This document shows positions 1 to 64,000 of a stretch of 64,000 nt of DNA, one piece after another. A program made the translations under genes and the position numbers. The stretch is from a virus (taxonomy: Duplodnaviria; Caudoviricetes): IMG/VR virus record IMGVR_UViG_3300013121_000046. One strand, 5' to 3'. The notes under the pieces were generated by a model. That model was not told the DNA's origin. It was given only the letters and a program-made list of their open reading frames with translations, and did not search any database. The first letter of the stretch is position 1, and every line of letters begins with the position of its first letter.

Positions 1-309
1 CGCAGCCGTAACCTGCTGAGCATCATCCAGAGCTTTGTCGTGACCAGTCTCCGGCAAATCCGCTGTGGAGTGCTCCAAGTCGGGTATCTGCACGTACTCC
101 TGCTCAATCTCGGAGCTAGGCGGAGGGGCTGGAGTAGCCTTACGACCTTTCACCTTAGGCAAATCCAAGCCGGAAAAAACTTTGTCTAGATCGGAGGTCT
201 TAATGAACCTCTGGATATTAGCTAAACGACGCAAGACTTCTGGGTTAGCAGTACCACCAGTACGCAGACGGCTCGATACATAGTTAACGACTTCAGATAA
301 ACTAGGCAT
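1..309 (-). CDS. hypothetical protein (runs off window)
   Basis: ATG at 309, open frame MPSLSEVVNYVSSRLRTGG...DKALDDAQQVTAA to the window edge; not in ORF track because incomplete. Confidence 0.7.
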   Translation of the reverse strand, partial: MPSLSEVVNYVSSRLRTGGTANPEVLRRLANIQRFIKTSDLDKVFSGLDLPKVKGRKATPAPPPSSEIEQEYVQIPDLEHSTADLPETGHDKALDDAQQVTAA

Positions 310-311
310 GG

Positions 312-1019
312 TTAAAACCCTGGCGAATACTGGGTATTTGGGGTATTTGGAGTATTTGGAGTAGCTGAAGGAAGAGAGGGCTGAACTTGCTGTGGGGGAG
401 CCATAGGATTGGGAGTCCCTCCCATATCAGAACCCATCGGGTAAGGCTCTTCTCCAGCACTGCCTAAATCTGGGGACAACAGGTCGGAGAAGTCATCCTC
501 GGGAGGTATTTCCGAGTCGGTGGGTTCCTCGACACCCGGGGCTTGGCCCAAAAAGCCTCCCCCTGATTCAGATTCCACTGCTGGTGTCGCAGGAATTTTG
601 GCAGGGGCCGCTTCAGAAGTTGACTCAAACTTAATCGGGGATATCTCTTTTCTATTTAAGTCTTCCTTAATAAGAGTGATCGCATTCTCAACACAGGAAG
701 TCAAATCATTTTCAATATCCCTAATATCATCCCCCAAAGAACCAATATGTTGGGTCAGTCCTGAGTTATATGAGCCACTAATTCCCACTTTAGTACCCCG
801 AACCCGAACTTTCCATTGCCGATTCTCTAACTCAATCTTTAAGGTATCGTCGTCTTCCTGAACAACAGTCGCCTCACCTTTAAGTTTAGCAAATAAGAGT
901 GCAGCTAGTATCTCTAACCGAGCCCGCTGAGGCGAAGAGACGCCAGAAAAGCCTAGGGGCGGTAGACTTTCCTGAGGATCTCCAGCGAACAATTTCTTGG
1001 CCAGTAACTGTCTTCGCAC
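312..1019 (-). CDS. hypothetical protein with acidic/Pro-rich low-complexity C-terminus
   Basis: 235-aa ORF in the minus-strand gene run. Confidence 0.7.
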   Translation of the reverse strand: MRRQLLAKKLFAGDPQESLPPLGFSGVSSPQRARLEILAALLFAKLKGEATVVQEDDDTLKIELENRQWKVRVRGTKVGISGSYNSGLTQHIGSLGDDIRDIENDLTSCVENAITLIKEDLNRKEISPIKFESTSEAAPAKIPATPAVESESGGGFLGQAPGVEEPTDSEIPPEDDFSDLLSPDLGSAGEEPYPMGSDMGGTPNPMAPPQQVQPSLPSATPNTPNTPNTQYSPGF

Positions 1020-1080
1020 GGAAATTTCCCCCTAATTCTTTCCCTATTATCTAGGTGAACCGAGTGATTCGTAAAATCAC

Positions 1081-1932
1081 TCACAGGTAAATTTTCCTTA
1101 ATTTCTGGATAGCTTTTCGCTCCCAAACCATAACCGCTTGCCTAGAAATACCCAGAATCCTACCAACCTCAGCCCGATTCAAAGCCTCTCCCCCATCTAG
1201 ACCAAACCTAAGCATTAATATCTCTCGCTGCCTCTCTGAGAACTTAGCCAGAACCTCCCCTAACTCTAAAGAGTTCTCAAATCCCTTACATACCGAAAAA
1301 GAATCCAAGGGTAGTTGTCCTGGAGAACCCCAGTGTAATAGGTCTAAATTGGCTTTCGCCGTAGTAACACTACACTCAAACTCTTTCTGAATATCCAAAA
1401 GCTCTGGAACTTCCCCCTTCTGATACACCCACCGCATCATTTTCTTACTTACTAGATAGGAATGTCTAGTCAATCCTTGAGATTCTGCAATAGCCTCCTG
1501 TAGGGCCGCTCTAATTCTGAAGCTAGAGTACGTAGTAAACGACCCTAAACCGGGTTGAAAGTTATCTACAGCAGATATCAAACCTAGCCAGCCGGCTGCC
1601 TGAAAATCACTTAATCGTCGAGAGGACTTAAGAAATCTACGCAAACAGGTTACTAACCAACGAGAATTATGCAGTATTATTTTGGATCGAACCTCTAGGG
1701 CTAACTCCGCTTGCTTAAGCTCCTGGAGTGAAAATCGCGTCAATTTTAGTACAGTATCCCTCGTCGGTGGTACCTGCCACCGGGATAAAAAACTCAAAAC
1801 TTCACCTAGCTCAAACCATTTACTACTACGAACTATTGTAAAACACTGTAATAGTTCTTCAGGCGGAAGTGGGGGATAATTCTCACACAGCGTCAGTAAC
1901 TCTTGGGGTATCCTTTGGATAGTTAGAGCCAC
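1081..1932 (-). CDS. sigma-70 family RNA polymerase sigma factor
   Basis: Region 2 motif DFQAAGWLGLISAVDNFQPGLGSFTTYSSFRIR; region 4 HTH FSERQREILMLRFGLDGGEALNRAEVGRILGISRQAVMVWERKAIQKLR. Confidence 0.9.
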   Translation of the reverse strand: MALTIQRIPQELLTLCENYPPLPPEELLQCFTIVRSSKWFELGEVLSFLSRWQVPPTRDTVLKLTRFSLQELKQAELALEVRSKIILHNSRWLVTCLRRFLKSSRRLSDFQAAGWLGLISAVDNFQPGLGSFTTYSSFRIRAALQEAIAESQGLTRHSYLVSKKMMRWVYQKGEVPELLDIQKEFECSVTTAKANLDLLHWGSPGQLPLDSFSVCKGFENSLELGEVLAKFSERQREILMLRFGLDGGEALNRAEVGRILGISRQAVMVWERKAIQKLRKIYL

Positions 1933-2527
1933 GTACTTTCCACTCCCATCTTTTTTGTGTGCGGATTGCTCGAAGTTGATTAAAATTCTTTTCTACCGTC
2001 AGCAACATCTCCAAAGCTAAAGCAAGTTGTTCTTGCCCTGGATTTGTAGCTAAAGCTCCCTTTAACTTGTTAAGTGCTAAAGTGAATACGTTTCTAACAT
2101 TACCTTGCCCAGCCCCTAAAGCCTCCGCAGTTGCTGTTTGGGATGTTGTTTTAACTATCCCTAATACGATTTGCACTGCATAATCACTAAGCTGTAAATC
2201 TAAAAGCACTTTCCTGAGTTGAGTCTCTGACAATAATTTTGAAAAACAGACAAAAAGCTTAATCCTTCCAGTAGCCCGCTCTAGCCTATATGAGATATTA
2301 GACTGTCTAACAAAAAACAGAGTGCATATCTCTTCCTGAATAGCCCCCAAAACCTTAGCCAGAAAAAGCATCTGCAATTCCCTGGGAGGCAATTTTTGCA
2401 GAGCCCGAACTAATAGATCAAGATTTTTAGTTACCTCCACATTCTTTTTGCGTTGTCTAGGAATTGATTTTTTCGTATACTGATCTAATTCCCAAGGATC
2501 AGTACGTAAGAACAGAGCTTTAAGAAT
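1883..2527 (-). CDS. sigma region-4-like tandem HTH protein
   Basis: LQKLPPRELQMLFL..GAIQEEICTLFFVRQSNISYRLERA and a second HTH SQTATAEALGAGQGNVR; track start GTG 2440, possible ATT start at 2527 behind AGGAGG. Confidence 0.65.
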   Translation of the reverse strand: MLKALFLRTDPWELDQYTKKSIPRQRKKNVEVTKNLDLLVRALQKLPPRELQMLFLAKVLGAIQEEICTLFFVRQSNISYRLERATGRIKLFVCFSKLLSETQLRKVLLDLQLSDYAVQIVLGIVKTTSQTATAEALGAGQGNVRNVFTLALNKLKGALATNPGQEQLALALEMLLTVEKNFNQLRAIRTQKRWEWKVRGSNYPKDTPRVTDAV

Positions 2528-2559
2528 GGGAAGACCCTCCTGAAAGTTCGATATTGAAA

Positions 2560-3498
2560 CTATTTCAAAGAGTTACGCAACGCTAAATCCCACTCCCGTC
2601 TTATTTTAATACTCTGCATCTCTAATCGAGAACACATCTCCTCTAGCTTACTACGATCTCCAGTAACCTCTCCATAGTACTCCGGCCTATCCGTAACCCC
2701 TAGCAGATCCATCACTTGATAGTTTATCTGCATCTGCTCCCAAAACGAACGCAATTTTATCTTCTGCTGTGGCGTCTCACCAAAAAAGGCTAAACGCTCT
2801 GCGTCTGGAACTTCAGTACACTCTCTAGCAATATTTAGGATTACCTTACTGGGTAATCTAGAGATTCCCGGTAGCCCATCGGATACATCACTATCTAGAC
2901 TACGGTACACCAGCAAATTCCTACCCGTAACCCCCCACTTTTCCCGGACTTTTGCAAGATCAAAAAGACCATTCTTAGTCAAGCCCAAACAAAAAACTGT
3001 CTCCGAAACTAACTGATGAAAATCCTTATCAGTGGACACAATCAAAACTGTATCCGTCCCCACTCTTTCCCAACGAATCCAGGCAGCTATCTGAGTATCT
3101 GCCTCCACCTCAGCCGAGTACAAGGTGGGCAAAAACGAGGACATAGTTTCTCGCAAAAGTACCAGTCTTGGACCCCACGGAGGCTCATCAATTCTATCTT
3201 TTTTAGCTTCTCGATTGGCCTTATACCCAGCGAACAACTTTTTACCAACAGCCGGGACCCCATCCCAAGCTAAAATAATTCTCGACTGAGGATAGTTTCT
3301 AATCAGATTCAAAACGCCAGAGATAAAGCCAAACTCTAAACCCGAAGGTTCCCCGGAGGAAGTTCTCAACTGTTTATGGGACCACCAATACCTATGGGCC
3401 AAGTTATTAGCATCTACCAATACAACTTGAGGATCAAACACTAGGCTTCCTTTTTCCTTCGGGGAATCTTTTTCACCCATCGACTGTCCAAGCAACAT
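2560..3498 (-). CDS. 5'-3' exonuclease (Pol I N-terminal / flap endonuclease type)
   Basis: VLVDANNLAHR, LAWDG, YKANR, EADT, STDKDFHQL, SDVSDGLPGI motifs. Confidence 0.9.
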   Translation of the reverse strand: MLLGQSMGEKDSPKEKGSLVFDPQVVLVDANNLAHRYWWSHKQLRTSSGEPSGLEFGFISGVLNLIRNYPQSRIILAWDGVPAVGKKLFAGYKANREAKKDRIDEPPWGPRLVLLRETMSSFLPTLYSAEVEADTQIAAWIRWERVGTDTVLIVSTDKDFHQLVSETVFCLGLTKNGLFDLAKVREKWGVTGRNLLVYRSLDSDVSDGLPGISRLPSKVILNIARECTEVPDAERLAFFGETPQQKIKLRSFWEQMQINYQVMDLLGVTDRPEYYGEVTGDRSKLEEMCSRLEMQSIKIRREWDLALRNSLK

Positions 3499-3944
3499 TC
3501 CATCTCTCCTAAACCTAGAAAGACTCGCAAGACTACGAAGTCCTCAGCAAAACTAAGAATCTTCCCATGATTTCCCCGTAAATCCCCTTGAGTTACTTTA
3601 ACTCTGTCACCCACCTTAAAACTTGGACCAACCTCAATTACGGCTCTTATCTGGAGGATATCATCCTCAGTAACTACTGAATACCTAGAAGCGGATACCT
3701 TCAAAATACTCTTAAAAACCTCTGTATCTTCTAATTTATTGATACTTAGCTCAGGGTTAACCTTAATAAAAAAATACTCAGAATACGGGGAGGGATATTT
3801 ACCATGCTTATCTTCAATGACCCCATAAAAATACTCAAAGTCTTTAACCTCCAGTATTCGACGAGCCTCCTTAACTATATCTTTTTCAGACATAGTTTTT
3901 TCAGCCCAAGGGGTTAACTGTACGACCCAGTACGACACGATCAA
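3441..3944 (-). CDS. NusG-like transcription elongation/antitermination factor
   Basis: N-terminal YWVVQL..EYFFIK (NGN-like) and C-terminal KOW FKVGDRVKVTQGDLRGNHGKI. Confidence 0.75.
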   Translation of the reverse strand: MIVSYWVVQLTPWAEKTMSEKDIVKEARRILEVKDFEYFYGVIEDKHGKYPSPYSEYFFIKVNPELSINKLEDTEVFKSILKVSASRYSVVTEDDILQIRAVIEVGPSFKVGDRVKVTQGDLRGNHGKILSFAEDFVVLRVFLGLGEMECCLDSRWVKKIPRRKKEA

Positions 3945-4957
3945 TCTTCCCCTGATAAGAATCGAGCCACCCTGGCGGGATCTTTCCCCATATCATTCAC
4001 CAAAGTCTTCATGTCTACAGATCGAAATCGTTTAGGTACACCCTGTCGCTTTTCCCCTACAGCATTATTCAGTCCCGCCCCAAGCCTAGTCTGAACGAAA
4101 CCTAAAGCCGCTTGTAGGTCCAGCATACTTATGATTTTTAATGGGGTGGCTAATAACCATTCAGCAACAGCAGAAACTCGACTCCCATACTTATCTAACA
4201 AAAGCCCTAGGGTGGCTTTTTCTACGAATTGGCAACCAACACTAACAAGATGTGCTTGAAGAATTACCGTATGTATTAAAGTCCAAAATTCCTCCGGAGT
4301 CCTACCTAACGTATCAAGACCTTCCCCAATGTATGATACTCTTGTAGTACCCATTTCTAGGAGAAATTGTGTTACTGTCTGAAGTTCCCCCCCAAGAATA
4401 TTGTCAACCCCTCCTGGGTCATCCTTAATTAGATTATACTTTAATATCCAGGAAGCCAATTCTCGTAAGTTACCCGCACATCCTAGCAGAAATTTTTCCC
4501 TAACTTCCTTCGGAATCTCTGGGTATCTAGTTAAGTACTCAGCTACCTCCGAATTACTCAGAGGTAAACATGAAACCAATAGGCTATATAACCCTAGGGT
4601 CTCCGGCAAAGCCTCTGCCGAAGTTCCAGTAATAAAAACCCAGGGCCTTTGTATCTGCTGTATCTGTTCTTTTTTAGAGAGTAGATGAAAATTCTCCACC
4701 CAGACTGGCTCTTTTGGATCGCAACTAATTAACTGATAAGCTTGTATAGGCTCTACTGTGGTATATCCAACCAATCGTAAAACCTCAGCACACAGCATAC
4801 TTTTACCGACTCCCGGAGGACCCACAAAAAACCATTTATATTTAGAAATAGTCCCTTGCGCCTTAGCTCCGGAAATCAACTTCTTAGCCCATGATTGACC
4901 GATGATATTTGATAATTCTGCTAAGTTACTCATACCCATTATTCCTTGGCAAAACAC
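3941..4957 (-). CDS. AAA+ ATPase, clamp-loader (DnaX/RFC)-like
   Basis: IIGQ start motif, Walker A GPPGVGKS, degenerate Walker B VENFHLLS, CAGNLRE sensor-2-like motif. Confidence 0.7.
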   Translation of the reverse strand: MFCQGIMGMSNLAELSNIIGQSWAKKLISGAKAQGTISKYKWFFVGPPGVGKSMLCAEVLRLVGYTTVEPIQAYQLISCDPKEPVWVENFHLLSKKEQIQQIQRPWVFITGTSAEALPETLGLYSLLVSCLPLSNSEVAEYLTRYPEIPKEVREKFLLGCAGNLRELASWILKYNLIKDDPGGVDNILGGELQTVTQFLLEMGTTRVSYIGEGLDTLGRTPEEFWTLIHTVILQAHLVSVGCQFVEKATLGLLLDKYGSRVSAVAEWLLATPLKIISMLDLQAALGFVQTRLGAGLNNAVGEKRQGVPKRFRSVDMKTLVNDMGKDPARVARFLSGED

Positions 4958-5625
4958 TCAACACTCCTAACAAACTCTCGTAACTCAGAAACTATCGGAT
5001 ACCTTTCTTGGGAGGATAGCTCTCCCAATAATCCTGCGTCCTTAACAGGCAAAAGTTTCTTTCTTAAAACCAGTCCCCACTCTGTTGCCCAGGTTTGCAC
5101 CCGCTCCTCACGTTGAGACTGCATCCGAGTAAACTTCTCAGCATTCCCTTTTACCAAATCATTATCCGGTAACCAAATTACCGTTGAGGCATACCTAGAG
5201 ATTACTCGCAGTTGCTCCCGGGAAGGGGCTGAACCCAAATAGGCTACAGTATTGTAAAAACCGTATCCCCACAGGGCTCTGCAATCCTTAGGCCCTTCTA
5301 CAAGAAGGACGACCTGTGTATCCCAGATAAAAGGAAGAGCCCAAGTAAGATTGTGCCATAAAGGGAACTTCTTTTCAGAAGTCACTACTAAATTAGCTTT
5401 CTTACTTGGGTCAGTATGTAAGTTTCGGAGAAGAATTCCGGAGGATTTTGAATACTCCGTATCTAGAGCATAAGCTAATACAAACTTATTTTCCTCCCTA
5501 CTAGCAAATTTCTGTGCCTCAGAACTTAAGCCTGCGTACTGTTCCGCTCGTAAAAGATTAACCGCCCCCTTGGGTACAGAGCCTGCGTCAATACCATACC
5601 GACCTAAGGCCAACCGTAAATCCAT
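4939..5625 (-). CDS. DNA primase TOPRIM-domain protein
   Basis: LLVEGPKDC, VAYLGS, IWLPDND, VKDAG TOPRIM motifs. Confidence 0.8.
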   Translation of the reverse strand: MDLRLALGRYGIDAGSVPKGAVNLLRAEQYAGLSSEAQKFASREENKFVLAYALDTEYSKSSGILLRNLHTDPSKKANLVVTSEKKFPLWHNLTWALPFIWDTQVVLLVEGPKDCRALWGYGFYNTVAYLGSAPSREQLRVISRYASTVIWLPDNDLVKGNAEKFTRMQSQREERVQTWATEWGLVLRKKLLPVKDAGLLGELSSQERYPIVSELREFVRSVECFAKE

Positions 5626-5628
5626 ATA

Positions 5629-6042
5629 CTACCTAGCTCTACGGCTTACCCGAGGGGTTTTATACTTGGGCAACACAATCTCATGCTGTGGCCCACCTCT
5701 AAGAGTGCTGGTCCGAGGATCAACCCGGTGTAGAACCTCTGTCGGACCAGCATAGGAACACTCGGCTGGTCCTAAAATTCTCCGCCTTGATATCCCTCTA
5801 CCCTCTTGATTTAATACCCCGGAAGAATCCAATTTTCTAAAGATCACCACATCACCACCACAGTCCTCAGCAATTGTACCATCGGCAACGGTAGTCACGG
5901 GATCAAGAGATGTAATCAAGGCGGTCAGATAAGACTCTGCCCAAATCTCAGCCCCGGAGGCCTGAGAAGACCCTACCTTTGAAGCAAGTGCTTGACTAAT
6001 AAAATCCACGGTGAGAGCAGTCTGCATTTTTACCTTTCCCAT
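5629..6042 (-). CDS. hypothetical protein
   Basis: 137-aa ORF abutting the primase gene. Confidence 0.6.
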   Translation of the reverse strand: MGKVKMQTALTVDFISQALASKVGSSQASGAEIWAESYLTALITSLDPVTTVADGTIAEDCGGDVVIFRKLDSSGVLNQEGRGISRRRILGPAECSYAGPTEVLHRVDPRTSTLRGGPQHEIVLPKYKTPRVSRRAR

Positions 6043-6043
6043 T

Positions 6044-6073
6044 AAAAAAGGGGAGACGACCCATCGTCTCCCC
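6044..6073 (-). terminator. rho-independent terminator
   Basis: GGGGAGACGA-TGGG-TCGTCTCCCC followed by T6 on the minus strand. Confidence 0.8.
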
Positions 6074-6095
6074 TATATAAAAAATTTAGGTAAAA

Positions 6096-6599
6096 TTAAC
6101 CTCTTGGGGGACCAATTTGCCCCGAGAGTCCGACACCCCCACTCGAAAAACTCGGAATAGCCGGACCAGCCATAGCGCCCGAAGCAGCCGAGGGAGGACC
6201 GACCTGAGGTGACACAGGCATAACGGGATTGAGACTCCCACCCCCCGAAGGTAGCGGATTGGTTGCAGCCCCGGGGGCAGGTAATCCGGGGATGGGTGGA
6301 GTTGGTGGCACATTCAAAAGCGATACAGTTACAGTCAAACCAATGCCAGCCAGGGGGTCATCTGCAACTACCCGTAGACTGCCGTCCTGCTGGTATTCAG
6401 TCCGTAATCCCGGGGGGCGAGCCTGAAACTTGCCAGACAAAATGCCTCGTAATTCTTCGGCAATGTCCCCCATAACTTGTGTAGCAAATGTCGGATCAAA
6501 CTCCGGGGAGCCGGGGTGAGCCGACTTATCCATTTGCCGCAAGTCTCGACTCTTCGACCGGTAGGCAGTTCGCTTAGGGTATAGGTTAACTGGGAGCAT
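6096..6599 (-). CDS. hypothetical Pro/Gly-rich protein
   Basis: 167-aa ORF in gene run. Confidence 0.6.
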   Translation of the reverse strand: MLPVNLYPKRTAYRSKSRDLRQMDKSAHPGSPEFDPTFATQVMGDIAEELRGILSGKFQARPPGLRTEYQQDGSLRVVADDPLAGIGLTVTVSLLNVPPTPPIPGLPAPGAATNPLPSGGGSLNPVMPVSPQVGPPSAASGAMAGPAIPSFSSGGVGLSGQIGPPRG

Positions 6600-7091
6600 C
6601 TACCGATTCCTAAAGTCTGATCGGTTACGAGTGTTCGTACTCTGATTGGACTCATTAGTCTGGCTAGCTCTAAAACCGGTAGAATCTGTATCCGGTTGAG
6701 TCGTGGTGGCCGGGCCCGAAGCCAAATCAGCTAAATTTGCCGCAACCCTAGCCCGAATAACTGAGTTTTCCTGACCACCTTCTCCCAATCCTCGTTTGTT
6801 CCACCGATTACCCACGAAAGTCCGAGGATTCGCCCAACTCTCTGAAGGGGTATCTGGCTCTGAGGGAATCAAATCCGTAGTTCTTTCCGCAGGATCCTCA
6901 ACTGCCGTAGGCGGAGATCCTGGCGGGGATATTGCAAAAGCCTTAAATACACCAGAGTTAACTCCGATACCCGATAAGGACTCCGGAGCTACTTTCTCGG
7001 CATACTCAGCAGCCCAAACGAGGGCATCAGTACGGATCTCTTCAAGCTGAAATTCTACCGGAGCCTCACTAACTCTCTTTTTCCTAGCCAT
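6600..7091 (-). CDS. hypothetical protein
   Basis: 163-aa ORF with GGAG-like SD; abuts next gene. Confidence 0.65.
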   Translation of the reverse strand: MARKKRVSEAPVEFQLEEIRTDALVWAAEYAEKVAPESLSGIGVNSGVFKAFAISPPGSPPTAVEDPAERTTDLIPSEPDTPSESWANPRTFVGNRWNKRGLGEGGQENSVIRARVAANLADLASGPATTTQPDTDSTGFRASQTNESNQSTNTRNRSDFRNR

Positions 7092-7109
7092 TTAATGATC
7101 TCTTAATGG

Positions 7110-7523
7110 TTAAAGATATCTTCGACGGTTAATGAGGCCCGAGGTATTGACCGAATTGGCTGATTGATTAGTCCTAGCACTAGCCTCTCTCGAAGAAATA
7201 GAAGAGGCAGTATTTACTTTAGGTTGGAGGGCTACCCCACCCCCTGAATTAGGGGAATCTACTGGGTGAGGTAATGCCCCAGCCCCTAACTCTCCGGAAG
7301 CCTCCCGAGTTAACGTCAAAGCTTGCCGAGCAATTTGCTCCCCATTCCCACCCCTAAGAGGGAGCCGAGCATTCTTAGGGCCCTTCGTCTGAATATTCTC
7401 AAAACTAGCTGACTGAGCATCAGTAGCCACGAAAGAAGAAAATGGCTCATATGAAGGCATTGCGTAGACTCCAAAAAAAGTCAACGAGTATGGGCTGAGG
7501 TATGGGAAGTATCTTTTCGCCAA
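7110..7523 (-). CDS. hypothetical protein (likely start at MPSYEP)
   Basis: ORF; C-terminal TNQSANSVNT resembles the tail of the adjacent protein (TNESNQSTNT). Confidence 0.55.
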   Translation of the reverse strand: MAKRYFPYLSPYSLTFFGVYAMPSYEPFSSFVATDAQSASFENIQTKGPKNARLPLRGGNGEQIARQALTLTREASGELGAGALPHPVDSPNSGGGVALQPKVNTASSISSREASARTNQSANSVNTSGLINRRRYL

Positions 7524-7722
7524 GCCAAACGGGCCTGTGTGCCTGTAGCGGGAGAATCAATCCAAACAATTCTCTTCGCTCGACTCTTCGGGCGAGCCGT
7601 TCGATGATTACCGCTAGTACTACCCTGACCCATAAAATTTTCTCCCCTATACCCAATCCTGATTGAATAAAAAGACCATACTTATTTATAAATAAGTATC
7701 CCTAACAAGCAAACACAGCCCA

Positions 7723-10119
7723 CTAAATATCCTTAATACTCACTCGCTCATAATTAGGCTGTCTAGCTTCATCCAGATAAATAGCCTCATCGGAAATAAT
7801 TCCATGAGACTTACTGAAAACAGCTAGTCTCTGGGCTGGCCACCCCATTGCTCCTAACTCCTGACGGGCATACACATTGTAACTTTCCGTACTACCATTA
7901 GCTAAAACCACTCTTCGATTGATATCAAATTTAGCCATAGTGTTGTGACAAACAAACCCATTTCCGATAAAGGTCTCGGTTTCAGGCTGAGAAAAGTCCA
8001 TCACGTCACTCTCGTGATGAGTAATTTCCTTAACTCGATCATAAGTGTGGGGACCACACTGGGTTTTTTTTCTTCCTCGTGTGAGAGTCAGAATCCCACG
8101 ATCATTATAATCAGCCCGACATTTTTCAAGCTCCTGCTGAAGCAACAGATGCTTAATTCCCGCCCCAAATAGGCTTTGAGTTTTATCGAGACTAGATTTA
8201 GATATTCGGACAATCCAGGAATCGTTTTTGGCTCGAATAGTATAACCTTTTTGTGGTCCTTCTCTCAAAATATTGTGGGACCCAATCCTCCGTTTCCTAC
8301 TACGATATGAAAGAATCCCCAACCTTCGTAAAACCTGTTGAGTCTGCTCGGCTAGAATGCTTGAGTTAGTACTTAAAGTTGGATAACCCTGTAGCACGTA
8401 ACCATCCCCCCGGAAGAGCCCGCGAAGAAAGGCTCGATTAATAGGTTCAGTCCCTTGTAAAACTGCCCAGGGGATGTTCTTATTTGCTGCACCACTCTGA
8501 AGACCCAGAGTCTCATTCATAAATTTAACCAAGTCCTTCGAGTACGCCCAAAACACGGTCACTTTCTCACAGTTATTAACGATCCGAGATCCATAACGGA
8601 TGCTTAACCTCTTAAGCAGTTCAGTGACATGGGATAAGTCGTCTTCGTGAACAGCAAGATTAATCCCGTTAAATTTACCATTACTAGTAGTATAGTTCCC
8701 ATCAGCTACCCACCAACCGAGGAATTCCGCCCAGTCCTCGGTAAGTCTTACCGGAAGAGGTTGTGGCCTATTGCTGACATACAATCTACGACTCTGATTA
8801 CTGTACGAAATATGATTAAGCAAAGGATCTTCAATAGGCCAAGTCGTCCCTAGCTGAATCACCACACAATCCCGAGGAGTTATCTGATCTAATCTTCTCC
8901 ATTCATATTGACTAACCTTACGCCAAGTAGGTCGTAGTACCTTATCTCGAACACTTTTCTCATCCCCAAAAGTGGTGATAACTCGTACCCGATGATTTGG
9001 AGTACCTTCCAACGCATATCCCATATTAGTTTTAATACGGATAGTAGGAACTACCGCACCATGATGAAAAGTTTGGGAAGCTCTTCGTGGCACATCATCA
9101 GTTACTAGAAGTTCGTTGGAATCACGGAATCGCTCTGAATGCCCGGCAAAATCACTAATTGGACGCAAACCTGAAACAGCACTTTCAATCATGGTATTCG
9201 GCAAAACGCAGTGAAAGTGACCGATCCATAAGTAATCCCAAGGGACTGGAATGCAATCTATCCAACCCCAGGCCTTTTTTGCTGCCCCATACCAAGGGAA
9301 GCCGGCAAATCCTCCGCGAATCTCCTGACCATGTACCAACAAATTTCCCCACGAGTACACTTGATCCACACCATACCAGTCCTCGGATCTATCTCCAGGT
9401 AGATCGAAACTAACCCGTTTACGGTCTTGGGAAGCTAACCTACTCTGCACCTGAAGACGCATTACCTCATAGGCAACGGAATCCCAGTTGGTTCTGGGGT
9501 TTGCTCCAGTGTGTTTAGAGCCATTTCTACCATGATTTCCGGGGACAGCTAACACCCTAACACTTCCGAAATTTGCTAAAAAAGTTAAGATAAGACTAGC
9601 TAAAGCTTCAGGGACAACCTTACAAGCTTGATCGAAAACCGAAGAGTCAATCAAGTGTGCCTGGGTAGGAAAAATACCCTCACCTTCAACCATATCTCCG
9701 CCAAGGTACACCCGTATGTCCTCTACCCTAGCTCCATTTCGTCTAGTCTCTGCAATCTTAAGTACTTTCTTAGCTATACGGTTAAGCCTCTCTACAGCAA
9801 TAGCAGAATCATACTGGGGAGTAACTTTCCCAATATGAATATCACTTAAATGCAATACAAAGACTTCCTCATCACACCCCTTTTTCTTTACAGTTTGTCT
9901 GGGAGGAAAGACAGTTAATTTAGGTTTATTCTTTGCCATCAAGTCAGTGATAGCACGAACAATTATTTCTTCCCCAGAGACGGCTTTTTTCACTTGCTTC
10001 TTTAGAGAATCAATCTCCCCTCGAAGCAAACGAATTGTTGCATCCTTTTCCAATACCGCTCGCAACTCTTCCTGATCCATAAAATTTTTAGTTATGTCCT
10101 TACTCTTGGCCCTAGTCAT
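7723..10119 (-). CDS. calcineurin-like metallophosphoesterase interrupted by an intein
   Basis: LSDIHIG, GGDMVEG, VPGNHGR, VHG, GHFH motifs; intein after GHFH. Confidence 0.85.
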   Translation of the reverse strand: MTRAKSKDITKNFMDQEELRAVLEKDATIRLLRGEIDSLKKQVKKAVSGEEIIVRAITDLMAKNKPKLTVFPPRQTVKKKGCDEEVFVLHLSDIHIGKVTPQYDSAIAVERLNRIAKKVLKIAETRRNGARVEDIRVYLGGDMVEGEGIFPTQAHLIDSSVFDQACKVVPEALASLILTFLANFGSVRVLAVPGNHGRNGSKHTGANPRTNWDSVAYEVMRLQVQSRLASQDRKRVSFDLPGDRSEDWYGVDQVYSWGNLLVHGQEIRGGFAGFPWYGAAKKAWGWIDCIPVPWDYLWIGHFHCVLPNTMIESAVSGLRPISDFAGHSERFRDSNELLVTDDVPRRASQTFHHGAVVPTIRIKTNMGYALEGTPNHRVRVITTFGDEKSVRDKVLRPTWRKVSQYEWRRLDQITPRDCVVIQLGTTWPIEDPLLNHISYSNQSRRLYVSNRPQPLPVRLTEDWAEFLGWWVADGNYTTSNGKFNGINLAVHEDDLSHVTELLKRLSIRYGSRIVNNCEKVTVFWAYSKDLVKFMNETLGLQSGAANKNIPWAVLQGTEPINRAFLRGLFRGDGYVLQGYPTLSTNSSILAEQTQQVLRRLGILSYRSRKRRIGSHNILREGPQKGYTIRAKNDSWIVRISKSSLDKTQSLFGAGIKHLLLQQELEKCRADYNDRGILTLTRGRKKTQCGPHTYDRVKEITHHESDVMDFSQPETETFIGNGFVCHNTMAKFDINRRVVLANGSTESYNVYARQELGAMGWPAQRLAVFSKSHGIISDEAIYLDEARQPNYERVSIKDI
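7942..9210 (-). mobile_element. intein with LAGLIDADG homing endonuclease (423 aa)
   Basis: N-junction H|CVLPNTMI, block B GTPNHRV, LAGLIDADG motifs AEFLGWWVADG and AFLRGLFRGDG, C-junction FIGNGFVCHN|T. Confidence 0.92.
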
Positions 10120-10139
10120 GGTACCTCGGGGAGTAAGAC

Positions 10140-10439
10140 TTAGATTTTCACATGCTTGATATGTCTTGCTAAAGTTCTCGACAGATAGGGATACCCAAAA
10201 TGCTTTACCAGTTGCTCATGGAAGGCTGTCAGATGTACATGCGGATAGTTACCGGTCTTTTTAAGCTTTACATACTCCTTTATAGCCTTATGAACTTCCG
10301 GTAAATCAAGCCTACAGGTCTCGCAAGATGACCGGACTTCTTCACTCATAGCCCAGCCTTCAATATTAAATTCTGAATCAACCCTCGGAGGCAGTGGTTT
10401 CTGCTGTTTTGCCATTCTCTTCTTCCTTAGTATTTCCAA
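10140..10439 (-). CDS. small CxxC/HTH-like protein
   Basis: SCETC...RTLARHIKH; directly upstream of the phosphoesterase. Confidence 0.6.
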   Translation of the reverse strand: MEILRKKRMAKQQKPLPPRVDSEFNIEGWAMSEEVRSSCETCRLDLPEVHKAIKEYVKLKKTGNYPHVHLTAFHEQLVKHFGYPYLSRTLARHIKHVKI

Positions 10440-10863
10440 CCCTTACAGTGTACTGTGGCGGAGGTGTTTGCTTTAGAATATTAATGCAATCACTAATCCC
10501 TATCTGATAGGAACTTAAAACAAGGGTCTCTTTCTTCATCTTCACGTATATCTCACGATTCTGAGCCACCTCACCCAGTATTGAGATGATTCTCTCACGA
10601 TCTGAGCGGATTAAACTTTGACTAAGAGAGGCAGATATCTTGTTTACATATACCTGAAGGAGATTTCTAAAAGCTGCATTTTCACACAGAGCCAAAATAC
10701 CATGATCCGAAGAAGTTAACTCATTAAGAGTCTCTTGAATTGACTCCAATTTATCCTGAACTTCCTGTGGTATCTGTGACACTTCCCTAGTTACTGGGGC
10801 AGAAACATTTTCTCTAGTCGGGGTATTCACAGCCACCGACTGAGGCAAAATCAAATTGGACAT
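10378..10863 (-). CDS. hypothetical protein
   Basis: 161-aa ORF with AGGAG SD. Confidence 0.65.
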   Translation of the reverse strand: MSNLILPQSVAVNTPTRENVSAPVTREVSQIPQEVQDKLESIQETLNELTSSDHGILALCENAAFRNLLQVYVNKISASLSQSLIRSDRERIISILGEVAQNREIYVKMKKETLVLSSYQIGISDCINILKQTPPPQYTVRVGNTKEEENGKTAETTASEG

Positions 10864-10878
10864 ACAAACTCCTATTCT

Positions 10879-11460
10879 CTAGGCATCGCCTAGTCCTGCT
10901 GGATCTCTATGCAAATAAATAAGACTGCTTAGATTAAAGCCCACTGCTTTTCTAGCAAATACCGTTACCCAGTATTGTCGTTGACTGTTTTGAGCCCTAC
11001 CAAAACCTACATTATTATAATGGTTAGATAAGATATTCTTACGATGCCCCTGAGAACTTAACCAAGCATTATAGACAGAATGCACATCAGAATATCCGGA
11101 GGCAATATTCTCACCCACAAAATCAGCCTTAAAACCTGCCTTAGCTACCCGATCAGCCGCCGTAGAGCCATTTTCACCCGTATGATCCATCACAGAAGTC
11201 TTCGCCATCCAATTAGCCTGGTCCTGAGCAGCCGCCATAAGAGCAGAATCAATCGTCAAGGGTACTACCCCAAACACCAACCTATCCCCATTATGTGCTT
11301 CACAGAGAAGTTGAGCCCAGACTGGGACAGGTGCCGTTGGTGGAGGTGTAGGAGATGGCGGAGAAGGTTTTTTTGGATCATCCTGAATCGGTACCCCTAA
11401 AATCAGCCTTAAAAAATTTGCTAAGGTGTGCAGTAGTGATGCCATAGTGACCACCCCCAA
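10879..11460 (-). CDS. CAP/SCP-domain protein with Pro-rich linker
   Basis: AAQDQANWMA, MDHTG, GENIASG, AWLSSQGHRKNIL, YWVTVF motifs. Confidence 0.9.
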   Translation of the reverse strand: MGVVTMASLLHTLANFLRLILGVPIQDDPKKPSPPSPTPPPTAPVPVWAQLLCEAHNGDRLVFGVVPLTIDSALMAAAQDQANWMAKTSVMDHTGENGSTAADRVAKAGFKADFVGENIASGYSDVHSVYNAWLSSQGHRKNILSNHYNNVGFGRAQNSQRQYWVTVFARKAVGFNLSSLIYLHRDPAGLGDA

Positions 11461-11518
11461 TAACTACCGCGTAAACAACCCCCTCAATGCTCACTCCCAT
11501 CGTATACTCAATAATCAC

Positions 11519-12169
11519 TCAAACCTTAGAAGATAATAGTTTTAGTTTAGAGGTTCCTTGGTCATTACTAACCTCATAATTATTATCTGCCGCTTCAGCA
11601 ATCTGCTCATTATGAGTTACCACTAAAATAGTAAAACCTAAACCCCCATCTTCTACCGATTTACATAACTTCTTAAGAAGCTTTCCAGCTTCTCCTGAGT
11701 ACTTAGTAGAAACCTGAGCCATAGGCTCATCTAAGAAAAGCACCTTGGAAAGATTCTTGTGTCTCAATACTGTAATCACTCGCAGTACAACGGCCAGCAG
11801 AGAGGCCGGTCCCCCACCAAAAGACTCAAGCGGATCACCCTCAACACCCTGATCCGCATCCCTAATCTTAAGGACAACCGAAGGTTTCCCTCGGAGGGTG
11901 GTATGCTCAATCTTTAGGGAGAGATTCTGATCGAAGAAAGTCTCTCGTAGAGCCAAGGTGGCAAGCTCCGCGACCTGTTGCTCCACTTCCTTACTCAATT
12001 CCCCCGAGATAAACTGCAACAAGGCCAGGCTTTGCTGAAGAACTTCTGTCTGCTCCGTCAAGGAACCAATTGCAGATACTATTTCCTTACTCTGCTCCTG
12101 TAAACCTAAGACTCGGCCTTGAAAGTTTTGAAACCTACTCAGAAGTCTGTCAAGCATAAAAATACCCAT
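11519..12169 (-). CDS. SbcC/Rad50-like ABC ATPase, C-terminal half only
   Basis: Coiled coil, signature FGGG, Walker B LFLDEP, H-loop VVTH; no Walker A. Confidence 0.8.
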   Translation of the reverse strand: MGIFMLDRLLSRFQNFQGRVLGLQEQSKEIVSAIGSLTEQTEVLQQSLALLQFISGELSKEVEQQVAELATLALRETFFDQNLSLKIEHTTLRGKPSVVLKIRDADQGVEGDPLESFGGGPASLLAVVLRVITVLRHKNLSKVLFLDEPMAQVSTKYSGEAGKLLKKLCKSVEDGGLGFTILVVTHNEQIAEAADNNYEVSNDQGTSKLKLLSSKV

Positions 12170-12220
12170 AGGAAGTGTTGGTAATTCACTACTTCCTATG
12201 ATACACGCCGATAGCTCAAA

Positions 12221-13306
12221 CTACAGAGTAATAATATCTATATCCCAATTAAGACAGAAGTTACGCAAATCAATCAACTGCTTCTTAAACAGATGATAAG
12301 TATCTACTGGATCAACAGCTAAATGCACCCGAATTGATGCCTCAGACTCAACTAGAGCTAACCAAGTAGGTAAAGACATACTTGTATACTCTTTACGAAT
12401 CGCTACACCATAAATAAGATCAGTAATACTACTGCCCTTAGGTAAAAAATCATAAAGACTAGTACGATCATAAGAACCATCTGCCCCCTCATGATAAAGA
12501 GGTAGAATAAAATGCTGAACTTCCGGATGGGAAACTTCAGCATTTTGATAGGCTTTGAGTAAGTCTATCTGATGTGCCCTTACTAGGTTCTCATACATAC
12601 TTACTTTCTTAGGATCTTCATTAGGTGCATAGCTTTCGTGAATCTCAGTCTCTACCGTATCCTGAAATTCATCATGCTCATCCATGTACTTAAAGACTTC
12701 TGGGGCTAACCGATCACTATTCTTTTCAACATAAGATTCCAACCAAAAAAGAAATCCTTGCGGCGACTTAGGGTTATTACCCCCAGAATATATGGATAAT
12801 AACTCTCTTTGTACTTGAGGATCTTCCTCCATCTTCTCCAATAGATATTTCTTAGCCATAGGAGAATAGGCTCGACTGTATAATTCCCGTCGCTTCTTTT
12901 CCGCAAATTCTTCGGAAGGAGTATAGTACTCGCCAGGGATATCTCGCCAATTCAAATACCAATGTTCGCCAAAGATTGAATTTAATCCATAACCTCCTTG
13001 TACAACATTCTCAAGATTTACAGGGACTTCAATCAAAGGTAGGTCTGTGAAATGCGGTAAGAATAAACCAACCGATATAGGAACTTGCACCATATCATGT
13101 CGTAAAAATGTCTTTTTATTCAAAGCAAACCAAGTGGAAGCAAATGGTCTGCTCTGACCCACAGCCATATCCCTAGAAGACCCATTAGTAACAGGTGCCC
13201 TAAGCTTTCCATACATAATAAAATTGGAATAAAAGTACTGTAAAGGAAAGTCAAACCACAGCACCGAAGGGAGGGCCTCTGGGGAGCCGCTTATACGACG
13301 AGTCAT
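12221..13306 (-). CDS. acidic hypothetical protein, paralog trio member
   Basis: LPSVLWFD head, GFLFWLESYVEKNSDRLAPEV and IYGVAI shared with 13573..14805. Confidence 0.7.
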   Translation of the reverse strand: MTRRISGSPEALPSVLWFDFPLQYFYSNFIMYGKLRAPVTNGSSRDMAVGQSRPFASTWFALNKKTFLRHDMVQVPISVGLFLPHFTDLPLIEVPVNLENVVQGGYGLNSIFGEHWYLNWRDIPGEYYTPSEEFAEKKRRELYSRAYSPMAKKYLLEKMEEDPQVQRELLSIYSGGNNPKSPQGFLFWLESYVEKNSDRLAPEVFKYMDEHDEFQDTVETEIHESYAPNEDPKKVSMYENLVRAHQIDLLKAYQNAEVSHPEVQHFILPLYHEGADGSYDRTSLYDFLPKGSSITDLIYGVAIRKEYTSMSLPTWLALVESEASIRVHLAVDPVDTYHLFKKQLIDLRNFCLNWDIDIITL

Positions 13307-13572
13307 ATCTTAGCCTCAACTAAACTCGGACCCACTAGACTGACCTCAGGGATAGCTGAAAGCACCTCTGCTGGAACCGGATTTAGAAGCTTAGTGATAT
13401 CGGCTTTACTAAGCTTCCCAGGGTTCATAGTATCCACGGGAATTCGATAGACAAAACAAAAGTTTCGTCCCACCCCAGATATCCTTACCCCTCTACGTAG
13501 AGAAAGAACTTTCCAGTGTACCCCCTCCAGAATAGTATCTAACAAAATACGCCCTGTGTTTGCCTTAAGCAT
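13303..13572 (-). CDS. hypothetical protein
   Basis: 89-aa ORF with ATGA overlap to the next gene. Confidence 0.55.
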   Translation of the reverse strand: MLKANTGRILLDTILEGVHWKVLSLRRGVRISGVGRNFCFVYRIPVDTMNPGKLSKADITKLLNPVPAEVLSAIPEVSLVGPSLVEAKI

Positions 13573-14805
13573 CTATGCTTCCCCCTCCAATGGCGAATTA
13601 ATTACCACAAACTTCCAACCATTTTGAACACACACATTTCGCACACTGTTTATTTGACTTATCCGACCCAGAAACTTTTCCCGCAAATTCATAAGTTGTA
13701 GCTCACTGGTATAATGCTCAAGCTTTGAAGTAAGTTTATCCCAATTCCCAGGAATAGCTGCCCTTAAAATCGCTACCCCATAGATAGCATCACTTAGGCT
13801 TAAACCCTCAATGAGATAGTTAGATAAATTACTTCCAGTGTATGAAGGAACTATAAAAGCCCGGGCATTAAATTCCTCAAAAAAAGTTTCAGTAAAAATC
13901 TGCTTACGCTCTGCCATAAAATCTTCCCATTCTTCTCGCTTATCCTCATCCTCATGCGGGTTATAGTTATCAGAAGCAGTCTGATAAATGTCACTCTGTA
14001 GATCTAAGTCCTTCTGCATTATCTTTAACACTTCAGGGCTAAGTTTGTCTTGATTTTCCTCACAGTAAGTTTTTAACCAGGACTCAAATCCTGTCGGAGT
14101 TATTACTGAGCTAGCCATTTGCGGATCACGCATAACCTGACGATAAAACACTGGGAATAATTTTTCTGGCGTAGTCTTACCTCGTGTATAAACTAGTGAA
14201 TCCATGTCATACAAAGCATCCTCCCAACGTTGGGCTACATAAGACTCAAAATACCAAAACAAAAACTCTTTCTCAAGCTCAACCTTAAGTGCCCGATCAG
14301 TCTTTATTTTATTAAGCAAATACTTAACAGCATACTCCTCGTATTTCTCATCATATATTTCATCTGCAATTGAGCTAACATAGTCCTCCGGAGGGTCATA
14401 GAAACCATCGGGATAGTCATCCACATCTTCTGTCCAGTCTCCCACTACTGCTTTAATTATATCCGGGTTACCTTCTTCCGAAGATACCTCGTTAACCTGA
14501 GAGGCGGTGTAAATAAGCGGGAACCATATTCCAACAGATACAATTAAATGATCCCAACCATGAATTATATTACAACGACCTAATTGTATTTTTAGATTAC
14601 CACGACAACCAGTCAATCCATGCTGATCTGAAATAAATGGTTTATCAAAAAAAGGCCCTAAGTACTTCCTTGAGGCCGTATCAAATGTCTTGTCAAAAGA
14701 TAGGGTTAAGAAATCTCTAGCATCCATATCCAACCAGACTACCTGGGGAAGTTCCTCCTGGTATTCAGGATCACCTTCAACATAGTCATTATGGTACACT
14801 GACAT
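13573..14805 (-). CDS. acidic hypothetical protein, paralog trio member
   Basis: LPQVVWLD head, GFESWLKTYCEENQDKLSPEV, IYGVAI. Confidence 0.7.
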   Translation of the reverse strand: MSVYHNDYVEGDPEYQEELPQVVWLDMDARDFLTLSFDKTFDTASRKYLGPFFDKPFISDQHGLTGCRGNLKIQLGRCNIIHGWDHLIVSVGIWFPLIYTASQVNEVSSEEGNPDIIKAVVGDWTEDVDDYPDGFYDPPEDYVSSIADEIYDEKYEEYAVKYLLNKIKTDRALKVELEKEFLFWYFESYVAQRWEDALYDMDSLVYTRGKTTPEKLFPVFYRQVMRDPQMASSVITPTGFESWLKTYCEENQDKLSPEVLKIMQKDLDLQSDIYQTASDNYNPHEDEDKREEWEDFMAERKQIFTETFFEEFNARAFIVPSYTGSNLSNYLIEGLSLSDAIYGVAILRAAIPGNWDKLTSKLEHYTSELQLMNLREKFLGRISQINSVRNVCVQNGWKFVVINSPLEGEA

Positions 14806-14814
14806 ATTTCAATC

Positions 14815-15861
14815 CTAATCACTTGTATACCACATAGGGAGGGGAAACCCTAACTGTAGGCACTTCTTATTGATCGCATCAAACGTTTCTCGAAGTTTTT
14901 GAAGTTCGTAAGGACTGTACGTAGATAACTTCTTCGCCCTCCTACCGGGCCTAATCAAGACTAAGGCTAAAGCCTTTTTCAAAGTACTAAAACTAAGCTG
15001 TAACGGTAGCCCTGATTTAGGCCCCCAATATCTAGCCCCAGTCTTTAGGTGCCTAACCTTAAGCTGTGACAATAAATACTCTATGTACTTTTCTAGCGTA
15101 TAATCAGGTTCATCCTCAGATGCTGAGTAATGTCTCAAGCATTTCTCAGTGGCTTGCTTCTGAATCTCTGGCCAAACCTCATCTCTAAAATACTCATCTT
15201 CAGCCTCTCCCACTTTATCCATAGCATAATCCTCAAGTTCCTCGGCATTTTTCTCTCTATATTTTTCCCAAAGACGATCCTCAAGCTCATCTGTAAGGTC
15301 TTGAACATATCTTCCTGACCTTCTCCATATCTCACGCAAAGCCCTTCGCCAATCGCTCTCAAAATCTTTTAAGGCTTGTTCCTGATTTACAATCTCAAAA
15401 TCATAGTTACCAAGAAAAAACCTCTCCTCTAGATCTTGAACATACTTTTGATATTCCTGAGTTTTCGGTAACGCATCTAAAAAAGCATCAGAAGGAGATA
15501 GATCACGAGAAAAACTATCCAGGTTTTCGCCCAAAAAATCTTCCACCCACCCCCGATTTTTAGCCACCCAACCCAAGGTTAAAAACATCTCATTACCAGC
15601 ATTAATCCCATATTTTTTAGGCAATAAAGCCGCCACAAAACCTAAAGATATCCCCAAGTAACTCCCATGACCCTCCCGAGGATATATTTCGTACTGGGAG
15701 CGAGTATCCCAGTATATCCCTTTAGTAAAGGGAGTATCACTAAAAAGGGGATCGGTAGGTATAGACATCTTAGTAAAAAAATCAAAATCACTCAAAGACA
15801 TATCCCAATACACAATTTCTGGGTTTAAGACCGAGCCCTGAAATTGTGTATTTGGCGGCAT
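14815..15861 (-). CDS. acidic hypothetical protein, distant paralog trio member
   Basis: NPEIVYWDM head and acidic helical middle. Confidence 0.65.
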   Translation of the reverse strand: MPPNTQFQGSVLNPEIVYWDMSLSDFDFFTKMSIPTDPLFSDTPFTKGIYWDTRSQYEIYPREGHGSYLGISLGFVAALLPKKYGINAGNEMFLTLGWVAKNRGWVEDFLGENLDSFSRDLSPSDAFLDALPKTQEYQKYVQDLEERFFLGNYDFEIVNQEQALKDFESDWRRALREIWRRSGRYVQDLTDELEDRLWEKYREKNAEELEDYAMDKVGEAEDEYFRDEVWPEIQKQATEKCLRHYSASEDEPDYTLEKYIEYLLSQLKVRHLKTGARYWGPKSGLPLQLSFSTLKKALALVLIRPGRRAKKLSTYSPYELQKLRETFDAINKKCLQLGFPLPMWYTSD

Positions 15862-15883
15862 GACTTGACCTTAATAAAATTAC

Positions 15884-15927
15884 AAAAAATTAGGGTCTAA
15901 GCCTTTCCAGACTTAAACCCTAATTTT
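15884..15927 (-). terminator. probable terminator
   Basis: AAAATTAGGGT...ACCCTAATTTT inverted repeat with T-run. Confidence 0.65.
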
Positions 15928-15981
15928 AGTTACCATCAGATAAAGTAAGAATCAAATCCGCTATTCTCCAAGTACATCGAG

Positions 15982-16272
15982 TCAATTAGAAGCCTCTAAG
16001 GCTGACTCAGCTTCTCGCAGAATCCTGTCACAATCTGATAGAGCAGCTTCATAAGCGGCTACCTGTTCAGCCAGGGATTTCTCCTCATCCGCTACATCCT
16101 TTTCCAAGGTTTCCTGGGATGTACCTAACTCGGCCATTTCCCCAACTAAGGACTTAAGCTCAGCCTCTACCTGCTCGAACTTAACATCCAGCCGAGCTTT
16201 TCTAGTGATTAGCTCCTCCCTATTTTGATTCAACTTCCTAATTTTCTCTGCATAATCTGCTTCCGACGGCAT
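15982..16272 (-). CDS. coiled-coil protein
   Basis: 96-aa heptad-rich ORF. Confidence 0.65.
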   Translation of the reverse strand: MPSEADYAEKIRKLNQNREELITRKARLDVKFEQVEAELKSLVGEMAELGTSQETLEKDVADEEKSLAEQVAAYEAALSDCDRILREAESALEASN

Positions 16273-16282
16273 GTAGTTTCCC

Positions 16283-17074
16283 CTAAAAGTTTAAGTACAA
16301 AACCTCAACACACTTCCTCTTTGTACTCGCTGTAGCCGAATGCAAGGGCACTTCTTTTTGCACCACTCTCCAACTACTATACAACCTAGCGTAAAGCTCA
16401 CTGGGATACCCGCTAAGTACCACTTTACCTATTATTTTTGTATTAAGCACCTCAGCTAACTCTTGATGCTCCTCCTCAGTCATCCCCTGCAAATACACAT
16501 CTGAATTCTTAACAGTTGAGGGTAGATACGGGGGGTCCAAGTAAAAAAGGGTGTCTGCTGTATCCCACTCTGTAAGAATACTCAAGGCGGAGCGATTCAG
16601 AATTTGGACCTGCCTGAACCTTTGAATTATCCTAGGAAGATTCTCATCTATTGATGACAGATACCCCGAGACAACATCAGCCATTCCCCTACGAGATCGG
16701 CGAGTAGATACGGCAAAGGACTCCTGCTGACCCCCTCTAGACTGCCTAACTCGCACATAGAAATCTACAGCCTGCTGTATCGGATCACCAAAACCAGGTT
16801 CAGAGCTTTGAAAAAGACTCTCAGAATATGGAGTCAAAGCCAAGTTTCTAGAGAACTCTTCGCCTCGATCCCGCACAACCGTAAATAAATTCACTAAACG
16901 ATTATCCATGTCATTGTAGACCTCTACCTCTACCGGCTGTTTTTGCGACAGGCAACTAGCTGCACCGCCATAAGGCTCCACATAAATCTTATGCTTTGGG
17001 AAATGAGAAATGATCCATTTTGCGGTATAATACTTCCCCCCATGCCATCGTATAAGAGGCCGGATCTTAGCCAT
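16283..17074 (-). CDS. DNA adenine methyltransferase (Dam/D12 class)
   Basis: WHGGKY, YVEPYGGAAS, YNDM, FYLDPPY motifs. Confidence 0.92.
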   Translation of the reverse strand: MAKIRPLIRWHGGKYYTAKWIISHFPKHKIYVEPYGGAASCLSQKQPVEVEVYNDMDNRLVNLFTVVRDRGEEFSRNLALTPYSESLFQSSEPGFGDPIQQAVDFYVRVRQSRGGQQESFAVSTRRSRRGMADVVSGYLSSIDENLPRIIQRFRQVQILNRSALSILTEWDTADTLFYLDPPYLPSTVKNSDVYLQGMTEEEHQELAEVLNTKIIGKVVLSGYPSELYARLYSSWRVVQKEVPLHSATASTKRKCVEVLYLNF

Positions 17075-17088
17075 TAAAATAGGCTCCT

Positions 17089-17131
17089 AAAAAGAAAAGC
17101 CTCGCAGAACTTTACCGGTTCTGCGAGGCTT
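17089..17131 (-). terminator. rho-independent terminator
   Basis: 14-bp perfect stem AAGCCTCGCAGAAC/GTTCTGCGAGGCTT followed by a T-rich tail on the minus strand. Confidence 0.85.
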
Positions 17132-17186
17132 CATATAGGAACGGATGGACCAAGAAGGCATTCCTAGGAACCTATCAAGATCCTCC

Positions 17187-17249
17187 GATACAATGTTTGC
17201 TGAGAGATCGGCTGGGGCGAAGCACATATCTCTCAGCTAATGATGTATC
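17187..17249. ncRNA. candidate structured RNA (unassigned)
   Basis: Nested stems GATACA/TGTATC and GCTGAGAGAT/ATCTCTCAGC between tRNA-fMet and a terminator. Confidence 0.35.
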
Positions 17250-17307
17250 CCACAAAAATTTTACTCTCTGTAAGATACACCCAACCACGAGCAAGCTTCT
17301 TCACAAG

Positions 17308-17380
17308 TGGCAGGGATGGGACTCGAACCCATGACCTCCGGGGTATGAACCCGACGAGCTACCAACTGCTCCACCCTGCT
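17308..17380 (-). tRNA. tRNA-fMet (CAU, initiator type)
   Basis: AGCAGGGTGGAGCAGTTGGTAGCTCGTCGGGTTCATACCCCGG...GGTTCGAGTCC...; GGG/CCC in anticodon stem, 1:72 mismatch; CCA not encoded. Confidence 0.9.
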
Positions 17381-17487
17381 TCATTGATAGGAAGAAGAGC
17401 CTTCCTTGGCCCCCCTTCCTTACTCTACCCTAGTATACCCAAAAACTCCGCCAGTCGAGGAAAAATTTTTCTCCCTGAGCAATATCC

Positions 17488-18189
17488 TTACTCAGATAGG
17501 ATTAAATTCCTACTCGTAAGGTCTTCCACACTAAAAATATCTTTCCAGGGTGCCCCTTCAAGTCTCAACTGCATCTCTAACAATAAAAAAGCATCCACAA
17601 TAGGGTCTATTTGGGGACAAATATTATCCTGAGCATACTTTACAGCAGAGAGTATATTTAACCCCAATATATTTCGTATCGAAAACTCTGTTTCCTCCTT
17701 AATATTAGATATTAGATTCTGGACACTCTCTCTAATCCTAGAAAAATCTGAAACCCCGTAGTTCTCTACCCCTATCTGATAGTATAGCCTACCGAGGATA
17801 AAACCGCTTACTCTAAACTCTAGTTCAGGAAAAAGTAACTCCCTAGCTACCTTAAAAATCTTAGGCAATTCAAATCGAGGATTAAAAACCCCCGTTATTC
17901 CACAATACTCACCTAACTCCCCCACAGAATTCTCCAAAAGATGCAAATAAGTGGTTACTCTCTCAAGAACCGCTTCATGGCGATAACCAAAAAGCTCTGG
18001 GGTTTCAAAAAAAGTATGCCTATAATTAAACTCCCCTAAGACTTCTTTGTGAATACTGCGATATTCCTTTGACTTAAGGGCTCGCATCCTAATAAGGTCA
18101 CTCAGCATCAGAACTATCCTAATAAAATAGATCATTACCCCAAGGATTTCCCCAAGTCTCATACTCAGCCAAAATTTTTTCGTGTTCAT
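17488..18189 (-). CDS. hypothetical protein (start uncertain)
   Basis: ORF in gene run; likely start at MLSDLIR. Confidence 0.55.
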   Translation of the reverse strand: MNTKKFWLSMRLGEILGVMIYFIRIVLMLSDLIRMRALKSKEYRSIHKEVLGEFNYRHTFFETPELFGYRHEAVLERVTTYLHLLENSVGELGEYCGITGVFNPRFELPKIFKVARELLFPELEFRVSGFILGRLYYQIGVENYGVSDFSRIRESVQNLISNIKEETEFSIRNILGLNILSAVKYAQDNICPQIDPIVDAFLLLEMQLRLEGAPWKDIFSVEDLTSRNLILSE

Positions 18190-18463
18190 CTATCAGAACA
18201 CGCAGTCCTGCCACGGATACTCCCCCTAAATTCAGCCGTTTAACATTTCCCTCTAGTATCTTCATAGAGTCCTCAGCCAACCCCATGTTAAGTTTGCGCT
18301 CACCCTCTACTAAAAACAACCAGTCTACAAAGATTTCCTCCCAAGTCATTGACTCGGATTGAGGTAAATTAAGGTATTTTTCTCTATTGGACAAAACGTA
18401 CTTAAAAAATTCAAGCAATCTCTGGCTATGTAATTTCCTTTCCGCTGTAGTCATTTCCTTCAT
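18119..18463 (-). CDS. hypothetical protein
   Basis: 114-aa ORF. Confidence 0.6.
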   Translation of the reverse strand: MKEMTTAERKLHSQRLLEFFKYVLSNREKYLNLPQSESMTWEEIFVDWLFLVEGERKLNMGLAEDSMKILEGNVKRLNLGGVSVAGLRVLIDEHEKILAEYETWGNPWGNDLFY

Positions 18464-19037
18464 TTTTCTTAAAAACTCCCACTTTACTTCCCAACCTGCC
18501 CACTAAAAAAACATCCCCTCTCAGGGATATACCCTGAAAAACAGGCTCTCTCTGTTCATCCGGGTTAGGCCAATCTATAATCAAAATCCCACCCGGAGCC
18601 AGCAGACCCACCAAACCCTCTACAGCTAATGTATGAATTGCTTTTCGAGGTTGGGGTCTCTTTGGAATTCCAGTGGCGTGCTTCCAAGCCCAATCATTGT
18701 GTATCCAACCGAGAGCAGTAACAATACCGTAGTTTTCATCACAGTCAATTACATACTCCAAAAGGTCTGAGCATATAAAATTATCTAATTGAGTACGTTG
18801 TCGAGCCAACTCAATATGTCCCGGCTCAATATCCAAACCCCATAATTTTTCTCGCGGATATCCCGCCTGAGATAGTCTTAACAATAATTCCCCATTACCA
18901 CAGCCAGTATCCAATAGCCGGGGAAAGCCCCTCTTTGCAGAAGTCACCTCACCTAAAATATATTCTGACGCTAGGACTACCTCTTGCCTGAGATAGCCTG
19001 AGTCTGAGTATATTTGATTCACTGGAAAATCAGACAT
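18426..19037 (-). CDS. class I SAM-dependent methyltransferase
   Basis: LLDTGCGNG motif I, WGLDIE, LLAPGGILIID. Confidence 0.85.
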   Translation of the reverse strand: MSDFPVNQIYSDSGYLRQEVVLASEYILGEVTSAKRGFPRLLDTGCGNGELLLRLSQAGYPREKLWGLDIEPGHIELARQRTQLDNFICSDLLEYVIDCDENYGIVTALGWIHNDWAWKHATGIPKRPQPRKAIHTLAVEGLVGLLAPGGILIIDWPNPDEQREPVFQGISLRGDVFLVGRLGSKVGVFKKNEGNDYSGKEIT

Positions 19038-19039
19038 AC

Positions 19040-20896
19040 TTACTCTGTACTAGGAGGCACAGAATCAAATCGAACTGTCCATGTATCCCCAGCCTTAGGG
19101 GGAAGGGTAATCTCAAAGGTAACCTTAATCCGAGGGTCTTCTGTAGGCACCGTAGGCGGAGGTGACGGAATAGGAGGGGGAGAGACAATAGGCGGAGGTG
19201 ACGGAATAGGAGGAGGAGAGACAATAGGCGGAGGTGACGGAATAGGCGGAGGAGAGACAATCGGCGGAGGTGACGGAATAGGAGGTGGGGGTGACACAAT
19301 CGGAGGGGTCGTAGTGAAAGCCGCCGAAACCGTCACATCCCCATTAGGCACAGTTAAACTTAGGTAGTTCCCGTAAACGTTCTGCTCCCCCTCTGGAACC
19401 CCGGAGACTTGCCAACTCTGTAGATAGTAGCCGGCTTGCGGAACCGCCTTAAACACAGCTAAAGAGCCTACCGTAAATTTAGCCGTCGGAGGCCAAAGAA
19501 CTTCAAAGGGACCCGAACGAGTTTGGTTATTCACATCCCAACCAGGAACCAAACCACTATGGTCACAAGCAATTGCCCCCTGAGAAACTGTTGGTTGTGT
19601 AACATTTATAGTAACACGAGGAACAATATTCTCCTTTATCAAGAGATTAGACATTTTAACAAAGTTAGCCGCTTCACTCGTAGCTTCTGGTAAAAAAAAC
19701 TCCCCAGGATACTCATAAGGACCCCGCAACCCTAACCCCCCGGTAAAGGTAGAGACTTCCTGCACTGTGCGAATCGTAGTTGTATCCCTAGGGAAAGCCC
19801 CCGCCTTCTCCAAGACAGCACTATAAGCCTCAGCAACGGACAACTCCGGGGTGATCGGTACCGAAGACATAGGATACGGGGTTGGAGTGGTCACTAAGGT
19901 TCTGTTAGACCTAGTGAAACCCAACGCTAAGATAGCAGCCCTGTCTTCTCCCGGCGATGGCGGTTGAACTACATTTATACCAGTACTTGGTTCAAATACA
20001 GTTGGCGGCACATAATAAGCGTTGTTCTCAAAATAAGTTGGAACAGCCGGTAGAGCATACCAAATAGTAAAACCCTGTCTAGGATCCTTTGAGGGACCTG
20101 ATTTCCAAGTATTCAATGAGCAATTAAACTTCTCTGTGATCGGGGCTGATCCCCAGTACTGAGCACAATTATAAAGCACATTCCCTACCATCTCCACAGC
20201 TTTACAAGTGCCAAACTCAGGAAAACGCTTAATGTGATTCGCGATCAAATTGTGGTGAAACGAGAAAGACCCATTGGGACAGTACGCAATTAGTGCTCCG
20301 TAGTTATGGTCACCCTCATTATGCTGGGCTCCCCCCTGTCCATATTTAGCTGACTCCTCGACTGTACACCACTGAATGGTCCCATTATCACTATAACCGC
20401 CTACATCAAAACTCTCATCAACACTGCCTGTAAAACTACAATGGTCCACGATAAAACGATCAACACCGTAAATAACTAGCAGATCACCGTTCGTAGCATC
20501 TGATCCGAAAGTAGGAGATATGGTATGTAAACCTCGAAACTTCAGGTTTCTGACCACAATATCCGTAACCGGAATTCGAGTTGATAAGTTTGAATCATAC
20601 TCTGCAACCCACAGTGAACCGCAGATTGTGATCGCACCTGGACTAGTGTGACCTATAATACTGGTCCCACTCGCTTTCGCTCTCGGTACTCGGATAGGTG
20701 CCCTGAGCGCGATAGTACCAGAAACATCAAAATATATCTGCTTAGGACCCGCCTGATTCAAAGCCCACCGCAACTGTCCTGGCACCAAAGCGGTCGGAGA
20801 ACTATCGTTCCCATCCCCAAGAGAGGTGACCCGAATAATCGGACCCCCAACAACCGCCGTAGCACCAAAACCTTCAGCACCGGGGAAAGCTGGCAT
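19040..20896 (-). CDS. pectate-lyase-like (PL1-type beta-helix) enzyme with small beta domain and polyproline stalk
   Basis: PAFPGAEGFG, VTSLGD, GQLRWAL, FDVSGTI, DHCSF..SVDE, SFHHNLIANH..RFP; then FKAVPQAGYYLQSW..DVTVSAAF (InlB B-repeat-like) and (PPPIPSPPPIVS)n. Confidence 0.85.
   Translation of the reverse strand: MPAFPGAEGFGATAVVGGPIIRVTSLGDGNDSSPTALVPGQLRWALNQAGPKQIYFDVSGTIALRAPIRVPRAKASGTSIIGHTSPGAITICGSLWVAEYDSNLSTRIPVTDIVVRNLKFRGLHTISPTFGSDATNGDLLVIYGVDRFIVDHCSFTGSVDESFDVGGYSDNGTIQWCTVEESAKYGQGGAQHNEGDHNYGALIAYCPNGSFSFHHNLIANHIKRFPEFGTCKAVEMVGNVLYNCAQYWGSAPITEKFNCSLNTWKSGPSKDPRQGFTIWYALPAVPTYFENNAYYVPPTVFEPSTGINVVQPPSPGEDRAAILALGFTRSNRTLVTTPTPYPMSSVPITPELSVAEAYSAVLEKAGAFPRDTTTIRTVQEVSTFTGGLGLRGPYEYPGEFFLPEATSEAANFVKMSNLLIKENIVPRVTINVTQPTVSQGAIACDHSGLVPGWDVNNQTRSGPFEVLWPPTAKFTVGSLAVFKAVPQAGYYLQSWQVSGVPEGEQNVYGNYLSLTVPNGDVTVSAAFTTTPPIVSPPPPIPSPPPIVSPPPIPSPPPIVSPPPIPSPPPIVSPPPIPSPPPTVPTEDPRIKVTFEITLPPKAGDTWTVRFDSVPPSTE
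19155..19301. repeat. 4 x ~36-bp coding tandem repeat (SPPPIPSPPPIV)
   Basis: GGCGGAGGTGACGGAATAGGAGGGGGAGAGACAATA units with no spacers. Confidence 0.9.
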
Positions 20897-20994
20897 CTTT
20901 TCACCTGTTTTTTAGACTTATATCATACATAAAATTAGTTTCAGCAAACTCTATATCCGTAGTCAATCAAATCAGCCCCACCTATAGCACTCAG

Positions 20995-21630
20995 TTAGAA
21001 ATAGTGCTCAAATCGCTCAAATGACCCGCACCAAGGGGCCAATAAAATATTCTCCTTAGGATCCCAGTATGGAGTTCTCGTTGTCGCATCCCGGTAACAA
21101 ACAACTAACTTATCTTTAGCCTCAACCTCAATCTCCAATTGGATATCCGCCTCTAAAGAATCAGAGAAACAAAAGATATCCGCCTCCTCAACTCCAAGTA
21201 CCGCCTTATGCACTAACTTGTGCATGGGATGCCCAGTCTCCCCCAAGGGGCCGTGGGTCAGGATGACAGAATCCTTACCAATTTCTTGAGACAACTCAAA
21301 AATCAAAGAATCCAAAGCCTCTGAATACCGGGAGCTAGTCTCAGCAACCTCGTCCCTAAAGTTATTCTGATTTAGAGTCTTAGTCGTAAAGCTAGCCCTT
21401 CCCCCTAGAAGCTCTACCACACTCTCTTGGGCTCGTTTACGATTTTCTATTCGCCTTTTTTCGGCTTCACCATCATCCGTGATGGGATTCTCATCGTCAT
21501 ACCGCACACAATAAAGGCACTTAGTAGGCAGGGATTTGAGATACCTAGCATAGAGCAAACCCCCAGCAAAAATAACCTCATCATCGTGGTGAGCCACCAC
21601 TAAAGTGAGGTTAGGAATATCAGTTAACAT
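20995..21630 (-). CDS. PIG-L/LmbE family deacetylase-like protein
   Basis: VVAHHDDEVIFAGG and ILTHGPLGETGHPMH motifs. Confidence 0.82.
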   Translation of the reverse strand: MLTDIPNLTLVVAHHDDEVIFAGGLLYARYLKSLPTKCLYCVRYDDENPITDDGEAEKRRIENRKRAQESVVELLGGRASFTTKTLNQNNFRDEVAETSSRYSEALDSLIFELSQEIGKDSVILTHGPLGETGHPMHKLVHKAVLGVEEADIFCFSDSLEADIQLEIEVEAKDKLVVCYRDATTRTPYWDPKENILLAPWCGSFERFEHYF

Positions 21631-21661
21631 TAGATAGTCTCTTAAAGAGGCCTCAGATTTC

Positions 21662-21991
21662 TTACCGCTTCCCCCGCCTTCGCCTTTTCCTTACCTTAAA
21701 TCCATTTTTAGGTAAAGGCTTACCCCGTGTATCTTCCTCCCAAAACTCTTCCCTGGCAAAACCTTCTCGTAATAACTCAGACCATTGTCCCGAATTTAAT
21801 ACAATGTAGCTACGGTCCCTTAGAGAATCTCTAAAAAGAACCCTACCTTCCTCTTCAACAAAGACCGCCGACAAGTCAATATGACTCTCTCCCTTTGGAT
21901 CAACAATCTCCCTGGAACACCAGTCATTTATCCCAGTCGCAAAACACCCCCAAATTCCACAGGGGGCATTAGTGAAGTAAGTAATTTCCAA
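21662..21991 (-). CDS. hypothetical protein
   Basis: 109-aa ORF with AGGAG SD and basic tail. Confidence 0.55.
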   Translation of the reverse strand: MEITYFTNAPCGIWGCFATGINDWCSREIVDPKGESHIDLSAVFVEEEGRVLFRDSLRDRSYIVLNSGQWSELLREGFAREEFWEEDTRGKPLPKNGFKVRKRRRRGKR

Positions 21992-22057
21992 GGGGGACTC
22001 CTCCCATAGAGTTTACGGTCTCCCCACTATACGCAGCCTTAGTTCTTCCCCCGAATT

Positions 22058-23431
22058 TTAGAGATACTTACCTACAGATAATTGATTTCCTCTTGCCCAT
22101 CGGTTGAGATGCTGAATCTGTTGTACAGAAAGTGGTTCATTAGCAAAACCCCTCGCTTGAACCACTATTCTATATTCAAGATGAACCTCGATGGTAGCCA
22201 AAGATTTTCCCACACTGTTATCTGCCCTAACTTCCCGCATTGAGAATATCGCTGACCTACCTTTTGAGCAAGAGTGGGCAAAAGAATAAACACAATGGTG
22301 TAATCTCTTCCCTTCATCCTGCAAATCCAGGGATGAGGTTAACTCAAAGATACCTATTCGATCTCCCTTATCGGCGGACTCATAATCTGATAAACTCGAC
22401 TTAGGCCAGACTACGCACGTATTCTCTCTGCCTGTCTCTCGGTATCCCCTCAATAACTCTCTGTGCCACCTCTCTGCCTCTCTGAGAACTGTCTGAGCGG
22501 TTCTGCCCTTCATACTCAGCCCAGGTTGTGGTGGCGGCTGACGAAAACCTCCCACCAACCGAGGCTCAAACTTCTGATTCCACAGCCAATCTAAGATAAC
22601 TATATATTGAGCCGTATCCAGCCAGGGATTTGCAAGAAAAAATCGAATAACTGAGACACAGAAAGCCTCGGTTTGTTCATCCGCAAAGATTAAACCTATA
22701 CGAGTATACTTAATCGAATCTACGAATTGAGAACTTCCCCCCAAAGCCTTAACCCGAGCCCACCGTAATGCTAGGTCTGGTGCATACTCCTTAGGTGCTG
22801 TAAGAAATAGATGCGCTTCTTTCTTACTAATATTCGGAACTTGCGGAGCAGTCCGAATATTACCACCTTGAGCTACATGAAAAAACCAACCCAAATGATC
22901 TTTCCTGGCAGCATACTCCTGCCGATTCCAGGTTTGCCAAGGATAGAATAAGCAATGCGGTGTCTCGTACTTAGCGAATAAATGCCAGACTAATTCCTTC
23001 GCTATCTTCTTAATGTTATGGCTTTTTTTCTTAAAATCTACTATCTCTCGAACCCGTCTCTGCCAATGTGCGGCAACTAAAAGCAGGAAGTCTTGACCTA
23101 GACATCTCTTGGCCTCCAAGAAAAGCCCCATCACCTCTAATCGCTCTATCAAGGATAGAACATCCTGAGCGAAGATATTGTCACCCTTTGGAAGATTTCC
23201 CCTAACCCTCTCTAACTCCATTAAAAGAGATTTCTTTTCCCAAGTGTCTGCCTCACCTGTAGTTAGGACCTCTTTCCAGATGTTGAATACATCTTTTTTT
23301 GAGGCATTACCCTTTAATAGGGGAACCAGGGCTTTTGCCTGAATCTGATCCAATAATCGGGCTCGCTTACGCGATGCTCTCTCTGATGCAATTTTTCCTT
23401 TGCTGGTACTAGCCATCCTACCACACCCCAA
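22058..23431 (-). CDS. PcfJ-domain protein
   Basis: RWHREL, LQDEGKRLHHCVYSF, AIFSMR, LATIEV, VQARGFAN. Confidence 0.85.
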   Translation of the reverse strand: MGCGRMASTSKGKIASERASRKRARLLDQIQAKALVPLLKGNASKKDVFNIWKEVLTTGEADTWEKKSLLMELERVRGNLPKGDNIFAQDVLSLIERLEVMGLFLEAKRCLGQDFLLLVAAHWQRRVREIVDFKKKSHNIKKIAKELVWHLFAKYETPHCLFYPWQTWNRQEYAARKDHLGWFFHVAQGGNIRTAPQVPNISKKEAHLFLTAPKEYAPDLALRWARVKALGGSSQFVDSIKYTRIGLIFADEQTEAFCVSVIRFFLANPWLDTAQYIVILDWLWNQKFEPRLVGGFRQPPPQPGLSMKGRTAQTVLREAERWHRELLRGYRETGRENTCVVWPKSSLSDYESADKGDRIGIFELTSSLDLQDEGKRLHHCVYSFAHSCSKGRSAIFSMREVRADNSVGKSLATIEVHLEYRIVVQARGFANEPLSVQQIQHLNRWARGNQLSVGKYL

Positions 23432-23521
23432 ACCCTATTCCCCAGATACCCCTTCTACCAGACTACCCGCCGCACTAGAAGAAACCCCAACCCCCCGCAA
23501 CCAAAATACATACCTTGTCTT

Positions 23522-23794
23522 TCACTCAATGCGACTCAACATCGGGTCCGTTGCCCAATAGGTAGCACTACAGTGTGTACACCTTACCGTATCCGGGCGT
23601 GTTACCCATTGACCTATCGAACCTAACCCTTGAACATCCAACTTAGTTGTTACTGCCCTGACAAAATTCTCTCTACCACAAGACTCACAATCCCATACAA
23701 AAGCGTTATGTAGCTCAACAACAGGTCCAGGTAGCATTCCATTAGTCCCCGTATTCTTGAGAATACTCACCTCCATGCAAAAACCCTCCAACAA
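23522..23794 (-). CDS. small zinc-ribbon protein
   Basis: WDCESCG...VRCTHC. Confidence 0.6.
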   Translation of the reverse strand: MLEGFCMEVSILKNTGTNGMLPGPVVELHNAFVWDCESCGRENFVRAVTTKLDVQGLGSIGQWVTRPDTVRCTHCSATYWATDPMLSRIE

Positions 23795-23842
23795 TATCAG
23801 CTACTTTTACCTCCTATGGGCTACCCTTGTCAATACCAAAAA

Positions 23843-24436
23843 TCAAGTCTGAGTCTCAAAAAGTAACTCCCCAGTTTTCTCTAGACATACCCCAGAAACT
23901 CTGGATATTACCTGCTGCCCTAGCTCCAAACGGCTCCGATTGATCTCATGCGTAGAAAACTTTAAGGGCTGACTCGGATCAAATCCCCGAGGTGATATCT
24001 TTGCTCCCTTAATCCGATTACATTTAATACATGAGAGTCTTAAATTTTCTGGTGAGTGTGTCCCACCCAAACTGGTTGGAATTAAGTGATCCACTGTGGT
24101 TTTCTCCCAGGCTAACTGAATACCACAAAGATAACACCGTGGGTTAGACGCCCACAACCTTAGTCGCTCTTTCCGAAGGTACTTGTAGTAGGTTTTACGA
24201 CCCGAAACAGTCAGTATTAAATGGCTTCTCCTACACTGGAAGATTGCTTTAACAACCTCTGGATTAAAGGGGTACTCCCAACTAGTCATAGGGAACACGA
24301 ACACTACCTTATTTACCCCTTTGCGAAAGACTTTAATCCGATGCCTACCATCCGTAATCCCCCACTTTACCTCACTAATATACACCGGGATTAAACCAAC
24401 AGCCTCCACCTTTCTCTTAAAAGTGATATACTTCAT
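23843..24436 (-). CDS. HNH endonuclease
   Basis: CYLCG...TVDHLIP..GG...NLRLSCIKCNRIKG. Confidence 0.88.
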   Translation of the reverse strand: MKYITFKRKVEAVGLIPVYISEVKWGITDGRHRIKVFRKGVNKVVFVFPMTSWEYPFNPEVVKAIFQCRRSHLILTVSGRKTYYKYLRKERLRLWASNPRCYLCGIQLAWEKTTVDHLIPTSLGGTHSPENLRLSCIKCNRIKGAKISPRGFDPSQPLKFSTHEINRSRLELGQQVISRVSGVCLEKTGELLFETQT

Positions 24437-24655
24437 CGTCGATCCTCCCGATGACCTTTTAACCTCCCAAGAGATACAAAAAAAGCTAGGTACTTTCGCC
24501 CTAGCTTTTCATCTCCAGGGATGCTTCCTGGGCTCCTATTTCACCGAATTTTTCCTACCTATGAAGACTTTCCGCTAGGTATACCCCCATACTCTCGGGA
24601 CACATCTGATGAAATTTTCCACACCATACGTCTAAATCACGAGACCCCGAGTAGG

Positions 24656-25048
24656 CTAAGATTTGGAACCAAACGAGGGAACTGGCTTTCTAACCAGTTT
24701 CGATTCTACAGAGGCTTTACTGCTATACTCCTCTACAGGAGCCTTACTGCTGCTTTCCAGCCCTCGGGGGATACCTAGCTTCAATATCTCTGAGACTTTA
24801 TTCCACACATACAGGAAGAAAAGCAGGTTAGTGTTTACCACCAGTATCAGGATCGCAATAAAATCATGCCATCCCACCAACCTCGGGTCTCTCGACCAGT
24901 AAAAAAGATAGGTGTAGGTACAAATTTGAGACAAACCCCCATAACTCAAACACCAGATTCTGAGCAGGAGGTTTAGTGCTCGCAATCGAGATACCAGATC
25001 CATATCTAGAACCTGTCCTTCACCGAACCAATGTTCAACTCCGAACAT
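24656..25048 (-). CDS. putative membrane protein
   Basis: Two hydrophobic segments. Confidence 0.45.
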   Translation of the reverse strand: MFGVEHWFGEGQVLDMDLVSRLRALNLLLRIWCLSYGGLSQICTYTYLFYWSRDPRLVGWHDFIAILILVVNTNLLFFLYVWNKVSEILKLGIPRGLESSSKAPVEEYSSKASVESKLVRKPVPSFGSKS

Positions 25049-25066
25049 TCCTGGAATGCCCGATAA

Positions 25067-25525
25067 TCACTTCCGTTTAGCCACAGAAGTCGAAGTAGCG
25101 ACCGAGGTCGCCGTCTTCGACGAATCCTTCTGCGGCAGCGGCGCTTCAATCCACCCCATAATTGCCTCAACGCATCGGCAAAGGTACTCCACCTCCTTAA
25201 CCAACTCGGTCAACCGACGAGACGCCTGACCCGACCCACCACTTCGCGACCGACGAGACGAACCGCTAGGCCGAGTTTTGCTCGTGAGTCCCAACTCCCG
25301 AGCCAAGGCCCGAAAAGTGCTGGAAGACACATCAAAACCTACATCCTTGCTGACCTGAGCCGCAAAAGTCTTCAGGCTTCGATTGCCCCATTCACGAATC
25401 ACCATCTCCTTATTGGCCCGAACCCAATCATTCACGGCGATCACCTCAGAAATCGACAAGCTTCGAGGAGTTTTCCGAGGGCTACTCTTCTTAGTCACAA
25501 CCACAAAACATCTCCTTAAAAACAA
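25067..25525 (-). CDS. basic hypothetical protein, possibly DNA-binding
   Basis: Ser/Arg-rich ORF with HTH-like core. Confidence 0.55.
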   Translation of the reverse strand: MFLRRCFVVVTKKSSPRKTPRSLSISEVIAVNDWVRANKEMVIREWGNRSLKTFAAQVSKDVGFDVSSSTFRALARELGLTSKTRPSGSSRRSRSGGSGQASRRLTELVKEVEYLCRCVEAIMGWIEAPLPQKDSSKTATSVATSTSVAKRK

Positions 25526-25549
25526 CGAAAAAATCAGAATCCAAGGGGG

Positions 25550-25774
25550 TTAACGACACCCAGAAGTACAATCGTCCTCTTCATCCGAAGACTGTGTATT
25601 CGCAATCAAAACCTGCAAAGCATGATCGTAATCCCCACTTCGGCAGTCCTTCAACACAGTATCAATTTCATTAGGCGTCCAACCTTCCTTCTTGGCCTGC
25701 CTCTGAAAGGCACCCATAAGAAAGAAGATGTTACCGTCTAGACCGCACAAATCCAGGTTTACCTTTTTGGGCAT
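25550..25774 (-). CDS. conserved phage hypothetical protein
   Basis: GLDGNIFFLMG...SGDYDHAL motif, recurrent in small phage proteins. Confidence 0.7.
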   Translation of the reverse strand: MPKKVNLDLCGLDGNIFFLMGAFQRQAKKEGWTPNEIDTVLKDCRSGDYDHALQVLIANTQSSDEEDDCTSGCR

Positions 25775-25852
25775 ACCTTTTTCCTTTTGTCACCCAGCCC
25801 TAACCAAGTATACCCTAAAATATGTCTTTGGGTACTAGATTTTTCGGATTTC

Positions 25853-26038
25853 TTAGAGAAGTTTGGCCTCTTCGTAGTCCTCCCGACGAATACTGGCTTT
25901 GGCCAAACGACGTTCCTTTTTGTGAGTCAAATTTTTAGTGCTGCGACCGGGAAGTTCCCAACCACCGAGGCGGGACTTCCAGTACTCATACCCAGGGCCT
26001 TTAGACCCTTTAACAGTTTTTCCCATAAAACACCCCAC
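25853..26038 (-). CDS. small basic phage protein
   Basis: KGSKGPGYEYW...THKKERR. Confidence 0.55.
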   Translation of the reverse strand: MGCFMGKTVKGSKGPGYEYWKSRLGGWELPGRSTKNLTHKKERRLAKASIRREDYEEAKLL

Positions 26039-26068
26039 AAAAGAATAAGACGCTTCAAATCACTAAGG

Positions 26069-26151
26069 CGGAAGCGGAGGGACTCGAACCCTCAACCGGT
26101 TACCCGGCCCCAGTTTTCAAGACTGGTCCCTAGCCAATTCGGGTCGCTTCC
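26069..26151 (-). tRNA. tRNA-Ser (UGA)
   Basis: GGAAGCG acceptor, CCAGT-CTTGAAA-ACTGG anticodon arm, long variable arm, GGTTCGAGTCC. Confidence 0.88.
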
Positions 26152-26509
26152 GTGAGTGAGCCTGAATTTTTTTACTTCGGCAAGAGGTACACTGGGTCGA
26201 TTTTCCTCGAAGGATATTCCTTCGATCTACGAACAGTACCTTGCCACACTGGCACCGCACCTCCCAAAGATTGGGGTTGTTCGGGGCGGGCCCCAGTACA
26301 ATCCAATCGCCAAACTGTTTTCCCCAGTATTCAGTATCTAAGGCAAGCCGTCGAGGAATCTCCCCAATGGCCACCTGAAATGCCATGTTTTTCGATAGCC
26401 CCCGTCGAATCAATCGCAGAATCTTCTGCTTAAAAGCTAGGGGATATTTACCCTGTTCCTTAGCCCATTCCTCCACAGTTTTTCCTCTCCAGGACCAACC
26501 ATCCCCCAT
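26117..26509 (-). CDS. zinc-ribbon protein resembling the N-terminal module of phage homing endonucleases
   Basis: FGDWIVLG...WEVRCQCGK...NILRGKSTQCTSC; 3' end overlaps tRNA-Ser. Confidence 0.55.
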   Translation of the reverse strand: MGDGWSWRGKTVEEWAKEQGKYPLAFKQKILRLIRRGLSKNMAFQVAIGEIPRRLALDTEYWGKQFGDWIVLGPAPNNPNLWEVRCQCGKVLFVDRRNILRGKSTQCTSCRSKKIQAHSRKRPELARDQS

Positions 26510-26512
26510 ATT

Positions 26513-26782
26513 TTACCCTTTCTCATCCATCGAAGACACCTGAATAATTTCCTTAATACTGTCTTTAGGCAGAATGCCTAAACTCCGACAGTTACTACGA
26601 AGTTCTTCCTCTTGTGCCTTTCGCTCAGCCTCAATCTCAAAATCATACATATAATCTTCAGAAGAAATCCCCTCAAGATCAACAAAATCAGCCCAAGCTG
26701 ACTGTTCCTTCTGTTTAGGCAGACTCTCTTCCTGATAGACTGCCCAAGCAGCATAAAAAATGGGGCAAGAAACGCAGAGCAT
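26513..26782 (-). CDS. hypothetical protein
   Basis: Acidic 89-aa ORF overlapping an alternative ORF (26578..27042). Confidence 0.4.
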   Translation of the reverse strand: MLCVSCPIFYAAWAVYQEESLPKQKEQSAWADFVDLEGISSEDYMYDFEIEAERKAQEEELRSNCRSLGILPKDSIKEIIQVSSMDEKG

Positions 26783-27093
26783 CGCTCTACTAATTCAGCC
26801 CTGGGAATATCCTCCACCCAATTCCATTTCGTCTCAAAACGTAGATGGAGAGTCGCTGCATTTTGACCCGAGGTCATCGGATCAACCAAAATTCCCTTCA
26901 ACTGTCCCACCGGCTGGTCTGAGGCCATGAAGATATCCAAAGCTGCCCAACAGGAGGAAAAAATGCTCAAGCACTCTCCACGAAGTTCACCCAAAAAAAC
27001 CTTCGGGTTAAGCTGGTACACAGCTATTTCCCCTTGATGCAAAAATCAGAGAAACCTCTGCCTGTAGATATATACCTCAAAATATCGGCAGAG

Positions 27094-27420
27094 TTAAAAT
27101 TTTTTCCAAAAACCGGTGGAAAGCCACAAACCAACTGAAAAAAACCAGCCTAGACTCAAGAAAAACAAAATTGTAGCCCATTGTTTCCAGGACTGCCAAT
27201 CAAATTTATCATCGTACACTAACTCAGCCAAATAACCCAACATAGTAGCGATACAAAAGATCAGTGCTGGTAACGCTACCGCAGACACTATCTCCTTATT
27301 GTCCACCGCCCACCTAGATACCTCCGTCCAATACCCAGGTTTAATTTTTTCTATGGAGTCCCCCTCCCCCAAAGCGAGAGTACACACTAAGATAGTGACT
27401 GGTATCATAACCCCCTCCAT
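27094..27420 (-). CDS. putative membrane protein
   Basis: Three hydrophobic segments. Confidence 0.6.
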   Translation of the reverse strand: MEGVMIPVTILVCTLALGEGDSIEKIKPGYWTEVSRWAVDNKEIVSAVALPALIFCIATMLGYLAELVYDDKFDWQSWKQWATILFFLSLGWFFSVGLWLSTGFWKKF

Positions 27421-27424
27421 AGGG

Positions 27425-27784
27425 TTAGGGTTTTGATCGAATAAACTCTTCTACTTCAGCGAGATTCTTTACAGCCTCTTCCCGGGCAGCCTTTAGCGTC
27501 TCCAATTTCACAGCCACAGCTTCCAGCACCGTCCCGAGGGACATTTCTGGGGTGGCTCCTACCGCCTCCCGAATCCGATCCATTGCGGACTTACTTCGGG
27601 AAATCTTCCTGTCGGAATCTTCTGAAAAAAAGAAGTCTATCTCCTGTTGCGCCTCAACCCGAGTCAGGGGTAACTCCCTCACCAAACAGTTTACCGCCTC
27701 ATCCAAATCCCAACGGGGATGTTGCTCCAGGTGGAATTCCTCTTCTAGTGACTCAGCAAGCTTGAAGGCAAGCTTTTTAGCCAC
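27425..27784 (-). CDS. hypothetical protein
   Basis: 119-aa ORF. Confidence 0.6.
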   Translation of the reverse strand: MAKKLAFKLAESLEEEFHLEQHPRWDLDEAVNCLVRELPLTRVEAQQEIDFFFSEDSDRKISRSKSAMDRIREAVGATPEMSLGTVLEAVAVKLETLKAAREEAVKNLAEVEEFIRSKP

Positions 27785-27828
27785 TCACAAATATTCCGAG
27801 GATTTGTCAAATTCTTCCCCTGAATTAC

Positions 27829-28104
27829 TCATCCAAAAATCACCTTTTCAATCGGACCTTTTTTCTGCAATTCTCGCACATGACACAAGCGACATGGGAG
27901 ATACACCTTCCCCCCACAAGTAGGACATTTTACCGGAACAGCCGATACCGTTGCTCTTGGACCAATTGAACCCGATCCGCCCACAATCTGACGAATTACC
28001 TCCCTCCGTAACTTAAAATCCCGAGACAATTTACGAATGGAGTGTCCATCCATATGAAGATTTAGAATATCTATGTCTCGCTGCTTCCGGACTCGTTCCA
28101 TCAC
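27829..28104 (-). CDS. HTH + zinc-finger protein
   Basis: GHSIRKLSRDFKLRREVIRQI HTH plus CPTCGGKVYLPCRLC. Confidence 0.7.
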   Translation of the reverse strand: MMERVRKQRDIDILNLHMDGHSIRKLSRDFKLRREVIRQIVGGSGSIGPRATVSAVPVKCPTCGGKVYLPCRLCHVRELQKKGPIEKVIFG

Positions 28105-28115
28105 ACTTCTCCAAG

Positions 28116-28189
28116 TAGGCCTGGTAGGACTCGAACCTACGACCTGGATCTTATAAGGCTCCTGCTCTAACCACCTGAGCTACAGGCCC
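28116..28189 (-). tRNA. tRNA-Ile (UAU)
   Basis: GGGCCTGTAGCTCAGGTGGTTAGAGCA-GGAGC-CTTATAA-GATCC-...GGTTCGAGTCC...CAGGCCTA; one G.A mismatch in the anticodon stem. Confidence 0.87.
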
Positions 28190-28219
28190 AATATCTCTTT
28201 GAAAACTACATCCCCATAG

Positions 28220-28293
<74 letters not shown>

Positions 28294-28320
28294 AAAAATT
28301 CTCTACCCTCTTCTAGACCC

Positions 28321-28560
28321 CTATTTATCCAGAACTTCCACGGCGGCAGTAACTTCTACCTGCGAGGGAATATCCGCATCCAAGATTTCAACGGCGGCAA
28401 AGGCCCGTTGAATACCAAGGTTAACTAGACCGGATAGGGCAGCTTCCCGCTCTTCGGGGATAAGATTCAGAATCTCCGTCACCGCATCCAGAGTCAACTC
28501 TTTGCTAATCCCATACTCCACCAACAAAGAAGCCATCAGGGACAATTTCTTTTTGTCCAT
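28321..28560 (-). CDS. hypothetical protein
   Basis: 79-aa ORF. Confidence 0.6.
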   Translation of the reverse strand: MDKKKLSLMASLLVEYGISKELTLDAVTEILNLIPEEREAALSGLVNLGIQRAFAAVEILDADIPSQVEVTAAVEVLDK

Positions 28561-28608
28561 AACTCAAGTCCCCTAAATTATCCAAAAGAAGAAACCAAGC
28601 TTAACCGA

Positions 28609-28911
28609 CTACGCCACCCCGACAAACTCCTTGGCTGAATTGATCCCCGCAAGACGCATCGAAGCCAGAAAAGTCCCTACCGCAACCTGATCCATGCCAC
28701 AATCCAAAGCCTCACTCGCATCCCTCAGACCCTCCTCGATAGCAACCTTAACTTGTCTGCGAAGTATCAAAACCAACCCTTCAATTTCCGAATCTGACAG
28801 GTTATTAGGCTTATACCCATTGCTGTGCAGCCACTTTATTGAAGAGTCCATAGCAACCGTAGCGGCATGGATCGCAAGCTGCTCCATCTTCCCCTGATTC
28901 ACTGCGTCCAT
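28609..28911 (-). CDS. hypothetical protein
   Basis: 100-aa ORF with GGAGG SD downstream of the promoter-like motif. Confidence 0.65.
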   Translation of the reverse strand: MDAVNQGKMEQLAIHAATVAMDSSIKWLHSNGYKPNNLSDSEIEGLVLILRRQVKVAIEEGLRDASEALDCGMDQVAVGTFLASMRLAGINSAKEFVGVA

Positions 28912-28966
28912 AACCCAAAGTCCTCCAAAATTCCCAAATTCAAGTAGGAAAGCGAAACCCTACTGA

Positions 28967-28980
28967 TATATACCCAAAAA
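28967..28980 (-). promoter_or_regulatory. recurrent phage promoter-like motif TTTT(T/A/G)(G/A)GGTATA(T/C)
   Basis: Near-identical intergenic copies at about 17434, 25809, 27069, 28967, 32990, 34554, 50257, 58052 and 58322, each upstream of minus-strand genes or tRNAs. Confidence 0.65.
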
Positions 28981-28985
28981 TTATT

Positions 28986-29357
28986 CTAGTTTAGCGAGAA
29001 TCTCGGAGAAAAGTTAGTACTCATATCCGAAGGGTCCAAAGGGGAGGGATCGGAATCATCCCCCCCATCGTCATCATCCTCGTCGTCATCATCTGAAAAA
29101 AAGCACTCCTGAACAATCTCCCCCAAACGGAGTATTTCAGCTTCGACTTGAGTTAACCTGCGAATATGCAGACGATGCCACTGACCTAACTCTTCAAGGT
29201 AAGACTCAGCCAACATCCGCAAATTCCAAATAATCCTAGTAAGAACAAGGGAGAATAGAAGGCAAAAAGCAAAACCCAAGCAACCAAAAGCGAACAACCA
29301 AGCCCACCAAGGAATTAGGGTAAGCATGTTAGCACCTGAGAAGAAAAAGGAATTCAA
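28986..29357 (-). CDS. single-pass membrane protein with acidic tail
   Basis: Hydrophobic N-terminus and poly-Asp stretch. Confidence 0.6.
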   Translation of the reverse strand: MNSFFFSGANMLTLIPWWAWLFAFGCLGFAFCLLFSLVLTRIIWNLRMLAESYLEELGQWHRLHIRRLTQVEAEILRLGEIVQECFFSDDDDEDDDDGGDDSDPSPLDPSDMSTNFSPRFSLN

Positions 29358-29436
29358 TCAACCCCTCTTCCCCTGTAAATCGGGTCGCAAAAAACACTAA
29401 AGACCAGTAACCCACCAAATTGGGGACTATCCTAAG

Positions 29437-29510
29437 TAGGCCCGGCTGGACTCGAACCAGCAACCTGCGGATTAGAAGTCCGCTGCTCTATCCAATTGAG
29501 CTACGAGCCC
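29437..29510 (-). tRNA. tRNA-Arg (UCU)
   Basis: GGGCTCGTAGCTCAATTGGATAGAGCA-GCGGA-CTTCTAA-TCCGC, GGTTCGAGTCC. Confidence 0.92.
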
Positions 29511-29527
29511 AAATCAAAACAACAACC

Positions 29528-30133
29528 TCAACCCCAGTATCCATACCAAGCCTTAGGCGCATCACTCAGCATCCGAGAATACTTTCTTTTTAATTTCACC
29601 ACTTCCGGATCAGAAGACCTTAGAGGGTAGTTCCAAATATCCATCCAAATACTGTCGTAGGTTTCCCCTTTCGCCCGTCGCCAGGTCAATACATCCGCCT
29701 GTTGAATGGTAACCCTGGAATCTTCGATATAAGGCCCTACCAAGTTAATTACGTCTGGATTCTTTTCCAAAATAAGAATACTTTTTGGAGGTTCCTCTTT
29801 AGCTAACAACCCCTTAACCAACATCCCCAAACCCAAACCCCCAATCAAGACTTTTCCCTTCAATCTTCGCAAAGCGTAGCGATTAGTCTCCCGCTCATTC
29901 CGAGTATCTGACATAACAATCTCACCATCCACCAATAACTTTGCATATTGGCCGGCATCCACTCGTTCCGATGGCCTATGGTTTATCATAGCTCGAAGAT
30001 CCCCAAGCTTAGCTTGATCCTCGGTCACTACAAAATGCTGAATCTCAGCACTATTCCGCTTCCCCTCGGGAAGCACCTCCACCATTCGAGGAAATCCCAA
30101 CAAATCAGTGGGGGCCAATTCTATCGACGACAT
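29528..30133 (-). CDS. spermidine-synthase-like SAM-dependent methyltransferase
   Basis: VLIGGLGLGM, ILEKNPDVI, YDSIWMDIW. Confidence 0.8.
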   Translation of the reverse strand: MSSIELAPTDLLGFPRMVEVLPEGKRNSAEIQHFVVTEDQAKLGDLRAMINHRPSERVDAGQYAKLLVDGEIVMSDTRNERETNRYALRRLKGKVLIGGLGLGMLVKGLLAKEEPPKSILILEKNPDVINLVGPYIEDSRVTIQQADVLTWRRAKGETYDSIWMDIWNYPLRSSDPEVVKLKRKYSRMLSDAPKAWYGYWG

Positions 30134-30148
30134 TATTTATACCTCCAA

Positions 30149-30545
30149 CACCCTAGTCACTAACATTCTCTACATTAGTTAGCTTAGCCAGCAGGCGACT
30201 AAACCTTCCCCATCTCTCGTTCTCAACAAATGGTTTCAACCATCTGACTCCCATCAAGGAATGCGACTGCAAGACTCTCACCGTTCGTTGGCTCAGGACA
30301 GATTGCGTTCACTCCTGACCTACGAAAGGAGTCAGCCACATTCCTTCCCAGAGCCCAATAAACAGTGTTGATGACTTTGACCCACACCTCCCCTTGATAG
30401 GAAAAAATATCTCCTGCCTTCACGTCTCGAAAGTAGCACGGCGTCATTTTTTATACCTCCAAACATCATTGCCCAATACCAACTCTCACCCTAATCACTA
30501 ACATTCTCTACATTAGTTAGCTTAGCCAGCAGGCGACTAAACCTT
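30149..30545. repeat. 59-bp direct repeat pair (30149..30207 and 30487..30545)
   Basis: CACCCTA(G/A)TCACTAACATTCTCTACATTAGTTAGCTTAGCCAGCAGGCGACTAAACCTT, one mismatch. Confidence 0.9.
30223..30447 (-). CDS. hypothetical protein between direct repeats
   Basis: 74-aa ORF with GGAGG SD. Confidence 0.6.
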   Translation of the reverse strand: MTPCYFRDVKAGDIFSYQGEVWVKVINTVYWALGRNVADSFRRSGVNAICPEPTNGESLAVAFLDGSQMVETIC

Positions 30546-30820
30546 TCTACTGACGACTTAGACAGATGGCAGGCATTCAAACAGACACCATTAAAAAGAT
30601 TTGCCCCGCATTTTGGGCAACAATCTTTCTCAAAGCCAATTCGCTCCATAAGCTCTGCCTCTCTTCCACACTTTGGACAGGATAAAATACTTTCCTCTTC
30701 TGATATCTCTCCTCCACAACCCCAACACTTGAACGTATGTGGCATACTACATTCCTTAGATTTAGGATACCAACCGCAACTGACCGGGCGCTTCGACGAC
30801 CGAAAAATTGCTCCTAACAC
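30491..30820 (-). CDS. double zinc-ribbon protein (likely start MPHTFKC)
   Basis: CWGCG, CPKCG, CPKCG motifs. Confidence 0.6.
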   Translation of the reverse strand: MLGAIFRSSKRPVSCGWYPKSKECSMPHTFKCWGCGGEISEEESILSCPKCGREAELMERIGFEKDCCPKCGANLFNGVCLNACHLSKSSVERFSRLLAKLTNVENVSD

Positions 30821-30829
30821 CTTTATTTA

Positions 30830-32395
30830 CTAGCCAGCCAGTGCGTCGGCCGCGTGAGCCAGTCTGATAAGGCATTTTTCACGACCCAAAATCGCCAGGC
30901 AGTCCCACAAACCGGCCCCCACCCCGCGTCCCGTGGTGGCAACTCGCACCGGATGAACCAGGTCGCCCAGTCTGAAGCCTTGCGCCTCACAAAAGGCGTG
31001 CGCCGCAGCCTCAAGCTGGGCGGACTCAAAAGGATCAACCGCCGACAATCGCTCGGCAAAACTGCGGAGCAATTCGCCCGTGCCGGGGGGCTTCAACCGT
31101 TTCTCCACCGCGCTCGGGTCATACGCGAGGGGCTCGACCAAAAACGGCTCGGCATAGGCCAGAATGTCGCCCGCCACCTTGAGCCGGTCGCCCGCCGCCT
31201 CGATCACGCGGGCGAGCGTCGTCAGCGCCGCAGTCCTCGCGGCGGGTTCGGCCGGCAGCCAACCGGCTCGTTCGACATAGGGCTGCATCCGGGCGAGCTT
31301 CTCGTCGCTCGAAAGCCGCCGCATATATTCTTCCTGGAACGACCAGAGCTTCTTGGGATCGAAGCTGGCCGGCGACTGGTTCACACGTTCCAACGAAAAA
31401 TGTGCGATCATTTCCTGGCGCGAGAGATACTCCGTCTTGTCGTCGAGCGACCAGCCCAAGAGCATCAGGTAGTTGATAATCGCGTCGGGCAAATAGCCCA
31501 CCTGCTCGTAGAAATCGACGATCACGGGGTTAAACGTGTCAGCCGTGGTTTCGAGCCCCAGCAGCTTGGCAATCGCCAGCCCGTGCTCGTTCACCTGGGC
31601 AAAGTCGCGGTTCTTCAGATACTTGTCGAGCTTGCGCTTGCTGAGCTTGTTCTTCGAGCCCGGCTCGGCCACATAGGGCAAGTGGGCATACACGGGAAGC
31701 GGGTAACCGAGCCCCTGGGCGATGAACACCTGCCGGGGCGTGTTCGACAGGTGCTCTTCGGCCCGGATCACATGGGTGATCTTGAAATCGTAGTCATCGA
31801 CCACGCTGGCCAAGTGGTAAAGGCAGGTGCCGTCGGCCCGTTGAATCACATGGTCTTGCTCGCGGGCCCACTCAAACTCCACGCGCCCGCGAACCTGGTC
31901 GTCGAGCACCAGGCTTCCCTCGCGGGGAATCTTGAGTCGCACCACGCCGGCCCGACCTTGGGCCTCGAACCGGCGGCAGGCGTCCGAGGTTTCGGCCATC
32001 CACCGTCGGCTGTAGAGGAAGGGACGCTTCTCGGCCTGGGCTGCCTCGCGCTCGGCCTGGATCTCTTCGGGCGTGGCGTAGTCTCGATAGGCCTGCCCCG
32101 CTTCCAGCAGCCGGGTAACCGCAGCTTGGTAGCGGTCGAGCCGTTGCGATTGAAAGTACGGGGCATAAGGTCCACCCACCTCGGGTCCCTCGTCCCAATC
32201 GAGACCCAGCCAGCGAAAGCCGTGCAGGATGGGGGCCAGGGCCGCCTCGACGTTGCGCACCTGGTCGGTATCGTCGATCCGCAGCAAGAACTGCCCGCCC
32301 TGACGCCGGGCATAAAGCCAGTTGAAGAGCGCGGTGCGGACCCCGCCGATGTGCAGATAACCGGTCGGGCTGGGGGCGAAACGGGTGCGAACCAC
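30830..32395 (-). CDS. gltX: glutamyl-tRNA synthetase (host-like, GC-rich)
   Basis: VRTRFAPSPTGYLHIGG, RIDDTD, ITHVIRAEEHLSNT, KLSKR, C-terminal anticodon-binding domain; GC-rich codon usage unlike the flanks. Confidence 0.96.
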   Translation of the reverse strand: MVRTRFAPSPTGYLHIGGVRTALFNWLYARRQGGQFLLRIDDTDQVRNVEAALAPILHGFRWLGLDWDEGPEVGGPYAPYFQSQRLDRYQAAVTRLLEAGQAYRDYATPEEIQAEREAAQAEKRPFLYSRRWMAETSDACRRFEAQGRAGVVRLKIPREGSLVLDDQVRGRVEFEWAREQDHVIQRADGTCLYHLASVVDDYDFKITHVIRAEEHLSNTPRQVFIAQGLGYPLPVYAHLPYVAEPGSKNKLSKRKLDKYLKNRDFAQVNEHGLAIAKLLGLETTADTFNPVIVDFYEQVGYLPDAIINYLMLLGWSLDDKTEYLSRQEMIAHFSLERVNQSPASFDPKKLWSFQEEYMRRLSSDEKLARMQPYVERAGWLPAEPAARTAALTTLARVIEAAGDRLKVAGDILAYAEPFLVEPLAYDPSAVEKRLKPPGTGELLRSFAERLSAVDPFESAQLEAAAHAFCEAQGFRLGDLVHPVRVATTGRGVGAGLWDCLAILGREKCLIRLAHAADALAG

Positions 32396-32592
32396 AAGAA
32401 TTCCTTATCATCCCTGATTTTCAGGTTTACGTTCTTTCTTCCAAACTCGAATCTTTCTCTCGTCCTTAAGTTCATAACATTCAAAATAGTTATGAACCCT
32501 CCAGTGCTTTTTCCCAAGGTGATCCTGACGAATCCCACGGCTGCAATTCCGTCGCCCACAAGCACAGGCCTCACTCTCAGGAATCGGCATAG

Positions 32593-32931
32593 CTAATCCC
32601 CTCCTAGAACCAACTGGAGCAAGACTTCATTCAGATTTTCCACCAAAACTTGATCCCGCCTAGCAAGGAACCTTATGTCCGGAAAATCGTTTCTGAAAGC
32701 AAAATCCGTCAAATCCATGTAGATTAGCGAATACGTATCATCTGGGCTCAGCCGCACCTGAAAGCGATAGTGTTTCCTAGGACGATCTGGGTGGGTAAGC
32801 CGAAAAGAAAGAGAGTCATCAGAAAAAACAAAATCTCGTGCCTTCAGAACTTGTAAACTCTGAAGGCACTGCTCCCAAATCGTGCGAGAGACCTGAGGGA
32901 GATCATCCGGAACTCTGACGTTAGCCGCCAT
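32593..32931 (-). CDS. conserved phage hypothetical protein
   Basis: FQVRLSPDDTYSL...VENLNEVL pattern; downstream of promoter motif at 32990. Confidence 0.6.
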   Translation of the reverse strand: MAANVRVPDDLPQVSRTIWEQCLQSLQVLKARDFVFSDDSLSFRLTHPDRPRKHYRFQVRLSPDDTYSLIYMDLTDFAFRNDFPDIRFLARRDQVLVENLNEVLLQLVLGGD

Positions 32932-33312
32932 TTACCCTAACTCCCCAAGCCTCTTGCAGGTTATGTCATACAATCACACACGACACTATTATATACCCAA
33001 AAATATTCTAATCTGGGGAAATAAATACCAAAAAAAGCCGAATGCTACTACCCCCATAGGGGGGGCTTTAGACTCACCCAGCTAGATATTGTGCAGGAAA
33101 GAGAGTCTAGGCAAAAAAGCTGGGATGGAGTAAATTAGACGAAAAAATCATTTCAGGGTCGCCACAACTGCTTTCCATGCCAGGCCCTCCGAAGTTCCTC
33201 CTAACTCACCACTAATCTGAGTAACGGTCACACCACTTCTATAGAAAAACCCTTCCGTCGCGTGCGGCAGGGCTCGTCGGTCTCTTTATGGACTGCTGTG
33301 TCGAACGATTAT

Positions 33313-33519
33313 CTATCTGTGTTTACGACGAGGGGTGACCGAGCGGCGAACAACGGCCGGTACTCGCTGGAGTGGCTGCTTTAGGCTGTATTGCCGTGGC
33401 CGTACGCCAATATCCGCTAACGCCTCTGCATCCTCAAGTGATCGCTCGAATGCCTTACGGTCAATCAGTGGGTTGTTTTCGAGCATCTTCTGTATTGATG
33501 TGGAACTCATATCTACCAC
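33313..33519 (-). CDS. small hypothetical protein in a GC-richer patch
   Basis: 68-aa ORF. Confidence 0.45.
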   Translation of the reverse strand: MVDMSSTSIQKMLENNPLIDRKAFERSLEDAEALADIGVRPRQYSLKQPLQRVPAVVRRSVTPRRKHR

Positions 33520-33935
33520 CTATCCAAGGTAAAAAAAACCTGCTGAAGGTGTGTCCTAGTGTTACGCCACGACTTATCAATACGTTATCGGCCGCCAACC
33601 TTCCTGCCGGCAGCCTCGAAATCCGGCGATTCAAAATGAACCACTACTCTCTTTCCGCAATTCTCTTGTATATCTGATACTCTAATTCCCACTGTTTTTG
33701 GCTACTTCTTGTTGGATACTCATAGCCTTATAGACTCCCCACTACCTCGTAAAGCCGAGTTAACTCGCGTGATAAAAATTCTATACGGAGCCCCTACATA
33801 CATACAAAGTTGCAGTCGCCAGACTCGAATGTCCAAAGCCCAATCTCGCCAAGTTAAATACACCAAATCCCTATGCAACCAAGAAGTCTTTTGCAGCTTG
33901 GGGATAAAATTAACCATGACTAACATCTTATCCCT

Positions 33936-34508
33936 TTACTCTAACCCCTCGGACACCCCTAAAGACTCAGCAGGCTCTTTCTTCTTCCTCGGCCGATCAT
34001 CCCAGGTCAATAATCCTAGCGGGCCCTGCCCTTTGAGTATCTCCGTACTCTCAGCCAGAGAGGTTGACAAGAAGGTACCGGACAACTGGGGCAACTGAGG
34101 AAGTGCTTCCGAAGAGAATATCTCAAACAATTCACAAACTGGGACAAGCCGAAGATATCCTTCCTGCTTGAACACTAGGAAGTACAAAAATTTGTACTTA
34201 CCTCGCTTTGTGCGATCTCTAAAATGCTTAACTCTAACTAAATCTCCCGGAAATATAGGATACCCCTTACAATCAGTAACAAGGGGTTGTACATTATCTG
34301 ATATTTTGTACTTGTCCTCTTTGGTTAAATACTCCACCCTACCACTGAATAGTAATTCCCAGAGGGCCGGATGCACATGCCTTTTAGAAATTCTCTCAGC
34401 AGCTAATCCAGCTTCAATCTGGCGTAGGCAGACCGGCTTTTGTGCCCACCAGACTAAACGATCAACTGCCGCTACAGCTTGCCTGAAAGGGCTGATTTTG
34501 GTTGGCAT
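33936..34508 (-). CDS. hypothetical protein
   Basis: 190-aa ORF; DCKGYPIFPGDLVRV YopX-like motif. Confidence 0.6.
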   Translation of the reverse strand: MPTKISPFRQAVAAVDRLVWWAQKPVCLRQIEAGLAAERISKRHVHPALWELLFSGRVEYLTKEDKYKISDNVQPLVTDCKGYPIFPGDLVRVKHFRDRTKRGKYKFLYFLVFKQEGYLRLVPVCELFEIFSSEALPQLPQLSGTFLSTSLAESTEILKGQGPLGLLTWDDRPRKKKEPAESLGVSEGLE

Positions 34509-34565
34509 ACACTAAAGTTTGTTGAGGGCAAAAACCCTAAAGCCCTAGGGTAATATACTCAAAAA

Positions 34566-34877
34566 CTACCCGAGTCTCCGTGCATCCTCGGGAGTTATCC
34601 CGGAATCCTTCAAAATCCTAAAAAGAGTTCCCGGGGGTATTTGCTTCCCATGCCCAGGAATGGCTACCGTACGAGACGGCACAGTCTCATTCCTCATTAC
34701 AACATGACCACCCGTCGTCCGGACTTCTTGAAAACCTACTTTCTCTAGAATTCTTTTCAATTCCCGAGGACTTAACACCGGTAGTCTACTACCAGACAGT
34801 ACATCCTCCGCCGTAATATCCTCGGAGGCCCTCAAAATCTCAGCCACTCTGTAAGCAATGATTAAGCGTCTTTGCAT
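34566..34877 (-). CDS. hicA: HicA/YcfA-family mRNA interferase domain with N-terminal extension
   Basis: LSPRELKRILEKVGF..RTTGGHVVMR...VAIPGHGKQIPPGTLFRILKDSGI; no hicB nearby. Confidence 0.8.
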   Translation of the reverse strand: MQRRLIIAYRVAEILRASEDITAEDVLSGSRLPVLSPRELKRILEKVGFQEVRTTGGHVVMRNETVPSRTVAIPGHGKQIPPGTLFRILKDSGITPEDARRLG

Positions 34878-34931
34878 TTCAACACCCTCAAATTAACTAT
34901 ACCAATAGCGGTACTCTCTACCCTAAAATAC

Positions 34932-35537
34932 CTAGTTATCTACTTTGTACATAGCTCTCCTTAGTTCATCTGTATAAAAATCACTAATTTTTTTAGAACA
35001 AATTACCCACCCAATCTTCGTCATCACTTCTCTGCCTCGATAATTCCCGGGAGAAAGGAGTACCTCTTTTCTCTCTCCCAAGAAGCCAATAGAATCACCT
35101 GATTGCCAGTCTAAACCTTCTACCCGAATCTCTAGTACAAAATTTTCTTCCGGAGACTCTATCTTATACACCCTATTCCGAATATTTGCTACCCTAAGCC
35201 TACAGATGCCGGGACCAGATATATCAAACAAAAAATCCCCATAGAGATTCCCTATACGGGCATCGGATACCACCCATTCCTTTATATCCTGAATTCTCCA
35301 AACTCCATTAATAACCTTCCTAATATCTAGAGAAGACTCGGATTCCATATTTAATCTGAGTAATTGATTAAACATCTGCCTGGAGACTGGTATAGCATTA
35401 TTAAAATGCTCCATCTGACCCACTCTGTTTATATAACATAATCCTAAACTGGGTGATGAGAATAACTTCTCGTCACCCTCCCCCCTAAAAATAATATCAT
35501 CAGATAAGACTAGCACTAAAAATCTCCTTATGAGCAA
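34932..35537 (-). CDS. array A paralog
   Basis: GEGDEKL, IPVS, IQDIKEW, LYGDFLF. Confidence 0.75.
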   Translation of the reverse strand: MLIRRFLVLVLSDDIIFRGEGDEKLFSSPSLGLCYINRVGQMEHFNNAIPVSRQMFNQLLRLNMESESSLDIRKVINGVWRIQDIKEWVVSDARIGNLYGDFLFDISGPGICRLRVANIRNRVYKIESPEENFVLEIRVEGLDWQSGDSIGFLGERKEVLLSPGNYRGREVMTKIGWVICSKKISDFYTDELRRAMYKVDN

Positions 35538-35555
35538 TCAGAGTACACTATGGAC

Positions 35556-36195
35556 TCACTCTCTACCCAGTTCATGGTTAATTAAAGATAGGATATTGAC
35601 TTTATCCACAATTATAGGTATCCGACGCAAGTCTGATTCCACCCTCAATCCCCTTAAAGTATTAGGAGACTGTATTATAATCGGAGCCCTATGAGTACCT
35701 CCGGACCAACCGATAACAAAACTGAAGGGGTCATCACTATAATATATTTCCGAACAAGAAACCTCAATCGCCAAAGAATCAATGATACCAGAGTCTAACA
35801 AAATAGTGACAACACGGTAATCCATACATTGCAAAGCAACATCTACTGAACCCGCACCGAGGAGCGAAAACATAAAATCACCCGAAAATTGAACCTTCTC
35901 AGCACCTAATCTATCCCTTACCACTTCCCTATTAGTAACATTCCAAGATAGAATGTTCTTCAGATAGAATGTCCTTCAGATAGAGACGCTCACTCGTGAA
36001 ACTAAAATCTCCGGGAATACTCCGCAATCTCCCCAAAAAGTCGGTTGAAACTTTTATAATATTCCCTGTAGGTATCATTCTTATATCCTGTATGGAGCCT
36101 TGCTCGTCCTGATAAACTGGCTCGCCTCGGATATTGAAGCTTATCTGCTCCTTACCTCTCCCTCGAATAACATCACCAATCTTTATGGTAATCAT
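35556..36195 (-). pseudogene. array A paralog frameshifted by a 16-bp tandem duplication
   Basis: Removing one copy of GAAG(G/A)ACATTCTATCT (35946..35977) fuses the two track ORFs to read LKDILSWNVTNREVV. Confidence 0.85.
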
Positions 36196-36211
36196 AGTAA
36201 TACCTGTACTA

Positions 36212-36853
36212 CTAAGTGGAATCTCGATCTACTTCATACTTAAATAAGTTCAACATACTCACTTTAGGTAAAGATACCCCCATACTAACAAAATAGTTTC
36301 TAACCTCCAGCCCGTATAGATCTCTAGGGGCAGTAAGCTGTATACACATCAGATCCCTGGAATTAGAATTACCTATTGACATTTCTCTTTTAGAGGCCGC
36401 AGACCAATAAATGTATCCACAAGACACCTCTCCACTCACATAGTCGTTATTATTGGTACCAATAGAAAAAGTAGATACCGGAGCAGTGCCATAGTATCCT
36501 ACAGTAGTAAGTATCATCCCCTTAGTACCAACCACAAACGTAAAATCACCATATAAATAGTAGTTCTTACTCCCGGGAGAAGAGGTGGGGGATTGCTCTA
36601 CTCGCGTAACATTCCAAGACAAAATATCTTGAGCCAGCCACCGCTCATCTGGTCGTACATAAAAGTTAACCCCAGGAAAGTTCCTTAAATTCGACAGTAA
36701 CTTAGCAGATACTATATTAGGGGTTATAGTACTGTCCAACAATTTAATTTCTACCCCACTCTCATCATAGTATCTAATATTACCGGAATCATCCAAAATT
36801 AGTCTCTCTTTACCATGCCCTGAAACAATATCCCCGATTCTTAATTGAATCAT
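36212..36853 (-). CDS. array A paralog
   Basis: GHGKERL, QDILSWNV, LYGDFTF. Confidence 0.8.
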   Translation of the reverse strand: MIQLRIGDIVSGHGKERLILDDSGNIRYYDESGVEIKLLDSTITPNIVSAKLLSNLRNFPGVNFYVRPDERWLAQDILSWNVTRVEQSPTSSPGSKNYYLYGDFTFVVGTKGMILTTVGYYGTAPVSTFSIGTNNNDYVSGEVSCGYIYWSAASKREMSIGNSNSRDLMCIQLTAPRDLYGLEVRNYFVSMGVSLPKVSMLNLFKYEVDRDST

Positions 36854-36871
36854 ATAAAAATCCGCCTTTCT

Positions 36872-37489
36872 CTAAACAGAATCTGAACGTAATTCAGCAC
36901 TAATTAAATCCGCAATACCGGGATTACTCAAAGCCACACCCAGACCAGAAGTGTATGTCCGAGCCATTAACCCATGTAGCTCGCTAGGTGCTATCATTTG
37001 CATATCCGATAAAAGATCCTTACCCTCAGCATAAAGGATAACTCTGCTCAAATTTCCCTCTCGCCAATAAATGTTAGGGCATTCTATCCGTCCTACTAAG
37101 GGGTCGATAGTAAGTGTATCGCAAGTGATGAAATTTTGAAGACCGTTAATCCCACTAGATAGAACTGCCTGTATTCGCCCAGTACCACTAAGCTCAAGAA
37201 TAAAATCCCCGCACAAGACCCTATAATCACCATCTATCTGCGCCTGCTTAACCTCCCAGGACAAAATATCTGTAACAGTCAGGTCGGGGTACTGGATTTG
37301 AAAGTTAGCCCCAGGAATACGGGATAACTTTCGCATGAACTTAGTTGAGACTGTAACTTCGGCTAATCTCTGGTCTTTTACAATGAGTTTCCCGCTCTCA
37401 TCAAAGTAGCTAACACCGCCTACGTCATCAACAGACAGTAACTCCCTATCTTGACCGTACAGAGTAGAATTTACCCCTAAATGTATCAT
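36872..37489 (-). CDS. array A paralog
   Basis: GQDRELL, TDILSWEV, LCGDFIL. Confidence 0.8.
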   Translation of the reverse strand: MIHLGVNSTLYGQDRELLSVDDVGGVSYFDESGKLIVKDQRLAEVTVSTKFMRKLSRIPGANFQIQYPDLTVTDILSWEVKQAQIDGDYRVLCGDFILELSGTGRIQAVLSSGINGLQNFITCDTLTIDPLVGRIECPNIYWREGNLSRVILYAEGKDLLSDMQMIAPSELHGLMARTYTSGLGVALSNPGIADLISAELRSDSV

Positions 37490-37496
37490 GGCTCAA

Positions 37497-38174
37497 CTAC
37501 CCAGTATAAGTATCTATAGAGTACTGAATTAAATCCCAAACATTTTCTGATAGCTCTAACTCTAAATTTACACCGGGTATAGCAAAAAATAAATTCCTAA
37601 GCTTCTGAGGGGATTCAATTCTAGCTCGAAAGCTAACATCGTTAGCTGCATACCCAGTTAAATAAGTAGACACCCTCCCACTTGACTCATCCTTTATGTA
37701 AATTTTTAACCCGGAAACCCCTATTACCATATCCCGAACATAGGAACTAAAAACATGAAACATAAATCTAGGGGGAGAAGGTTGTGCAAAGTCTACCCCC
37801 AATACAAAAGAAGCTTCTAGTGAAAGCTCAAATTCACCTTCTAAAGTTGTCTTCAGACCGCCTTTCTCTGATTCCAAACCCAACACATGTCTAAAAGAAG
37901 GCAGAAATTCCTCTTCCCGAACACGATCTACACCCCAATATAACACATCTTTAACTTTATACCTATGATCTAAATCCTTAGAAGAGACCGAAGTTATACC
38001 GGTGTCATTAGCTAGAGCTAATTGTCCCAACAGAGTTGGGGATACCCAAAGGGATCTACCGGCCTGCCTCTCTGTAACAGTAACTCCCCTGGAGTCCGTG
38101 AATTGCCATTCGTCACCCATTACTAATCGCTCCTGCCCCTCCCCAATAAAAATCCTCTGCTTATCCCAAATCAT
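37497..38174 (-). CDS. array A paralog
   Basis: GEGQERL, KDVLYWGV, LEGEFEL. Confidence 0.8.
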   Translation of the reverse strand: MIWDKQRIFIGEGQERLVMGDEWQFTDSRGVTVTERQAGRSLWVSPTLLGQLALANDTGITSVSSKDLDHRYKVKDVLYWGVDRVREEEFLPSFRHVLGLESEKGGLKTTLEGEFELSLEASFVLGVDFAQPSPPRFMFHVFSSYVRDMVIGVSGLKIYIKDESSGRVSTYLTGYAANDVSFRARIESPQKLRNLFFAIPGVNLELELSENVWDLIQYSIDTYTG

Positions 38175-38806
38175 GGTCGGGCTCCTTGAAGGAACTCACG
38201 GATAAAAAAATCCCCCACCTCTGGCCTGCACAATACGTACTGGGGATGGACGTAGTATGGAACAGATACTCGGAGCCCCTTAAGCTCCGAGGGGGACACA
38301 AACATAGATATCCTATTATCCATTAACGGTAATCCAGAGACATTGCTACTACCACCTATCTGCCAATCTACTCTATTATTTGAATATTGTCTAAGATTAA
38401 GATACGTACAAAATAGAGTGAAGCTTGTTTCCGGTAGATATACAAGTAGGGGTTCTTTCTGGGTACTCCAAGTTGAGGGATACACAGACAGTTGACTAAA
38501 ACAAGTTAAAAGCAGTTGAATATCCCCGACAATTTTTCCGTTTAATCTGCCCCCTGAAATACTCTCTACTCCCCAACTCAAAACATCAGTAACAGTTGCC
38601 ATAGTTGTTGGCGTCAAAACTATTTCTGCCCCCGGCAACTTGCATAACCTATACTTCAATGTCAGCGATAGCTTTGTAGGGAGTTTACTAATAACTGAGG
38701 TTTTCCCTAATTCATCTGTGAATTGAAGACGACCACCATCCCAGGACAACTCTTCCAAACCCTCTCCCCTAACACTAAATGAATCCAAGGTATTAGGCAT
38801 TTTCAC
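38171..38806 (-). CDS. array A paralog
   Basis: GEGLEEL, TDVLSWGV, IVGDIQL. Confidence 0.8.
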   Translation of the reverse strand: MKMPNTLDSFSVRGEGLEELSWDGGRLQFTDELGKTSVISKLPTKLSLTLKYRLCKLPGAEIVLTPTTMATVTDVLSWGVESISGGRLNGKIVGDIQLLLTCFSQLSVYPSTWSTQKEPLLVYLPETSFTLFCTYLNLRQYSNNRVDWQIGGSSNVSGLPLMDNRISMFVSPSELKGLRVSVPYYVHPQYVLCRPEVGDFFIREFLQGARP

Positions 38807-39428
38807 ACCCCCTGCGACCCCTCAGAATTTCGGATTTATCATGCCCTATAAGAGCTTTCAAACCTTCCGATAGTGGCAGAAACCTTCTAGATTCTGGGAC
38901 ATCCCAAAGTATATTCCCACCTAATTCAAAAGGTTTTATCAATGTTGGCCCAGAGCGAACCTTCGGATCAAAATACACCTTCTTATCTAAAACCTCCAAA
39001 CGTTCAACCTTAACTGATACCGATAGGGGTATTGGCGAGGTACTCAAATCCCAACTCATGAAGGGTATAAGATTATCCGGTGCTAAAACTATTTCACCAT
39101 AGTGACTAACTATGAATTCATAGTCCCCAATTAAAACATAATCATGTCTAATCACATCCGTATGCCAAATCAAAATATCCTCTATCTGAATGGGCCCATA
39201 CTCTGGAGAAATACGAACAAGAATATCCCTACTATCAATCAATCTCCGAAACTTATTCAATAGAGTTACTGATACCCCCCCAACACTTGCGTGGGTACCA
39301 ATATCACTGCGATACGACCGCATTTCCCCATCTGTAGAAGTATAATCAAATCTCAAATCATCAGAAGCTATCACCAACTTCTCAGGTCCTTCTCCCGTTA
39401 TAGTTACTCCATCCCAGTTAAAGGCCAT
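38793..39428 (-). CDS. array A paralog
   Basis: GEGPEKL, EDILIW, LIGDYEF. Confidence 0.8.
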   Translation of the reverse strand: MAFNWDGVTITGEGPEKLVIASDDLRFDYTSTDGEMRSYRSDIGTHASVGGVSVTLLNKFRRLIDSRDILVRISPEYGPIQIEDILIWHTDVIRHDYVLIGDYEFIVSHYGEIVLAPDNLIPFMSWDLSTSPIPLSVSVKVERLEVLDKKVYFDPKVRSGPTLIKPFELGGNILWDVPESRRFLPLSEGLKALIGHDKSEILRGRRGCENA

Positions 39429-39461
39429 TATATGACTCCAATACTAGTGGATTAGTAGACT

Positions 39462-40079
39462 TTAATTTGGTTCTTTTGAAACCCATTCCCTAGTAGTCTC
39501 AGCTAATAAATCAAGAAGAAAATTGTCTGGGTATATACCGATAGAATTCGGCCTCAAAAATGAGTAGTTCAGACCTGAATCCGGAGATAGCCACCCGATC
39601 TTCCCACCCGTAAAACCCGCCACAAAACCCCTAAGGGGAGCATAGGATAAACCCTCTAAGGAAATCAACAACGGAATATTCTCCCAAAAGGTGCTAAGGG
39701 TAAAAGGTAAAACAGATATCTCCCCTTTTAATGCACTGGTTAAGGTGCCCTGAAAAGAGAAACTCCCAAACAAATGAAATAGAAGATTACTGTTGAAAGA
39801 CTCGATTGTACTCACATCCCATAAATCTATACCGGTAATATGCAGATCAGAACCAGTTGTTTGGGGTATAAGTAAAACACTTTTAGGGACCTTAGGATAG
39901 TCTTTAAGCAACTGAACAAAGAAATCCTTTGATACTACAATGTCTTCCCTTTCAAATACAGAATACGTTCTAGGTTTTTCCCCAGGCTGTGTGTACCAAA
40001 CCCGATTACCCGAATGAAGTATCTCCATACTTTCTCCGGTAGCCTCGCAATGAATCAGTATTTTATTACTCTTCGCCAT
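39462..40079 (-). CDS. array A paralog (divergent)
   Basis: ATGESMEI, VVSKDFF, GIDLWDV, LFGSFSF. Confidence 0.65.
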   Translation of the reverse strand: MAKSNKILIHCEATGESMEILHSGNRVWYTQPGEKPRTYSVFEREDIVVSKDFFVQLLKDYPKVPKSVLLIPQTTGSDLHITGIDLWDVSTIESFNSNLLFHLFGSFSFQGTLTSALKGEISVLPFTLSTFWENIPLLISLEGLSYAPLRGFVAGFTGGKIGWLSPDSGLNYSFLRPNSIGIYPDNFLLDLLAETTREWVSKEPN

Positions 40080-40308
40080 CAGTTTACCTCTCTAAACTTC
40101 CTCAAGTCAGACTCTATAAGAGCCTCCAACCCAACTGATCGGGGAAGACTTCTCAAACCACAAATTGATACCCTTCCGGATACCAAATAAACTTCTCCTG
40201 ACCGCTACCAGGGATATTTACGTTATAGGTATTGTTAGCCCTGCCAACTCCTTGAGTCAGAGTATCTTTCTAAATAGCCCGTACTCTTTGCCTATCAAAT
40301 AATGAACT

Positions 40309-41019
40309 TTAGTCGGATTCTTCAAGGCCCCAATCCCTAGCATACTCTACAACTAGAGCGACAAAATTTTCAGAGTTAATAAGCTCATACTCTTGATCCC
40401 CGATTACATCCATCAATACCCTACCTACCCTCGGATATAAAGTACGGATACTATCAATGCCAGAAAATAAGCACTTATAACCTGCTGGGTGCTCAAGAGC
40501 GGGTAGCAATCTGATCGTTTTACCGAGTACAATAACAGATGCGGGTACGACCTGAGATTCCAAGGAAATCCAAGCCATCTCAGCTATTCCAGGAGTTGGC
40601 TCCATAATCGCCACAGCCTCCAATGAGGCTAAGACAGATAGCTCTAATTGAAAGTCTCCGAATAAATCTATGCCGTACCGTGTATCAAATTCCTGCGGAC
40701 TCTGTACCATCTTACTGGAGCGATTCACAGCCCAACTCAGAATATCCTTTACCTCGCCCTTAAGTTCTTTCGGAGACAAGGTTATGGGAACGCCCCCCGC
40801 CAATCTCCGAACATTATTAATAAGGGCGACAGATACATTAGGGATATGCACCCCATCCCCATAGTAAAAAAATTGTTCAGTCCCATTTCCCTGAGAATCT
40901 ATATACGTAAGGTGATACACCAATTTACCATAGCCAAAATAAGGGTGGTCCTCAGGCTGAATGCTCAGCCTCTCTGGTCCCTCACCCAAAATCACCACAT
41001 CTGGACTAATGTATCCCAT
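40309..41019 (-). CDS. array A paralog
   Basis: GEGPERL, KDILSWAV, LFGDFQL. Confidence 0.8.
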   Translation of the reverse strand: MGYISPDVVILGEGPERLSIQPEDHPYFGYGKLVYHLTYIDSQGNGTEQFFYYGDGVHIPNVSVALINNVRRLAGGVPITLSPKELKGEVKDILSWAVNRSSKMVQSPQEFDTRYGIDLFGDFQLELSVLASLEAVAIMEPTPGIAEMAWISLESQVVPASVIVLGKTIRLLPALEHPAGYKCLFSGIDSIRTLYPRVGRVLMDVIGDQEYELINSENFVALVVEYARDWGLEESD

Positions 41020-41063
41020 GCCTAATCCTCAGAATATATGCCCGACATACCTCTTAGAAGCTA

Positions 41064-41666
41064 TCACTTACTCGGTAAGTCCTTAAGACTTTCCCAATAT
41101 TCTTTTAGTGTGGAATTCACCCCAAGGTTGTTAACATCGGTCCAGTCTACTGCATCAGATTCAAAACCCCTAAAAATATGAGGAAACTCAACTACCGCCT
41201 TCTCTATGTTGAAAAATTGAAAATAATGGTTTTCTGACTCCCTATCAGCTAACGTTATTCTCTGAACCTTAACCGATAGTATGAATTCCCTAGGTTCCGT
41301 CCATAAGGAATAGGAGTGCAGTCTCTCAGACCAAAACCGTACATTCATAAAAGCTGGGGTTTCAACCAGGAATGTAAAATCACCTACTAAAGTATCGGGA
41401 ATACTTCTATCCCAATACTCAGGAGAGAACTCTCTGATATCTTTTATTCTAGCCTGTCTATGGAGGAATAATCGAGTATCCCCCTTAATATTAGACGAAA
41501 AATTTACAAGTAGCCTCTTAATCAATAGAGGAGAAACTCCAAATACCTCTCTAGTAAGTATCTGCTTCCCGCTAGTGTTAATATAAGTTACATCACCCGA
41601 ATCATCACAACCAAATTCTTCTAGACCCTCTCCACTAACTCCTTGACCTGGCTTGAGAGTTATCAT
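41064..41666 (-). CDS. array A paralog, young subfamily
   Basis: VSPLLIKRLLVNFSS, ARIKDIREFS, GDFTFLV, YWESLKDLP; start MITLK at 41666. Confidence 0.85.
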   Translation of the reverse strand: MITLKPGQGVSGEGLEEFGCDDSGDVTYINTSGKQILTREVFGVSPLLIKRLLVNFSSNIKGDTRLFLHRQARIKDIREFSPEYWDRSIPDTLVGDFTFLVETPAFMNVRFWSERLHSYSLWTEPREFILSVKVQRITLADRESENHYFQFFNIEKAVVEFPHIFRGFESDAVDWTDVNNLGVNSTLKEYWESLKDLPSK

Positions 41667-42280
41667 TATCTTTTCTTCCACTTACGCGGTAAGTCCTTAA
41701 GACTTTCCCAGTATTCTTTTAGTGCGGAATTCACCCCAAAATTATTAATATCGGACCAGGTTATTGCATCAGCTTCAAAACCCCTAAAAATATGAGGAGA
41801 CTCAACTACCGCCTTCTTTATGTTGGAAAACTTAAAAAAATGGTTTTCTGACCCCCAATTAACTAACCCTACTTTCTGAACATTAACCGATAGTATGAAT
41901 TCTGTAAGTTCCATCCATAAGGAACCTATGTAATTTTCTTGTAACGGCACCCTTACACCTAAACGGGCTGGAATTTCAACCAGGAATGTAAAATCACCTG
42001 CTAAAGTATCGGGAGTACTTCTATCCCAATACGCAGGAGAGAATTCTCGGATATCTTTTATTCTAGCATGTCTATGGAGGTATAATTGAGAATCACTCTT
42101 AGGATCAGACGAAAAATTTACAAGTAGCCTCTTAATCAGTAGGGGAGAAACTTCATGTATCACCCCAGTAGATATCTTCTTCCCGCTAGTGTTAGTATAA
42201 TTTATACTACCTGACTCAGCACACCACAATTCTTCTAGACCCTCTCCCCTAACTCCTTGACCTGGCTTAATAGTTATCAT
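41666..42280 (-). CDS. array A paralog, young subfamily
   Basis: Same invariant blocks. Confidence 0.85.
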   Translation of the reverse strand: MITIKPGQGVRGEGLEELWCAESGSINYTNTSGKKISTGVIHEVSPLLIKRLLVNFSSDPKSDSQLYLHRHARIKDIREFSPAYWDRSTPDTLAGDFTFLVEIPARLGVRVPLQENYIGSLWMELTEFILSVNVQKVGLVNWGSENHFFKFSNIKKAVVESPHIFRGFEADAITWSDINNFGVNSALKEYWESLKDLPRKWKKR

Positions 42281-42302
42281 TATTTGTACCTTTTAGAAGC
42301 TA

Positions 42303-42920
42303 TCACCTACTCGGTAAATCCTTAAGACTTTCCCAATAGTCTCTTAGTGCAAAACCCTCTTCAAGATTATGAACAACGGACCAGCTTACTGCGGACCAGT
42401 TTGTTGCATCAGATTCAAAACCCCTAAAAATATGAGGAAACTCAACTACCGCTTTCTTTACATCGGAAAGCAGAAAATAATCCCTTTCTGACTTTCCACT
42501 AACTAACGTTATTCTCTGAGTATTAACCGATAGTATGAACTCTGTAAGTTCCATCCATAAGAAACCTATGTAATTTTCTTGTAACGGCACCCTTACACCC
42601 AAACTGGCTGGAATTTCAACCAGGAATGTAAAATCACCTACTAAAATACTGGGGTTATCTCTATCCCAATACTCAGGAGAGAACTCTCTGATATCTTTTA
42701 TTCTAGCCTGTCTATGGAGGAATAATCGAGTATCCCCCTTAATGTTAGACGAAAAATTTACAAGTAGCCTCTTAATCAGTAGAGGAGAAACTCCAAATAC
42801 CTCTCTAGTAAGTAGCTGCTTCCCGCTAGTGTTAGTATAAGTTATCCTACCTGAATCAGCACACCTCAATTCTTCTAGACCCTCTCCACTAACTCCTTGA
42901 CCTGACTTAAGAGTTATCAT
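42303..42920 (-). CDS. array A paralog, young subfamily
   Basis: Same invariant blocks. Confidence 0.85.
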   Translation of the reverse strand: MITLKSGQGVSGEGLEELRCADSGRITYTNTSGKQLLTREVFGVSPLLIKRLLVNFSSNIKGDTRLFLHRQARIKDIREFSPEYWDRDNPSILVGDFTFLVEIPASLGVRVPLQENYIGFLWMELTEFILSVNTQRITLVSGKSERDYFLLSDVKKAVVEFPHIFRGFESDATNWSAVSWSVVHNLEEGFALRDYWESLKDLPSR

Positions 42921-42942
42921 TATCTGTACCTCTTAGAAGCTA

Positions 42943-43545
42943 TCACCTACTCGGTAAGTCCTTAAGACTTTTCCAGTATTCTTTTAGTGCGGAATTCACC
43001 CCAAAATTATTAACATCGGACCAGTCTACTGCATCAGATTCAAAACCCCTAAAAGTATGAGGAGACTCAATTTCTGTTTTCTTTACATCAGAAAACAGAA
43101 AGTAATCCTCTTCTGGGTTCCTATCAACTAACGTTATTCTCTGAGTATTAACCGATAGTATGAATTCCCTGGGTTCCATCCATAAGACATAGGAGTGCGG
43201 TCTCTCAGAACGAATCCATACATTCATCTGGGCTAAGACTTTCACCAAGAATGTAAAGTCACCTACCAGAATATCATGCTTAGTTCTCCCCCAATACTCA
43301 GAAGAGAACTCTCTGATATCTTTTATTCTAGCCTGTCTATGGAGATATAGTCGAGTATCCCTCTTAATATTAGACGAAAAATTTACAAGTAGTCTCTTAA
43401 TTAGTAGGGGAGAAACTCCCCATATCTGTGATCCAAATGCCCGAAGCCCTCTAATATCAATAAAATCTATATTACCTGAATCATCAAACCCAAGTTCTTC
43501 TGAACCCTCTCCTTTAACTCTCTGACCCGGCTTAAGAGTTATCAT
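42943..43545 (-). CDS. array A paralog, young subfamily
   Basis: Same invariant blocks. Confidence 0.85.
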   Translation of the reverse strand: MITLKPGQRVKGEGSEELGFDDSGNIDFIDIRGLRAFGSQIWGVSPLLIKRLLVNFSSNIKRDTRLYLHRQARIKDIREFSSEYWGRTKHDILVGDFTFLVKVLAQMNVWIRSERPHSYVLWMEPREFILSVNTQRITLVDRNPEEDYFLFSDVKKTEIESPHTFRGFESDAVDWSDVNNFGVNSALKEYWKSLKDLPSR

Positions 43546-43564
43546 TATTTGTACCTCTTAGAAG

Positions 43565-44179
43565 CTACCCCTTACTCGGTAAGTCCTTAAGACTTTCCCA
43601 ATATTCTTTTAGTGCGGAATTCACCCCAAAATTATTAACATTGGACCAGTTTACTGCCTCAGATTCAAAACCCCTAAAAATATGAGGAAACTCAATTACT
43701 GTTTTCTTTACATCAGAAAGCAGAAAGTAAGCCTCTTCTGGGTTCCTATCAACTAACGTTATTCTTTGAACATTAACCGATAGTATGAATTCTGTAAGTT
43801 CCATCCATAGGGAATAGGAGTACCGTCTCTCAGACCGAATCCCTACATTCATCTGAGTTAAGACTTTCACCAAGAATGTAAAATCACCCACTAAAGTATT
43901 GGATGTATTTCTATCCCAATACTCAGGAGAGAACTCTCTAATATCTTTTATTCTAGCCTGGCTATGGAGGAATAACCAAATATCCCTCTTAATATTAGAC
44001 GAAAAATTTACAAGTAGCCTCTTAATCAGTAGAGGAGAAACTCTCCCTCTCTTGAATCCAAGTACCTGAATCCCTCTAGTATTAATATATTGTACATCAC
44101 CTGAATCATCAAACCCAAGCTCTTCTGAACCCTCTCCCTTAACTCTCTGACCCGGATTAAGAGTTATCATTATCGGCAT
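43565..44179 (-). CDS. array A paralog, young subfamily (first in transcription order)
   Basis: Same invariant blocks. Confidence 0.85.
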   Translation of the reverse strand: MPIMITLNPGQRVKGEGSEELGFDDSGDVQYINTRGIQVLGFKRGRVSPLLIKRLLVNFSSNIKRDIWLFLHSQARIKDIREFSPEYWDRNTSNTLVGDFTFLVKVLTQMNVGIRSERRYSYSLWMELTEFILSVNVQRITLVDRNPEEAYFLLSDVKKTVIEFPHIFRGFESEAVNWSNVNNFGVNSALKEYWESLKDLPSKG

Positions 44180-44193
44180 CCCGACATAAAAAT

Positions 44194-44235
44194 AAAAGAC
44201 CGCATAAACCCAAAAGGGTAAATAGGCGGTCTTTT
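44194..44235. terminator. probable bidirectional terminator
   Basis: AAAAGACCGC...GCGGTCTTTT inverted repeat with inner ACCC/GGGT stem. Confidence 0.7.
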
Positions 44236-44253
44236 GCCCTCAAGAGTACTCTA

Positions 44254-44607
44254 TTAACGTAGATTTCTGGTACGGTAGTCTGCTATCGTCTGAGATAGCA
44301 TCCCAGAATCCTGAATAGCTTGATCCTTCTGTGTCACCAGGTTAGTATAAGCGGCCCGGGTAGTCGTAACCTGCTGGGCAGTCTGACCCGTAGCCCCAAC
44401 CTGAGGCTGTACCACTGATCTGGTACTATTCAAGGCAGAGATCAGATTACCAACGTTGGTAGCCTCTATGCTCCGCAAGGAGGTACGGAACTTCTTTGGC
44501 CCCGGGAAACGTCTCTGATGGCTCACCTGCTCTGATTGTGGTAATTCGGACATGTCGAACCCTCCAAATAAAAAAACCCAGGGAGATACTCTATCTTTCT
44601 GGGTCAC
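44254..44607 (-). CDS. hypothetical protein (likely start MSELP)
   Basis: GGAGG SD before MSELP. Confidence 0.6.
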   Translation of the reverse strand: MTQKDRVSPWVFLFGGFDMSELPQSEQVSHQRRFPGPKKFRTSLRSIEATNVGNLISALNSTRSVVQPQVGATGQTAQQVTTTRAAYTNLVTQKDQAIQDSGMLSQTIADYRTRNLR

Positions 44608-44746
44608 CGACTTACTTACCTTCGCTGGGTAGAGGGGGTTTTCCTCCTACTTAACAAAAGGATTTTTTCGCAAAAGTAGAAGGTCGAAGTTGAAGGGATT
44701 AACACTTTCTTTTAGGTCACGGTGAATTTTTGTTTGACTCATCCTG

Positions 44747-45331
44747 CTACCCCATTTTTAATAGTAGCCGGGAAACTTCATCCCAGTGTGCTGCCACAGT
44801 ACACCGAGGATCCGGCATAGAAGCCACCGAAACATTCCACGGCTGCAAGAATAGCACTCCTTGGGTACCCTCGGTTTTCTCCAAGTAGTCTCTAATATTA
44901 TCTGGAGAATCGTCAATCAACCACTGAGTAGGAGGGTCTGTCAAATGCTTATCCCCCCCATTTCGGGTATGGTATGCCTCAAATGGGATATCCCAAAAAT
45001 CTAGCCATGCCCGAGTAGACTTCTCTGCCTGTGTCGGGCGAGCCGTCACAATAGCGATACGATAATGCTCGGATAAGTCCTGAAGAGCCTTCGCTGCCCC
45101 ATCTATTGGGGGGGTCTCTAAAACGAAGGTAGGGGAAATGCTCTGGAGACAATATAGAGTGTGAAATACATCCAAGACTCCATAGATTTTGTGCCTAAAA
45201 GATTTAACGTCTGAGCGAACTTCAGGAGTCTCTTGAGGTGCTAACTTGGTGGCATACGTCAATAAATGCTCCACCGAAGCAGCTAGGACACCATCTACAT
45301 CCACCGCAATCCAGGTATCTTTTATACCCAT
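44747..45331 (-). CDS. HAD-family 5'(3')-deoxyribonucleotidase-like
   Basis: IAVDVDGVLA, IVTAR, LIDDSPDN, LFLQPWN. Confidence 0.85.
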   Translation of the reverse strand: MGIKDTWIAVDVDGVLAASVEHLLTYATKLAPQETPEVRSDVKSFRHKIYGVLDVFHTLYCLQSISPTFVLETPPIDGAAKALQDLSEHYRIAIVTARPTQAEKSTRAWLDFWDIPFEAYHTRNGGDKHLTDPPTQWLIDDSPDNIRDYLEKTEGTQGVLFLQPWNVSVASMPDPRCTVAAHWDEVSRLLLKMG

Positions 45332-45429
45332 CTAAAGCCTCAAGTTAAACTGAGGAGCGTACGAGCCTCATCAAGGATTACAAATAATTCAATCTAAGGC
45401 GGAATTAAATCCCCCAGAGGAGGGGTGGA

Positions 45430-45768
45430 TCACTCATCCTCTCCCCTCTTTTTTTGTTCTCGAATAAGTTGCTCTAGAACTTTGCGAGGACAGTCGGCGG
45501 CATGATTTTCTTCTTCAAAACGAACCCACTCACAACAGCAGGCACGGCACGCATAGCCAGTAATACGTGCATGTGAATACGTATTACTGTCCCTGTCCAC
45601 GCACGAGTACTCGGTTTCAACATTGTCATCCTCGACCAGCAGCCTCTCTACAACATCAATAATTTTTTCTTTCCAACTCTCCAACTCAACCAATCTCGCC
45701 GAGCCTAAGTGGGTGTTGTCACTCACTGCTTGACCCCCACTTCCTCGACAATCACACTCAAATCCCAC
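45430..45768 (-). CDS. Cys-containing hypothetical protein
   Basis: CRACC...HAADC; likely start VSDNTH. Confidence 0.5.
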   Translation of the reverse strand: MGFECDCRGSGGQAVSDNTHLGSARLVELESWKEKIIDVVERLLVEDDNVETEYSCVDRDSNTYSHARITGYACRACCCEWVRFEEENHAADCPRKVLEQLIREQKKRGEDE

Positions 45769-46379
45769 CCCCGAGTCTTAGCCATTTGCCGCAGGTTGGA
45801 CAACATGGCCATCCGCTCGGCCTCGAATGGACCGCCTTCTTCGCGGATAAGCTGCTCGACCGCATCAATCGCAACGTCCCAACACCCCCCGCGAATTCGC
45901 CAGCCTCGCGACGTGTCCCACCACAAAAATACCCGATAGCCGTTTGAGAGGATGCCGCCATCCAGAATGCGGTTGTCGCCGCAATCCGCGCCGGCGAAGT
46001 TGGCTTGCCTGAAATCAGCACGCGAGATATAAGCCCTCGCGAGCGCGGCCAGCGTGAGATTAGCCATCGTGAGATTAGTCATCGTGAGATTAGCCATCAT
46101 GAGGCCAGCCCCCGCTAGATCGGCCCCTGTGAGATTAGCCCCTGCTAGATTGGCCCCCGCGAGATTGGCCCCTGCTAGATCAGCCCCTGCTAGATCCGCC
46201 CCCGCGAGATTGGCCCACCTGAGATCGGCACCCGCGAGATCGGCCGCGCGTAGGCTTATTCCCGCCACTATCGCCTTCCTTATCGCCGCTCCCAGGGCCT
46301 CGGATCGGCTTAGCCCTTTGGGTACGTGGCAGGAGTACAGGACGGCTGCGGTGCGCCTGTGCAAGATTTTGACATTCAT
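45723..46379 (-). CDS. pentapeptide repeat protein
   Basis: (ADLAG/ANLAG/ANLTM)n; start MNVKIL overlaps the upstream stop (ATGA). Confidence 0.88.
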   Translation of the reverse strand: MNVKILHRRTAAVLYSCHVPKGLSRSEALGAAIRKAIVAGISLRAADLAGADLRWANLAGADLAGADLAGANLAGANLAGANLTGADLAGAGLMMANLTMTNLTMANLTLAALARAYISRADFRQANFAGADCGDNRILDGGILSNGYRVFLWWDTSRGWRIRGGCWDVAIDAVEQLIREEGGPFEAERMAMLSNLRQMAKTRGWDLSVIVEEVGVKQ

Positions 46380-47230
46380 GGCATCCTTCCGAAGCTCGCG
46401 GGAAACTCTCGCCATTCCCGGCCGTCGAGCATGGCACCGGCCAATTTCTTGCCAACCCGACTGCTCACCGTGCCGTCCTGCCACAGAAAATTATGGCCAC
46501 AGCCTGGATGCTCGCCGCGTTCCGTCGGAACCCACTCGCCCCATTGCTTGAAAAAGAACGGGACGTGCCACTCGCATTGATCGCGAATAGACTTCACCCA
46601 CGCGGGGTGCATCGGGCGCGCATTGGGCCCGCTCTCGCCGCCTACAATGATCCACTGGACGATTTCGGAGAGTTCCCAACTCGGCGACCAAATTCGATCG
46701 AGCGGGCCGAGGAGCGGCTCCGCCGACAGAAACAGGCCGCCGAAGCTGTGCCTCACCGCCTGCGCCTGCGACAGTCTCGTCAGGTACTCTGCGCTCTCGA
46801 CGCTCACGCCGAGCCACGCATTGGGCCACCACTCGCGAGTCGAGGCCAGGCTGACAAGCCGCTCGACGTTCTCCGGCCGCTTGGTCAACAGCAGCCAAAC
46901 GAGGTGCGGCGTCCGTTCGATCAGTCCGAACAGCCGCCGTCTCGGCACCTCCAAGTCGGGTCGATCCTCGAACACATCGGCCAGGCTCGCGCAAAACACC
47001 AGCCGTCGCTCTCCGGCCAGGTTGGCCGCCCGGTCCCACACCAACGGTTGCCGCCAATAACTCTCAGCCGCTACGACTCGCGTTCCGTCGGGCCCCCACT
47101 CACCGAGCACACGGGGATTGCGCTTGCTCAGCGTCTCCGCGTAGCAATGTTGGCACCCCGGCGAGACCTTTGCGCAGCCACGCCAGGGGTTGAACGTGTA
47201 ATCGGCCCACTCGATTTTTGTTTCAGCCAC
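46376..47230 (-). CDS. phage Gp37/Gp68 (DUF5131) family protein
   Basis: TKIEWADYTFNPWRGCAKVSPGCQHCYAE, LLTKRP, SAEPLLG, VGGESG, FFKQWG. Confidence 0.92.
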   Translation of the reverse strand: MAETKIEWADYTFNPWRGCAKVSPGCQHCYAETLSKRNPRVLGEWGPDGTRVVAAESYWRQPLVWDRAANLAGERRLVFCASLADVFEDRPDLEVPRRRLFGLIERTPHLVWLLLTKRPENVERLVSLASTREWWPNAWLGVSVESAEYLTRLSQAQAVRHSFGGLFLSAEPLLGPLDRIWSPSWELSEIVQWIIVGGESGPNARPMHPAWVKSIRDQCEWHVPFFFKQWGEWVPTERGEHPGCGHNFLWQDGTVSSRVGKKLAGAMLDGREWREFPASFGRMP

Positions 47231-47645
47231 AACCGATCTCCTTGGGCCACTCCGTAACCACCTCGGCTGCAACGTCCAAATACCGCAGTATGTCGTCTAC
47301 CGTACGCCTCGGATGGTCGTGCCAATAACTAAATCTCCCCTTAATTCCCATCACCCTATTGGCTCTGGGGATGATCGTCTCCCTTAATATCCGCTCGACT
47401 CGCTCGCGGTTGTCCAGCAGCAGAAGAGAATGACGGTCGATTGCCAGAAATAACGCCCCCTCGACAGTCCACCGAACGGCGGAATGGTCAATTACGGGGT
47501 GTACCACCCGCCAGTTTTTGTCTACTGCGTAACGCGGATAGCCGGAGCCACGCCGGTTTCGTGTCGAGTACATTCGACACCAGCCCGTCTCAAGGGTTAA
47601 TTTCGCATCCTCGATGATGCTCAGCAGGGCCTTGTTCATGTTCAT
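47223..47645 (-). CDS. DUF6197-like phage protein
   Basis: GWCR...WTVEGAL...WHDHPRRTVDDIL; same pattern as 52880..53299. Confidence 0.6.
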   Translation of the reverse strand: MNMNKALLSIIEDAKLTLETGWCRMYSTRNRRGSGYPRYAVDKNWRVVHPVIDHSAVRWTVEGALFLAIDRHSLLLLDNRERVERILRETIIPRANRVMGIKGRFSYWHDHPRRTVDDILRYLDVAAEVVTEWPKEIGCG

Positions 47646-47647
47646 CG

Positions 47648-48016
47648 CTAAACAGCCCCCATCACATAGTAGTCGATACCAACCACCGACTGCCGCCACG
47701 GTGGGACAGACCGAACCGCCGCGATCCGCAAGGCCATTTCGCGATCAAGCCACTCAATCACATGATCCCCGCTTGATGTTACCACATAGACCGGCGAGCC
47801 GGCCTCGCGGAGCTTGCTATCCGTCGCCCATTGGGGCTTGGTAGGCACGTACCCTGGCTGCTTGGCCTCGATCCAGAACGTAAGACCGTGCGGTGGGACA
47901 ATCACCATCAGGTCAGGGAGCCCGGCCCTTTGGGGCAGTACCAGCCATCCGTGGTCGCGCATTTTTTTGGACAACGCCGCGACGATTGTTGATTTTTTGG
48001 GTTCTGTTTTTTTCAT
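47648..48016 (-). CDS. VRR-NUC (PD-(D/E)xK) nuclease
   Basis: KKSTIV...GLPDL...FWIEAK.PG..PTKPQ. Confidence 0.8.
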   Translation of the reverse strand: MKKTEPKKSTIVAALSKKMRDHGWLVLPQRAGLPDLMVIVPPHGLTFWIEAKQPGYVPTKPQWATDSKLREAGSPVYVVTSSGDHVIEWLDREMALRIAAVRSVPPWRQSVVGIDYYVMGAV

Positions 48017-48186
48017 GTAGGAATCCTCATCCTGTACCCGCCGGTTCGCTCGCCGGCGATTATCAGCCGATTACGGGCTCGGCTGCAAGCCACGTATGCC
48101 ATCCACTCTTATTCAATAAACACAATGAACTACTACCACTGGAAAATGTATTCGGTCACGGCTTGACCAACAATTTGTCACTTGTG

Positions 48187-48678
48187 CTACTGCCGAAATA
48201 CTCGCGTCCATCCACAGCACGGGCCGGATACACCTTCCTGATTCCACCATTCCATGTCGTTATCATCATAAAGTTCCGCACCACACAAAACACACGACGC
48301 GGTAGACGGGTAACCGGCCGCTAACAGCGTCTCAACCACTGAGAAGCTCGGCTCAAAAAGCCCACATTTATTGCCTTGCCACCGCCGCCAAATGGAGATA
48401 GGGAACACCGGTTCGTCTTCGCACCAGCGAATAAGCAGAGCCAGCGCCGCAGCCGCAGCGATTCCGTAACCCCAGTTCTTGTACCAAACTGGATAAAAAG
48501 CTTTCCCGCAAGTCTCCCAGGGTCTCAAGTACCGCTTATCATTTTCGTGGGCCCAGGTTACGCACAAGCCACGATACGTAGTCACAATCTGAGTGTTCCC
48601 GGCAAATGCCGAAAGCACTTGATTGGCTGCAAGAATCCTCGCATCTTTGTCGCGATCCCTCTTCGATGCTTTTTTCAT
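48187..48678 (-). CDS. hypothetical protein with C-terminal Cys motif
   Basis: 163-aa ORF, CVLCG...GPCC. Confidence 0.6.
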   Translation of the reverse strand: MKKASKRDRDKDARILAANQVLSAFAGNTQIVTTYRGLCVTWAHENDKRYLRPWETCGKAFYPVWYKNWGYGIAAAAALALLIRWCEDEPVFPISIWRRWQGNKCGLFEPSFSVVETLLAAGYPSTASCVLCGAELYDDNDMEWWNQEGVSGPCCGWTRVFRQ

Positions 48679-48764
48679 CCCTTCAACCTTCTCGCCTTTC
48701 CTATACCTTCAGACAATACGAAAACGGCAGCCCCCGTAACACTAAGTATTATTCCTAACAATAG

Positions 48765-48850
48765 TAGCCGAGGCGGGACTTGAACCCGCACAGGGGTTAC
48801 CCCCCACCGGATTTTAAGTCCGATGCGTCTGCCTATTCCGCCACTCGGCC
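48765..48850 (-). tRNA. tRNA-Leu (UAA)
   Basis: GGCCGAG acceptor, TCGGA-CTTAAAA-TCCGG, long variable arm, GGTTCAAGTCC. Confidence 0.92.
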
Positions 48851-48875
48851 AAAAATTCACTTAAAAAAACGACCA

Positions 48876-49304
48876 CTATCGCTTCTGAACCCAGTATTTC
48901 TCAATAAATCCCGCTATAACCTTAAAGGATACCCCCGAATCGTTAGCCTGAGCTAAGTCAACACAACAATATCCTTGGTATTCTGGCAACTTTTTATACG
49001 TATCAAAATTAGGCGACTTCTTAAAGAGCCCCCCAGGGGAATTCAACCCCAACCAGTCACAAACCACTTTATTTTTCCCAGATAGGACTAAATTACCAGA
49101 TCTGCCGAGGCTCTTTCCCTTGTTCTCATACTTCTCGTAAAGTTCCTTAGCCACACCCAAACAGCAGTATAGGCATTCCTCAGGATGTACTACATCCCGC
49201 TGCTTAAGCTTGCTCTTTCCCTGCTTGTATTTCCCAGATCGTAAGGCATTAATCCAAAGCCTTAATGCCTGACCTGGAGTCTTATTGAATTTCTTTTTGG
49301 GCAT
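48876..49304 (-). CDS. conserved phage hypothetical protein
   Basis: WINALRSGKYKQG..L...YCCLGVA...ANDSGVSFKVIAGFIE motif. Confidence 0.75.
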   Translation of the reverse strand: MPKKKFNKTPGQALRLWINALRSGKYKQGKSKLKQRDVVHPEECLYCCLGVAKELYEKYENKGKSLGRSGNLVLSGKNKVVCDWLGLNSPGGLFKKSPNFDTYKKLPEYQGYCCVDLAQANDSGVSFKVIAGFIEKYWVQKR

Positions 49305-49354
49305 GTTCTAGTATCCTATTCTGAACCGAGACCGAAGAGTCGCTGCGGAATTAT

Positions 49355-50230
49355 CTAGCTATCCCCGTAAGACACATAGATCAAAGTAGACCTCAACGAA
49401 CCCATCAACCACTGAGATTTTACTGGAGCCCTTTCAAACTGCTTCAGAAGCTCTGGACCCTTAGCCTTAAACTCCTTTACAAACAGACTGCCAGCAAAAT
49501 ATTTTAGATACCGTGCAAGATTATACCTCGCATCAACATCCGCCACAGCAGCCAAAAATAATGCGGCAGCTATTCCCGTATCTACGGCAACATGCTCATC
49601 AGGATTCCGCCGAAAAACCCGGTTCTGACTAGAAATGCACACGATTTCAAACAGTGCCTGACAAACCTCAGCAGAGGGAATGGCTGCCCAATGGGGCGAA
49701 ACTAAGAGTTTTTTAGTCCAGGCCTGAATTATCTCACCCTCAATTTGCGAGGTAAAACGGCTCTTACCTGGGGACACTAACATCTCCCCCAGCGATTCAA
49801 AAGACTCCAACGGTGCAATATCCACGACCTTCCGAATAGCTGCTCTCACAGCATCCTTTATTTCCGGTGTCGTTGTATTTTTGTATGCGTGAATGTAACG
49901 CAAGAGTGTCGGTACAATCTTAGGATACATCGACAAGTAAAAATCAGTTTCCTCCGCCTGAAGGATCTGACTTGGGGTTATCCCATCCCCCCCAGCAACC
50001 AAGCTGTTATAAAGAACCTCGACCTTATCCGTTTCCTTACTCGGAAGCTTGGACTGCTCTTCAACTGCAACAGGGGCCGGGTCTTGATCGGCATTATCCC
50101 CATTGGGGAATAATGTGGCCGACATTTTTTGGACTGTATCAATAGCCGCCTGAAGTTCCCGAATTAACGATACGGGAAGACACACCTCTTTATGGGCTTT
50201 GGTAGGCACGGCAATTTTCCTCAGCATCAT
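49355..50230 (-). CDS. hypothetical helical protein
   Basis: 291-aa ORF behind promoter motif at 50257. Confidence 0.65.
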   Translation of the reverse strand: MMLRKIAVPTKAHKEVCLPVSLIRELQAAIDTVQKMSATLFPNGDNADQDPAPVAVEEQSKLPSKETDKVEVLYNSLVAGGDGITPSQILQAEETDFYLSMYPKIVPTLLRYIHAYKNTTTPEIKDAVRAAIRKVVDIAPLESFESLGEMLVSPGKSRFTSQIEGEIIQAWTKKLLVSPHWAAIPSAEVCQALFEIVCISSQNRVFRRNPDEHVAVDTGIAAALFLAAVADVDARYNLARYLKYFAGSLFVKEFKAKGPELLKQFERAPVKSQWLMGSLRSTLIYVSYGDS

Positions 50231-50315
50231 AAAATCGCATTGAATACCGCTACTCTTATATACCCAAAAATTTGTATCCTAGAGGTAATTCTAGTCAAAT
50301 ACCAGAAATAAAGTT

Positions 50316-50585
50316 CTATCCAACATTAACCGGAGACTCTAAAGTACCCCAAATAAACCAGTTAGGGTATGTCTTGGGATTTGCCCCTTCCCTGGAAAAC
50401 CAAATCCCCCAAATGTGGTAGTCCGGGTCCCAGAAAAATTCAAGAACCATAAGCTGTAAAGATGGGGAGATCCCTGGATAAGTACCTGTCCCATTCTTAT
50501 AAGCCCGAGGCCAATAGCTAAAAGTAAGCCCTGGGAACATTTTCTCAAGAAAATTCTGTATATGCTTGACCGAGTACATATGCAA
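50316..50585 (-). CDS. array B small protein
   Basis: MYSVKHIQNFLEK...YPNWF. Confidence 0.65.
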   Translation of the reverse strand: MHMYSVKHIQNFLEKMFPGLTFSYWPRAYKNGTGTYPGISPSLQLMVLEFFWDPDYHIWGIWFSREGANPKTYPNWFIWGTLESPVNVG

Positions 50586-50651
50586 TACAATCCCACAATA
50601 ACCAGCATTGAATAATATTGGGGTCCCCCCATGCCAACTCCCTTGCCTATT

Positions 50652-50999
50652 TTAAGCTGCTGGGGCTGGATCAAAAGGATCCAATTCCTGGGCATCCTGA
50701 AGTGGAGCCGGAACATATTTGGGGGCCGGAACCCATTTTCTCTTCCAAGGGAGGCACTTTGGCTCCTCTGCATTAATATCCTCTCCCTTGGCTGCCTCCT
50801 TTAGGCGAAGCTCAAGCTCCTCGACCCGTACCTCCAAGTCATGCAATCGCACAGCCTGAGCCTCATCCCTGGCTGTAGCTGCCCCGGCTTCTGCCTCAAG
50901 GGCTCGCACCCGGCACTGCCAAGCTTCTGAAAGCTCTATACCGCGAAAAGCAAACAAAAGCGAAGCTAAACCCAATACAAACTGCAAGAACATAGACAT
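50652..50999 (-). CDS. membrane-anchored coiled-coil protein
   Basis: Hydrophobic N-terminus then coiled coil; AGGAGG SD. Confidence 0.65.
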   Translation of the reverse strand: MSMFLQFVLGLASLLFAFRGIELSEAWQCRVRALEAEAGAATARDEAQAVRLHDLEVRVEELELRLKEAAKGEDINAEEPKCLPWKRKWVPAPKYVPAPLQDAQELDPFDPAPAA

Positions 51000-51005
51000 A
51001 CCTCC

Positions 51006-51287
51006 TCAGAGATTAAGACCAGACACATTGTATCCGCAGACCCTCAGAATTCTCTTGTTGGTGTTAAAGCTTTCCCAGACTCTGGTATAGTTATACCAAG
51101 TAAATATTTTAAGGTCGGGATCATTAGCCTCCCCATAGGCAAGAATAAAGCCTAAAAACCGTATCTCCCGACCTTGGGAATCCCGGTAATTTTGACCATT
51201 GTTAGTGGCAAAAAACACCGTTGGATTACCGTAAGCCGTCTCCCCTAACTTTTCTAGTAGCTTTTTTACCCCCTCCTTTGAGTACAT
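51006..51287 (-). CDS. array B small protein
   Basis: MYSKEGVKKLLEKLG head. Confidence 0.65.
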   Translation of the reverse strand: MYSKEGVKKLLEKLGETAYGNPTVFFATNNGQNYRDSQGREIRFLGFILAYGEANDPDLKIFTWYNYTRVWESFNTNKRILRVCGYNVSGLNL

Positions 51288-51303
51288 CTCAGCTATTCCC
51301 TAC

Positions 51304-51624
51304 TCAGACGGGGGTAAACTTCCGCCAAATTTTCCGTAGGTTTGACTCTATATCGATAAGACCCTTCTGGATGGGGGGGTCAGGTATATACTTAAGCGGA
51401 GGGAGATAGAGTGGAACATAATAAAAATACCACACTTTGTTCGATGCTAAACGTAGGACCAAACTCCCCGTAAAAGCTTCCGAAAGCACGATCTTCATTA
51501 TGCCGTCACTGTCATAACTCATACCCATTGTATACACAGCGGAACTACTGATCTTATCAATAATTCTGTACAGGTCATTCAGTGAGTATTTCATAGTTAC
51601 GCCCCTACAATAATACCCCGACAC
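51304..51624 (-). CDS. array B small protein (likely start MKYS)
   Basis: MKYSLNDLYRIIDK head. Confidence 0.65.
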   Translation of the reverse strand: MSGYYCRGVTMKYSLNDLYRIIDKISSSAVYTMGMSYDSDGIMKIVLSEAFTGSLVLRLASNKVWYFYYVPLYLPPLKYIPDPPIQKGLIDIESNLRKIWRKFTPV

Positions 51625-51687
51625 CCTAAGTTTTTTACAAGAGCCTATATGTCTTCGAGGGAATACTTCATGTCAACATCTATAACA

Positions 51688-52053
51688 CTAGACATGGTGA
51701 CTACCACTTGCCCCCTCGGGATATGGGTATCCCGATTCCCTAAAAACCTGATCGCTTTCACGCATAAAAACTAATCGCCACTCAGGTTTATTATAACATC
51801 CCATGTGACATAGATAGGCTGGGGCTAAATTCCCTAAACACAAAGTATAGAAATAGCAAGTTTCATGGGACAAAACACGACTTAAAGGAATTGATCGAGG
51901 AAAACGGCTATCTGCCCGATGAACTATAAGCTCGGGCTTCCCCAACAATTTCTTGTATAAGCTTATTACGATAGAGTCTGAGTAGTATATACCCAAGGCC
52001 ATAGAAACCCTTAACGAGATGAGTATGGGGCTACTTACCCCAAACAAAAACAC
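51688..52053 (-). CDS. array B small protein (likely start MALG)
   Basis: YYSDSIVISLYKKLLG head. Confidence 0.55.
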   Translation of the reverse strand: MFLFGVSSPILISLRVSMALGIYYSDSIVISLYKKLLGKPELIVHRADSRFPRSIPLSRVLSHETCYFYTLCLGNLAPAYLCHMGCYNKPEWRLVFMRESDQVFRESGYPYPEGASGSHHV

Positions 52054-52165
52054 TCATTACCATACAGAATATTACTACTGGTATAAGTAAAAGAATTGCC
52101 CCCACAAACACGACATGTCCCGGGGGATTGTTTTTAGACTTAAGATCGCTCATCTGCTTCTCCTG

Positions 52166-52438
52166 TTAGTTCTGAGATATTCTTAGGGCCTCATCAACCA
52201 ATTGACTAAGCTCTTCGGCAAAACCAACCTTACGACTATCAATATCTGGAGTATACTCCCCAGAGAAATCATCATCAATATATTGAAATAGTCGCATCCC
52301 ATATCCTGAGGAATTGATGTAAAGCTCAATTTCAAAACCTTCAGGAAGGGCCTTCGCCACCCGATCAATAAAATTCCTGAGCCCCGCCTCGTCGAATTGT
52401 TCGGCCAATTGTGTCAAATTCAATTTAGTATAAACCAT
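52166..52438 (-). CDS. hypothetical protein, paralog of the adjacent gene
   Basis: GLRNFIDRV..ALPEG...GFAEELSQL. Confidence 0.65.
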   Translation of the reverse strand: MVYTKLNLTQLAEQFDEAGLRNFIDRVAKALPEGFEIELYINSSGYGMRLFQYIDDDFSGEYTPDIDSRKVGFAEELSQLVDEALRISQN

Positions 52439-52469
52439 TAAATTAATCTCAGGAAGAGACTAACTCAAC

Positions 52470-52781
52470 TCAACCCAGTAAGTTTACAGACTGGGGCTTT
52501 TGATCGGTTGAATTTTGTTGACTTTCTTCTTCAATTGCGTCCAGCCGTTTCGCCTCTTGCATTAAACGAACAATCGCTTCTGCAAAACCCTCCTCATCAA
52601 TGGGTCCGTAGTCGGCATCTTCCCCATCAAAATCTTCTAGTGAGATACCGCCATAACCATTTTCTAAATGGGGTTTGATTACTAACCCAGGGGGTAACCC
52701 AGCACATATTTCATTAAGAAACTTTCGCAGCCCGATGGTATCAATAGCCGCCGCTAGTTCCTCAAGGGTTTCTCCGCTCAT
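52470..52781 (-). CDS. hypothetical protein, paralog of the adjacent gene
   Basis: GLRKFLNEI..GLPPG...GFAEAIVRL. Confidence 0.65.
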   Translation of the reverse strand: MSGETLEELAAAIDTIGLRKFLNEICAGLPPGLVIKPHLENGYGGISLEDFDGEDADYGPIDEEGFAEAIVRLMQEAKRLDAIEEESQQNSTDQKPQSVNLLG

Positions 52782-52879
52782 TCACTTCCTCCTAACCAAT
52801 AAAATTCCGGAGTCCCGCCCCATCAAATTCTCCTGCAATGAACAAGCACTTCCGCAAAATCCTCTTCAGCATTAAGGGG

Positions 52880-53299
52880 TCAACATCTCCCCTCAAAATC
52901 TTTTAACGAGATGCTGTCGCGTTCCTGGTTTCGCTCCGCATCTCTTTCAATTCGGCGAATTATCCGGTCGAGCACAGCCAAAACTTGCTGCTTAGTACGC
53001 CCTGGAACATCATTCCAGGTGAGTAGAAAATCGAACATATCCTCCTGATTCTTTGAGAAATATTTGGGCCGAATACACGCACAAAAATTTTCTAACCACT
53101 GCTCTTTTTTCTTAGTATTTTTAGGCTTTTCGTTACTAGCCGCAAGCAATGCGCCTAGAACACAAAATTTCTTCGCGTGTACACTGTAAGGGCTAATACG
53201 TTTTTCAGACCGTGTTCTCGCATATGTATATTGCGTCCAGCCTCGATCAATAAGCTTCCGTGCTCGTCGAAGAATTTTTACCTTATCTCTGGTTCTCAT
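52880..53299 (-). CDS. DUF6197-like phage protein
   Basis: RARKLIDRGWTQ...FCVLGAL...WNDVPGRTKQQVLAVLDR. Confidence 0.75.
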   Translation of the reverse strand: MRTRDKVKILRRARKLIDRGWTQYTYARTRSEKRISPYSVHAKKFCVLGALLAASNEKPKNTKKKEQWLENFCACIRPKYFSKNQEDMFDFLLTWNDVPGRTKQQVLAVLDRIIRRIERDAERNQERDSISLKDFEGRC

Positions 53300-53363
53300 A
53301 ATTTCATTCCTTCCTTTCTAATCCAGTACCCTGCCCAGTCAGCTAGGTATCCAACCACATCAC

Positions 53364-53630
53364 CTAGATAAGAATTCTTTTTCCGACACCCCTCTCCCAA
53401 ATATTATAACACCAACGGTAGCCCCGCATTGAATCTCCAATCAAAAAGATATAGGATAGAAAAGAGTGTAACCTAATCTCAATAGTGTACCGTATAAACT
53501 GAGGCTTAAATCCTTCCTTAAGGAGGTTATACTCAGTCTTTTTAACCTGCGACCATCTCTCCCATAATTTCATATCTTCTTCCAATTTTATATAAAGAAT
53601 ATAGATATCCCTTTGTGAATACCTACCCAT
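53364..53630 (-). CDS. array B small protein
   Basis: MGRYSQRDIYILYIK head. Confidence 0.6.
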   Translation of the reverse strand: MGRYSQRDIYILYIKLEEDMKLWERWSQVKKTEYNLLKEGFKPQFIRYTIEIRLHSFLSYIFLIGDSMRGYRWCYNIWERGVGKRILI

Positions 53631-53643
53631 AATCCACCCCTAA

Positions 53644-53688
53644 TAAAGACACCCTATCCAGAAGACTAGTCTAGATAGGGTGTCTTTA
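53644..53688. terminator. probable terminator
   Basis: 15-bp stem TAAAGACACCCTATC/GATAGGGTGTCTTTA. Confidence 0.7.
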
Positions 53689-53739
53689 TAGTACCTAGGT
53701 CAATTGTGGGTTTGAGATCGTGGTTCCCCACCCTCAAGA

Positions 53740-54603
53740 TTAGAGATCACGGGTGGACTTAGTTGCAGTCTTCACCTGTACCTCTTCTTTTTCATTTTCA
53801 TCCTCTTCATCCTCATCCGCCAGAAGCCTGCTCAGTCCCTGAAGGGCTTCCCCGGGGGGGATTCGGTTAATCATAATCTGAATGACCAACTCCTTCAGCA
53901 TCGCCACTGTATACCCATCAGTAGCTGGCCCTAACTGCTCAATTCCAGACTGAGAAACACCCCACCTATCCAACAGATACTCCCTCTGCGGAAGAGCCAG
54001 ACCCAGAACCTTAAAGCGACGATCAATTCGTCCCGGTCGCTTCGACACTCGATCCGGAATTCGCTCCAAATAGTTTGTTGTAGCAATCAAAACCGTCTGT
54101 GAACTAGCATCAGTCAAACCGTCTGTAAGCTGAAGAAATTCAGCTTCCTGATAGTTCAACATATTGTCCAGGTCTTCAATCAGGAGCAAAACTAGCCGGT
54201 TGTCAACCTCCCGGAGTTTTTCCATCGCTGAAATTATTCCCCGAGGGTTGCTCACCATAATCGCCAAACTGTTCTGAGCAATAAAATGTTTGGCAACCTG
54301 AAGCATCATGGTAGTTTTACCCGTCCCTGGGGGCCCATGAAGAAGGTATCCACGGCGATGCGGAAACCCTAACTTTTGGTACTCTTCAGCCTGACCTTGG
54401 AATCGTTTGATATCCTCAATCAAATCGTAGCCAGGGCCACCCAGAAGGTCCACAATCTCCCCCTGACGCATGATCTGTTCTTTGACCCACAACATCCCTG
54501 ATGGAGAAACCCCCATCTCATAAAGACCTGAGGGCAAATCCTGATAATGCGGCTTAGGGGGCAGAAGATAGTGAGTACTCTTTCTTCTATACCAGTTGCT
54601 CAT
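53740..54603 (-). CDS. AAA ATPase (BCS1/FtsH-like)
   Basis: RRGYLLHGPPGTGKT, LLIEDLD, IATTNY, RPGRIDR. Confidence 0.9.
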   Translation of the reverse strand: MSNWYRRKSTHYLLPPKPHYQDLPSGLYEMGVSPSGMLWVKEQIMRQGEIVDLLGGPGYDLIEDIKRFQGQAEEYQKLGFPHRRGYLLHGPPGTGKTTMMLQVAKHFIAQNSLAIMVSNPRGIISAMEKLREVDNRLVLLLIEDLDNMLNYQEAEFLQLTDGLTDASSQTVLIATTNYLERIPDRVSKRPGRIDRRFKVLGLALPQREYLLDRWGVSQSGIEQLGPATDGYTVAMLKELVIQIMINRIPPGEALQGLSRLLADEDEEDENEKEEVQVKTATKSTRDL

Positions 54604-54639
54604 AAGAACCTTTTCAGAGAGTAAAACTACCCAAAGTAA

Positions 54640-54885
54640 CTACTTTACCCAACCCATAGGAATAGTAAAAGACTTCCAGCCATGCTTGGGACTAGCCCGA
54701 TACCAATATATCACCGAATTTTCCCCCTCCTGAACAAAAAAATTATTGGTTTTCATCGAAAAGGGCCGAACTATCCCATACTCGGAAGAACTTCTTCGGA
54801 CTTTTCGCGGTTGCTCCCAGACTATGGATGCTGCCACTGGGGAAACCAAGGCCAGCCAAATCACCCAAAGAATAAAAAATCGCAT
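54640..54885 (-). CDS. small secreted protein
   Basis: Signal-peptide-like MRFFILWVIWLALVSPVAA. Confidence 0.55.
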   Translation of the reverse strand: MRFFILWVIWLALVSPVAASIVWEQPRKVRRSSSEYGIVRPFSMKTNNFFVQEGENSVIYWYRASPKHGWKSFTIPMGWVK

Positions 54886-54908
54886 CTAAAAGTCCCCCCC
54901 AAAAAATA

Positions 54909-55508
54909 CTAGAATCGAGACTCAATCCGGTCCTGCAAATCTTCCGATGGATAAACTCTTTCTCCAGAGATTACTCTCCCGTCGGGCAGTACCTCAACCT
55001 CCCACTCATGGACTTGGTAGATTCCATATTTTGAATGCCGAGAACACAAAGGATTATTAATCCCCTGCCTATACTCGGCTGCCACCGCTTCAGCTTCTTC
55101 TTTGCTCTGATAGAAACCCCGAGTAAACTCGTCCTCACAACAACAGGAACAGCCAGTGCTACACTCAATCACATATAAATTTTTGTTCTTGGGCTTACCC
55201 AACAGACTATTAATTTGCTGTTCTTGCCAAGCAATATGCTCCAAGAGTAATTGAGCCTCAACCAAATCAAACCAGTGATTTACTCCGTCGTATTGCAAAG
55301 ACCTAATCGCCTCAGTTTTCTCCATTGAGTCAGCAACCAACAGAGGTTCAGCCAAAGATTCCAAGATATTAGTACGATCTACCGGAACTACCCTAGACAT
55401 ACCTATCTTCTTAGACATTTTATTCCCAACTTTCAAAATACCTACCCCAAACCTCTTTATCGGCACACAGAAAGAAAAGAATCGCATCTTGCGGAACAAA
55501 AACCTCAC
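54909..55508 (-). CDS. hypothetical protein (likely start MSKKIG)
   Basis: STGCSCC motif. Confidence 0.6.
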   Translation of the reverse strand: MRFLFRKMRFFSFCVPIKRFGVGILKVGNKMSKKIGMSRVVPVDRTNILESLAEPLLVADSMEKTEAIRSLQYDGVNHWFDLVEAQLLLEHIAWQEQQINSLLGKPKNKNLYVIECSTGCSCCCEDEFTRGFYQSKEEAEAVAAEYRQGINNPLCSRHSKYGIYQVHEWEVEVLPDGRVISGERVYPSEDLQDRIESRF

Positions 55509-55770
55509 CCAACTCCTCTAGATCGAGAGAATCGCATCTTCCTGAAATAGGGCCAGACTTTGCTAGTTCACCTAACCCAGTTAAACTATATACCGTGGTT
55601 GTTCTTCGTACAATTTTCGCACCTATTAAGTTCAGGTTGAAGCTATCACCCGGAGCAGGTAGACCAGAAGGTATTTTTCCGACTAAAATCTCCGGACGTT
55701 TCTTAAAGACCACAAGAACTATCTGGGATACTCCCGACATCAGATTAACCATTGTTACAGTCTCGTTCAT
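55420..55770 (-). CDS. hypothetical protein
   Basis: 116-aa ORF. Confidence 0.5.
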   Translation of the reverse strand: MNETVTMVNLMSGVSQIVLVVFKKRPEILVGKIPSGLPAPGDSFNLNLIGAKIVRRTTTVYSLTGLGELAKSGPISGRCDSLDLEELGEVFVPQDAILFFLCADKEVWGRYFESWE

Positions 55771-56054
55771 TTCTAATGCTTACCGGTAACCCTCGATAAA
55801 ACCAAGTAGGAAAAATCCCCATTGATCCAGGGATACGGCATTGGGGAGGCCTCATACATTTTAAGACCCTTTAACACACCCAATACAAACGCTCTAATTT
55901 TCGGCAGTGACTAAAAACTCCAAAACCTACCGAAGTGCTGAGTAATCCACAGCATACTCATCAGGCTCATCGTAACCCTTGAGGACAGGATTTGTGCCCA
56001 CCCAGGCAAAATCTTTAACCGGTATCCCCAATTCCTCCATACCCCAAACAAAAT

Positions 56055-56354
56055 TCAAAATTGATAATACTCCATGCTATACTTAAACCACTCCGGGAGT
56101 CGTTTTCTAAGCTTATCTATTCTCAAATTAGCCTCAGGATACCCGGGAATCATCCCAAAACACCAATAAGTACCATTAAAAATTAGGCCTGATCCATAAT
56201 AAATATTCAACGGACCAAAAAAATCAACGCACAAATTAGGCCCGTAGTCTTTGTGAATATCCACAAAGACCAATCCAACCTTACTCAATACGCTAGCTAA
56301 ATACTCTACGGAATATAGGTCCTTTTGAGAATGGAGAAGATTACTAGCCATCAA
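56055..56354 (-). CDS. array B small protein
   Basis: LYSVEYLASVLSKVG...LPEWFKYSM. Confidence 0.7.
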   Translation of the reverse strand: MMASNLLHSQKDLYSVEYLASVLSKVGLVFVDIHKDYGPNLCVDFFGPLNIYYGSGLIFNGTYWCFGMIPGYPEANLRIDKLRKRLPEWFKYSMEYYQF

Positions 56355-56374
56355 ATTAGAAAGCCTTAGTTACA

Positions 56375-56656
56375 CTAAAGACCTGTTAAAACCCATTCGG
56401 GAAAAATCTCCCTTATTCCATAGTCGCCCACCCAATGACCTATTCCATAGGAGCCCACCCAACGACCTACAGCAGTGTGCCTAACGACAGTTGACCCAAC
56501 CAGGCTATATATCCCGTTCTGCATCTGAAAATTCATTACTTCATACCCACCTATAACGTTAATTGGCTGATTACCTGAAGTCCCTAAATACACAGGAACC
56601 CTTGCGAGCTTCCGCCAAATACGACTCAAATCTTTCCGAGAGTAAAAACTCCTCAT
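56375..56656 (-). CDS. array B small protein
   Basis: FYSRKDLSRIWRKL...FPEWVLTGL. Confidence 0.7.
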   Translation of the reverse strand: MRSFYSRKDLSRIWRKLARVPVYLGTSGNQPINVIGGYEVMNFQMQNGIYSLVGSTVVRHTAVGRWVGSYGIGHWVGDYGIREIFPEWVLTGL

Positions 56657-56782
56657 TTGGAATCTCGATCTACAGCCACATTAGAAATAGACCAGTGAGA
56701 GGCTCATGTAAAGTTTGGCACCTAAGATCTTCTGAGTCATTAGACTCTGAAGTAACATCCATGCGAGCCATCAGATTGAAAA

Positions 56783-57052
56783 TCAATTATAGTATTGCAG
56801 GCTAACTACAAGCCAAGTGGGGAGAAGCTCATCTGTTATTCCATAGTATAGTATCCAGAAACCATCAGAAGTATGCCTAGCGAACGTTATCCCGGTATAA
56901 CCACATTCCCCACTCTTAATGGGAAACTTAAAGGAAACCTCATATCCATCATAGTTAATTGGCACCCATAGATACACCGAATTATTTATCAGCTTTCGCC
57001 AAACACAAGTTAAATCTTTCTGAGAATAGAAACTCCTCATTTGGAATCTCAA
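56783..57052 (-). CDS. array B small protein
   Basis: FYSQKDLTCVWRKL...LPTWLVVSL. Confidence 0.7.
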   Translation of the reverse strand: MRFQMRSFYSQKDLTCVWRKLINNSVYLWVPINYDGYEVSFKFPIKSGECGYTGITFARHTSDGFWILYYGITDELLPTWLVVSLQYYN

Positions 57053-57297
57053 TCTACTGCCACACTCACAGCCCAGTCGCGGCTATCAACCCAGTCACGG
57101 CTATAATAATCATGAAACATAGACCAACGCGGTCTCTTCAAAGTACTCGGAGAGCAAGATAGTAAGACCCGAAAGATTCCAGGGAAATGAATGTTTACTA
57201 TTAGAGCCTTTCCCGGTATGATACGATAACGTACAAACCCATTATTTGCATCAACCATTTTCTTTGCGAGGCGAACTAAATCCTTTCCGGGATACAT
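57049..57297 (-). CDS. array B small protein
   Basis: MYPGKDLVRLAKKM head. Confidence 0.65.
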   Translation of the reverse strand: MYPGKDLVRLAKKMVDANNGFVRYRIIPGKALIVNIHFPGIFRVLLSCSPSTLKRPRWSMFHDYYSRDWVDSRDWAVSVAVD

Positions 57298-57554
57298 CAG
57301 TACGACTCCGCCCTAGGCAAACTCTCCCAAAACCAAGTCCTAACATGCAAGGGTTTCTTTGTACTATTAAGTACAGACAAGGACCAAAGTCCTGATTTGG
57401 ATACATAGAGGATGAGGTAACCTGGAGAACCCATCAAATAAGTACGGGTACTAAAGCTTAGCCTTCCTAACTGGAAAAATTCCGTATGACCAAATCCGCA
57501 CTTCAGGAAGACTTTATTGAGAGATTCAAAAGAATATCTACGCGGTGAGACCAC
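57297..57554 (-). CDS. array B small protein (recent duplicate)
   Basis: RYSFESLNKV...RTWFWESLP. Confidence 0.7.
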   Translation of the reverse strand: MVSPRRYSFESLNKVFLKCGFGHTEFFQLGRLSFSTRTYLMGSPGYLILYVSKSGLWSLSVLNSTKKPLHVRTWFWESLPRAESY

Positions 57555-57604
57555 GATTCATACCTCTCTAAATCCTTTCCAGAATACATCAATACGACTC
57601 CGCC

Positions 57605-57853
57605 CTACACCCTAGGCAAACTTTCCCAAAACCAAACCCTAACATGCTCAGGTCTCTCTGTAGTATTAAGTAAACCCAAGAACCAAAGGCCTGACTTGGA
57701 CACAAAGAGGGTGATGTAACCTGGAGAACCCATCAAATAAGTACGGGTACTAAATCTTGGCCTTCTTAACTGAAAAAATTCCGTATGACCAAATCCGCAC
57801 TTCAGGAGGAATTTATTGAGGGATTCAAAAGAATATCTACGCGGTAAGACCAC
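57605..57853 (-). CDS. array B small protein (recent duplicate)
   Basis: RYSFESLNKF...RVWFWESLP; highly similar to 57297..57554. Confidence 0.7.
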   Translation of the reverse strand: MVLPRRYSFESLNKFLLKCGFGHTEFFQLRRPRFSTRTYLMGSPGYITLFVSKSGLWFLGLLNTTERPEHVRVWFWESLPRV

Positions 57854-57968
57854 GATTCAACCCCCGCTACTTCTATTCACCAAACAGCCCGCAACACCGC
57901 CATCTGTAAACCGGAGTGGTTCTGCAAGATATCTGCTACGCATAGCCCTTTTCCTCTCTGACTAACAC

Positions 57969-58042
57969 TGGGACTGTCGGGGCTCGAACCCGAGACCTAC
58001 GGATTAAAAGTCCGTTGCTCTATCCAACTGAGCTACAGTCCC
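57969..58042 (-). tRNA. tRNA-Lys (UUU)
   Basis: GGGACTGTAGCTCAGTTGGATAGAGCA-ACGGA-CTTTTAA-TCCGT, GGTTCGAGCCC. Confidence 0.93.
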
Positions 58043-58060
58043 GGATATAAATATATACCC

Positions 58061-58104
58061 TAAAGCCAGGGTAGCTACTGCGTAAAAAATCTACCCTGGC
58101 TTTA
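58061..58104. terminator. hairpin/terminator upstream of tRNA-Lys
   Basis: 14-bp stem TAAAGCCAGGGTAG/CTACCCTGGCTTTA. Confidence 0.6.
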
Positions 58105-58123
58105 GTCCCCCCCCCAGTGAGTC

Positions 58124-58276
58124 CTACTCTGGAACATCAATCTCTGGCTCTACGCCAGAGTCATTCCTTGACTCCCCGTAAGCACAATTCAGACTACCGC
58201 AGCAAGGACAAATCTCACCGCCTCTGGCGTAATAACAGTCTTCGCAATTGCAGTATTGGTCATGGGCATAGTCCAT
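58124..58276 (-). CDS. 50-aa Cys-rich microprotein (below ORF-track cutoff)
   Basis: AGGAG SD; MDYAHDQYCNCEDCYYARGGEICPCCGSLNCAYGESRNDSGVEPEIDVPE. Confidence 0.6.
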   Translation of the reverse strand: MDYAHDQYCNCEDCYYARGGEICPCCGSLNCAYGESRNDSGVEPEIDVPE

Positions 58277-58558
58277 TGTCTTCTCCTAATAATCTCGCAG
58301 CGCATTGAATACCGCTACTCTTATATACCCAAAAATTTATATCCTAGAGGTAATTCTAGTCAAATACCAGAAATAAATTTCTGTCCAACATTAACCAGAG
58401 ACTCTAAAGTACCCCAAATAAACCAGTTGGAGTATGCCTTGGGATTTGCCTGGAAAACCAAACCCCCCCAAGGTAGTAGTCCGGGTCCAAAAAAATTCAA
58501 CAAGCATAAACTGTCTCGATACGATACTTAAGTCTGTTAGTAATTTTCGTCGAGATCA

Positions 58559-58858
58559 CTAACCTAACCCACACCAAAACCAGTGCGGAACCAAATCTCG
58601 CACTTTTTGATTGGTACGGCCCGTAGAGATATACCAAAACCTCTGTGCGTCACATCGGGCTTTATAGTATGCTAAACACCCAATTAACCTCCCATTACAC
58701 GTCAGGTACAAACTTAAACCTAGAAAGTCGTTGTGAAGAGACACACTCTGTACACCCTTTCTCAGTACCTTTTTCGCTATCTTTTCTAGGTCTTTATTTG
58801 AATACTTATCCATAACCCTACTCCATATCACACTAACAGTAATTCTAATTGAAACCAA
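58559..58858 (-). CDS. array B small protein (likely start MDKYS)
   Basis: KYSNKDLEKIAKK...VPHWFWCGL. Confidence 0.7.
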   Translation of the reverse strand: MVSIRITVSVIWSRVMDKYSNKDLEKIAKKVLRKGVQSVSLHNDFLGLSLYLTCNGRLIGCLAYYKARCDAQRFWYISTGRTNQKVRDLVPHWFWCGLG

Positions 58859-59133
58859 CTCGGAGCTTTTACTCTCGAAGCCATCCCCCTTTGACTATAC
58901 ACAACCGCTCGCGTTCCCGAATACCAGAGGCCATTTGTCCATTGTGCCACTTGGAAGGTAACTCTTAACCTGTTACTCTTCCGAAAATTCTGGTTAGGTA
59001 AAACATAATCTACAAATAATACTCCACCTAACCCTATTCCGGGTGTAACCTCGTGTCTGATAAGAACTTTATTATCGAGACTTTTTCGCAAGAGTTTCTT
59101 TAAGTCCCTATCCGAATACCTCCCCATGAACAA
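58828..59133 (-). CDS. array B small protein
   Basis: RYSDRDLKKLLRK...APSWFQLEL. Confidence 0.72.
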   Translation of the reverse strand: MFMGRYSDRDLKKLLRKSLDNKVLIRHEVTPGIGLGGVLFVDYVLPNQNFRKSNRLRVTFQVAQWTNGLWYSGTRAVVYSQRGMASRVKAPSWFQLELLLV

Positions 59134-59190
59134 CTCCTTTATTATTCAGAATCTTACCTACATCCTCGGTAGCATAGAGTCCTCTGTCTC

Positions 59191-59529
59191 TCACTTCATC
59201 CTGCTCTCCATATCCTCTCTACAGAGGAGCAAAGACTGCTTCGCCCAAAATGGCATAAAAGTGTCATCCCACTCCACCTCAGATACACCTAAATCTGGCC
59301 GAAGCCACACATTATTCTCCCAAACTAAACCAGCCTTATGCGTCCCATAATGATTATATGCACCCAATGCTGGCACGCTTGGTTGTCTAATTCGGTTCAG
59401 TACATTTTGTGCAGAAGGCCAATACCTAAAGGAGTGCATCTGAATTGAGGCACTGGATGAATCCCCCAAACTGATAGAGTCATAGAATCTGCACACATCC
59501 CTAAATGAGTAGAGATGCTCCGAAGCCAT
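59191..59529 (-). CDS. array B small protein
   Basis: LYSFRDVCRF...MPFWAKQSL. Confidence 0.68.
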   Translation of the reverse strand: MASEHLYSFRDVCRFYDSISLGDSSSASIQMHSFRYWPSAQNVLNRIRQPSVPALGAYNHYGTHKAGLVWENNVWLRPDLGVSEVEWDDTFMPFWAKQSLLLCREDMESRMK

Positions 59530-59573
59530 TTTTCCCCTTCACCTCTAGGACAAAACTCCAGAATTTTCTCAGC

Positions 59574-59843
59574 TTATAAAAATGCTTCCAGAGACTGCAT
59601 CACCCACGGAAAAGCCTTGGTCTGCATAAAATATCTCCAATTCCATTGACAACCATACTTCCAGATGCCGTCCTCATAAAAAATATTGAATCTATACCCG
59701 TACGGACTAGAGGACTCATTATACCCCAAAATAATACTCCCTTTGTGCGGATACGTGAACAAAGGACGACCCGATTCTTGAAATCCCATTGCACAAGTTA
59801 TTTTGAGTAAATCTTTTATGGAATAGGCTGTATTTCTCCGCAT
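59574..59843 (-). CDS. array B small protein
   Basis: AYSIKDLLKI...FPWVMQSL. Confidence 0.68.
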   Translation of the reverse strand: MRRNTAYSIKDLLKITCAMGFQESGRPLFTYPHKGSIILGYNESSSPYGYRFNIFYEDGIWKYGCQWNWRYFMQTKAFPWVMQSLEAFL

Positions 59844-59907
59844 CTCGACTCTATACTCCTTTGCGGAGTATCATACCCCTCTATTGATGACTATGATACT
59901 CCAAAGA

Positions 59908-60180
59908 TCAATCTGAATCTAACTCCCGCATAGACAGAAATAAGTGAGTTCCTCTTACTGGGACCGTCTTCCAGACTATCTTATCGCCAAACACTGTGGG
60001 GTACGTATGACCACACCACACACCTGAAATGAATTTCCAATTCAAGAACAACCCTTGCAAATCCCCATGAGCCCAATCAAAACTCACGGTAAAAATTCCG
60101 GTATGGTCCGCCCAAAATGCACACCCACTTACCCCGGTACTCTCAAGAATCCTGAGCATATCCGATGATGAGTACCGCAT
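59908..60180 (-). CDS. array B small protein
   Basis: MRYSSSDMLRILES head. Confidence 0.68.
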   Translation of the reverse strand: MRYSSSDMLRILESTGVSGCAFWADHTGIFTVSFDWAHGDLQGLFLNWKFISGVWCGHTYPTVFGDKIVWKTVPVRGTHLFLSMRELDSD

Positions 60181-60182
60181 AA

Positions 60183-60419
60183 CTAGCCTTGAATAGAATC
60201 TCTAAACCAAGGGGGCATATGCAGCAAAAAGCCGTAGTCCCACAAAATCTCCCATAAAATATGATCCACCTTAGGGTTACCCTTCTTTCTTGACCATCTC
60301 GTAACAAAGCTACGAGCCGTAACGTAATCCATACGCAACTCTCTCGCACTACCTAGCTTAAACTCCGACAGAGAGCCAACCTTATTCAGTAATTTCACCA
60401 GGTCCGAGACTGAGTACAT
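60183..60419 (-). CDS. array B small protein
   Basis: MYSVSDLVKLLNKVG...MPPWFRDSI. Confidence 0.72.
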   Translation of the reverse strand: MYSVSDLVKLLNKVGSLSEFKLGSARELRMDYVTARSFVTRWSRKKGNPKVDHILWEILWDYGFLLHMPPWFRDSIQG

Positions 60420-60694
60420 GAAAATAATACCTCACGAAACCAGCCGTCATTCTTCTCCCAGAACCACAAAGCATATCTTGATGTACAACCATACCAGCGA
60501 CCCTTATAAAAAAAGGCTAGCTCAATAGGGTTAAAAAATTCGTCTGAGTAGGAGATGCTTGCCTTCAAGGGATAACCCCCTAGTGTGGATAGGGCGGAGT
60601 GAAAACGAAGATTCATCCTCTTATTGGGCATAGTCTTTCCCAGCAATTTTGTTATGTCCGACGATGAGTACTTTCCCATCTCAACTCCCCCCAA
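60395..60694 (-). CDS. array B small protein (likely start MGKYS)
   Basis: KYSSSDITKLLGK...DGWFREVL. Confidence 0.7.
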   Translation of the reverse strand: MGGVEMGKYSSSDITKLLGKTMPNKRMNLRFHSALSTLGGYPLKASISYSDEFFNPIELAFFYKGRWYGCTSRYALWFWEKNDGWFREVLFSCTQSRTW

Positions 60695-60806
60695 TCCTAA
60701 AAATTCCCACAGAAGGACACCATCCCATCATACTTATATGCCTGAAAATAAAGTTCAACCAGGGAGTGTTCCCAAAAAATATCTCTCCTCTGCCTCCCTC
60801 CCCTCG

Positions 60807-61121
60807 TCAGCCCTTGAATACAGGTAACCCCGCAAGAACCCAGTCTGGAAAATAGAAATGCTCCCGAAACAATTTTCTAGGTCGATACCATAATCCTCGA
60901 TAGAATCGTGCAAAAAGATCATACGGCACCATATTCTCTCCCGAAGGGAACATTAAGTCCACTGCGCAGCCAATACCCCCATTCGGTAAATATTGTTCAA
61001 CCCGAGATACTTCTGTTTGACCATACAGGGACATTTTAGCCAGAAGTGATATCAAGTCGCTGTAAGAATACTGAGTCATGTCTGTATCTCTAAAGATCCG
61101 ACGGTCTAAAAAACCAGACAC
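60807..61121 (-). CDS. array B small protein (likely start MTQYS)
   Basis: QYSYSDLISLLAK...FPDWVLAGL. Confidence 0.72.
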   Translation of the reverse strand: MSGFLDRRIFRDTDMTQYSYSDLISLLAKMSLYGQTEVSRVEQYLPNGGIGCAVDLMFPSGENMVPYDLFARFYRGLWYRPRKLFREHFYFPDWVLAGLPVFKG

Positions 61122-61344
61122 TCTTACGGAACCAATAGGGAACCGCCATATATACCAAGGCTTGAGACGTATTCAAGCTAAAATAAACTCTACTTTGAAT
61201 TCTCTCTCGGGTCTTAACCTCAGACTCGACCCAAAAACACAAGTACTCTCTTAGAAATATTTCCCCTGCATTCGGAAATACACTACCCTTGAAACCAACT
61301 TTTTCTACTAATCTAAACATGTCGAAGTATGAATACCGCGTCAT
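61090..61344 (-). CDS. array B small protein
   Basis: RYSYFDMFRLVEKVG...VPYWFRKSV. Confidence 0.72.
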   Translation of the reverse strand: MTRYSYFDMFRLVEKVGFKGSVFPNAGEIFLREYLCFWVESEVKTRERIQSRVYFSLNTSQALVYMAVPYWFRKSVWFFRPSDL

Positions 61345-61424
61345 CGCTGATCCTTCCCTAAGCCTCGATAGAACCGAGTGGCCTACTTAAGTCCCTTACT
61401 AGGTACTTTAACATAAAGTCTTTC

Positions 61425-61658
61425 CTACCGTAGAGAATCCTGAAACCAAGTTGGAGTCTGATCTAATATGTCCTGTACCCAAGAACTAACAGAGGCATAC
61501 CACTCACCTTCTGTATAGAAAATCAAATCATCATACAAATCATCAGTGACTCCTAGACAGAGAAAGACCTCATTCGGATGAAAAAATAAGTCTTCCACAA
61601 CACCTGAAAGAATCTTTCTCAGGATTCTTTCTAAGTCTGCAACTGAGTACCTATCCAT
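61425..61658 (-). CDS. array B small protein
   Basis: RYSVADLERILRK...TPTWFQDSL. Confidence 0.75.
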   Translation of the reverse strand: MDRYSVADLERILRKILSGVVEDLFFHPNEVFLCLGVTDDLYDDLIFYTEGEWYASVSSWVQDILDQTPTWFQDSLR

Positions 61659-62046
61659 TAAAATAGACCCTGCCTAAACCATTCAGGTAACGTCTCATGA
61701 ATTACGGGTTTCCCTAGTTTTTGGGTAGACCCCTAGTTAAGCTGGGGAAATACCCCAAGCTTTTGCCCCAAGTATTTGGTAAAACTTGCCTAAGCTCGGT
61801 ACTAGTCGTGGACAAAACAGGTCTCCAGTACCCATCTGATGGGAAAAATTTCAGATTTAAGTCCGTCCTACGACCAGAAAATACGATCCGAATTGAGCCA
61901 ATATTCATGCAAAGAAATTGCACATCAACAACACCGAAAAGAATTTTTCTCAGGATTCTTTCTAAGTCTACAACTGAGTACTTTTCCATTAAAATAAACC
62001 CTGCCTAAACCATTCAGGTAACGTCTCATGAATTACGGGTTTCCCT
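61597..62046. repeat. 119-bp direct repeat pair (61597..61715 and 61928..62046) spanning a gene tail plus the next gene head
   Basis: Near-identical sequence encoding GKPVIHETLPEWFRQGLF* followed by M(E/D)(K/R)YSV(V/A)DLERILRKIL. Confidence 0.9.
61714..61989 (-). CDS. array B small protein (PEWF tail out of frame)
   Basis: KYSVVDLERILRK head. Confidence 0.68.
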   Translation of the reverse strand: MEKYSVVDLERILRKILFGVVDVQFLCMNIGSIRIVFSGRRTDLNLKFFPSDGYWRPVLSTTSTELRQVLPNTWGKSLGYFPSLTRGLPKN

Positions 62047-62216
62047 GTTTTTTGGATAGACCACGTATACCAATAACCATTTGATCCAACCTTAGATATG
62101 AACCGATACTTAAGACCTAATATTATCTCTCCCCAATACCTATTGTATTTTCTATCCGTAGATGCCCCGATAGTACTTAGAAGTCGATCCAAATCTTCCA
62201 TTGAGTACTTACTCAT
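61989..62216 (-). CDS. array B small protein
   Basis: KYSMEDLDRLL...LPEWFRQGL. Confidence 0.75.
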   Translation of the reverse strand: MSKYSMEDLDRLLSTIGASTDRKYNRYWGEIILGLKYRFISKVGSNGYWYTWSIQKTGKPVIHETLPEWFRQGLF

Positions 62217-62405
62217 AACTTCATCTCCGTCTCCGGTACTATGCCCAATCGAAATCGGTTTGGTGGTTTGACTCTAACCATAAGCCCTCGGGGAACCACC
62301 TATTACCCACAATCGTCATACAAAATTATTTCCCAGGGGTCAACACATCGTACATTACCGCCTCACATTGTCCCAACTAGTCTGCGCAAGTGTTCTACAG
62401 AGTAT

Positions 62406-62657
62406 TTAGTCATTGAAAAGAGACTGAGGGATAATCCAAAGTCCTCCGAGAGCACGGGCCTCTTCACTATTTATGACTTTTCGATTCACATAAGCCAAGG
62501 CGGTGGGTTCGTCCCCCCATACCAGGTAGTAAGCATCTGACCCGGGATCTATTAGGGAGACATGATTACCTAATAACTTTTCCAACAGTTCATCTAAGTC
62601 CTTTTTTGAATACCTAGTACGCACTTGGCAATAGCCACACAATAAATACCCGCTCAT
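62406..62657 (-). CDS. array B small protein (likely GTG start VRTRYS)
   Basis: RYSKKDLDELLEKLLG head. Confidence 0.65.
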   Translation of the reverse strand: MSGYLLCGYCQVRTRYSKKDLDELLEKLLGNHVSLIDPGSDAYYLVWGDEPTALAYVNRKVINSEEARALGGLWIIPQSLFND

Positions 62658-62826
62658 TAAAATGTACCATGACAGGCCAAGCCTTTATCGGTACCTGATA
62701 GACTCTCCATTCTGCCCTTGTACCCCTTAACCAATAAGTATCCGAAGCATCTAAGAGAGAGTGTCTATACCCAGGACATAGCTTTTGTATCAGCCAATTC
62801 AAATGTTGTTTTGAATACTTTACCAC
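62614..62826 (-). CDS. array B small protein
   Basis: KYSKQHLNWLIQKL head. Confidence 0.6.
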   Translation of the reverse strand: MVKYSKQHLNWLIQKLCPGYRHSLLDASDTYWLRGTRAEWRVYQVPIKAWPVMVHFNERVFIVWLLPSAY

Positions 62827-63002
62827 TATACAAATTCAACCCGAAGCGTCACATGGTTAGGGGAGTACCAAAATATTTTAATCATCATATCCCGATACAT
62901 AACTTCCAAAAACCCGGTGCCCTGAAATGACCAACTACTTAGCTTAGCACAGCTAAACTTCCCCGCGAACTTTTCCATATCCTCTCTTGAGTACTTGGTC
63001 AA
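62826..63002 (-). CDS. array B small protein (58 aa, below ORF-track cutoff)
   Basis: GGAG SD, TTG start, TKYSREDMEKFAGK head. Confidence 0.55.
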   Translation of the reverse strand: MTKYSREDMEKFAGKFSCAKLSSWSFQGTGFLEVMYRDMMIKIFWYSPNHVTLRVEFV

Positions 63003-63185
63003 GACTCTCTCCTATTTGCTTCATGTCGAGACTTCCGGCCCCTGTCAAATACAAAGCCTGGAAGATAGTAACTTCTCCAGACTAATACATACTGAAGCCG
63101 TCCCCCCAAAAATCTTCTGAGGAAACTCTCGGATATCTTCACTCGAATACTTATCCCTCCTAAGCAGTATGTACCTCAAAATCAA

Positions 63186-63464
63186 CTATGGTAACAAATA
63201 GAAATTTCGCACAAACCAAGTTTCTATGGAAGGTAGGTTCTTTTCTACCACATGGTACCGGCCCCAAAGGCCGTCAACAAATCGGTAGGTGGTAGACCAC
63301 ACACTAAAGTCCTTTTTGTGTACAGTTATAGTCAGCCCAGTATTACTTGTGGTTATAAAGAATAACACATCATCGGACGTACCGGATACAATTAACATCT
63401 TTCTGCTTAACTTATAGATATCCCGCACAGAATACTTAGGCTTACCCATCACTAAGATATCCAT
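63186..63464 (-). CDS. array B small protein
   Basis: KYSVRDIYKLSRK...ETWFVRN. Confidence 0.7.
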   Translation of the reverse strand: MDILVMGKPKYSVRDIYKLSRKMLIVSGTSDDVLFFITTSNTGLTITVHKKDFSVWSTTYRFVDGLWGRYHVVEKNLPSIETWFVRNFYLLP

Positions 63465-63714
63465 ACCAGTACCAGTGGTGCTCAGGTAGACCTAAAAAAA
63501 ACCATTTGGGAATACATCGGATAGTCCTAAGGCTCCTCCATCTCGAAGAATACCAACGGCTCTCCGCTGACCAGGCAATGGCTACCATATTAGTGGGCTC
63601 TTTGTCCGGGACATGTATCTTCAATACATAGTCCATACCATAAGAAGGTAGGGCTACTCTCCGACCCTCAAAAACCTTACCCAGGAGTCTTAGTAGATCC
63701 CTATTAGAATACAT
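63442..63714 (-). CDS. array B small protein
   Basis: MYSNRDLLRLLGK...IPKWFFLGL. Confidence 0.73.
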   Translation of the reverse strand: MYSNRDLLRLLGKVFEGRRVALPSYGMDYVLKIHVPDKEPTNMVAIAWSAESRWYSSRWRSLRTIRCIPKWFFLGLPEHHWYWYGYLSDG

Positions 63715-63734
63715 TAGTTTCCGGTCCTTATGAG

Positions 63735-63983
63735 TTATAGGCCTTCCCTCTCCTGTAAACTAAATCTAAACCATTGAGGCGTTGGGTCTTTTATACAATT
63801 AAAGACCCTAGTACTGCGCCATAACCGATCTTCGTAAAAAGCAATGTCCCAGAGTCCCTTATTTTCACCCACAAGATACAGTGGGTTCTCGAATGAAAAA
63901 GCAACAGTAAACTTAAATCCTTTAGCGTTAAACTTCCCAACCAACCTATTAAGGTCTGCATTAGAGTAAATTCGTGAGACCAT
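63735..63983 (-). CDS. array B small protein
   Basis: IYSNADLNRLVGK...TPQWFRFSL. Confidence 0.73.
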   Translation of the reverse strand: MVSRIYSNADLNRLVGKFNAKGFKFTVAFSFENPLYLVGENKGLWDIAFYEDRLWRSTRVFNCIKDPTPQWFRFSLQEREGL

Positions 63984-64000
63984 TTTACTCCTCTCAAAAA

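What the first reader, a model, noticed from the sequence alone, without database searches (positions are those of the whole stretch)
30830..32395. Intact, unameliorated host glutamyl-tRNA synthetase placed precisely into a phage operon
Seen: full-length GltX with strongly GC-rich codons. The compositional shift begins at the GTG start (phage-type AAGGAA SD upstream) and ends at or just past the stop, in the same orientation as neighbours, with no IS or integrase and no tRNA-Glu in the window. Established: HipA-family kinases inactivate GltX by phosphorylating the Ser of the KLSKR loop, and extra GltX suppresses this. Inference: a very recent capture that may titrate HipA-type abortive defence or sustain Glu/Gln-tRNA supply; also a strong host marker.
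Basis: partly seen in the sequence, partly recalled or inferred. Interest (0 to 1): 0.7.

Follow-up and report, generated by a model that had tools for sequence, protein, structure and literature searches.

The report
Host glutamyl-tRNA synthetase captured by jumbo phage
A giant uncultured phage carries a complete, still host-flavoured copy of a planctomycete glutamyl-tRNA synthetase gene, slotted exactly between two phage genes. It is a clean new example of a known habit of giant phages and a good clue to the host, but nothing here supports an anti-defence role.

Summary
Window 30830-32395 (-) encodes an intact 521-aa bacterial GluRS. It scores 456 bits on TIGR00464 (cut-off 290), has HIGG and KLSKR, and keeps all 84 strongly conserved columns. 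Its GC3 is 0.785 against 0.425 +/- 0.058 for the phage ORFs (z 6.2). Its codon usage correlates +0.77 to +0.88 with Pirellulales gltX and -0.49 with phage genes.

The composition steps fall at the CDS ends. The start codon sits on the donors' own start codon (GTG where they have ATG). An 8-mer, TAAGGAAT, forms the ribosome-binding site both of gltX and of the next phage gene, so it brackets the insert.

The protein nests in an uncultured Pirellulales clade, sister (support 99) to a planctomycete MAG copy. That copy is only 80% aa and 76% nt identical, so no donor is identified. "Recent" rests on composition alone.

Huge phages are already known to carry aaRS genes, GluRS among them (PMC7162821), and this scan has found phage gltX on other DNA before.

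The HipA idea has no specific support. The target Ser is unchanged. HipA-family kinases occur in 12 of 101 Pirellulales genomes, and the one in the nearest genome is HipT-like. Chimera and prophage-in-gltX readings are very unlikely.

Verdict: a new member of a known kind, of modest interest.

The parts
30830..32395 (-). gltX: intact bacterial-type glutamate-tRNA ligase, 521 aa, GTG start, TAG stop; GC 0.637, GC3 0.785
32342..32353 (-). HIGH signature (HIGG, residues 15-18) of the class I catalytic domain
31634..31648 (-). KMSKS-type loop KLSKR (residues 250-254). Its Ser is the counterpart of the E. coli GltX Ser239 that HipA phosphorylates. It is unchanged from the bacterial homologs.
30905..30937 (-). 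C-terminal motif TTGRGVGAGLW (residues 487-497). Among the nine sequences displayed it is shared only with the nearest planctomycete homolog (L001/P0002), so the 3' end has the same origin as the rest of the gene.
32400..32407 (-). Upstream copy of the 8-mer TAAGGAAT. It is the Shine-Dalgarno site of gltX and directly follows the TGA stop of the preceding phage ORF. It is followed by TCTT and then the GTG start.
30751..30758 (-). Downstream copy of TAAGGAAT. It is the Shine-Dalgarno site of the next phage gene (ATG at 30745). With the upstream copy it brackets the insert as a direct repeat.
30759..30829 (-). 71-nt spacer between the gltX stop and the downstream repeat (GC 0.46). An AT-rich start is followed by a 33-nt GC-rich core. 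Its origin (donor 3' flank or phage) is unresolved.
32408..32590 (-). Upstream phage-like 60-aa ORF (GC3 0.41, AGGAGG ribosome-binding site). Its stop codon abuts the upstream repeat.
30491..30745 (-). Downstream phage gene: an 84-aa Cys-rich zinc-ribbon-like orphan protein, for which the public gene call uses the same start.
32838..32869 (-). Terminator-like hairpin (14 pairs, then a T run) about 440 nt upstream of gltX. It probably marks the upstream edge of the transcription unit that holds gltX.

Best explanation
A gltX gene from the chromosome of a GC-rich Pirellulales (Planctomycetota) bacterium, very probably the host, was joined by illegitimate recombination into an intergenic ribosome-binding site of a jumbo phage of about 236 kb.

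The insert runs from at most 4 nt before the donor's start codon to at most 71 nt after its stop. It sits between two copies of the 8-mer TAAGGAAT. As a result gltX and the next phage gene each have a Shine-Dalgarno site, and gltX is read as part of the phage operon.

The capture is recent relative to the phage's own compositional equilibrium, because the gene's codon usage is still that of the donor clade.

The enzyme is intact. It most likely works as an ordinary GluRS that adds Glu-tRNA charging capacity in the infected cell. It is probably non-discriminating, charging both tRNA-Glu and tRNA-Gln. This matches the role proposed for other aaRS genes of huge phages, which come with phage tRNAs.

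Shown here: the identity, intactness, composition, junction anatomy and phylogenetic placement of the gene. Inferred: the donor being the host, the recombination mechanism, expression, and the benefit to the phage.
For: Identity and intactness:
- TIGR00464 scores 456 bits against a cut-off of 290, and both Pfam domains are present.
- All 84 columns that are at least 95% conserved among 83 homologs are kept.

Host-type composition:
- GC3 is 0.785. Nine Pirellulales gltX genes range from 0.69 to 0.86. Phage ORFs average 0.425, sd 0.058.
- RSCU correlates +0.77 to +0.88 with Pirellulales gltX and -0.49 with the phage genes.

Junctions:
- The GC step falls at both CDS ends.
- The phage reads GTGGTTCGCACC where the donors read ATGGTTCG... 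The 80 nt upstream is phage-like in the phage and unrelated and GC-rich in nine bacterial loci.
- TAAGGAAT occurs 3 times in 64 kb. The 2 minus-strand copies are the ribosome-binding sites of gltX and of the next gene.

Placement:
- The protein is sister to L001/P0002 (SH-aLRT 99) inside an uncultured Pirellulales clade. Branch lengths are 0.25 (phage) and 0.18 (L001).
- L001 lies in ordinary planctomycete chromosomal context.

Phage setting:
- The contig is 236,349 bp.
- The window holds 64 kb of one-strand genes, with a sigma factor, primase, exonucleases, a DNA methyltransferase, an HNH endonuclease and 7 tRNAs.
- The phage tRNAs read AUA, AGA, UUA and AAA, codons that are rare in the L001 genome sample.

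Precedent:
- Huge phages carry up to 15 aaRS genes that are related to but distinct from their hosts'. A GluRS subtree is shown as the example (PMC7162821).
- GltX also occurs in other large phage contigs, at only 26-42% identity to this one, which indicates independent captures.

Non-discriminating type:
- The three nearest Pirellulales MAGs lack GlnRS and have GatB.
Against: - No donor is identified. The best match is 76% nt, and third positions are 56% identical, i.e. largely randomised.
- There is no second assembly of either junction and no related phage with or without the gene. Retention under selection inside a phage lineage is therefore not shown.
- If the capture is very recent, intactness says nothing about usefulness.
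- No tRNA-Glu or tRNA-Gln lies in the window.
- Glu is only about 1.4 times more frequent in phage proteins than in a small host-like sample. Lys, Asn and Ile shift much more. So there is no specific reason why GluRS should be limiting.
- The 8-mer repeat is a post hoc observation. AAGGA-type ribosome-binding sites are common in this phage (25 of 124 ORFs).
- Read coverage could not be checked.
Confidence: 0.6

Rival explanations
1. Neutral passenger. The gene is a fresh accidental capture that gives the phage no benefit. It is intact only because too little time has passed for decay.
For: - Composition is essentially unameliorated.
- No relative of the phage is available to show retention.
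- A second GC-rich island at 45.7-48.0 kb shows that this phage takes up foreign GC-rich DNA repeatedly.
- No cognate tRNA lies in the window.
Against: - The insert is gene-precise, co-oriented, has a well-spaced ribosome-binding site and leaves the next gene's site intact. A random fragment would rarely do all of this.
- gltX has been captured independently by several other large phage lineages.
Confidence: 0.2
2. Counter-defence decoy. Extra GltX titrates a HipA-family kinase that would otherwise phosphorylate the host GluRS, raise uncharged tRNA-Glu and abort infection.
For: - HipA phosphorylates Ser239 of E. coli GltX. An abortive-infection role for Hip kinases has been proposed but not tested (PMC8262856).
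- HipA_C kinases exist in 12 of 101 Pirellulales genomes.
- The genome with the nearest GltX carries an HTH-plus-kinase pair.
Against: - The KLSKR serine and its surroundings are identical to the bacterial homologs, so there is no sign of resistance or adaptation.
- The 5 GTDB genomes first tested have no HipA_C match.
- The kinase in the nearest genome is HipT-like (E 1e-46 to Legionella HipT, 2e-17 to E. coli O127 HipT; the latter is reported to target TrpS). Its match to the GltX-targeting E. coli HipA is only E 1e-8.
- Nothing in the locus links it to defence.
Confidence: 0.07
3. Old acquisition kept host-like. The gene has been in the phage lineage for a long time, but its sequence is repeatedly refreshed by homologous recombination with the host's gltX during infection, or held by codon selection.
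For: - Only the 3' terminal 100 codons show a GC3 drop (0.68 against 0.81). This could happen if the edges escape conversion.
- The phage branch is somewhat longer than its sister branch (0.25 against 0.18; 79 against 50 inferred changes).
Against: - The 5' edge shows no drop (GC3 0.82 in the first 40 codons).
- No other phage gene outside the two islands exceeds GC3 of about 0.58, so codon selection towards host usage is not evident.
- No related phages are available to show age.
Confidence: 0.07
4. Artefact or misreading. Either an assembly chimera placed a bacterial fragment in a phage contig, or this is a prophage integrated into the host's gltX with one gene end supplied by the phage.
For: - There is a single assembly, and no independent copy of either junction in IMG/VR or JGI metagenomes.
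- Read coverage could not be examined.
Against: - The GC-rich block is exactly one CDS, flanked on both sides by about 30 kb of co-oriented phage genes.
- The sequence upstream of the bacterial gltX genes shares no k-mer-length match with the phage junction.
- The start codon is GTG where every nearby donor has ATG. The gene has a phage-type ribosome-binding site.
- The C-terminus carries a motif shared only with the nearest planctomycete homolog, so it is not phage-supplied.
Confidence: 0.04

Closest known systems
Aminoacyl-tRNA synthetase genes of huge phages (Al-Shayeb et al. 2020, PMC7162821; GluRS subtree in Extended Data Fig. 7a)
   Same: - A full-length aaRS in a phage genome above 200 kb.
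- It is related to but distinct from the host clade's enzyme and accompanied by phage tRNAs.
- Its phylogeny can be used for host prediction.
   Different: - Those GluRS examples sit with Bacteroidetes hosts, whereas this one nests in Pirellulales.
- It is only 26-42% identical to GltX in other phage records.
- It is still compositionally foreign (z 6.2), so it looks like an early stage of capture, not an established phage gene.
Chromosomal GltX of uncultured Pirellulales, nearest P0002/L001 (MAG GCA_964399535.1, genome handle G012)
   Same: - 80% aa identity over 99% of the length, with the same start position.
- Similar length (521 against 525 aa) and the same motifs.
- GC3 is 0.785 against 0.816, and RSCU correlates at r = 0.87.
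   Different: - It sits in a phage operon with a phage-type Shine-Dalgarno site, which the bacterial loci lack.
- It starts with GTG instead of ATG.
- It is 24% diverged at nucleotide level.
- GC3 is lower in the last 100 codons.
Host gltX captured by a rumen giant phage
   Same: A host-derived GluRS gene inserted into a large phage with readable junctions and reuse of a neighbouring phage gene's translation signals (that report's claims were not re-tested here).
   Different: - In that case a promoter, leader and first 8 codons were duplicated, and sister phages show the empty site.
- Here only an 8-nt ribosome-binding-site motif is repeated, and no sister phage exists in the collections searched.
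GluQRS (YadB, TIGR03838), the truncated GluRS paralog
   Same: It shares the catalytic domain (208 bits).
   Different: - The score is below the family cut-off (276.7).
- This protein also has the complete anticodon-binding domain.
- It is therefore not GluQRS.

Membership tests
Bacterial glutamate-tRNA ligase (GltX, TIGR00464) | Whole-protein score above the curated equivalog cut-off | tested here: met
   456.2 bits against a cut-off of 289.95
Bacterial glutamate-tRNA ligase (GltX, TIGR00464) | Class I catalytic domain with HIGH and KMSKS-type signatures | tested here: met
   PF00749 at E 1.9e-90; HIGG at residues 15-18 and KLSKR at 250-254
Bacterial glutamate-tRNA ligase (GltX, TIGR00464) | Bacterial-type C-terminal anticodon-binding domain | tested here: met
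   PF19269 at E 1.3e-27, residues 372-515
Bacterial glutamate-tRNA ligase (GltX, TIGR00464) | Family-wide conserved residues retained | tested here: met
   0 deviations at the 84 columns that are at least 95% conserved among 83 homologs
Bacterial glutamate-tRNA ligase (GltX, TIGR00464) | Aminoacylates tRNA-Glu (and tRNA-Gln if non-discriminating) | not testable with these tools
   Only indirect evidence: the nearest Pirellulales MAGs lack GlnRS and have GatB. The discriminating residue was not examined, because no referenced T. thermophilus sequence was available to align.
aaRS genes of huge/jumbo phages (PMC7162821) | Encoded on a phage genome above 200 kb | tested here: met
   The contig is 236,349 bp. 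The window has phage-type content: a sigma factor, primase, exonucleases, a DNA methyltransferase, an HNH endonuclease, 7 tRNAs and one-strand gene order. Virion genes lie outside the window and were not checked here.
aaRS genes of huge/jumbo phages (PMC7162821) | Related to, but distinct from, the aaRS of the host clade | tested here: met
   Nested in Pirellulales and sister to L001 with support 99, at 80% aa identity
aaRS genes of huge/jumbo phages (PMC7162821) | Phage also encodes the cognate tRNA | tested here: inconclusive
   No tRNA-Glu or tRNA-Gln among the 7 tRNAs of the window. The other roughly 172 kb of the genome is not held.
Anti-HipA decoy or counter-defence (hypothetical class) | Host lineage carries a GltX-targeting HipA kinase | tested here: inconclusive
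   HipA_C was found in 0 of the 5 GTDB genomes first tested and in 12 of 101 Pirellulales genomes. It is present in G012, the genome with the nearest GltX, but that kinase is HipT-like. The true host is unknown.
Anti-HipA decoy or counter-defence (hypothetical class) | Target loop altered, or other adaptation that sets the phage copy apart from the host enzyme | tested here: not met
   The KLSKR loop and its flanks are identical to the bacterial homologs

The most novel reading that the evidence does not exclude
The captured GltX is kept because it blunts a host abortive-infection response that works through GluRS. In this reading a Hip-family kinase phosphorylates the KLSKR serine, uncharged tRNA-Glu accumulates, and the stringent response follows. 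The phage would win simply by flooding the cell with extra substrate enzyme. That would make aaRS genes of giant phages a class of counter-defence genes and not just translation boosters.
Probability: 0.07. Interest if true: 0.7.

Novelty: new member of a known kind. Interest (0 to 1): 0.3.

Why it matters
The gene gives a concrete, testable host assignment for an orphan 236-kb phage that has no relatives in public data: an uncultured Pirellulales lineage in Planctomycetota. That is a group for which earlier notes of this scan say few phages are described.

It is also an unusually legible snapshot of how a giant phage acquires a translation gene. The insert is one gene long. It begins within 4 nt of the donor's start codon, is bracketed by an 8-nt ribosome-binding-site repeat, and has barely begun to drift towards phage composition.

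It does not change what is known about phage aaRS genes. The attractive HipA link remains speculation.

Tried and rejected
1. Independent copies of the junctions. Exact searches for the 5' junction and for the downstream repeat plus next-gene start found nothing in IMG/VR or JGI metagenomes. Neither chimera nor empty site could be tested this way.

2. Related phages.
- The flanking methyltransferase has no relative above 48% identity.
- The next gene is an orphan.
- The IMG/VR loci share no synteny.
- The presence/absence test is therefore impossible with these data.

3. Donor flank remnants. The 85 nt on each side of the gene match nothing in about 100 bacterial loci.

4. Mosaic gene. In the segment-wise identity comparison the same MAG is nearest in both variable C-terminal segments, and the catalytic domain is uniformly conserved. 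There is no sign of two donors.

5. AT-biased substitution on the phage branch.
- GC-to-AT changes number 41 on the phage branch against 23 on the sister branch.
- The ratio of GC-to-AT to AT-to-GC changes does not differ (Fisher p 0.63).
- This shows only a somewhat longer branch.

6. Using the second GC-rich island as a host clue. Its DUF5131 protein is at most 48% identical to proteins from many phyla, so it is uninformative.

7. Glu demand. Phage proteins have 6.7% Glu against 4.9% in a small host-like sample. This is too weak to explain why GluRS in particular was kept.

8. Prophage integrated into gltX with a phage-supplied 3' end (earlier notes e1-5778297 and e1-5778317). Rejected, because phage genes lie on both sides and the C-terminus shares a derived motif with the planctomycete sister.

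9. The whole genome is not held, so tRNA-Glu elsewhere in the phage could not be checked.

10. The discriminating versus non-discriminating residue was not examined, for lack of a referenced T. thermophilus sequence.
Full report
**1. What is there**

The minus-strand ORF 30830-32395 (GTG start, TAG stop) encodes a 521-aa protein. It has the class I Glu/Gln synthetase catalytic domain and the bacterial anticodon-binding domain. It scores 456 bits on the NCBIfam equivalog model for bacterial GluRS, against a cut-off of 290. It falls below the cut-offs for GluQRS, archaeal GluRS and GlnRS. HIGG (residues 15-18) and KLSKR (250-254) are present. At the 84 alignment columns that are at least 95% conserved among 83 homologs, it never deviates. 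The gene is intact.

**2. Composition**

- The gene has GC 0.637 and GC3 0.785.
- The window's other ORFs of at least 80 aa, leaving out the second island, have GC3 of 0.425 +/- 0.058, which gives z = 6.2.
- Its relative synonymous codon usage correlates +0.77 to +0.88 with nine Pirellulales gltX genes and -0.49 with the phage's own genes.
- In 150-nt windows the GC step falls at both ends of the CDS.
- Its GC3 lies inside the range of the nearest bacterial genes (0.69-0.86). Drift towards the phage value is therefore small. Taking 0.80 as donor and 0.42 as equilibrium, roughly 4% of the way has been covered. Over the donor range seen, the figure is under about a fifth (inference).
- The one visible trace is in the last 100 codons, with GC3 0.68 against 0.81 before them (p = 0.0065, chosen post hoc). 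None of 12 homologs shows such a drop.

**3. Junctions**

All nearby bacterial genes begin ATGGTTCG... The phage gene begins GTGGTTCGCACC at the same codon. The 80 nt upstream is GC-rich and unrelated in the bacteria, but AT-richer in the phage and carries an AAGGA Shine-Dalgarno site.

Reading 5' to 3' on the minus strand, the order is:
- the TGA stop of a phage-like 60-aa ORF,
- TAAGGAAT,
- TCTT,
- the GTG start of gltX, then the gene and its TAG stop,
- a 71-nt spacer,
- TAAGGAAT,
- GTAGT,
- the ATG of the next phage gene.

The public gene call for that next protein uses the same ATG. TAAGGAAT occurs only three times in the 64 kb, and the two minus-strand copies are these two. AAGGAA precedes only 8 of 124 ORFs.

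The simplest reading is that the fragment landed in the ribosome-binding site between the 60-aa ORF and the zinc-ribbon gene, and the 8-mer ended up on both sides. This could be a target duplication or a copied site. It is suggestive, not proven, because I noticed the repeat only after looking. The origin of the 71-nt spacer is unresolved. No integrase, transposase or IS lies in the flanking ORFs that I scanned. The nearest mobile-type gene is an HNH endonuclease 6.4 kb away.

**4. Where the gene came from**

In a search of 5.8 billion protein clusters, the named best matches (70-75% identical) are from Pirellulales or other Planctomycetota. One unnamed match reaches 80% (P0002). P0002 lies on a 246-kb contig of a planctomycete MAG among ordinary chromosomal genes.

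A maximum-likelihood tree of 91 sequences puts the phage protein as sister to that sequence (SH-aLRT 99), deep inside an uncultured Pirellulales clade. Terminal branches are 0.25 (phage) and 0.18. The signal for this pairing comes from the variable anticodon-binding half, where P0002 is the nearest in both segments. The catalytic half is 85-92% identical to everything in the clade. So there is no sign of a mosaic.

At nucleotide level the nearest gene is only 76% identical, and third positions are 56% identical, i.e. largely randomised. The true donor is therefore unsampled.

Because the gene's synonymous sites still look bacterial, most of the 20% protein divergence must have built up in the bacterial lineage before the capture (inference). 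"Recent" is justified relative to the phage's compositional equilibrium. "Very recent" in absolute terms is not shown.

**5. Is the setting a phage?**

- The contig is 236,349 bp.
- All ORFs of at least 150 aa in the window are on one strand, apart from antisense shadow ORFs inside the two GC-rich islands.
- Seven tRNAs are scattered among the genes.
- There are matches to a phage sigma factor, primase, an SbcD-like exonuclease carrying an intein, a 5'-3' exonuclease, a DNA methyltransferase and an HNH endonuclease.
- Earlier notes of this scan describe virion genes, recA and large paralog arrays elsewhere in the same genome. I did not re-test those.
- The phage tRNAs (Ile-UAU, Arg-UCU, Leu-UAA, Lys-UUU, Ser-UGA) read codons that are abundant in phage genes and nearly absent from the genes around L001. 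For example ATA is 304 against 5 and AGA 297 against 2. This fits a low-GC phage in a high-GC host.

**6. Artefact readings**

A chimera would have to insert exactly one bacterial CDS, in the right orientation, behind a phage ribosome-binding site, with phage DNA resuming afterwards. It would also need k-mer-length identity at both joins, and the bacterial flanks show none.

A prophage sitting inside the host's gltX is excluded. About 30 kb of phage genes lie on each side. The C-terminus also carries TTGRGVGAGLW, which among the nine sequences displayed is shared only with the planctomycete sister.

Read-level confirmation could not be done. No second assembly of either junction exists in IMG/VR or the JGI metagenomes.

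**7. What it probably does**

[quoted passage not shown] They are proposed to charge tRNAs during the takeover of translation, and a GluRS subtree is the published example (PMC7162821).

GltX also occurs in other large phage contigs, at only 26-42% identity to this one and far away in the tree. Different phage lineages have therefore taken the gene independently. This scan has reported several phage gltX genes on other DNA. Recurrent capture argues for a benefit.

The three nearest Pirellulales MAGs lack GlnRS but have GatB. The donor-type enzyme is therefore probably non-discriminating and would feed both Glu-tRNA and, through GatCAB, Gln-tRNA (inference).

My best reading is ordinary GluRS activity that adds charging capacity in the infected cell. 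I cannot show that this copy is used. There is no phage relative in which to see retention, no cognate tRNA in the window, and only a 1.4-fold higher Glu content in phage proteins. A neutral, fresh passenger remains a serious rival.

**8. The HipA idea**

It is established that E. coli HipA phosphorylates Ser239 of GltX. A role of Hip kinases in abortive infection has been proposed but not tested (PMC8262856).

Here the target loop is identical to the bacterial homologs. HipA_C kinases were found in none of the five GTDB genomes first tested, and in 12 of 101 Pirellulales genomes.

The genome that holds the nearest GltX (G012) does have an HTH protein followed by a HipA_C kinase. That kinase resembles Legionella HipT (E 1e-46) and E. 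coli O127 HipT (E 2e-17; reported to target TrpS) far more than E. coli HipA (E about 1e-8).

The idea is therefore not excluded, but nothing specific supports it.

**9. Verdict**

This is a new member of a known kind. It is noteworthy mainly as a host link for an orphan planctomycete-type jumbo phage and as a clean, early-stage example of gene capture.

Noticed in passing
window 45723-48016 (-): A second GC-rich island (GC 0.55-0.64, GC3 0.62-0.76) with four ORFs: a pentapeptide-repeat protein, DUF5131 (PHROG 2045), DUF6197 and a 122-aa ORF. The DUF5131 protein is at most 48% identical to proteins from many phyla. The island looks like a block taken from another, GC-richer phage or prophage, not from the host chromosome.
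   Followed up: partly
window 7723-10119 (-): An SbcD/Mre11-like exonuclease (PHROG 284) interrupted by an intein with a LAGLIDADG homing-endonuclease domain (residues about 347-726).
   Followed up: no
window 32838-32869 (-): A strong terminator-like hairpin (14 pairs plus a T run) lies inside the 5' part of the mechanically listed ORF 32593-32931. That ORF probably starts later or is not real, and a transcription unit boundary lies about 440 nt upstream of gltX.
   Followed up: no
L022, L024, L026, L028, L033, L035, L040; L019, L030 (tree): GltX of Vicinamibacterales/Vicinamibacteria (Acidobacteriota) forms one well-supported clade nested inside the planctomycete GltX radiation. Two 'WOR-3' MAG sequences sit among Thermoguttaceae. 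This suggests inter-phylum transfer of gltX or mis-binned contigs.
   Followed up: no
L036 (Thermoguttaceae MAG, match at 3001-4236): The open frame that holds the gltX match is 3060 nt long. Only residues 1-414 of the phage GltX align, at 72% identity. This is a possible fusion or frame artefact in that MAG.
   Followed up: no
L107 2745-4278 (+), genome G012: The planctomycete MAG with the nearest GltX carries an HTH_3 protein overlapping the start of a 470-aa HipA_C kinase. The kinase is most similar to Legionella HipT (E 1e-46). A eukaryote-type Ser/Thr kinase lies just upstream.
   Followed up: partly
window 17307-58042 (tRNAs); window-wide codon counts: The phage tRNAs (Ile-UAU, Arg-UCU, Leu-UAA, Lys-UUU, Ser-UGA, two CAU) match A/U-ending codons that are common in phage genes and almost absent from the host-like genome sample (ATA 304 against 5, AGA 297 against 2, TTA 456 against 10).
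   Followed up: partly
window 30854-32596 (+): A 580-aa antisense ORF spans gltX. It is the stop-poor shadow frame typical of GC-rich genes, not a gene.
   Followed up: no

Follow-up and report, generated by a model that had tools for sequence, protein, structure and literature searches.

How did a run of small, mutually similar genes come to stand side by side in a large phage genome, and what might their products be for? We addressed this question in a 64,000-nt stretch of DNA (the window) from a ~236-kb (236,349 bp), jumbo-phage-like contig of an uncultured phage. ORF listing and alignment place 13 intact genes, one broken copy and one collapsed remnant on the minus strand between positions 34,932 and 44,179 (Array A); the intact genes are all co-oriented and encode 194-236 aa each. 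In order of transcription, the features of the locus are:

44,194-44,235, minus strand: stem-loop AAAAGACCGC...GCGGTCTTTT, then a U-run; ends ~15 nt before the start of g01
44,180-44,188, minus strand: left copy of the 9-nt direct repeat TATGTCGGG, which flanks the five-copy block
43,565-44,179, minus strand: g01, first-transcribed copy, 204 aa; family-type start MITL at 44,170
42,943-43,545, minus strand: g02, young copy, 200 aa; preceded by the spacer TAGCTTCTAAGAGGTACAAATA
42,303-42,920, minus strand: g03, young copy, 205 aa; 5-codon insertion; AF2 pLDDT 82.3
41,666-42,280, minus strand: g04, young copy, 204 aa; ORF lengthened by WKKR
41,064-41,666, minus strand: g05, young copy, 200 aa from the ATG at 41,666; ORF open from a GTG at 41,681
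41,041-41,049, minus strand: right copy of the 9-nt direct repeat TATGTCGGG, after a truncated spacer TAGCTTCTAAGAGGTA 3′ of g05
40,309-41,019, minus strand: g06, old copy, 236 aa, pI 4.6
40,082-40,269, minus strand: what is left of a further, collapsed copy; lies in the array's only large gap
39,462-40,079, minus strand: g07, most divergent copy, 205 aa; assigned by hhalign (E 0.002), position, length and motif register
38,793-39,428, minus strand: g08, old copy, 211 aa
38,171-38,806, minus strand: g09, old copy, 211 aa; 14-nt overlap with g08, 4-nt overlap with g10
37,497-38,174, minus strand: g10, old copy, 225 aa
36,872-37,489, minus strand: g11, old copy, 205 aa; clusters with the adjacent g12 and g13
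36,212-36,853, minus strand: g12, old copy, 213 aa; most central member (leave-one-out, 75 bits)
35,556-36,195, minus strand: g13, frameshifted copy; its two halves match HMM positions 1-79 and 75-181
35,946-35,977, minus strand: 16-nt tandem duplication that breaks g13 (units 15/16 identical)
34,932-35,516, minus strand: g14, last copy, 194 aa from a GTG at 35,516, with AAGGAG 7 nt upstream; ORF open from a TTG at 35,537

The tandem array of paralogs is real. Leave-one-out HMMs recovered 12 of the 13 intact copies (E 1e-11 to 5e-23) and gave no score to any non-family ORF within the window; the thirteenth copy, g07, was recovered by profile-profile comparison only, over 96 in-register columns. 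Alignment A2 of the array has four invariant residues (G12, E16, G33 and G102) and five nearly invariant ones (L18, L52, D76, L100 and P176). Protein identity is 59-78% among the five 5′ copies and 14-30% for all other pairs, and identity among the eight intact old copies falls from 24% in the N-terminal half to 14% in the C-terminal half. A sequence-only reading of the window, made beforehand, had described about 14 tandem ~200-aa paralogs that share a family motif and have a divergent C-terminal half, with the five first-transcribed copies much alike and the downstream ones diverged, and was right on each of these points. It had also recognised no known domain, which agrees with our searches: the family has no match in Pfam-A, PHROGs, NCBIfam or PADLOC, nor among PDB sequences, and the best sub-cut-off rows were SfsA_N (15.8 bits against a cut-off of 25) and BSD2_CRD (16.1 bits against 27). 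An exhaustive scan of 1.84 billion representatives with the family profile returned no credible member outside the window. Nine of its 11 matches are exact translations of the window, and the other two are giant repeat proteins in which no single stretch scores above 9.5 bits against the profile. The family search returned proteins of the 236,349-bp contig itself only, and a second contig carrying the locus was found in none of the collections searched. On our best reading, the family is peculiar to one jumbo-phage lineage.

In the tree of the array, the five young copies form a tight clade (support 98/98, branches 0.05-0.17), borne on a long stem of 2.18 substitutions per site; the nine other lineages are saturated, and so old that the scaffold motif alone survives in them. 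The old copy nearest the young clade is g14 (22-26% identity), with weak tree support (64/41). In the young block, the amplified unit (614-640 nt) joins one gene to a 22-nt spacer and is repeated at periods of 614, 640, 625 and 625 nt. This spacer is the sole repeated intergenic element and travels with the duplicated unit; g01 lacks it and has no clear Shine-Dalgarno (SD) sequence, and a deletion in the spacer 3′ of g04 accounts for the added WKKR, the g04 stop now overlapping the g05 ATG (TAATG). In DNA, the young copies show 76-88% identity (dS 0.13-0.34). Among the five, 40% of informative site pairs are incompatible, the incompatible partitions are clustered, and a PHI-like statistic was 0.283 against 0.400 ± 0.014, with none of 2000 permutations as low; g05 is itself a mosaic of g03-like, g01/g02-like and g04-like segments. 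We conclude that an older array gained five copies of the unit at its 5′ end by amplification, and that these five exchange segments by recombination or gene conversion.

The array also loses copies, one by a duplication that shifts the frame and one by internal collapse, both of which the sequence-only reading had glimpsed as a frameshifted copy and a probable remnant near 40,080-40,300. The frameshifted copy, g13, is split into ORFs at 35,932-36,195 and 35,556-35,924 by the 16-nt tandem duplication, and the family motif (KDILSWNV...GDFMF) is restored when the gene is read with a single 16-nt unit. The remnant sits in a 229-nt gap. Its 38-aa frame at 40,156-40,269 is the top non-family fragment of 2,465 six-frame fragments scored with the family HMM, and in a second frame a C-terminal piece agrees with g08 in 9 of 14 residues and in 71% of 42 nt; the N-terminal piece (...IPGSGQEKFIWYPEGYQFVV) and the C-terminal piece (...LPRSVGLEALIESD...) thus lie in different frames. 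With both gain, in the five-copy burst, and loss, in these two copies, the proposed lineage-specific tandem expansion stands, and the history of duplication and recombination is well supported.

Array A lies among tRNAs and genes for GluRS, HicA, NT5C, a pentapeptide-repeat protein, DUF5131, methyltransferases and HNH, which supports an accessory rather than a structural neighbourhood. The phage GluRS is closest to that of Pirellulales (Planctomycetota), and the hosts are probably Pirellulales or planctomycete bacteria. A second, much larger array of small paralogs begins 6 kb from Array A, and positions 19,040-20,896 encode a pectate-lyase-like, tailspike-type protein. The hairpin before g01 (-26 kcal/mol, z -2.68) looks like a terminator or attenuator. 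No promoter-like site was found inside the array; most of the genes have an SD-like site upstream, and each is probably translated separately.

Judging from the translations, the products are small (~23 kDa), soluble and mostly acidic, and no signal peptide or membrane segment was seen in them by eye. AlphaFold models of g12 (pLDDT 88.8, pTM 0.82) and g03, both resting on the same 13-row paralog alignment, are confident and mostly beta, and these two copies, which are 20% identical, have the same order of secondary-structure elements. The predicted fold is a small N-terminal beta domain followed by a sheet made of long antiparallel strands and packed on a C-terminal helix. Constancy would be confined to helix 46-56, the C-terminal helix and the first half of each long strand; the variable parts would be the N-terminal domain's loops and two hairpin ends that adjoin each other in the sheet (~99-120 and ~132-150), the clustering of variable parts at one end of the sheet being derived from strand topology, not from coordinates.

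From these features we infer, with a probability of about 0.45, that Array A is a birth-and-death family whose products are soluble binders serving in phage-host conflict, each with variable segments on a constant scaffold. The array would then be a panel of binders, one scaffold with many specificities, that the phage deploys against variable targets of hosts or competitors (defence, takeover or surface components), each new variant being retained as host populations change. The products may be effectors or act in anti-defence, as the sequence-only reading had suggested. They may act in the cytoplasm or be packaged in the head, as are the non-homologous proteins of paralog family B of phage SPN3US. 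It counts against cytoplasmic effectors that the only well-studied jumbo-phage arrays of comparable size encode virion proteins.

It is possible, if doubtful, that the phage packages the products in its head, as internal or ejected proteins that reach the cell along with the DNA, like SPN3US family B, the phiKZ inner-body paralogs and the T4 internal proteins; the conserved N-terminus would serve as a tag for packaging or as a protease site, with the variable part taking effect once a new cell is infected. The most conserved residues, G-x-G-x-E at positions 12-16, resemble the S/A/G-x-E cleavage motif of phiKZ-type prohead proteases, and the solubility, small size and mostly acidic character of the proteins would also suit packaging. 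Moreover, all members of a 20-member family were detected in the heads of SPN3US, a 240-kb jumbo phage (PMC5694885). However, profile comparison with ten SPN3US family B members gave a probability of 0.2%, so that the likeness is one of analogy only. In the models, the first 30 residues form ordered strands (pLDDT 90-96), with the conserved G-x-E at 14-16 in a confidently modelled beta-turn, and do not resemble a disposable propeptide. The window, moreover, has no capsid, portal or prohead-protease gene.

We think it unlikely that the products sit exposed on the virion as adhesins or decoration modules, with an N-terminal half that docks on the particle and a variable C-terminal half that binds host surfaces and widens host range. 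The contrast between conserved N-terminal and divergent C-terminal halves is indeed that of many receptor-binding proteins, the window also encodes the tailspike-type protein, and a language-model feature search with g12 gave weak leads (0.82-0.84) to tail-tip and GpJ C-terminal clusters. These leads fall below the tool's 0.9 mark and are absent with g03, however; no Pfam or structural match to a fibre, Ig-like or lectin domain was found, and the adjoining genes are of nucleic-acid or accessory type, not tail genes.

Structure searches, which barely covered the N-terminal 70 residues on their own, found no convincing neighbour for the predicted fold. Foldseek gave no match at E ≤ 0.001 in PDB or BFVD, TM-scores by query in the ESM Atlas were ≤0.29, and VIA-align against 48,161 chains gave a best Z of 5.2 (AcrIF13, 61 residues, rmsd 2.6), to be read against a stated noise level at which unmatched models typically reach a best Z of 7-8. 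The sole recurring theme among the sub-threshold matches is a curved antiparallel sheet wrapping a helix, as in lipid- or LPS-binding folds of the TULIP type (the BPI/SPLUNC1/Takeout fold class) or the Lpt-like jellyroll. LptF/G/C/A score Z 3.3-4.6 over 70-82 residues (LptF, Z 4.6, 79 residues, rmsd 3.6), Mdm12 and Ups1 score Z 3.6-3.7, and SPLUNC1, BSP30b, BPI, LBP, JHBP and Takeout top the Foldseek list for g03 (E 0.04-0.5). That the domain has such a fold, and binds or carries host envelope lipids, nevertheless seems to us quite unlikely: every score is well below the noise level, the TM-scores of 0.11-0.22 may reflect a merely common arrangement, and most such proteins act outside the cytoplasm, whereas these lack a signal peptide.

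The sequence-only reading had proposed diversifying selection, and the young copies do combine segment exchange with unusually high dN/dS (0.57-1.35), a ratio that recombination inflates; their amino acid identity is below their nucleotide identity. The confidence intervals of whole-gene omega include 1 for most young pairs. Sliding windows reach pN/pS of 1.7-2.1, and variable segments, picked post hoc, have omega of 1.0-2.4, with one pair alone at p 0.03, uncorrected. We regard these values as suggestive only of positive or diversifying selection. Whole-gene dN/dS near 1 in several young pairs, together with the frameshifted copy, the collapsed copy and the other large arrays in the same genome, would also fit copies that are functionless by-products of a recombination-prone genome, drifting neutrally. 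We consider this distinctly improbable. Thirteen frames are intact despite saturation, and random substitution at the observed divergence would leave a young gene open with a probability of 0.035-0.13, from which we conclude that the young frames are kept open against drift. Omega is 0.57 (CI 0.34-0.95) for g01-g02 and 0.29-0.92 outside the variable segments, a figure that the post hoc partition pulls down. Given that 21 of 85 degenerate codons for invariant residues vary synonymously, the constant blocks are under purifying selection, and are not maintained by homogenisation alone. Finally, four residues are invariant across ~20% identical copies, and the predicted fold is coherent and confident.

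The sequence-only reading had also proposed a polarised age gradient, with new variants arising at the leader end as in integrons or CRISPR arrays. Divergence instead forms a step, with five similar copies and nine very different ones, and the array tree is not ladder-like. Phylogeny compared with array position gave these two tiers and no significant relation between position and identity (Mantel p 0.12 for the old nine, 0.30 for the old nine plus one young copy, 0.07 for all 14). Although the five most similar copies stand at the 5′ end and the 9-nt repeat flanks their block as a target-site duplication would (rough chance expectation ~0.01), single, site-specific entry of new cassettes at the promoter-proximal end is very improbable and largely refuted as the array's mechanism: divergence is unordered among the old nine, the pair with the lowest dS (g03-g04) is internal to the block, the tree makes the block's founder an old lineage not derived from the adjacent g06, no attC-like or CRISPR-like repeat was found between the genes, the sole intergenic repeat being the duplicated 22-nt spacer of the young block, and the scan of flanking ORFs, which covered only part of the small ones, yielded no integrase or recombinase.

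Several known systems resemble Array A. Bacillus phage G carries a lineage-specific zinc ribbon expansion of ~35 copies (Iyer et al. 2021, PMC7824862). As in Array A, a small jumbo-phage protein with no assigned function has expanded greatly within a single lineage; the phage G family, however, has a recognisable fold and a proposed DNA-binding or transcription-factor role, whereas Array A is without a recognisable fold or motif class. SPN3US paralog family B comprises gp83, gp138-154, gp161 and gp237, and varies from 2 to 20 members between relatives (Ali et al. 2017, PMC5694885). As in Array A, a jumbo phage (~240 kb) has a long co-oriented run of highly diverged paralogs of unknown fold. 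The two families are not homologous (hhalign, alignment A2 against A6 of ten members: probability 0.19%, E 0.32), and family B members are mostly larger (~275-500 aa at the locus examined, against ~205 aa) and are head proteins by mass spectrometry, whereas a head location of the Array A products is only a possibility. Array A also has a recent recombining burst, and none has been described for family B.

T4 internal proteins IPI-III have a capsid-targeting sequence, a short cleaved leader of 10-19 residues, and IPI* is an injected anti-restriction protein. A conserved N-terminus, a variable remainder and a hyperplastic locus are common to IPI-III and Array A, but the conserved part of Array A spans ~115 residues and is modelled as folded. 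Poxvirus gene accordions, reportedly described by Elde and colleagues in 2012 for K3L amplification, yield near-identical copies that arise within passages and collapse again. The likeness to them that the sequence-only reading had drawn survives for the five-copy block, where recombination in a large DNA virus amplified a unit head to tail and the copies then diverged; it fails as to near-identical, transient copies, the young copies differing by 12-24% in DNA and being individually maintained. Dosage selection and a known host target also belong to the accordions; for Array A both would be conjecture. Birth-and-death families with gene conversion include the MGF families of African swine fever virus and vertebrate immune-receptor families. 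These have known folds and partly known targets; Array A has neither, and its host is bacterial. Array A nevertheless shares their combination of ancient lineages and recent bursts of duplicates, a pseudogene and a remnant, mosaic recent copies, and variable segments on a constant scaffold.

ORF listing and alignment place all sizeable ORFs between 34,932 and 44,179 on the minus strand and in a single family. This array (Array A) holds 14 tandem paralogs, numbered g01 to g14 in transcription order, of which 13 are intact (194-236 aa) and one, g13, is split in two (35,932-36,195 and 35,556-35,924). Neighbouring genes overlap by up to 14 nt or lie at most 44 nt apart, except that a gap of 229 nt separates g06 from g07. 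A Shine-Dalgarno-like site stands 5-9 nt ahead of the start in most copies; g05 starts at the ATG at 41,666, which overlaps the g04 stop as TAATG, and g14 most likely starts at the GTG at 35,516, behind AAGGAG. In a 13-row alignment numbered on g12, the most central member, G12, E16, G33 and G102 are invariant and L18, L52, D76, L100 and P176 nearly so, and the motif written out in the sequence-only reading is present in these residues. Leave-one-out HMMs, from which all five copies g01-g05 were excluded when any one of them was the target, recovered 12 of the 13 intact copies (E 1e-11 to 5e-23) and scored no non-family ORF of the window. The remaining copy, g07, came up in profile-profile comparison alone, with E 0.002 and 96 columns in register; that result, together with its position, length and strand, leads us to count it as the family's most diverged member. 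Scanned in all six frames with the family HMM, the window as a whole gave matches for the halves of g13 at profile positions 1-79 and 75-181, and no family copy beyond the array.

The copies fall into two tiers. Amino acid identity is 59-78% within g01-g05, the young copies at the 5′ end, and 14-30% for all remaining pairs. In a maximum-likelihood tree the young copies form one clade (support 98/98), whose stem measures 2.18 substitutions per site and whose terminal branches measure 0.05-0.17; those of the old nine, g06-g14, are 1.2-4.5, and the tree does not resolve the old nine except for g11 with g12 (84/81) and, more weakly, g13. Mantel tests gave no significant link between distance along the array and identity (p 0.12 for the old nine, 0.30 for the old nine plus one young copy, 0.07 for all 14), and the tree is not ladder-like. 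The polarised age gradient proposed from the sequence alone is therefore replaced by two identity tiers. Among the old copies it is g14, the last in the array, that comes closest to the young clade (22-26% identity, weak tree support of 64/41). These results make the founder of the young block an old lineage that was amplified recently, rather than something newly derived from the adjacent g06.

In the young block a single gene and the spacer TAGCTTCTAAGAGGTACAAATA repeat as a unit, at periods of 614, 640, 625 and 625 nt; g01 lacks a leading spacer, and the spacer past g05 stops early, at ...GGTA. The repeat TATGTCGGG flanks the block on both outer sides (44,180-44,188 and 41,041-41,049) and may mark a single insertion or microhomology event; since the chance expectation, about 0.01, is only a rough estimate, we take this bracketing as an observation rather than proof. 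GC3 does not indicate a foreign origin of the block (0.32-0.35, against 0.34-0.43 for the old copies and a background of 0.41 +/- 0.05). Pairwise DNA identity among the young copies (76-88%) exceeds protein identity, with NG86 dS of 0.13-0.34 and dN/dS of 0.57-1.35, and the pair with the lowest dS, g03-g04, is internal to the block. Among informative site pairs, 1,498 of 3,741 are incompatible. The incompatible partitions are clustered (g03 with g04 at nt 319-356, g04 with g05 at nt 427-468), and a PHI-like statistic was lower than in 2,000 of 2,000 permutations. We conclude that the young copies exchange segments, and consequently that their "age" cannot be read from identity alone.

Synonymous differences occur in 21 of the 85 degenerate codons at which the young copies share an invariant residue, indicating that the constant blocks (VSPLLIKRLLVNFSS, ARIKDIREFS, GDFTFLV, EFILSV, the RGFE block and the C-terminal helix) are under purifying selection and are not merely homogenised. 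In windows at residues 21-50 and 131-150, pN/pS reaches 1.7-2.1. Omega is 1.0-2.4 in four variable segments and 0.29-0.92 elsewhere; because these segments were picked post hoc, only a single pair reached p 0.03, uncorrected, and recombination biases such tests, diversifying selection on the young copies is plausible, short of demonstration.

Both decay products suggested by the sequence-only reading, a frameshifted copy and a remnant near 40080-40300, could be traced. The former is g13, broken by a 16-nt tandem duplication (35,946-35,977) whose units are identical at 15 of 16 positions; with a single unit, its frame reads KDILSWNV...GDFMF, the family motif. The remnant corresponds to the 229-nt gap, two frames of which carry family-like pieces. 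One (40,156-40,269), with the end IPGSGQEKFIWYPEGYQFVV, was the top non-family fragment among 2,465 six-frame fragments scored with the family HMM. The other contains LPRSVGLEALIESD; compared with the C-terminal LPLSEGLKALIGHD of g08, this agrees in 9 of 14 residues and in 71% of 42 nt. As RNA, the gap folds no better than shuffles (z -1.37). On the evidence of the two frames, the gap holds a collapsed family copy.

All genes of the 64-kb window are on the minus strand. Its products include a sigma factor, methyltransferases, an HNH endonuclease and two exonucleases, one of them the intein-carrying protein in the list below.

Features of the window (coordinates, strand, description)
7723-10119, minus: SbcD/Mre11-type exonuclease with an intein (LAGLIDADG domain)
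17307-58042, minus: seven tRNAs, namely Met (two, anticodon CAT), Ser, Ile-TAT, Arg-TCT, Leu-TAA and Lys-TTT
17432, 25807, 27069, 28967, 32990, 34552, 50257, 58052, 58322 and 59718, minus: matches to the promoter-like motif TTTTTGGGTATAWW
30830-32395, minus: full-length GluRS with class I catalytic and anticodon-binding domains, in a GC-rich island (GC 0.56)
33,936-34,508, minus: 190-aa orphan gene following the HicA homologue; no relative found
34566-34877, minus: HicA-family toxin homologue immediately downstream of the array (Pfam E 2.4e-16)
45723-47272, minus: pentapeptide-repeat and DUF5131 (Gp37/Gp68-type) proteins, in a GC-rich island (GC 0.61)

The top matches of the GluRS are Pirellulales and other planctomycete MAGs (identity up to 72%), which is a clue to the host. 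The direct surroundings of the array include NT5C, the pentapeptide-repeat protein, DUF5131 and DUF6197, with a weak, sub-threshold VRR-NUC match upstream; by gene content this neighbourhood is an accessory region, not a structural module. The DUF5131 protein shares 41-44% identity with proteins from phages of Burkholderia, Xanthomonas, Erythrobacter and Synechococcus. The HicA homologue has a 37-residue N-terminal extension, and no HicB was recognised beside it. A second, far larger array of small co-oriented paralogs (about 60-130 aa) starts near 50.3 kb (50316-64000); in all-against-all BLASTP, several of its members paired up and four (58,559-61,989) formed one group. Elsewhere, an adjacent paralog pair (12221-13306, 361 aa; 13573-14805, 410 aa) has no Pfam or PHROG match and no IMG/VR relative, and a possible tailspike or depolymerase of 618 aa (19040-20896) combines a pectate-lyase-like N-terminal part with a domain resembling the InlB B-repeat.

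The motif TTTTTGGGTATAWW is the phage's own, with 16 occurrences in the window against 3.6 expected (up to two mismatches), several of them immediately preceding a tRNA gene or a block's first gene. Intergenic sites flank the array upstream (50,257) and downstream (34,552). No convincing site lies within it, the sole minus-strand match (36,026, two mismatches) being inside the g13 coding sequence, so the array is probably reached by upstream read-through. About 15 nt ahead of g01 lies the end of a stable stem-loop that carries a U-run; generic sigma-70 promoter and terminator scans of 33-51 kb were at chance level. The notion of a "leader end" at which new variants arise thus has no support in the sequence. 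Gene-plus-spacer tandem duplication, segment exchange among similar copies, long-term retention of diverged copies and occasional loss are well supported as the ways in which the array changes. We conclude that it evolves by birth and death, and is neither a polar cassette system of the integron or CRISPR kind nor a transient accordion of the poxvirus type, as had been proposed.

Consistent with the earlier impression that no known domain is recognisable, the family has no match in Pfam, PHROG, PADLOC, NCBIfam or PDB sequences. In a word-indexed search of 5.8 billion clusters, all proteins returned came from this contig (236,349 bp), the one contig on which the family is recorded. An exhaustive profile search of 1.84 billion representatives gave 11 matches, nine of them letter-for-letter translations of the window. 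The other two, P0010 (4,876 aa) and P0011 (3,475 aa), are summed-repeat artefacts: their 43 and 13 stretches, respectively, each score at most 9.5 bits, hhalign probabilities against the family are 0.3% and 5%, and in P0011 the motif coincides with the last hairpin of the Ig-like (Big_3) repeats. No relative was found among INPHARED phages (megablast), and none in IMG/VR (queried with g03, the young-copy alignment and two other window proteins) or JGI metagenome contigs; the family is an orphan.

AlphaFold2 with the paralog alignment gave confident models of g12 (pLDDT 88.8, pTM 0.82) and g03 (82.3, 0.77) with identical element order: three or four short strands and a helix in residues 1-70, long antiparallel strands as a meander at about 72-160, then a C-terminal helix. 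Single-sequence Atlas models of both were poor (pLDDT 0.32-0.36), indicating that the paralogs supply the structural signal. No structural neighbour of this predicted fold stands out: Foldseek found no match at E ≤ 0.001 in PDB or BFVD, the top VIA-align Z scores were 5.2 and 4.6 (the tool's own noise level is 7-8), and Atlas TM by query was at most 0.29. At noise level were AcrIF13 (Z 5.2) and the small phage inhibitors AcrF10, Ugi and an anti-Cas9 protein (Z about 3). A tail-tip/GpJ lead for g12 from a language-model search (0.82-0.84) was absent with g03 and had no sequence or structure support.

Our main reading, to which we give a probability of about 45%, is that the products form a panel of soluble binders that share one scaffold and are directed at host or competitor targets that vary. 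The constant scaffold would comprise helix 46-56, the C-terminal helix and the first half of each long strand, and the variable parts would be the N-terminal domain loops and two adjacent hairpin ends. The main rival, which we consider rather unlikely, has the products packaged in the head and then ejected, by analogy with paralog family B of phage SPN3US, whose 20 members are head-packaged (PMC5694885); that family is analogous, not homologous, to Array A. Exposed adhesins are improbable, the surroundings reading as accessory rather than structural. Lipid or LPS binding is slightly more improbable. The only theme to recur among the structure matches, Lpt jellyrolls and BPI/SPLUNC1/Takeout-type lipid binders, stays at Z ≤ 4.6 and TM ≤ 0.22 and is a weak lead. 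Neutral duplicates are about as improbable; under random substitution at the observed divergence, each young gene's frame would stay open with probability 0.035-0.13. Polar acquisition, with no ordered divergence among the old nine, is hardly tenable.

A bolder extension of the soluble-binder reading, which we regard as distinctly unlikely, is that the array is a phage-borne repertoire of specific binders on an unseen fold, in which segment shuffling between resident copies (gene conversion among cassettes) would create new specificities and the products would neutralise changing planctomycete defence or surface proteins. If true, it would be a virus-side counterpart of an adaptive recognition repertoire. 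Should the products be counter-defence proteins or ejected effectors, they would form a new protein class and point to the host systems targeted. In any case, the family, with its 14 members and a fold predicted with confidence but unmatched, gives structure determination a concrete target, the array offers a route to what a jumbo phage needs in many variants, and its five-copy block is a natural experiment with duplication, segment exchange, fast amino acid change and loss in one locus. Together with the neighbouring larger array of small proteins, it suggests that a sizeable share of the genome is spent on diversified paralogs. Phages of planctomycetes have hardly been studied, and no relatives of this contig have been sampled.

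Large lineage-specific or tandem paralog expansions are already known in jumbo phages, as in SPN3US family B and in the lineage-specific zinc-ribbon expansion of phage G, with roughly 35 copies (PMC7824862). The array family, its unmatched predicted fold and its probable planctomycete host are new here, as is the clear coexistence of an ancient array and a recombining recent burst in one locus. The shuffling proposed among its cassettes would resemble gene conversion in antigenic-variation or immune-receptor loci.

Follow-up and report, generated by a model that had tools for sequence, protein, structure and literature searches.

The minus strand of positions 50316-63983 (13.7 kb) carried 28 intact and five to six broken copies of one small-protein family, which we read, at a probability of about 0.5, as a lineage-specific multigene family of diversified one-scaffold intracellular binders in a jumbo phage. 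The window, which is the whole 64,000-nucleotide stretch analysed, came from the genome of an uncultured phage from activated sludge (236,349 bp) and contained seven tRNAs, GluRS, an intein, FEN, and phage DUFs. Capsid and terminase genes were absent from the window, so that we infer the phage identity. The intact family members were co-oriented genes for soluble proteins of 58-112 aa, in which family and profile searches revealed neither a catalytic family nor a catalytic motif. They may be non-enzymatic binders acting inside the cell, a tentative reading in which variant surfaces on one scaffold would engage different host or defence proteins. The phage would make such a binder repertoire from long polycistronic transcripts, and the binders would serve host takeover or anti-defence. 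A more elaborate version, an “innate repertoire”, appears rather doubtful. The scaffold would be fixed by the helix caps and a Trp core, the three-stranded variable face would be diversified into some 60 specificities, and each copy would neutralise a separate host defence or takeover target, with junction recombination continually yielding new head/body/tail mosaics and altering the copy number.

Composition and identity of the array

The first-pass annotation had described about 29 small proteins with a YSxxDL head, and comparison with shuffled sequences bore this out. Across all six frames of 50001-64000 there were 30 occurrences of the head in its loose form, Y[ST]xx[DEHN][LIMV]xx[LIVFMA], where 300 shuffles gave a mean of 1.8 and a maximum of 7, and the strict form YSxxD[LIM]xx[LI] occurred 20 times versus 0.1. 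A head within the first 22 residues was found in 24 of 29 members, compared with 0.04 expected when their own residues were shuffled, and in 13 of the 29 PxW[FVLW] fell within the final 35 residues, versus 0.4 in the shuffles. All of the array members could be aligned to one family profile, and the family HMM had no match at E<=1 over positions 1-50000 of the window. The array was confirmed as a real multigene family derived from a single ancestor. The genes were packed as tightly as had been claimed; within a block, neighbouring genes were separated by -25 to +127 nt.

At the end of the window, the intact m01 (63735..63983, 82 aa) had a head, a GLW centre, and a PQWF tail, and was followed by the intact m02 (63442..63714, 90 aa) and m03 (63186..63449, 87 aa, with another possible start at 63464). 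The broken m04 (62999..63185) had a frame split at a T5G6 run, with the head at 63045-63185 and the body at 62999-63142. The TTG-started m05 (62826..63002, 58 aa) retained the head and a central FWY without the tail, the GTG-started m06 (62614..62826, 70 aa) was divergent, and the centre and tail were fused in the short m07 (62406..62624, 72 aa) as GGLWIIPQSLF. A head-only stub, m08 (62363..62413), stopped after 16 residues. Intact copies beyond the m09-m11 segment, which is described below, were m12 (61090..61344, 84 aa), m13 (60807..61079, 90 aa), m14 (60395..60679, 94 aa), m15 (60183..60419, 78 aa, overlapping m14 by 25 nt), m17 (59574..59843, 89 aa), and m19 (58828..59127, 99 aa, pI 10.7). 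Among them lay m16 (59908..60180, 90 aa) with a degenerate tail and m18 (59191..59529), the longest member at 112 aa. The copy nearest to the family profile was m20 (58559..58813, 84 aa), which was the member modelled. Further down, m26 (56055..56354, 99 aa) had a TTG start and a longer leader ahead of the head, and the divergent outlier m27 (53364..53630, 88 aa) lay immediately downstream of an AAA ATPase gene. The remaining copies were m29 (51645..51671), a head-only stub of eight residues before the stop; m28 (51304..51594, 96 aa), with an extended tail region; the divergent m30 (51006..51287, 93 aa), with the head MYSKEGV; and m31 (50316..50579, 87 aa), the final member in the window. Broken copies, which the earlier description had left unmentioned, made up about one in six (5-6 of ~34).

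The annotation had also named no described family for these proteins, and the searches agreed. Relatives outside the window were not found in Pfam, PHROGs, the sequences and folds of the PDB, BFVD, or the ESM Atlas. Among 1.84 billion protein representatives there were 19 matches, all of them the window's own proteins, and a tblastn search with m20 found nothing at E<=1 in 50,697 phage records. Twenty-seven members had no Pfam match even at E<=10. A HicA- or dsRBD-like small toxin, suggested by the S-x-x-[DE]-L-x-x-L-L-x-K-x-G head, would be expected to match the HicA_toxin profile and to carry a conserved catalytic His after the first strand; the Pfam search gave no such match, and the alignment had no conserved His. 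In comparison with the α-β-β-β-α arrangement of HicA and dsRBD, the m20 model had four strands and two C-terminal helices, and a HicA chain was absent among the fold matches listed for it.

Conserved blocks and the predicted fold

The alignment contained three constant blocks, namely the head Y-S-x-x-D-L-x-[RK]-L-L-x-K, the centre G-x-W-Y, and the tail P-x-W-F-x-x-[SG]-L. The head started 0-6 residues after the Met and was conserved at Y4 (28/28), S5 (27/28), D8 (22/28), R/K11 (21/28), and K15 (24/28), with hydrophobic residues at positions 9, 12, 13, and 16. The cores had been called unalignable by eye, but the central block was kept in them (G58 22/28, W60 28/28, and Y61 21/23). The tail, which had been assigned to most members, proved commoner than stated once aligned (P76 25/26 and W78 21/27). 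The middle region varied in length.

The AlphaFold2 model of m20, built with an alignment of 24 paralogs, reached a pLDDT of 77.7 and a pTM of 0.66 and comprised the elements H6-16, E23-29, E32-39, E42-51, E58-62, H66-74, and H77-82. An earlier prediction for m01 was poor (pLDDT 59). In both models, the first helix began one residue past the conserved Ser. From the m20 model, which is of medium confidence, each protein is predicted to be a single compact α-β4-α-α domain consisting of α1, a four-stranded antiparallel meander, and α2 and α3, with head, sheet, and tail all in this one domain. The YSxxDL motif at the start of α1 fits a helix N-capping box with a hydrophobic staple and is probably a fold signal: Tyr (N') and Leu (N4) would form the staple, and Ser (N-cap) and Asp (N3) the capping box. 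The same combination, hydrophobic-S/T-x-x-D-hydrophobic, occurs at a helix start in glutathione transferases, where it is conserved because it directs folding (PMC4429112), although these are unrelated enzymes and the likeness is that of a local structural motif without homology. The invariant Trp would lie in β4 and P-x-W-F at the opening of the last helix, so that, with the head as the start of α1, the three constant blocks would build the fold. Variation would be free in the strands β1-β3, in their loops, and in the charge of the surface, the pI of the members being 4.1 to 10.7. Since head, centre, and tail fall in one predicted domain, they probably form one fold together and are not tags that could be detached. 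Of the earlier proposal of a scaffold made by the ends around a variable core, the assignment of the ends to a shared scaffold stood, whereas the variable part would be the β1-β3 meander of the same domain and not a separate cargo. The suggestion that the head served as a docking or targeting tag becomes unnecessary if the head is such a fold signal.

A library of tags and cargoes, in which the constant head and/or tail would dock to a common partner (the AAA ATPase, a protease/unfoldase, or the prohead) and the middle would supply specificity or activity, is unlikely. The fixed N-terminal distance of the head would suit it, as would the AAA ATPase gene in the array region and the conservation of K15 and R/K11 at presumed solvent-facing positions. 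Pure folding leaves these two basic positions on the expected solvent face of α1 unexplained, and for this reason the family members may have a common ligand. However, the bodies are homologous and have the central block in common, the model places all three parts in one domain, and the head matches a generic helix-capping motif. No protease-site-like residue was conserved past the head, where position 10 was Glu in 4 of 28 members. A distance of 2.4 kb separated the main block from the AAA ATPase gene itself, and the gene's only relatives were distant ones in phages without the array family.

The composition of the members bears on a further function, namely that these small, basic, aromatic-rich α/β proteins would bind RNA or ssDNA through an exposed Trp/Tyr sheet and the basic face of α1. 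The pI was 9-10.7 in about 20 of 29 members, Trp made up 3.9% of the residues and Trp, Tyr, and Phe together 16%, and a W-Y pair was conserved in β4, which necessarily turns one residue of the pair to the side opposite the helices. The fold also weakly resembled the N-terminal domain of the RnlA endoribonuclease, with a Z of 5.2 that was below the noise level. Against this, several members were acidic or neutral (pI 4.1, 5.0, 6.0, 6.0, 6.5, and 6.7), adjacent copies differed by up to 6 pI units, and no known RNA- or DNA-binding family or fold was matched, and nucleic-acid binding is considered improbable.

Age, selection, and growth of the array

Two processes reshape the array: tandem duplication whose breakpoints fall within genes, and the copying of “tail + spacer + head” junction patches. 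The GTG-started m21 (57605..57853, 82 aa) was a recent duplicate of m22 (57297..57554, 85 aa), with 78% aa identity. The tandem duplication unit of 292 nt consisted of m22 and the head of m23 (57049..57297, 82 aa, with Y-P instead of Y-S in its head), and an m23-type head remnant (57568..57590) was left over from it. A 138-nt patch of the m09/m10 junction was present again at the m10/m11 junction with 92-95% identity, which fell abruptly to background at codon ~22. The last 24 codons of the intact m09 (61989..62216, 75 aa) lay within the patch, and an out-of-frame copy of the m09 tail (61659..61731) overlapped the end of m10 and the spacer preceding m11. The head DNA of the intact m10 (61714..61989, 91 aa) was 92-95% identical to that of m11 (61425..61658, 77 aa), an acidic mosaic (pI 4.1) with a pS against m10 of 0.16 in the head and 0.84 in the rest. 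In the paralogs m24 (56783..57040, 85 aa) and m25 (56375..56656, 93 aa, containing a 27-nt tandem repeat at 56414-56467), which were 46% identical, pS was equal in the head and the rest and pN was lower in the head. A truncated m31-type copy (58301..58514) held only the C-terminal half (ORF 58360-58503) and was 90% identical to 50236-50457; the 222-nt repeats at 50.2 and 58.3 kb carried a promoter-like motif. One contig joined these two repeats as a circle or a duplication would, at 3x depth and perhaps as an assembly artefact.

The median pairwise identity among the members was 25%, and dS was saturated in most pairs. Conserved residues were spelled with mixed synonymous codons (Tyr TAC 13/TAT 16 and Asp GAC 11/GAT 12), and the Leu, Ile, or Met at position 9 with 11 codons. 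The mixed codons together with the saturated dS point to old duplication and to selection on the protein. These data also bear on whether the copies are mostly neutral genome filler, produced by a tandem accordion that enlarged the genome as a “ratchet” under headful packaging and now drifting with just enough constraint for solubility. Tandem duplication has been proposed as a path to jumbo genome size (Hua et al., PMC5646251), no orthologues were found elsewhere, and the three youngest pairs had dN/dS values of 0.86, 0.57, and 0.51. Such high values (0.5-0.9), and the breakage of about one-sixth of the copies, are equally expected under relaxed constraint. However, about 15 positions were retained in 28 copies despite the saturated synonymous divergence and mixed codons, which requires long purifying selection on each copy, and reading frames, start codons, and many SD-like sites were kept across the array. 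Neutral filler is thus held to be a poor explanation.

Targeted hypermutation, in which a diversity-generating retroelement or a comparable mutagenic process would vary the cores on a variable repeat, has a negligible chance of being correct. Only the impression of constant ends and a variable middle speaks for it, and the variation is between old paralogs rather than alleles. Four pairs of DNA-level repeats differed mostly by transitions over all bases without an adenine-specific pattern, no template/variable repeat pair was found in the window, and two sequencing runs were identical in their overlap. Adenine-directed mutagenesis of this type was effectively refuted for the window.

Comparison with known systems

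The binder reading has a parallel in logic, and in logic only, in the ASFV MGF and the poxvirus ankyrin/PRANC proteins. These are terminal multigene families of large eukaryotic DNA viruses in which one scaffold, expanded within a lineage and variable at its surface, acts against host defences. Like them, the array is a lineage-specific expansion of one scaffold, but the sequence, fold, host domain, and gene size are unrelated. The internal proteins of phage T4 are small and carry a near-identical N-terminal decapeptide, the capsid-targeting sequence, but otherwise differ, and one of them is an anti-restriction protein. In the T4 type, the shared leader is followed by a prohead-protease site and the bodies are otherwise unrelated. 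Several small phage proteins with a constant N-terminus occur in both cases; in the array, however, the bodies are themselves homologous, the fold is predicted to include the head, and the head is not followed by a conserved cleavage-site residue. The T4-type class was rejected because the array bodies share G-x-W-Y and P-x-W-F and only the above four members have the Glu.

Small non-essential ORFans are shuffled through short repeats in the hyperplastic regions of T4-type phages, where modular shuffling is mediated by PeSLs (Arbiol et al. 2010, PMC2839356). The 222-nt repeats of the array with their promoter-like motif are similar, but most of its gene pairs have no promoter and stem-loop cassette between them, and the repeat joint, at its low depth, may be artefactual. 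In the S. aureus lpl cluster, the copied and conserved unit spans the 3' end of a gene, the spacer, and the next 5' end, and mosaic genes result (Tsuru & Kobayashi 2008, PMC2568036). The 138-nt patch is the example of such a junction-spanning unit in the array. Differences are that lpl has a conserved recombination site in the centre, between variable ends, whereas the array keeps the protein sequence of its ends and varies in between, that only a single clean patch was seen in the array, and that the lpl genes encode bacterial lipoproteins rather than phage proteins.

The jumbo phages G and 121Q contain tandem arrays of >30 very similar genes (Hua et al. 2017, PMC5646251). As in the present array, whose own genome is a presumed phage of this size, dozens of co-oriented tandem paralogs extend over many kb in a phage genome of >200 kb and are read as products of tandem duplication. 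The protein family is another one, m20 being without a match in the phage records, and the copies of the present array are far more diverged. Because such large arrays are documented in these two phages, ranking the locus as the best candidate for an undescribed system was an overstatement. Large paralog arrays in phages are a known kind of locus, and it is the protein family of this one that is undescribed.

Conservation and distribution of the paralog family

The array on the minus strand between 50316 and 63983 contained 28 intact genes of 58-112 codons and 5 or 6 broken copies, all of a single family (members m01-m31). In the six frames of 50-64 kb, the head motif (Y-S-x-x-D-L-x-[RK]-L-L-x-K) was found 30 times with a loose pattern, against a mean of 1.8 in shuffles, and 20 times with a strict pattern, against 0.1. 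It lay inside the first 22 residues of 24 of the 29 members, compared with 0.04 when their own residues were shuffled, and the family HMM had no match in the remaining 50 kb of the window. Because of this enrichment over shuffles and the confinement of the family to the array part of the window, the first-pass annotation was correct in describing a real family with a constant head and tail. Its “hypervariable core”, however, was not featureless, as a G-x-W-Y block in the centre was constant. In the family alignment, whose numbering is used here, the head was conserved at Y4 (28/28), S5 (27/28), D8 (22/28), R/K11 (21/28) and K15 (24/28), with hydrophobic residues at 9, 12, 13 and 16; the centre at G58 (22/28), W60 (28/28) and Y61 (21/23); and the tail (P-x-W-F-x-x-[SG]-L) at P76 (25/26), W78 (21/27), S/G82 (21/27) and L83 (17/27), with a hydrophobic residue at 79. 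Between the head and the centre, sequence and length varied freely, yet an alternating hydrophobic pattern was visible.

The conserved residues used all available synonymous codons: Tyr was encoded by 13 TAC and 16 TAT, Asp by 11 GAC and 12 GAT, the conserved Ser by four TCN codons, and position 9 by eleven codons. The median pairwise identity among members was 25%, and synonymous divergence was saturated in most pairs. Because synonymous codons were mixed and synonymous divergence was saturated, the constancy of the blocks reflects long-term protein-level selection in each copy, and a DNA or RNA signal or recent homogenisation as its source was ruled out. The start codon was kept in most members, an SD-like site was present in many, and intergenic spacing inside the blocks ranged from -25 to +127 nt. 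The dN/dS values of the three youngest pairs were 0.86, 0.57 and 0.51, and about one in six copies had decayed; therefore, constraint after duplication was weak outside the scaffold positions. The frame of m04 changed at a T5G6 run (63080-63130), so that the gene could be a true frameshift pseudogene or carry a slippery site, unless the low-depth assembly has a homopolymer error there.

Searches of Pfam and PHROGs with single members and with all 27 at E<=10 returned only scattered one-member noise, with no consensus of weak matches and no known single-function family. A HMMER profile pass over 1.84 billion representatives recovered 19 proteins, 19/19 encoded by the window itself, and a k-mer search of 5.8 billion clusters gave self matches only. 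The best PDB sequence-profile match, an astrovirus spike at E 0.49, was taken as chance. The ESM Atlas gave no usable match by features or by structure; the best matches of Foldseek against the PDB (E 0.29) and of the BFVD fold search (E 0.02 at TM 0.42) were not significant, and the best score of the wide fold search with VIA-align (Z 5.7) lay under its stated noise level of 7-8. A tblastn search of 50,697 phage records with m20 gave no match at E<=1, and the earlier remark that no described family resembles it held in Pfam, PHROGs, the PDB, BFVD, the ESM Atlas and phage records. A relationship to HicA, raised by the look of the head, was supported by no test. An exact 41-mer was absent from IMG/VR and JGI metagenome contigs. 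The AAA ATPase and the flap endonuclease (FEN) of the window had only distant relatives in IMG/VR, whose loci contained no match to the family HMM, and tRNA-Lys was the sole megablast match against phages. The phage has no close relative in IMG/VR and is a singleton genome.

Predicted fold and the head and tail motifs

The AlphaFold2 model of m20 (58559-58813), with 24 paralogs as the alignment, had a pLDDT of 77.7 and a pTM of 0.66. It consisted of a helix (6-16), four strands (23-29, 32-39, 42-51 and 58-62) and two further helices (66-74 and 77-82). For m01, an earlier model reached a pLDDT of just 59 and was not usable, with its first helix in the same register; in both models helix 1 started at the residue right after the conserved Ser. 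On this reading, Y-S-x-x-D-L would correspond to N'-Ncap-N1-N2-N3-N4, a Ser/Asp capping box flanked by hydrophobic-staple residues. The same local motif occurs in glutathione transferases, in which the capping box and hydrophobic staple have been described as a folding determinant (PMC4429112). In the m20 model, the invariant Trp was located in strand 4, and the Pro of P-x-W-F just before the last helix. A common fold with the head packed on the tail Trp had been put forward earlier as something to test; the m20 model predicts a single domain, and the secondary-structure map together with hydrophobic periodicity suggests that head, Trp and tail pack against each other. The constant head and tail would then be fold elements of one small domain, and the hypervariable core its β1-β3 face.

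The first-pass annotation had offered a shared scaffold or a docking/targeting tag as the role of the head and tail. The m20 model and the capping register favour the former, and a helix-capping signal is simpler than a tag. The conserved basic positions 11 and 15 of helix 1 are expected to face the solvent, and folding leaves both unexplained. A tag or adaptor system for a common partner is an unlikely explanation. For the proposed partner, the classic AAA ATPase encoded within the array region (53740-54603), a single complex prediction with m20 scored 0.00 with “no answer”, which is evidence neither way. The head appears to be a clear case of a “signature motif” for which helix capping is a simpler explanation than a functional tag.

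Repeats in the array and its genomic setting

Four DNA-level similarities were found within the array. A 292-nt tandem unit comprised m22 and the first eight codons of m23, and its duplication gave rise to m21 and a stranded head remnant (57568-57590). A 138-nt patch, 92-95% identical, ran from the final 24 codons of m09 across the junction and through codon 22 of m10; it was repeated at the m10/m11 junction, and past codon 22 identity fell abruptly to background. Between m10 and m11, pS was 0.16 in the head but 0.84 elsewhere; therefore, m11 is a mosaic. The m09-type tail copy of the patch lay out of frame behind m10. The m24/m25 pair was a whole-gene duplicate with pS of 0.47 in the head and 0.48 in the body, and the lower pN of the head (0.23 versus 0.36 in the body) at equal pS reflects plain purifying selection. 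The 3' half of m31 (50316-50579), together with the promoter-like TTTTTGGGTATATA, recurred as a truncated copy (58301-58514) in a 222-nt repeat of 90% identity. A diversity-generating retroelement was excluded because the mismatches in all four repeat pairs were ordinary and transition-rich, without adenine bias.

The window is one piece of a 236,349-bp contig, with all credible genes on the minus strand and a monotonic fall of cumulative GC skew. It carried seven tRNA genes, glutamyl-tRNA synthetase (GluRS), FEN, a Dam-type methylase, DUF5131, DUF6197 and a 798-aa ORF (7723-10119) with intein splicing and LAGLIDADG endonuclease domains, a gene content that fits an uncultured jumbo phage. Public sequencing runs placed the contig in an activated-sludge metagenome, and identical 151-nt pieces were also present in an anaerobic-digester run of a second study; reads mapped at ~3x depth showed the same sequence in the two studies, with no variants. 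The activated-sludge contigs held two joints that “go back” (58162-58339 to 50275-50670, and 61867-61997 to 61667-61861). Both lay at direct repeats, the two with the longest exact stretches, and the units were 8065 and 331 bp, sharing 38 and 49 nt. Repeat-recombination circles or tandem duplications would look like this, as would de Bruijn mis-joins at ~3x depth.

The neighbourhood of the array was accessory in character, with the methylase, a pentapeptide-repeat protein, DUFs, tRNAs and a second array of ~205-aa paralogs. This second tandem family (34932-44179) had ~14 co-oriented members, of which the one searched (42303-42920) had no match in Pfam or PHROGs. Two GC-rich islands in the 42-46% GC genome look like later acquisitions: 30001-32600 (56%), with a full-length GluRS, and 45700-48000 (61%), with the pentapeptide-repeat protein, DUF5131 and DUF6197. 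A promoter-like motif, TTTT(T/G)GGGTATA(C/T/A)T, occurred 36 times window-wide with <=3 mismatches against 9 expected, mostly on the minus strand and several times a short way upstream of tRNA genes or GluRS. Examples were located at 17432-17445, 25807-25820, 28967-28980, 32990-33003, 50257-50270, 58322-58335 and 59718-59731, the last being the only one of these inside the main array block. Just downstream of the motif at 58322-58335, tRNA-Lys(UUU) (57969-58042) and a Cys-rich 50-aa ORF (58124-58276) lay mid-array. Between m27 and the AAA ATPase gene lay an inverted repeat (53643-53689), a possible terminator or operator, in which 20-nt arms of 95% complementarity flank a 7-nt loop. Also inside the array region was an adjacent pair of acidic paralogs (52166-52438 and 52470-52781; 90 and 103 aa, pI 4.2 and 4.1) with a common 49-nt repeat of 76% identity, for which family searches had no match.

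Possible functions and known paralog arrays

The traits bearing on function were small, soluble, predicted single-domain proteins with a conserved scaffold, a variable face, markedly different charges and many individually maintained copies; no catalytic signatures were detected in the members. The most economical mechanism would be a binder repertoire built on a single scaffold (probability roughly 35-40%, from sequence and model), in which variant copies would target different host or defence proteins. Genome inflation has been proposed for jumbo phages (PMC5646251), and a largely neutral origin of the copies is rather improbable here: decayed copies and weak constraint after duplication stand beside scaffold blocks kept by selection in each copy. 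Nucleic-acid binding is more doubtful still; member pI ranged from 4.1 to 10.7, with neighbouring copies up to six units apart. Should the binder repertoire be real, the array might yield new anti-defence proteins and a compact scaffold for binders.

Paralog arrays are emerging as a recurrent, functionally unexplored feature of giant phages. The present array is real, sizeable and cleanly analysable, and since its family is small and soluble with a clear constant/variable layout, it offers a convenient model for array function, on which it can be asked whether arrays are host-directed binder repertoires or mere by-products of genome inflation. The kind of array is already known, because arrays of >30 similar genes, of the same kind as this one, are on record in phages G and 121Q (PMC5646251); what is new is the family, with its motif logic and predicted fold. 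In the T4-type hyperplastic regions, small ORFan genes are shuffled via repeats (PMC2839356). In the lpl cluster of S. aureus, the evolutionary unit extends from the 3' end of a paralog into the 5' end of its neighbour (PMC2568036), similar to the junction-spanning 138-nt patch described here.
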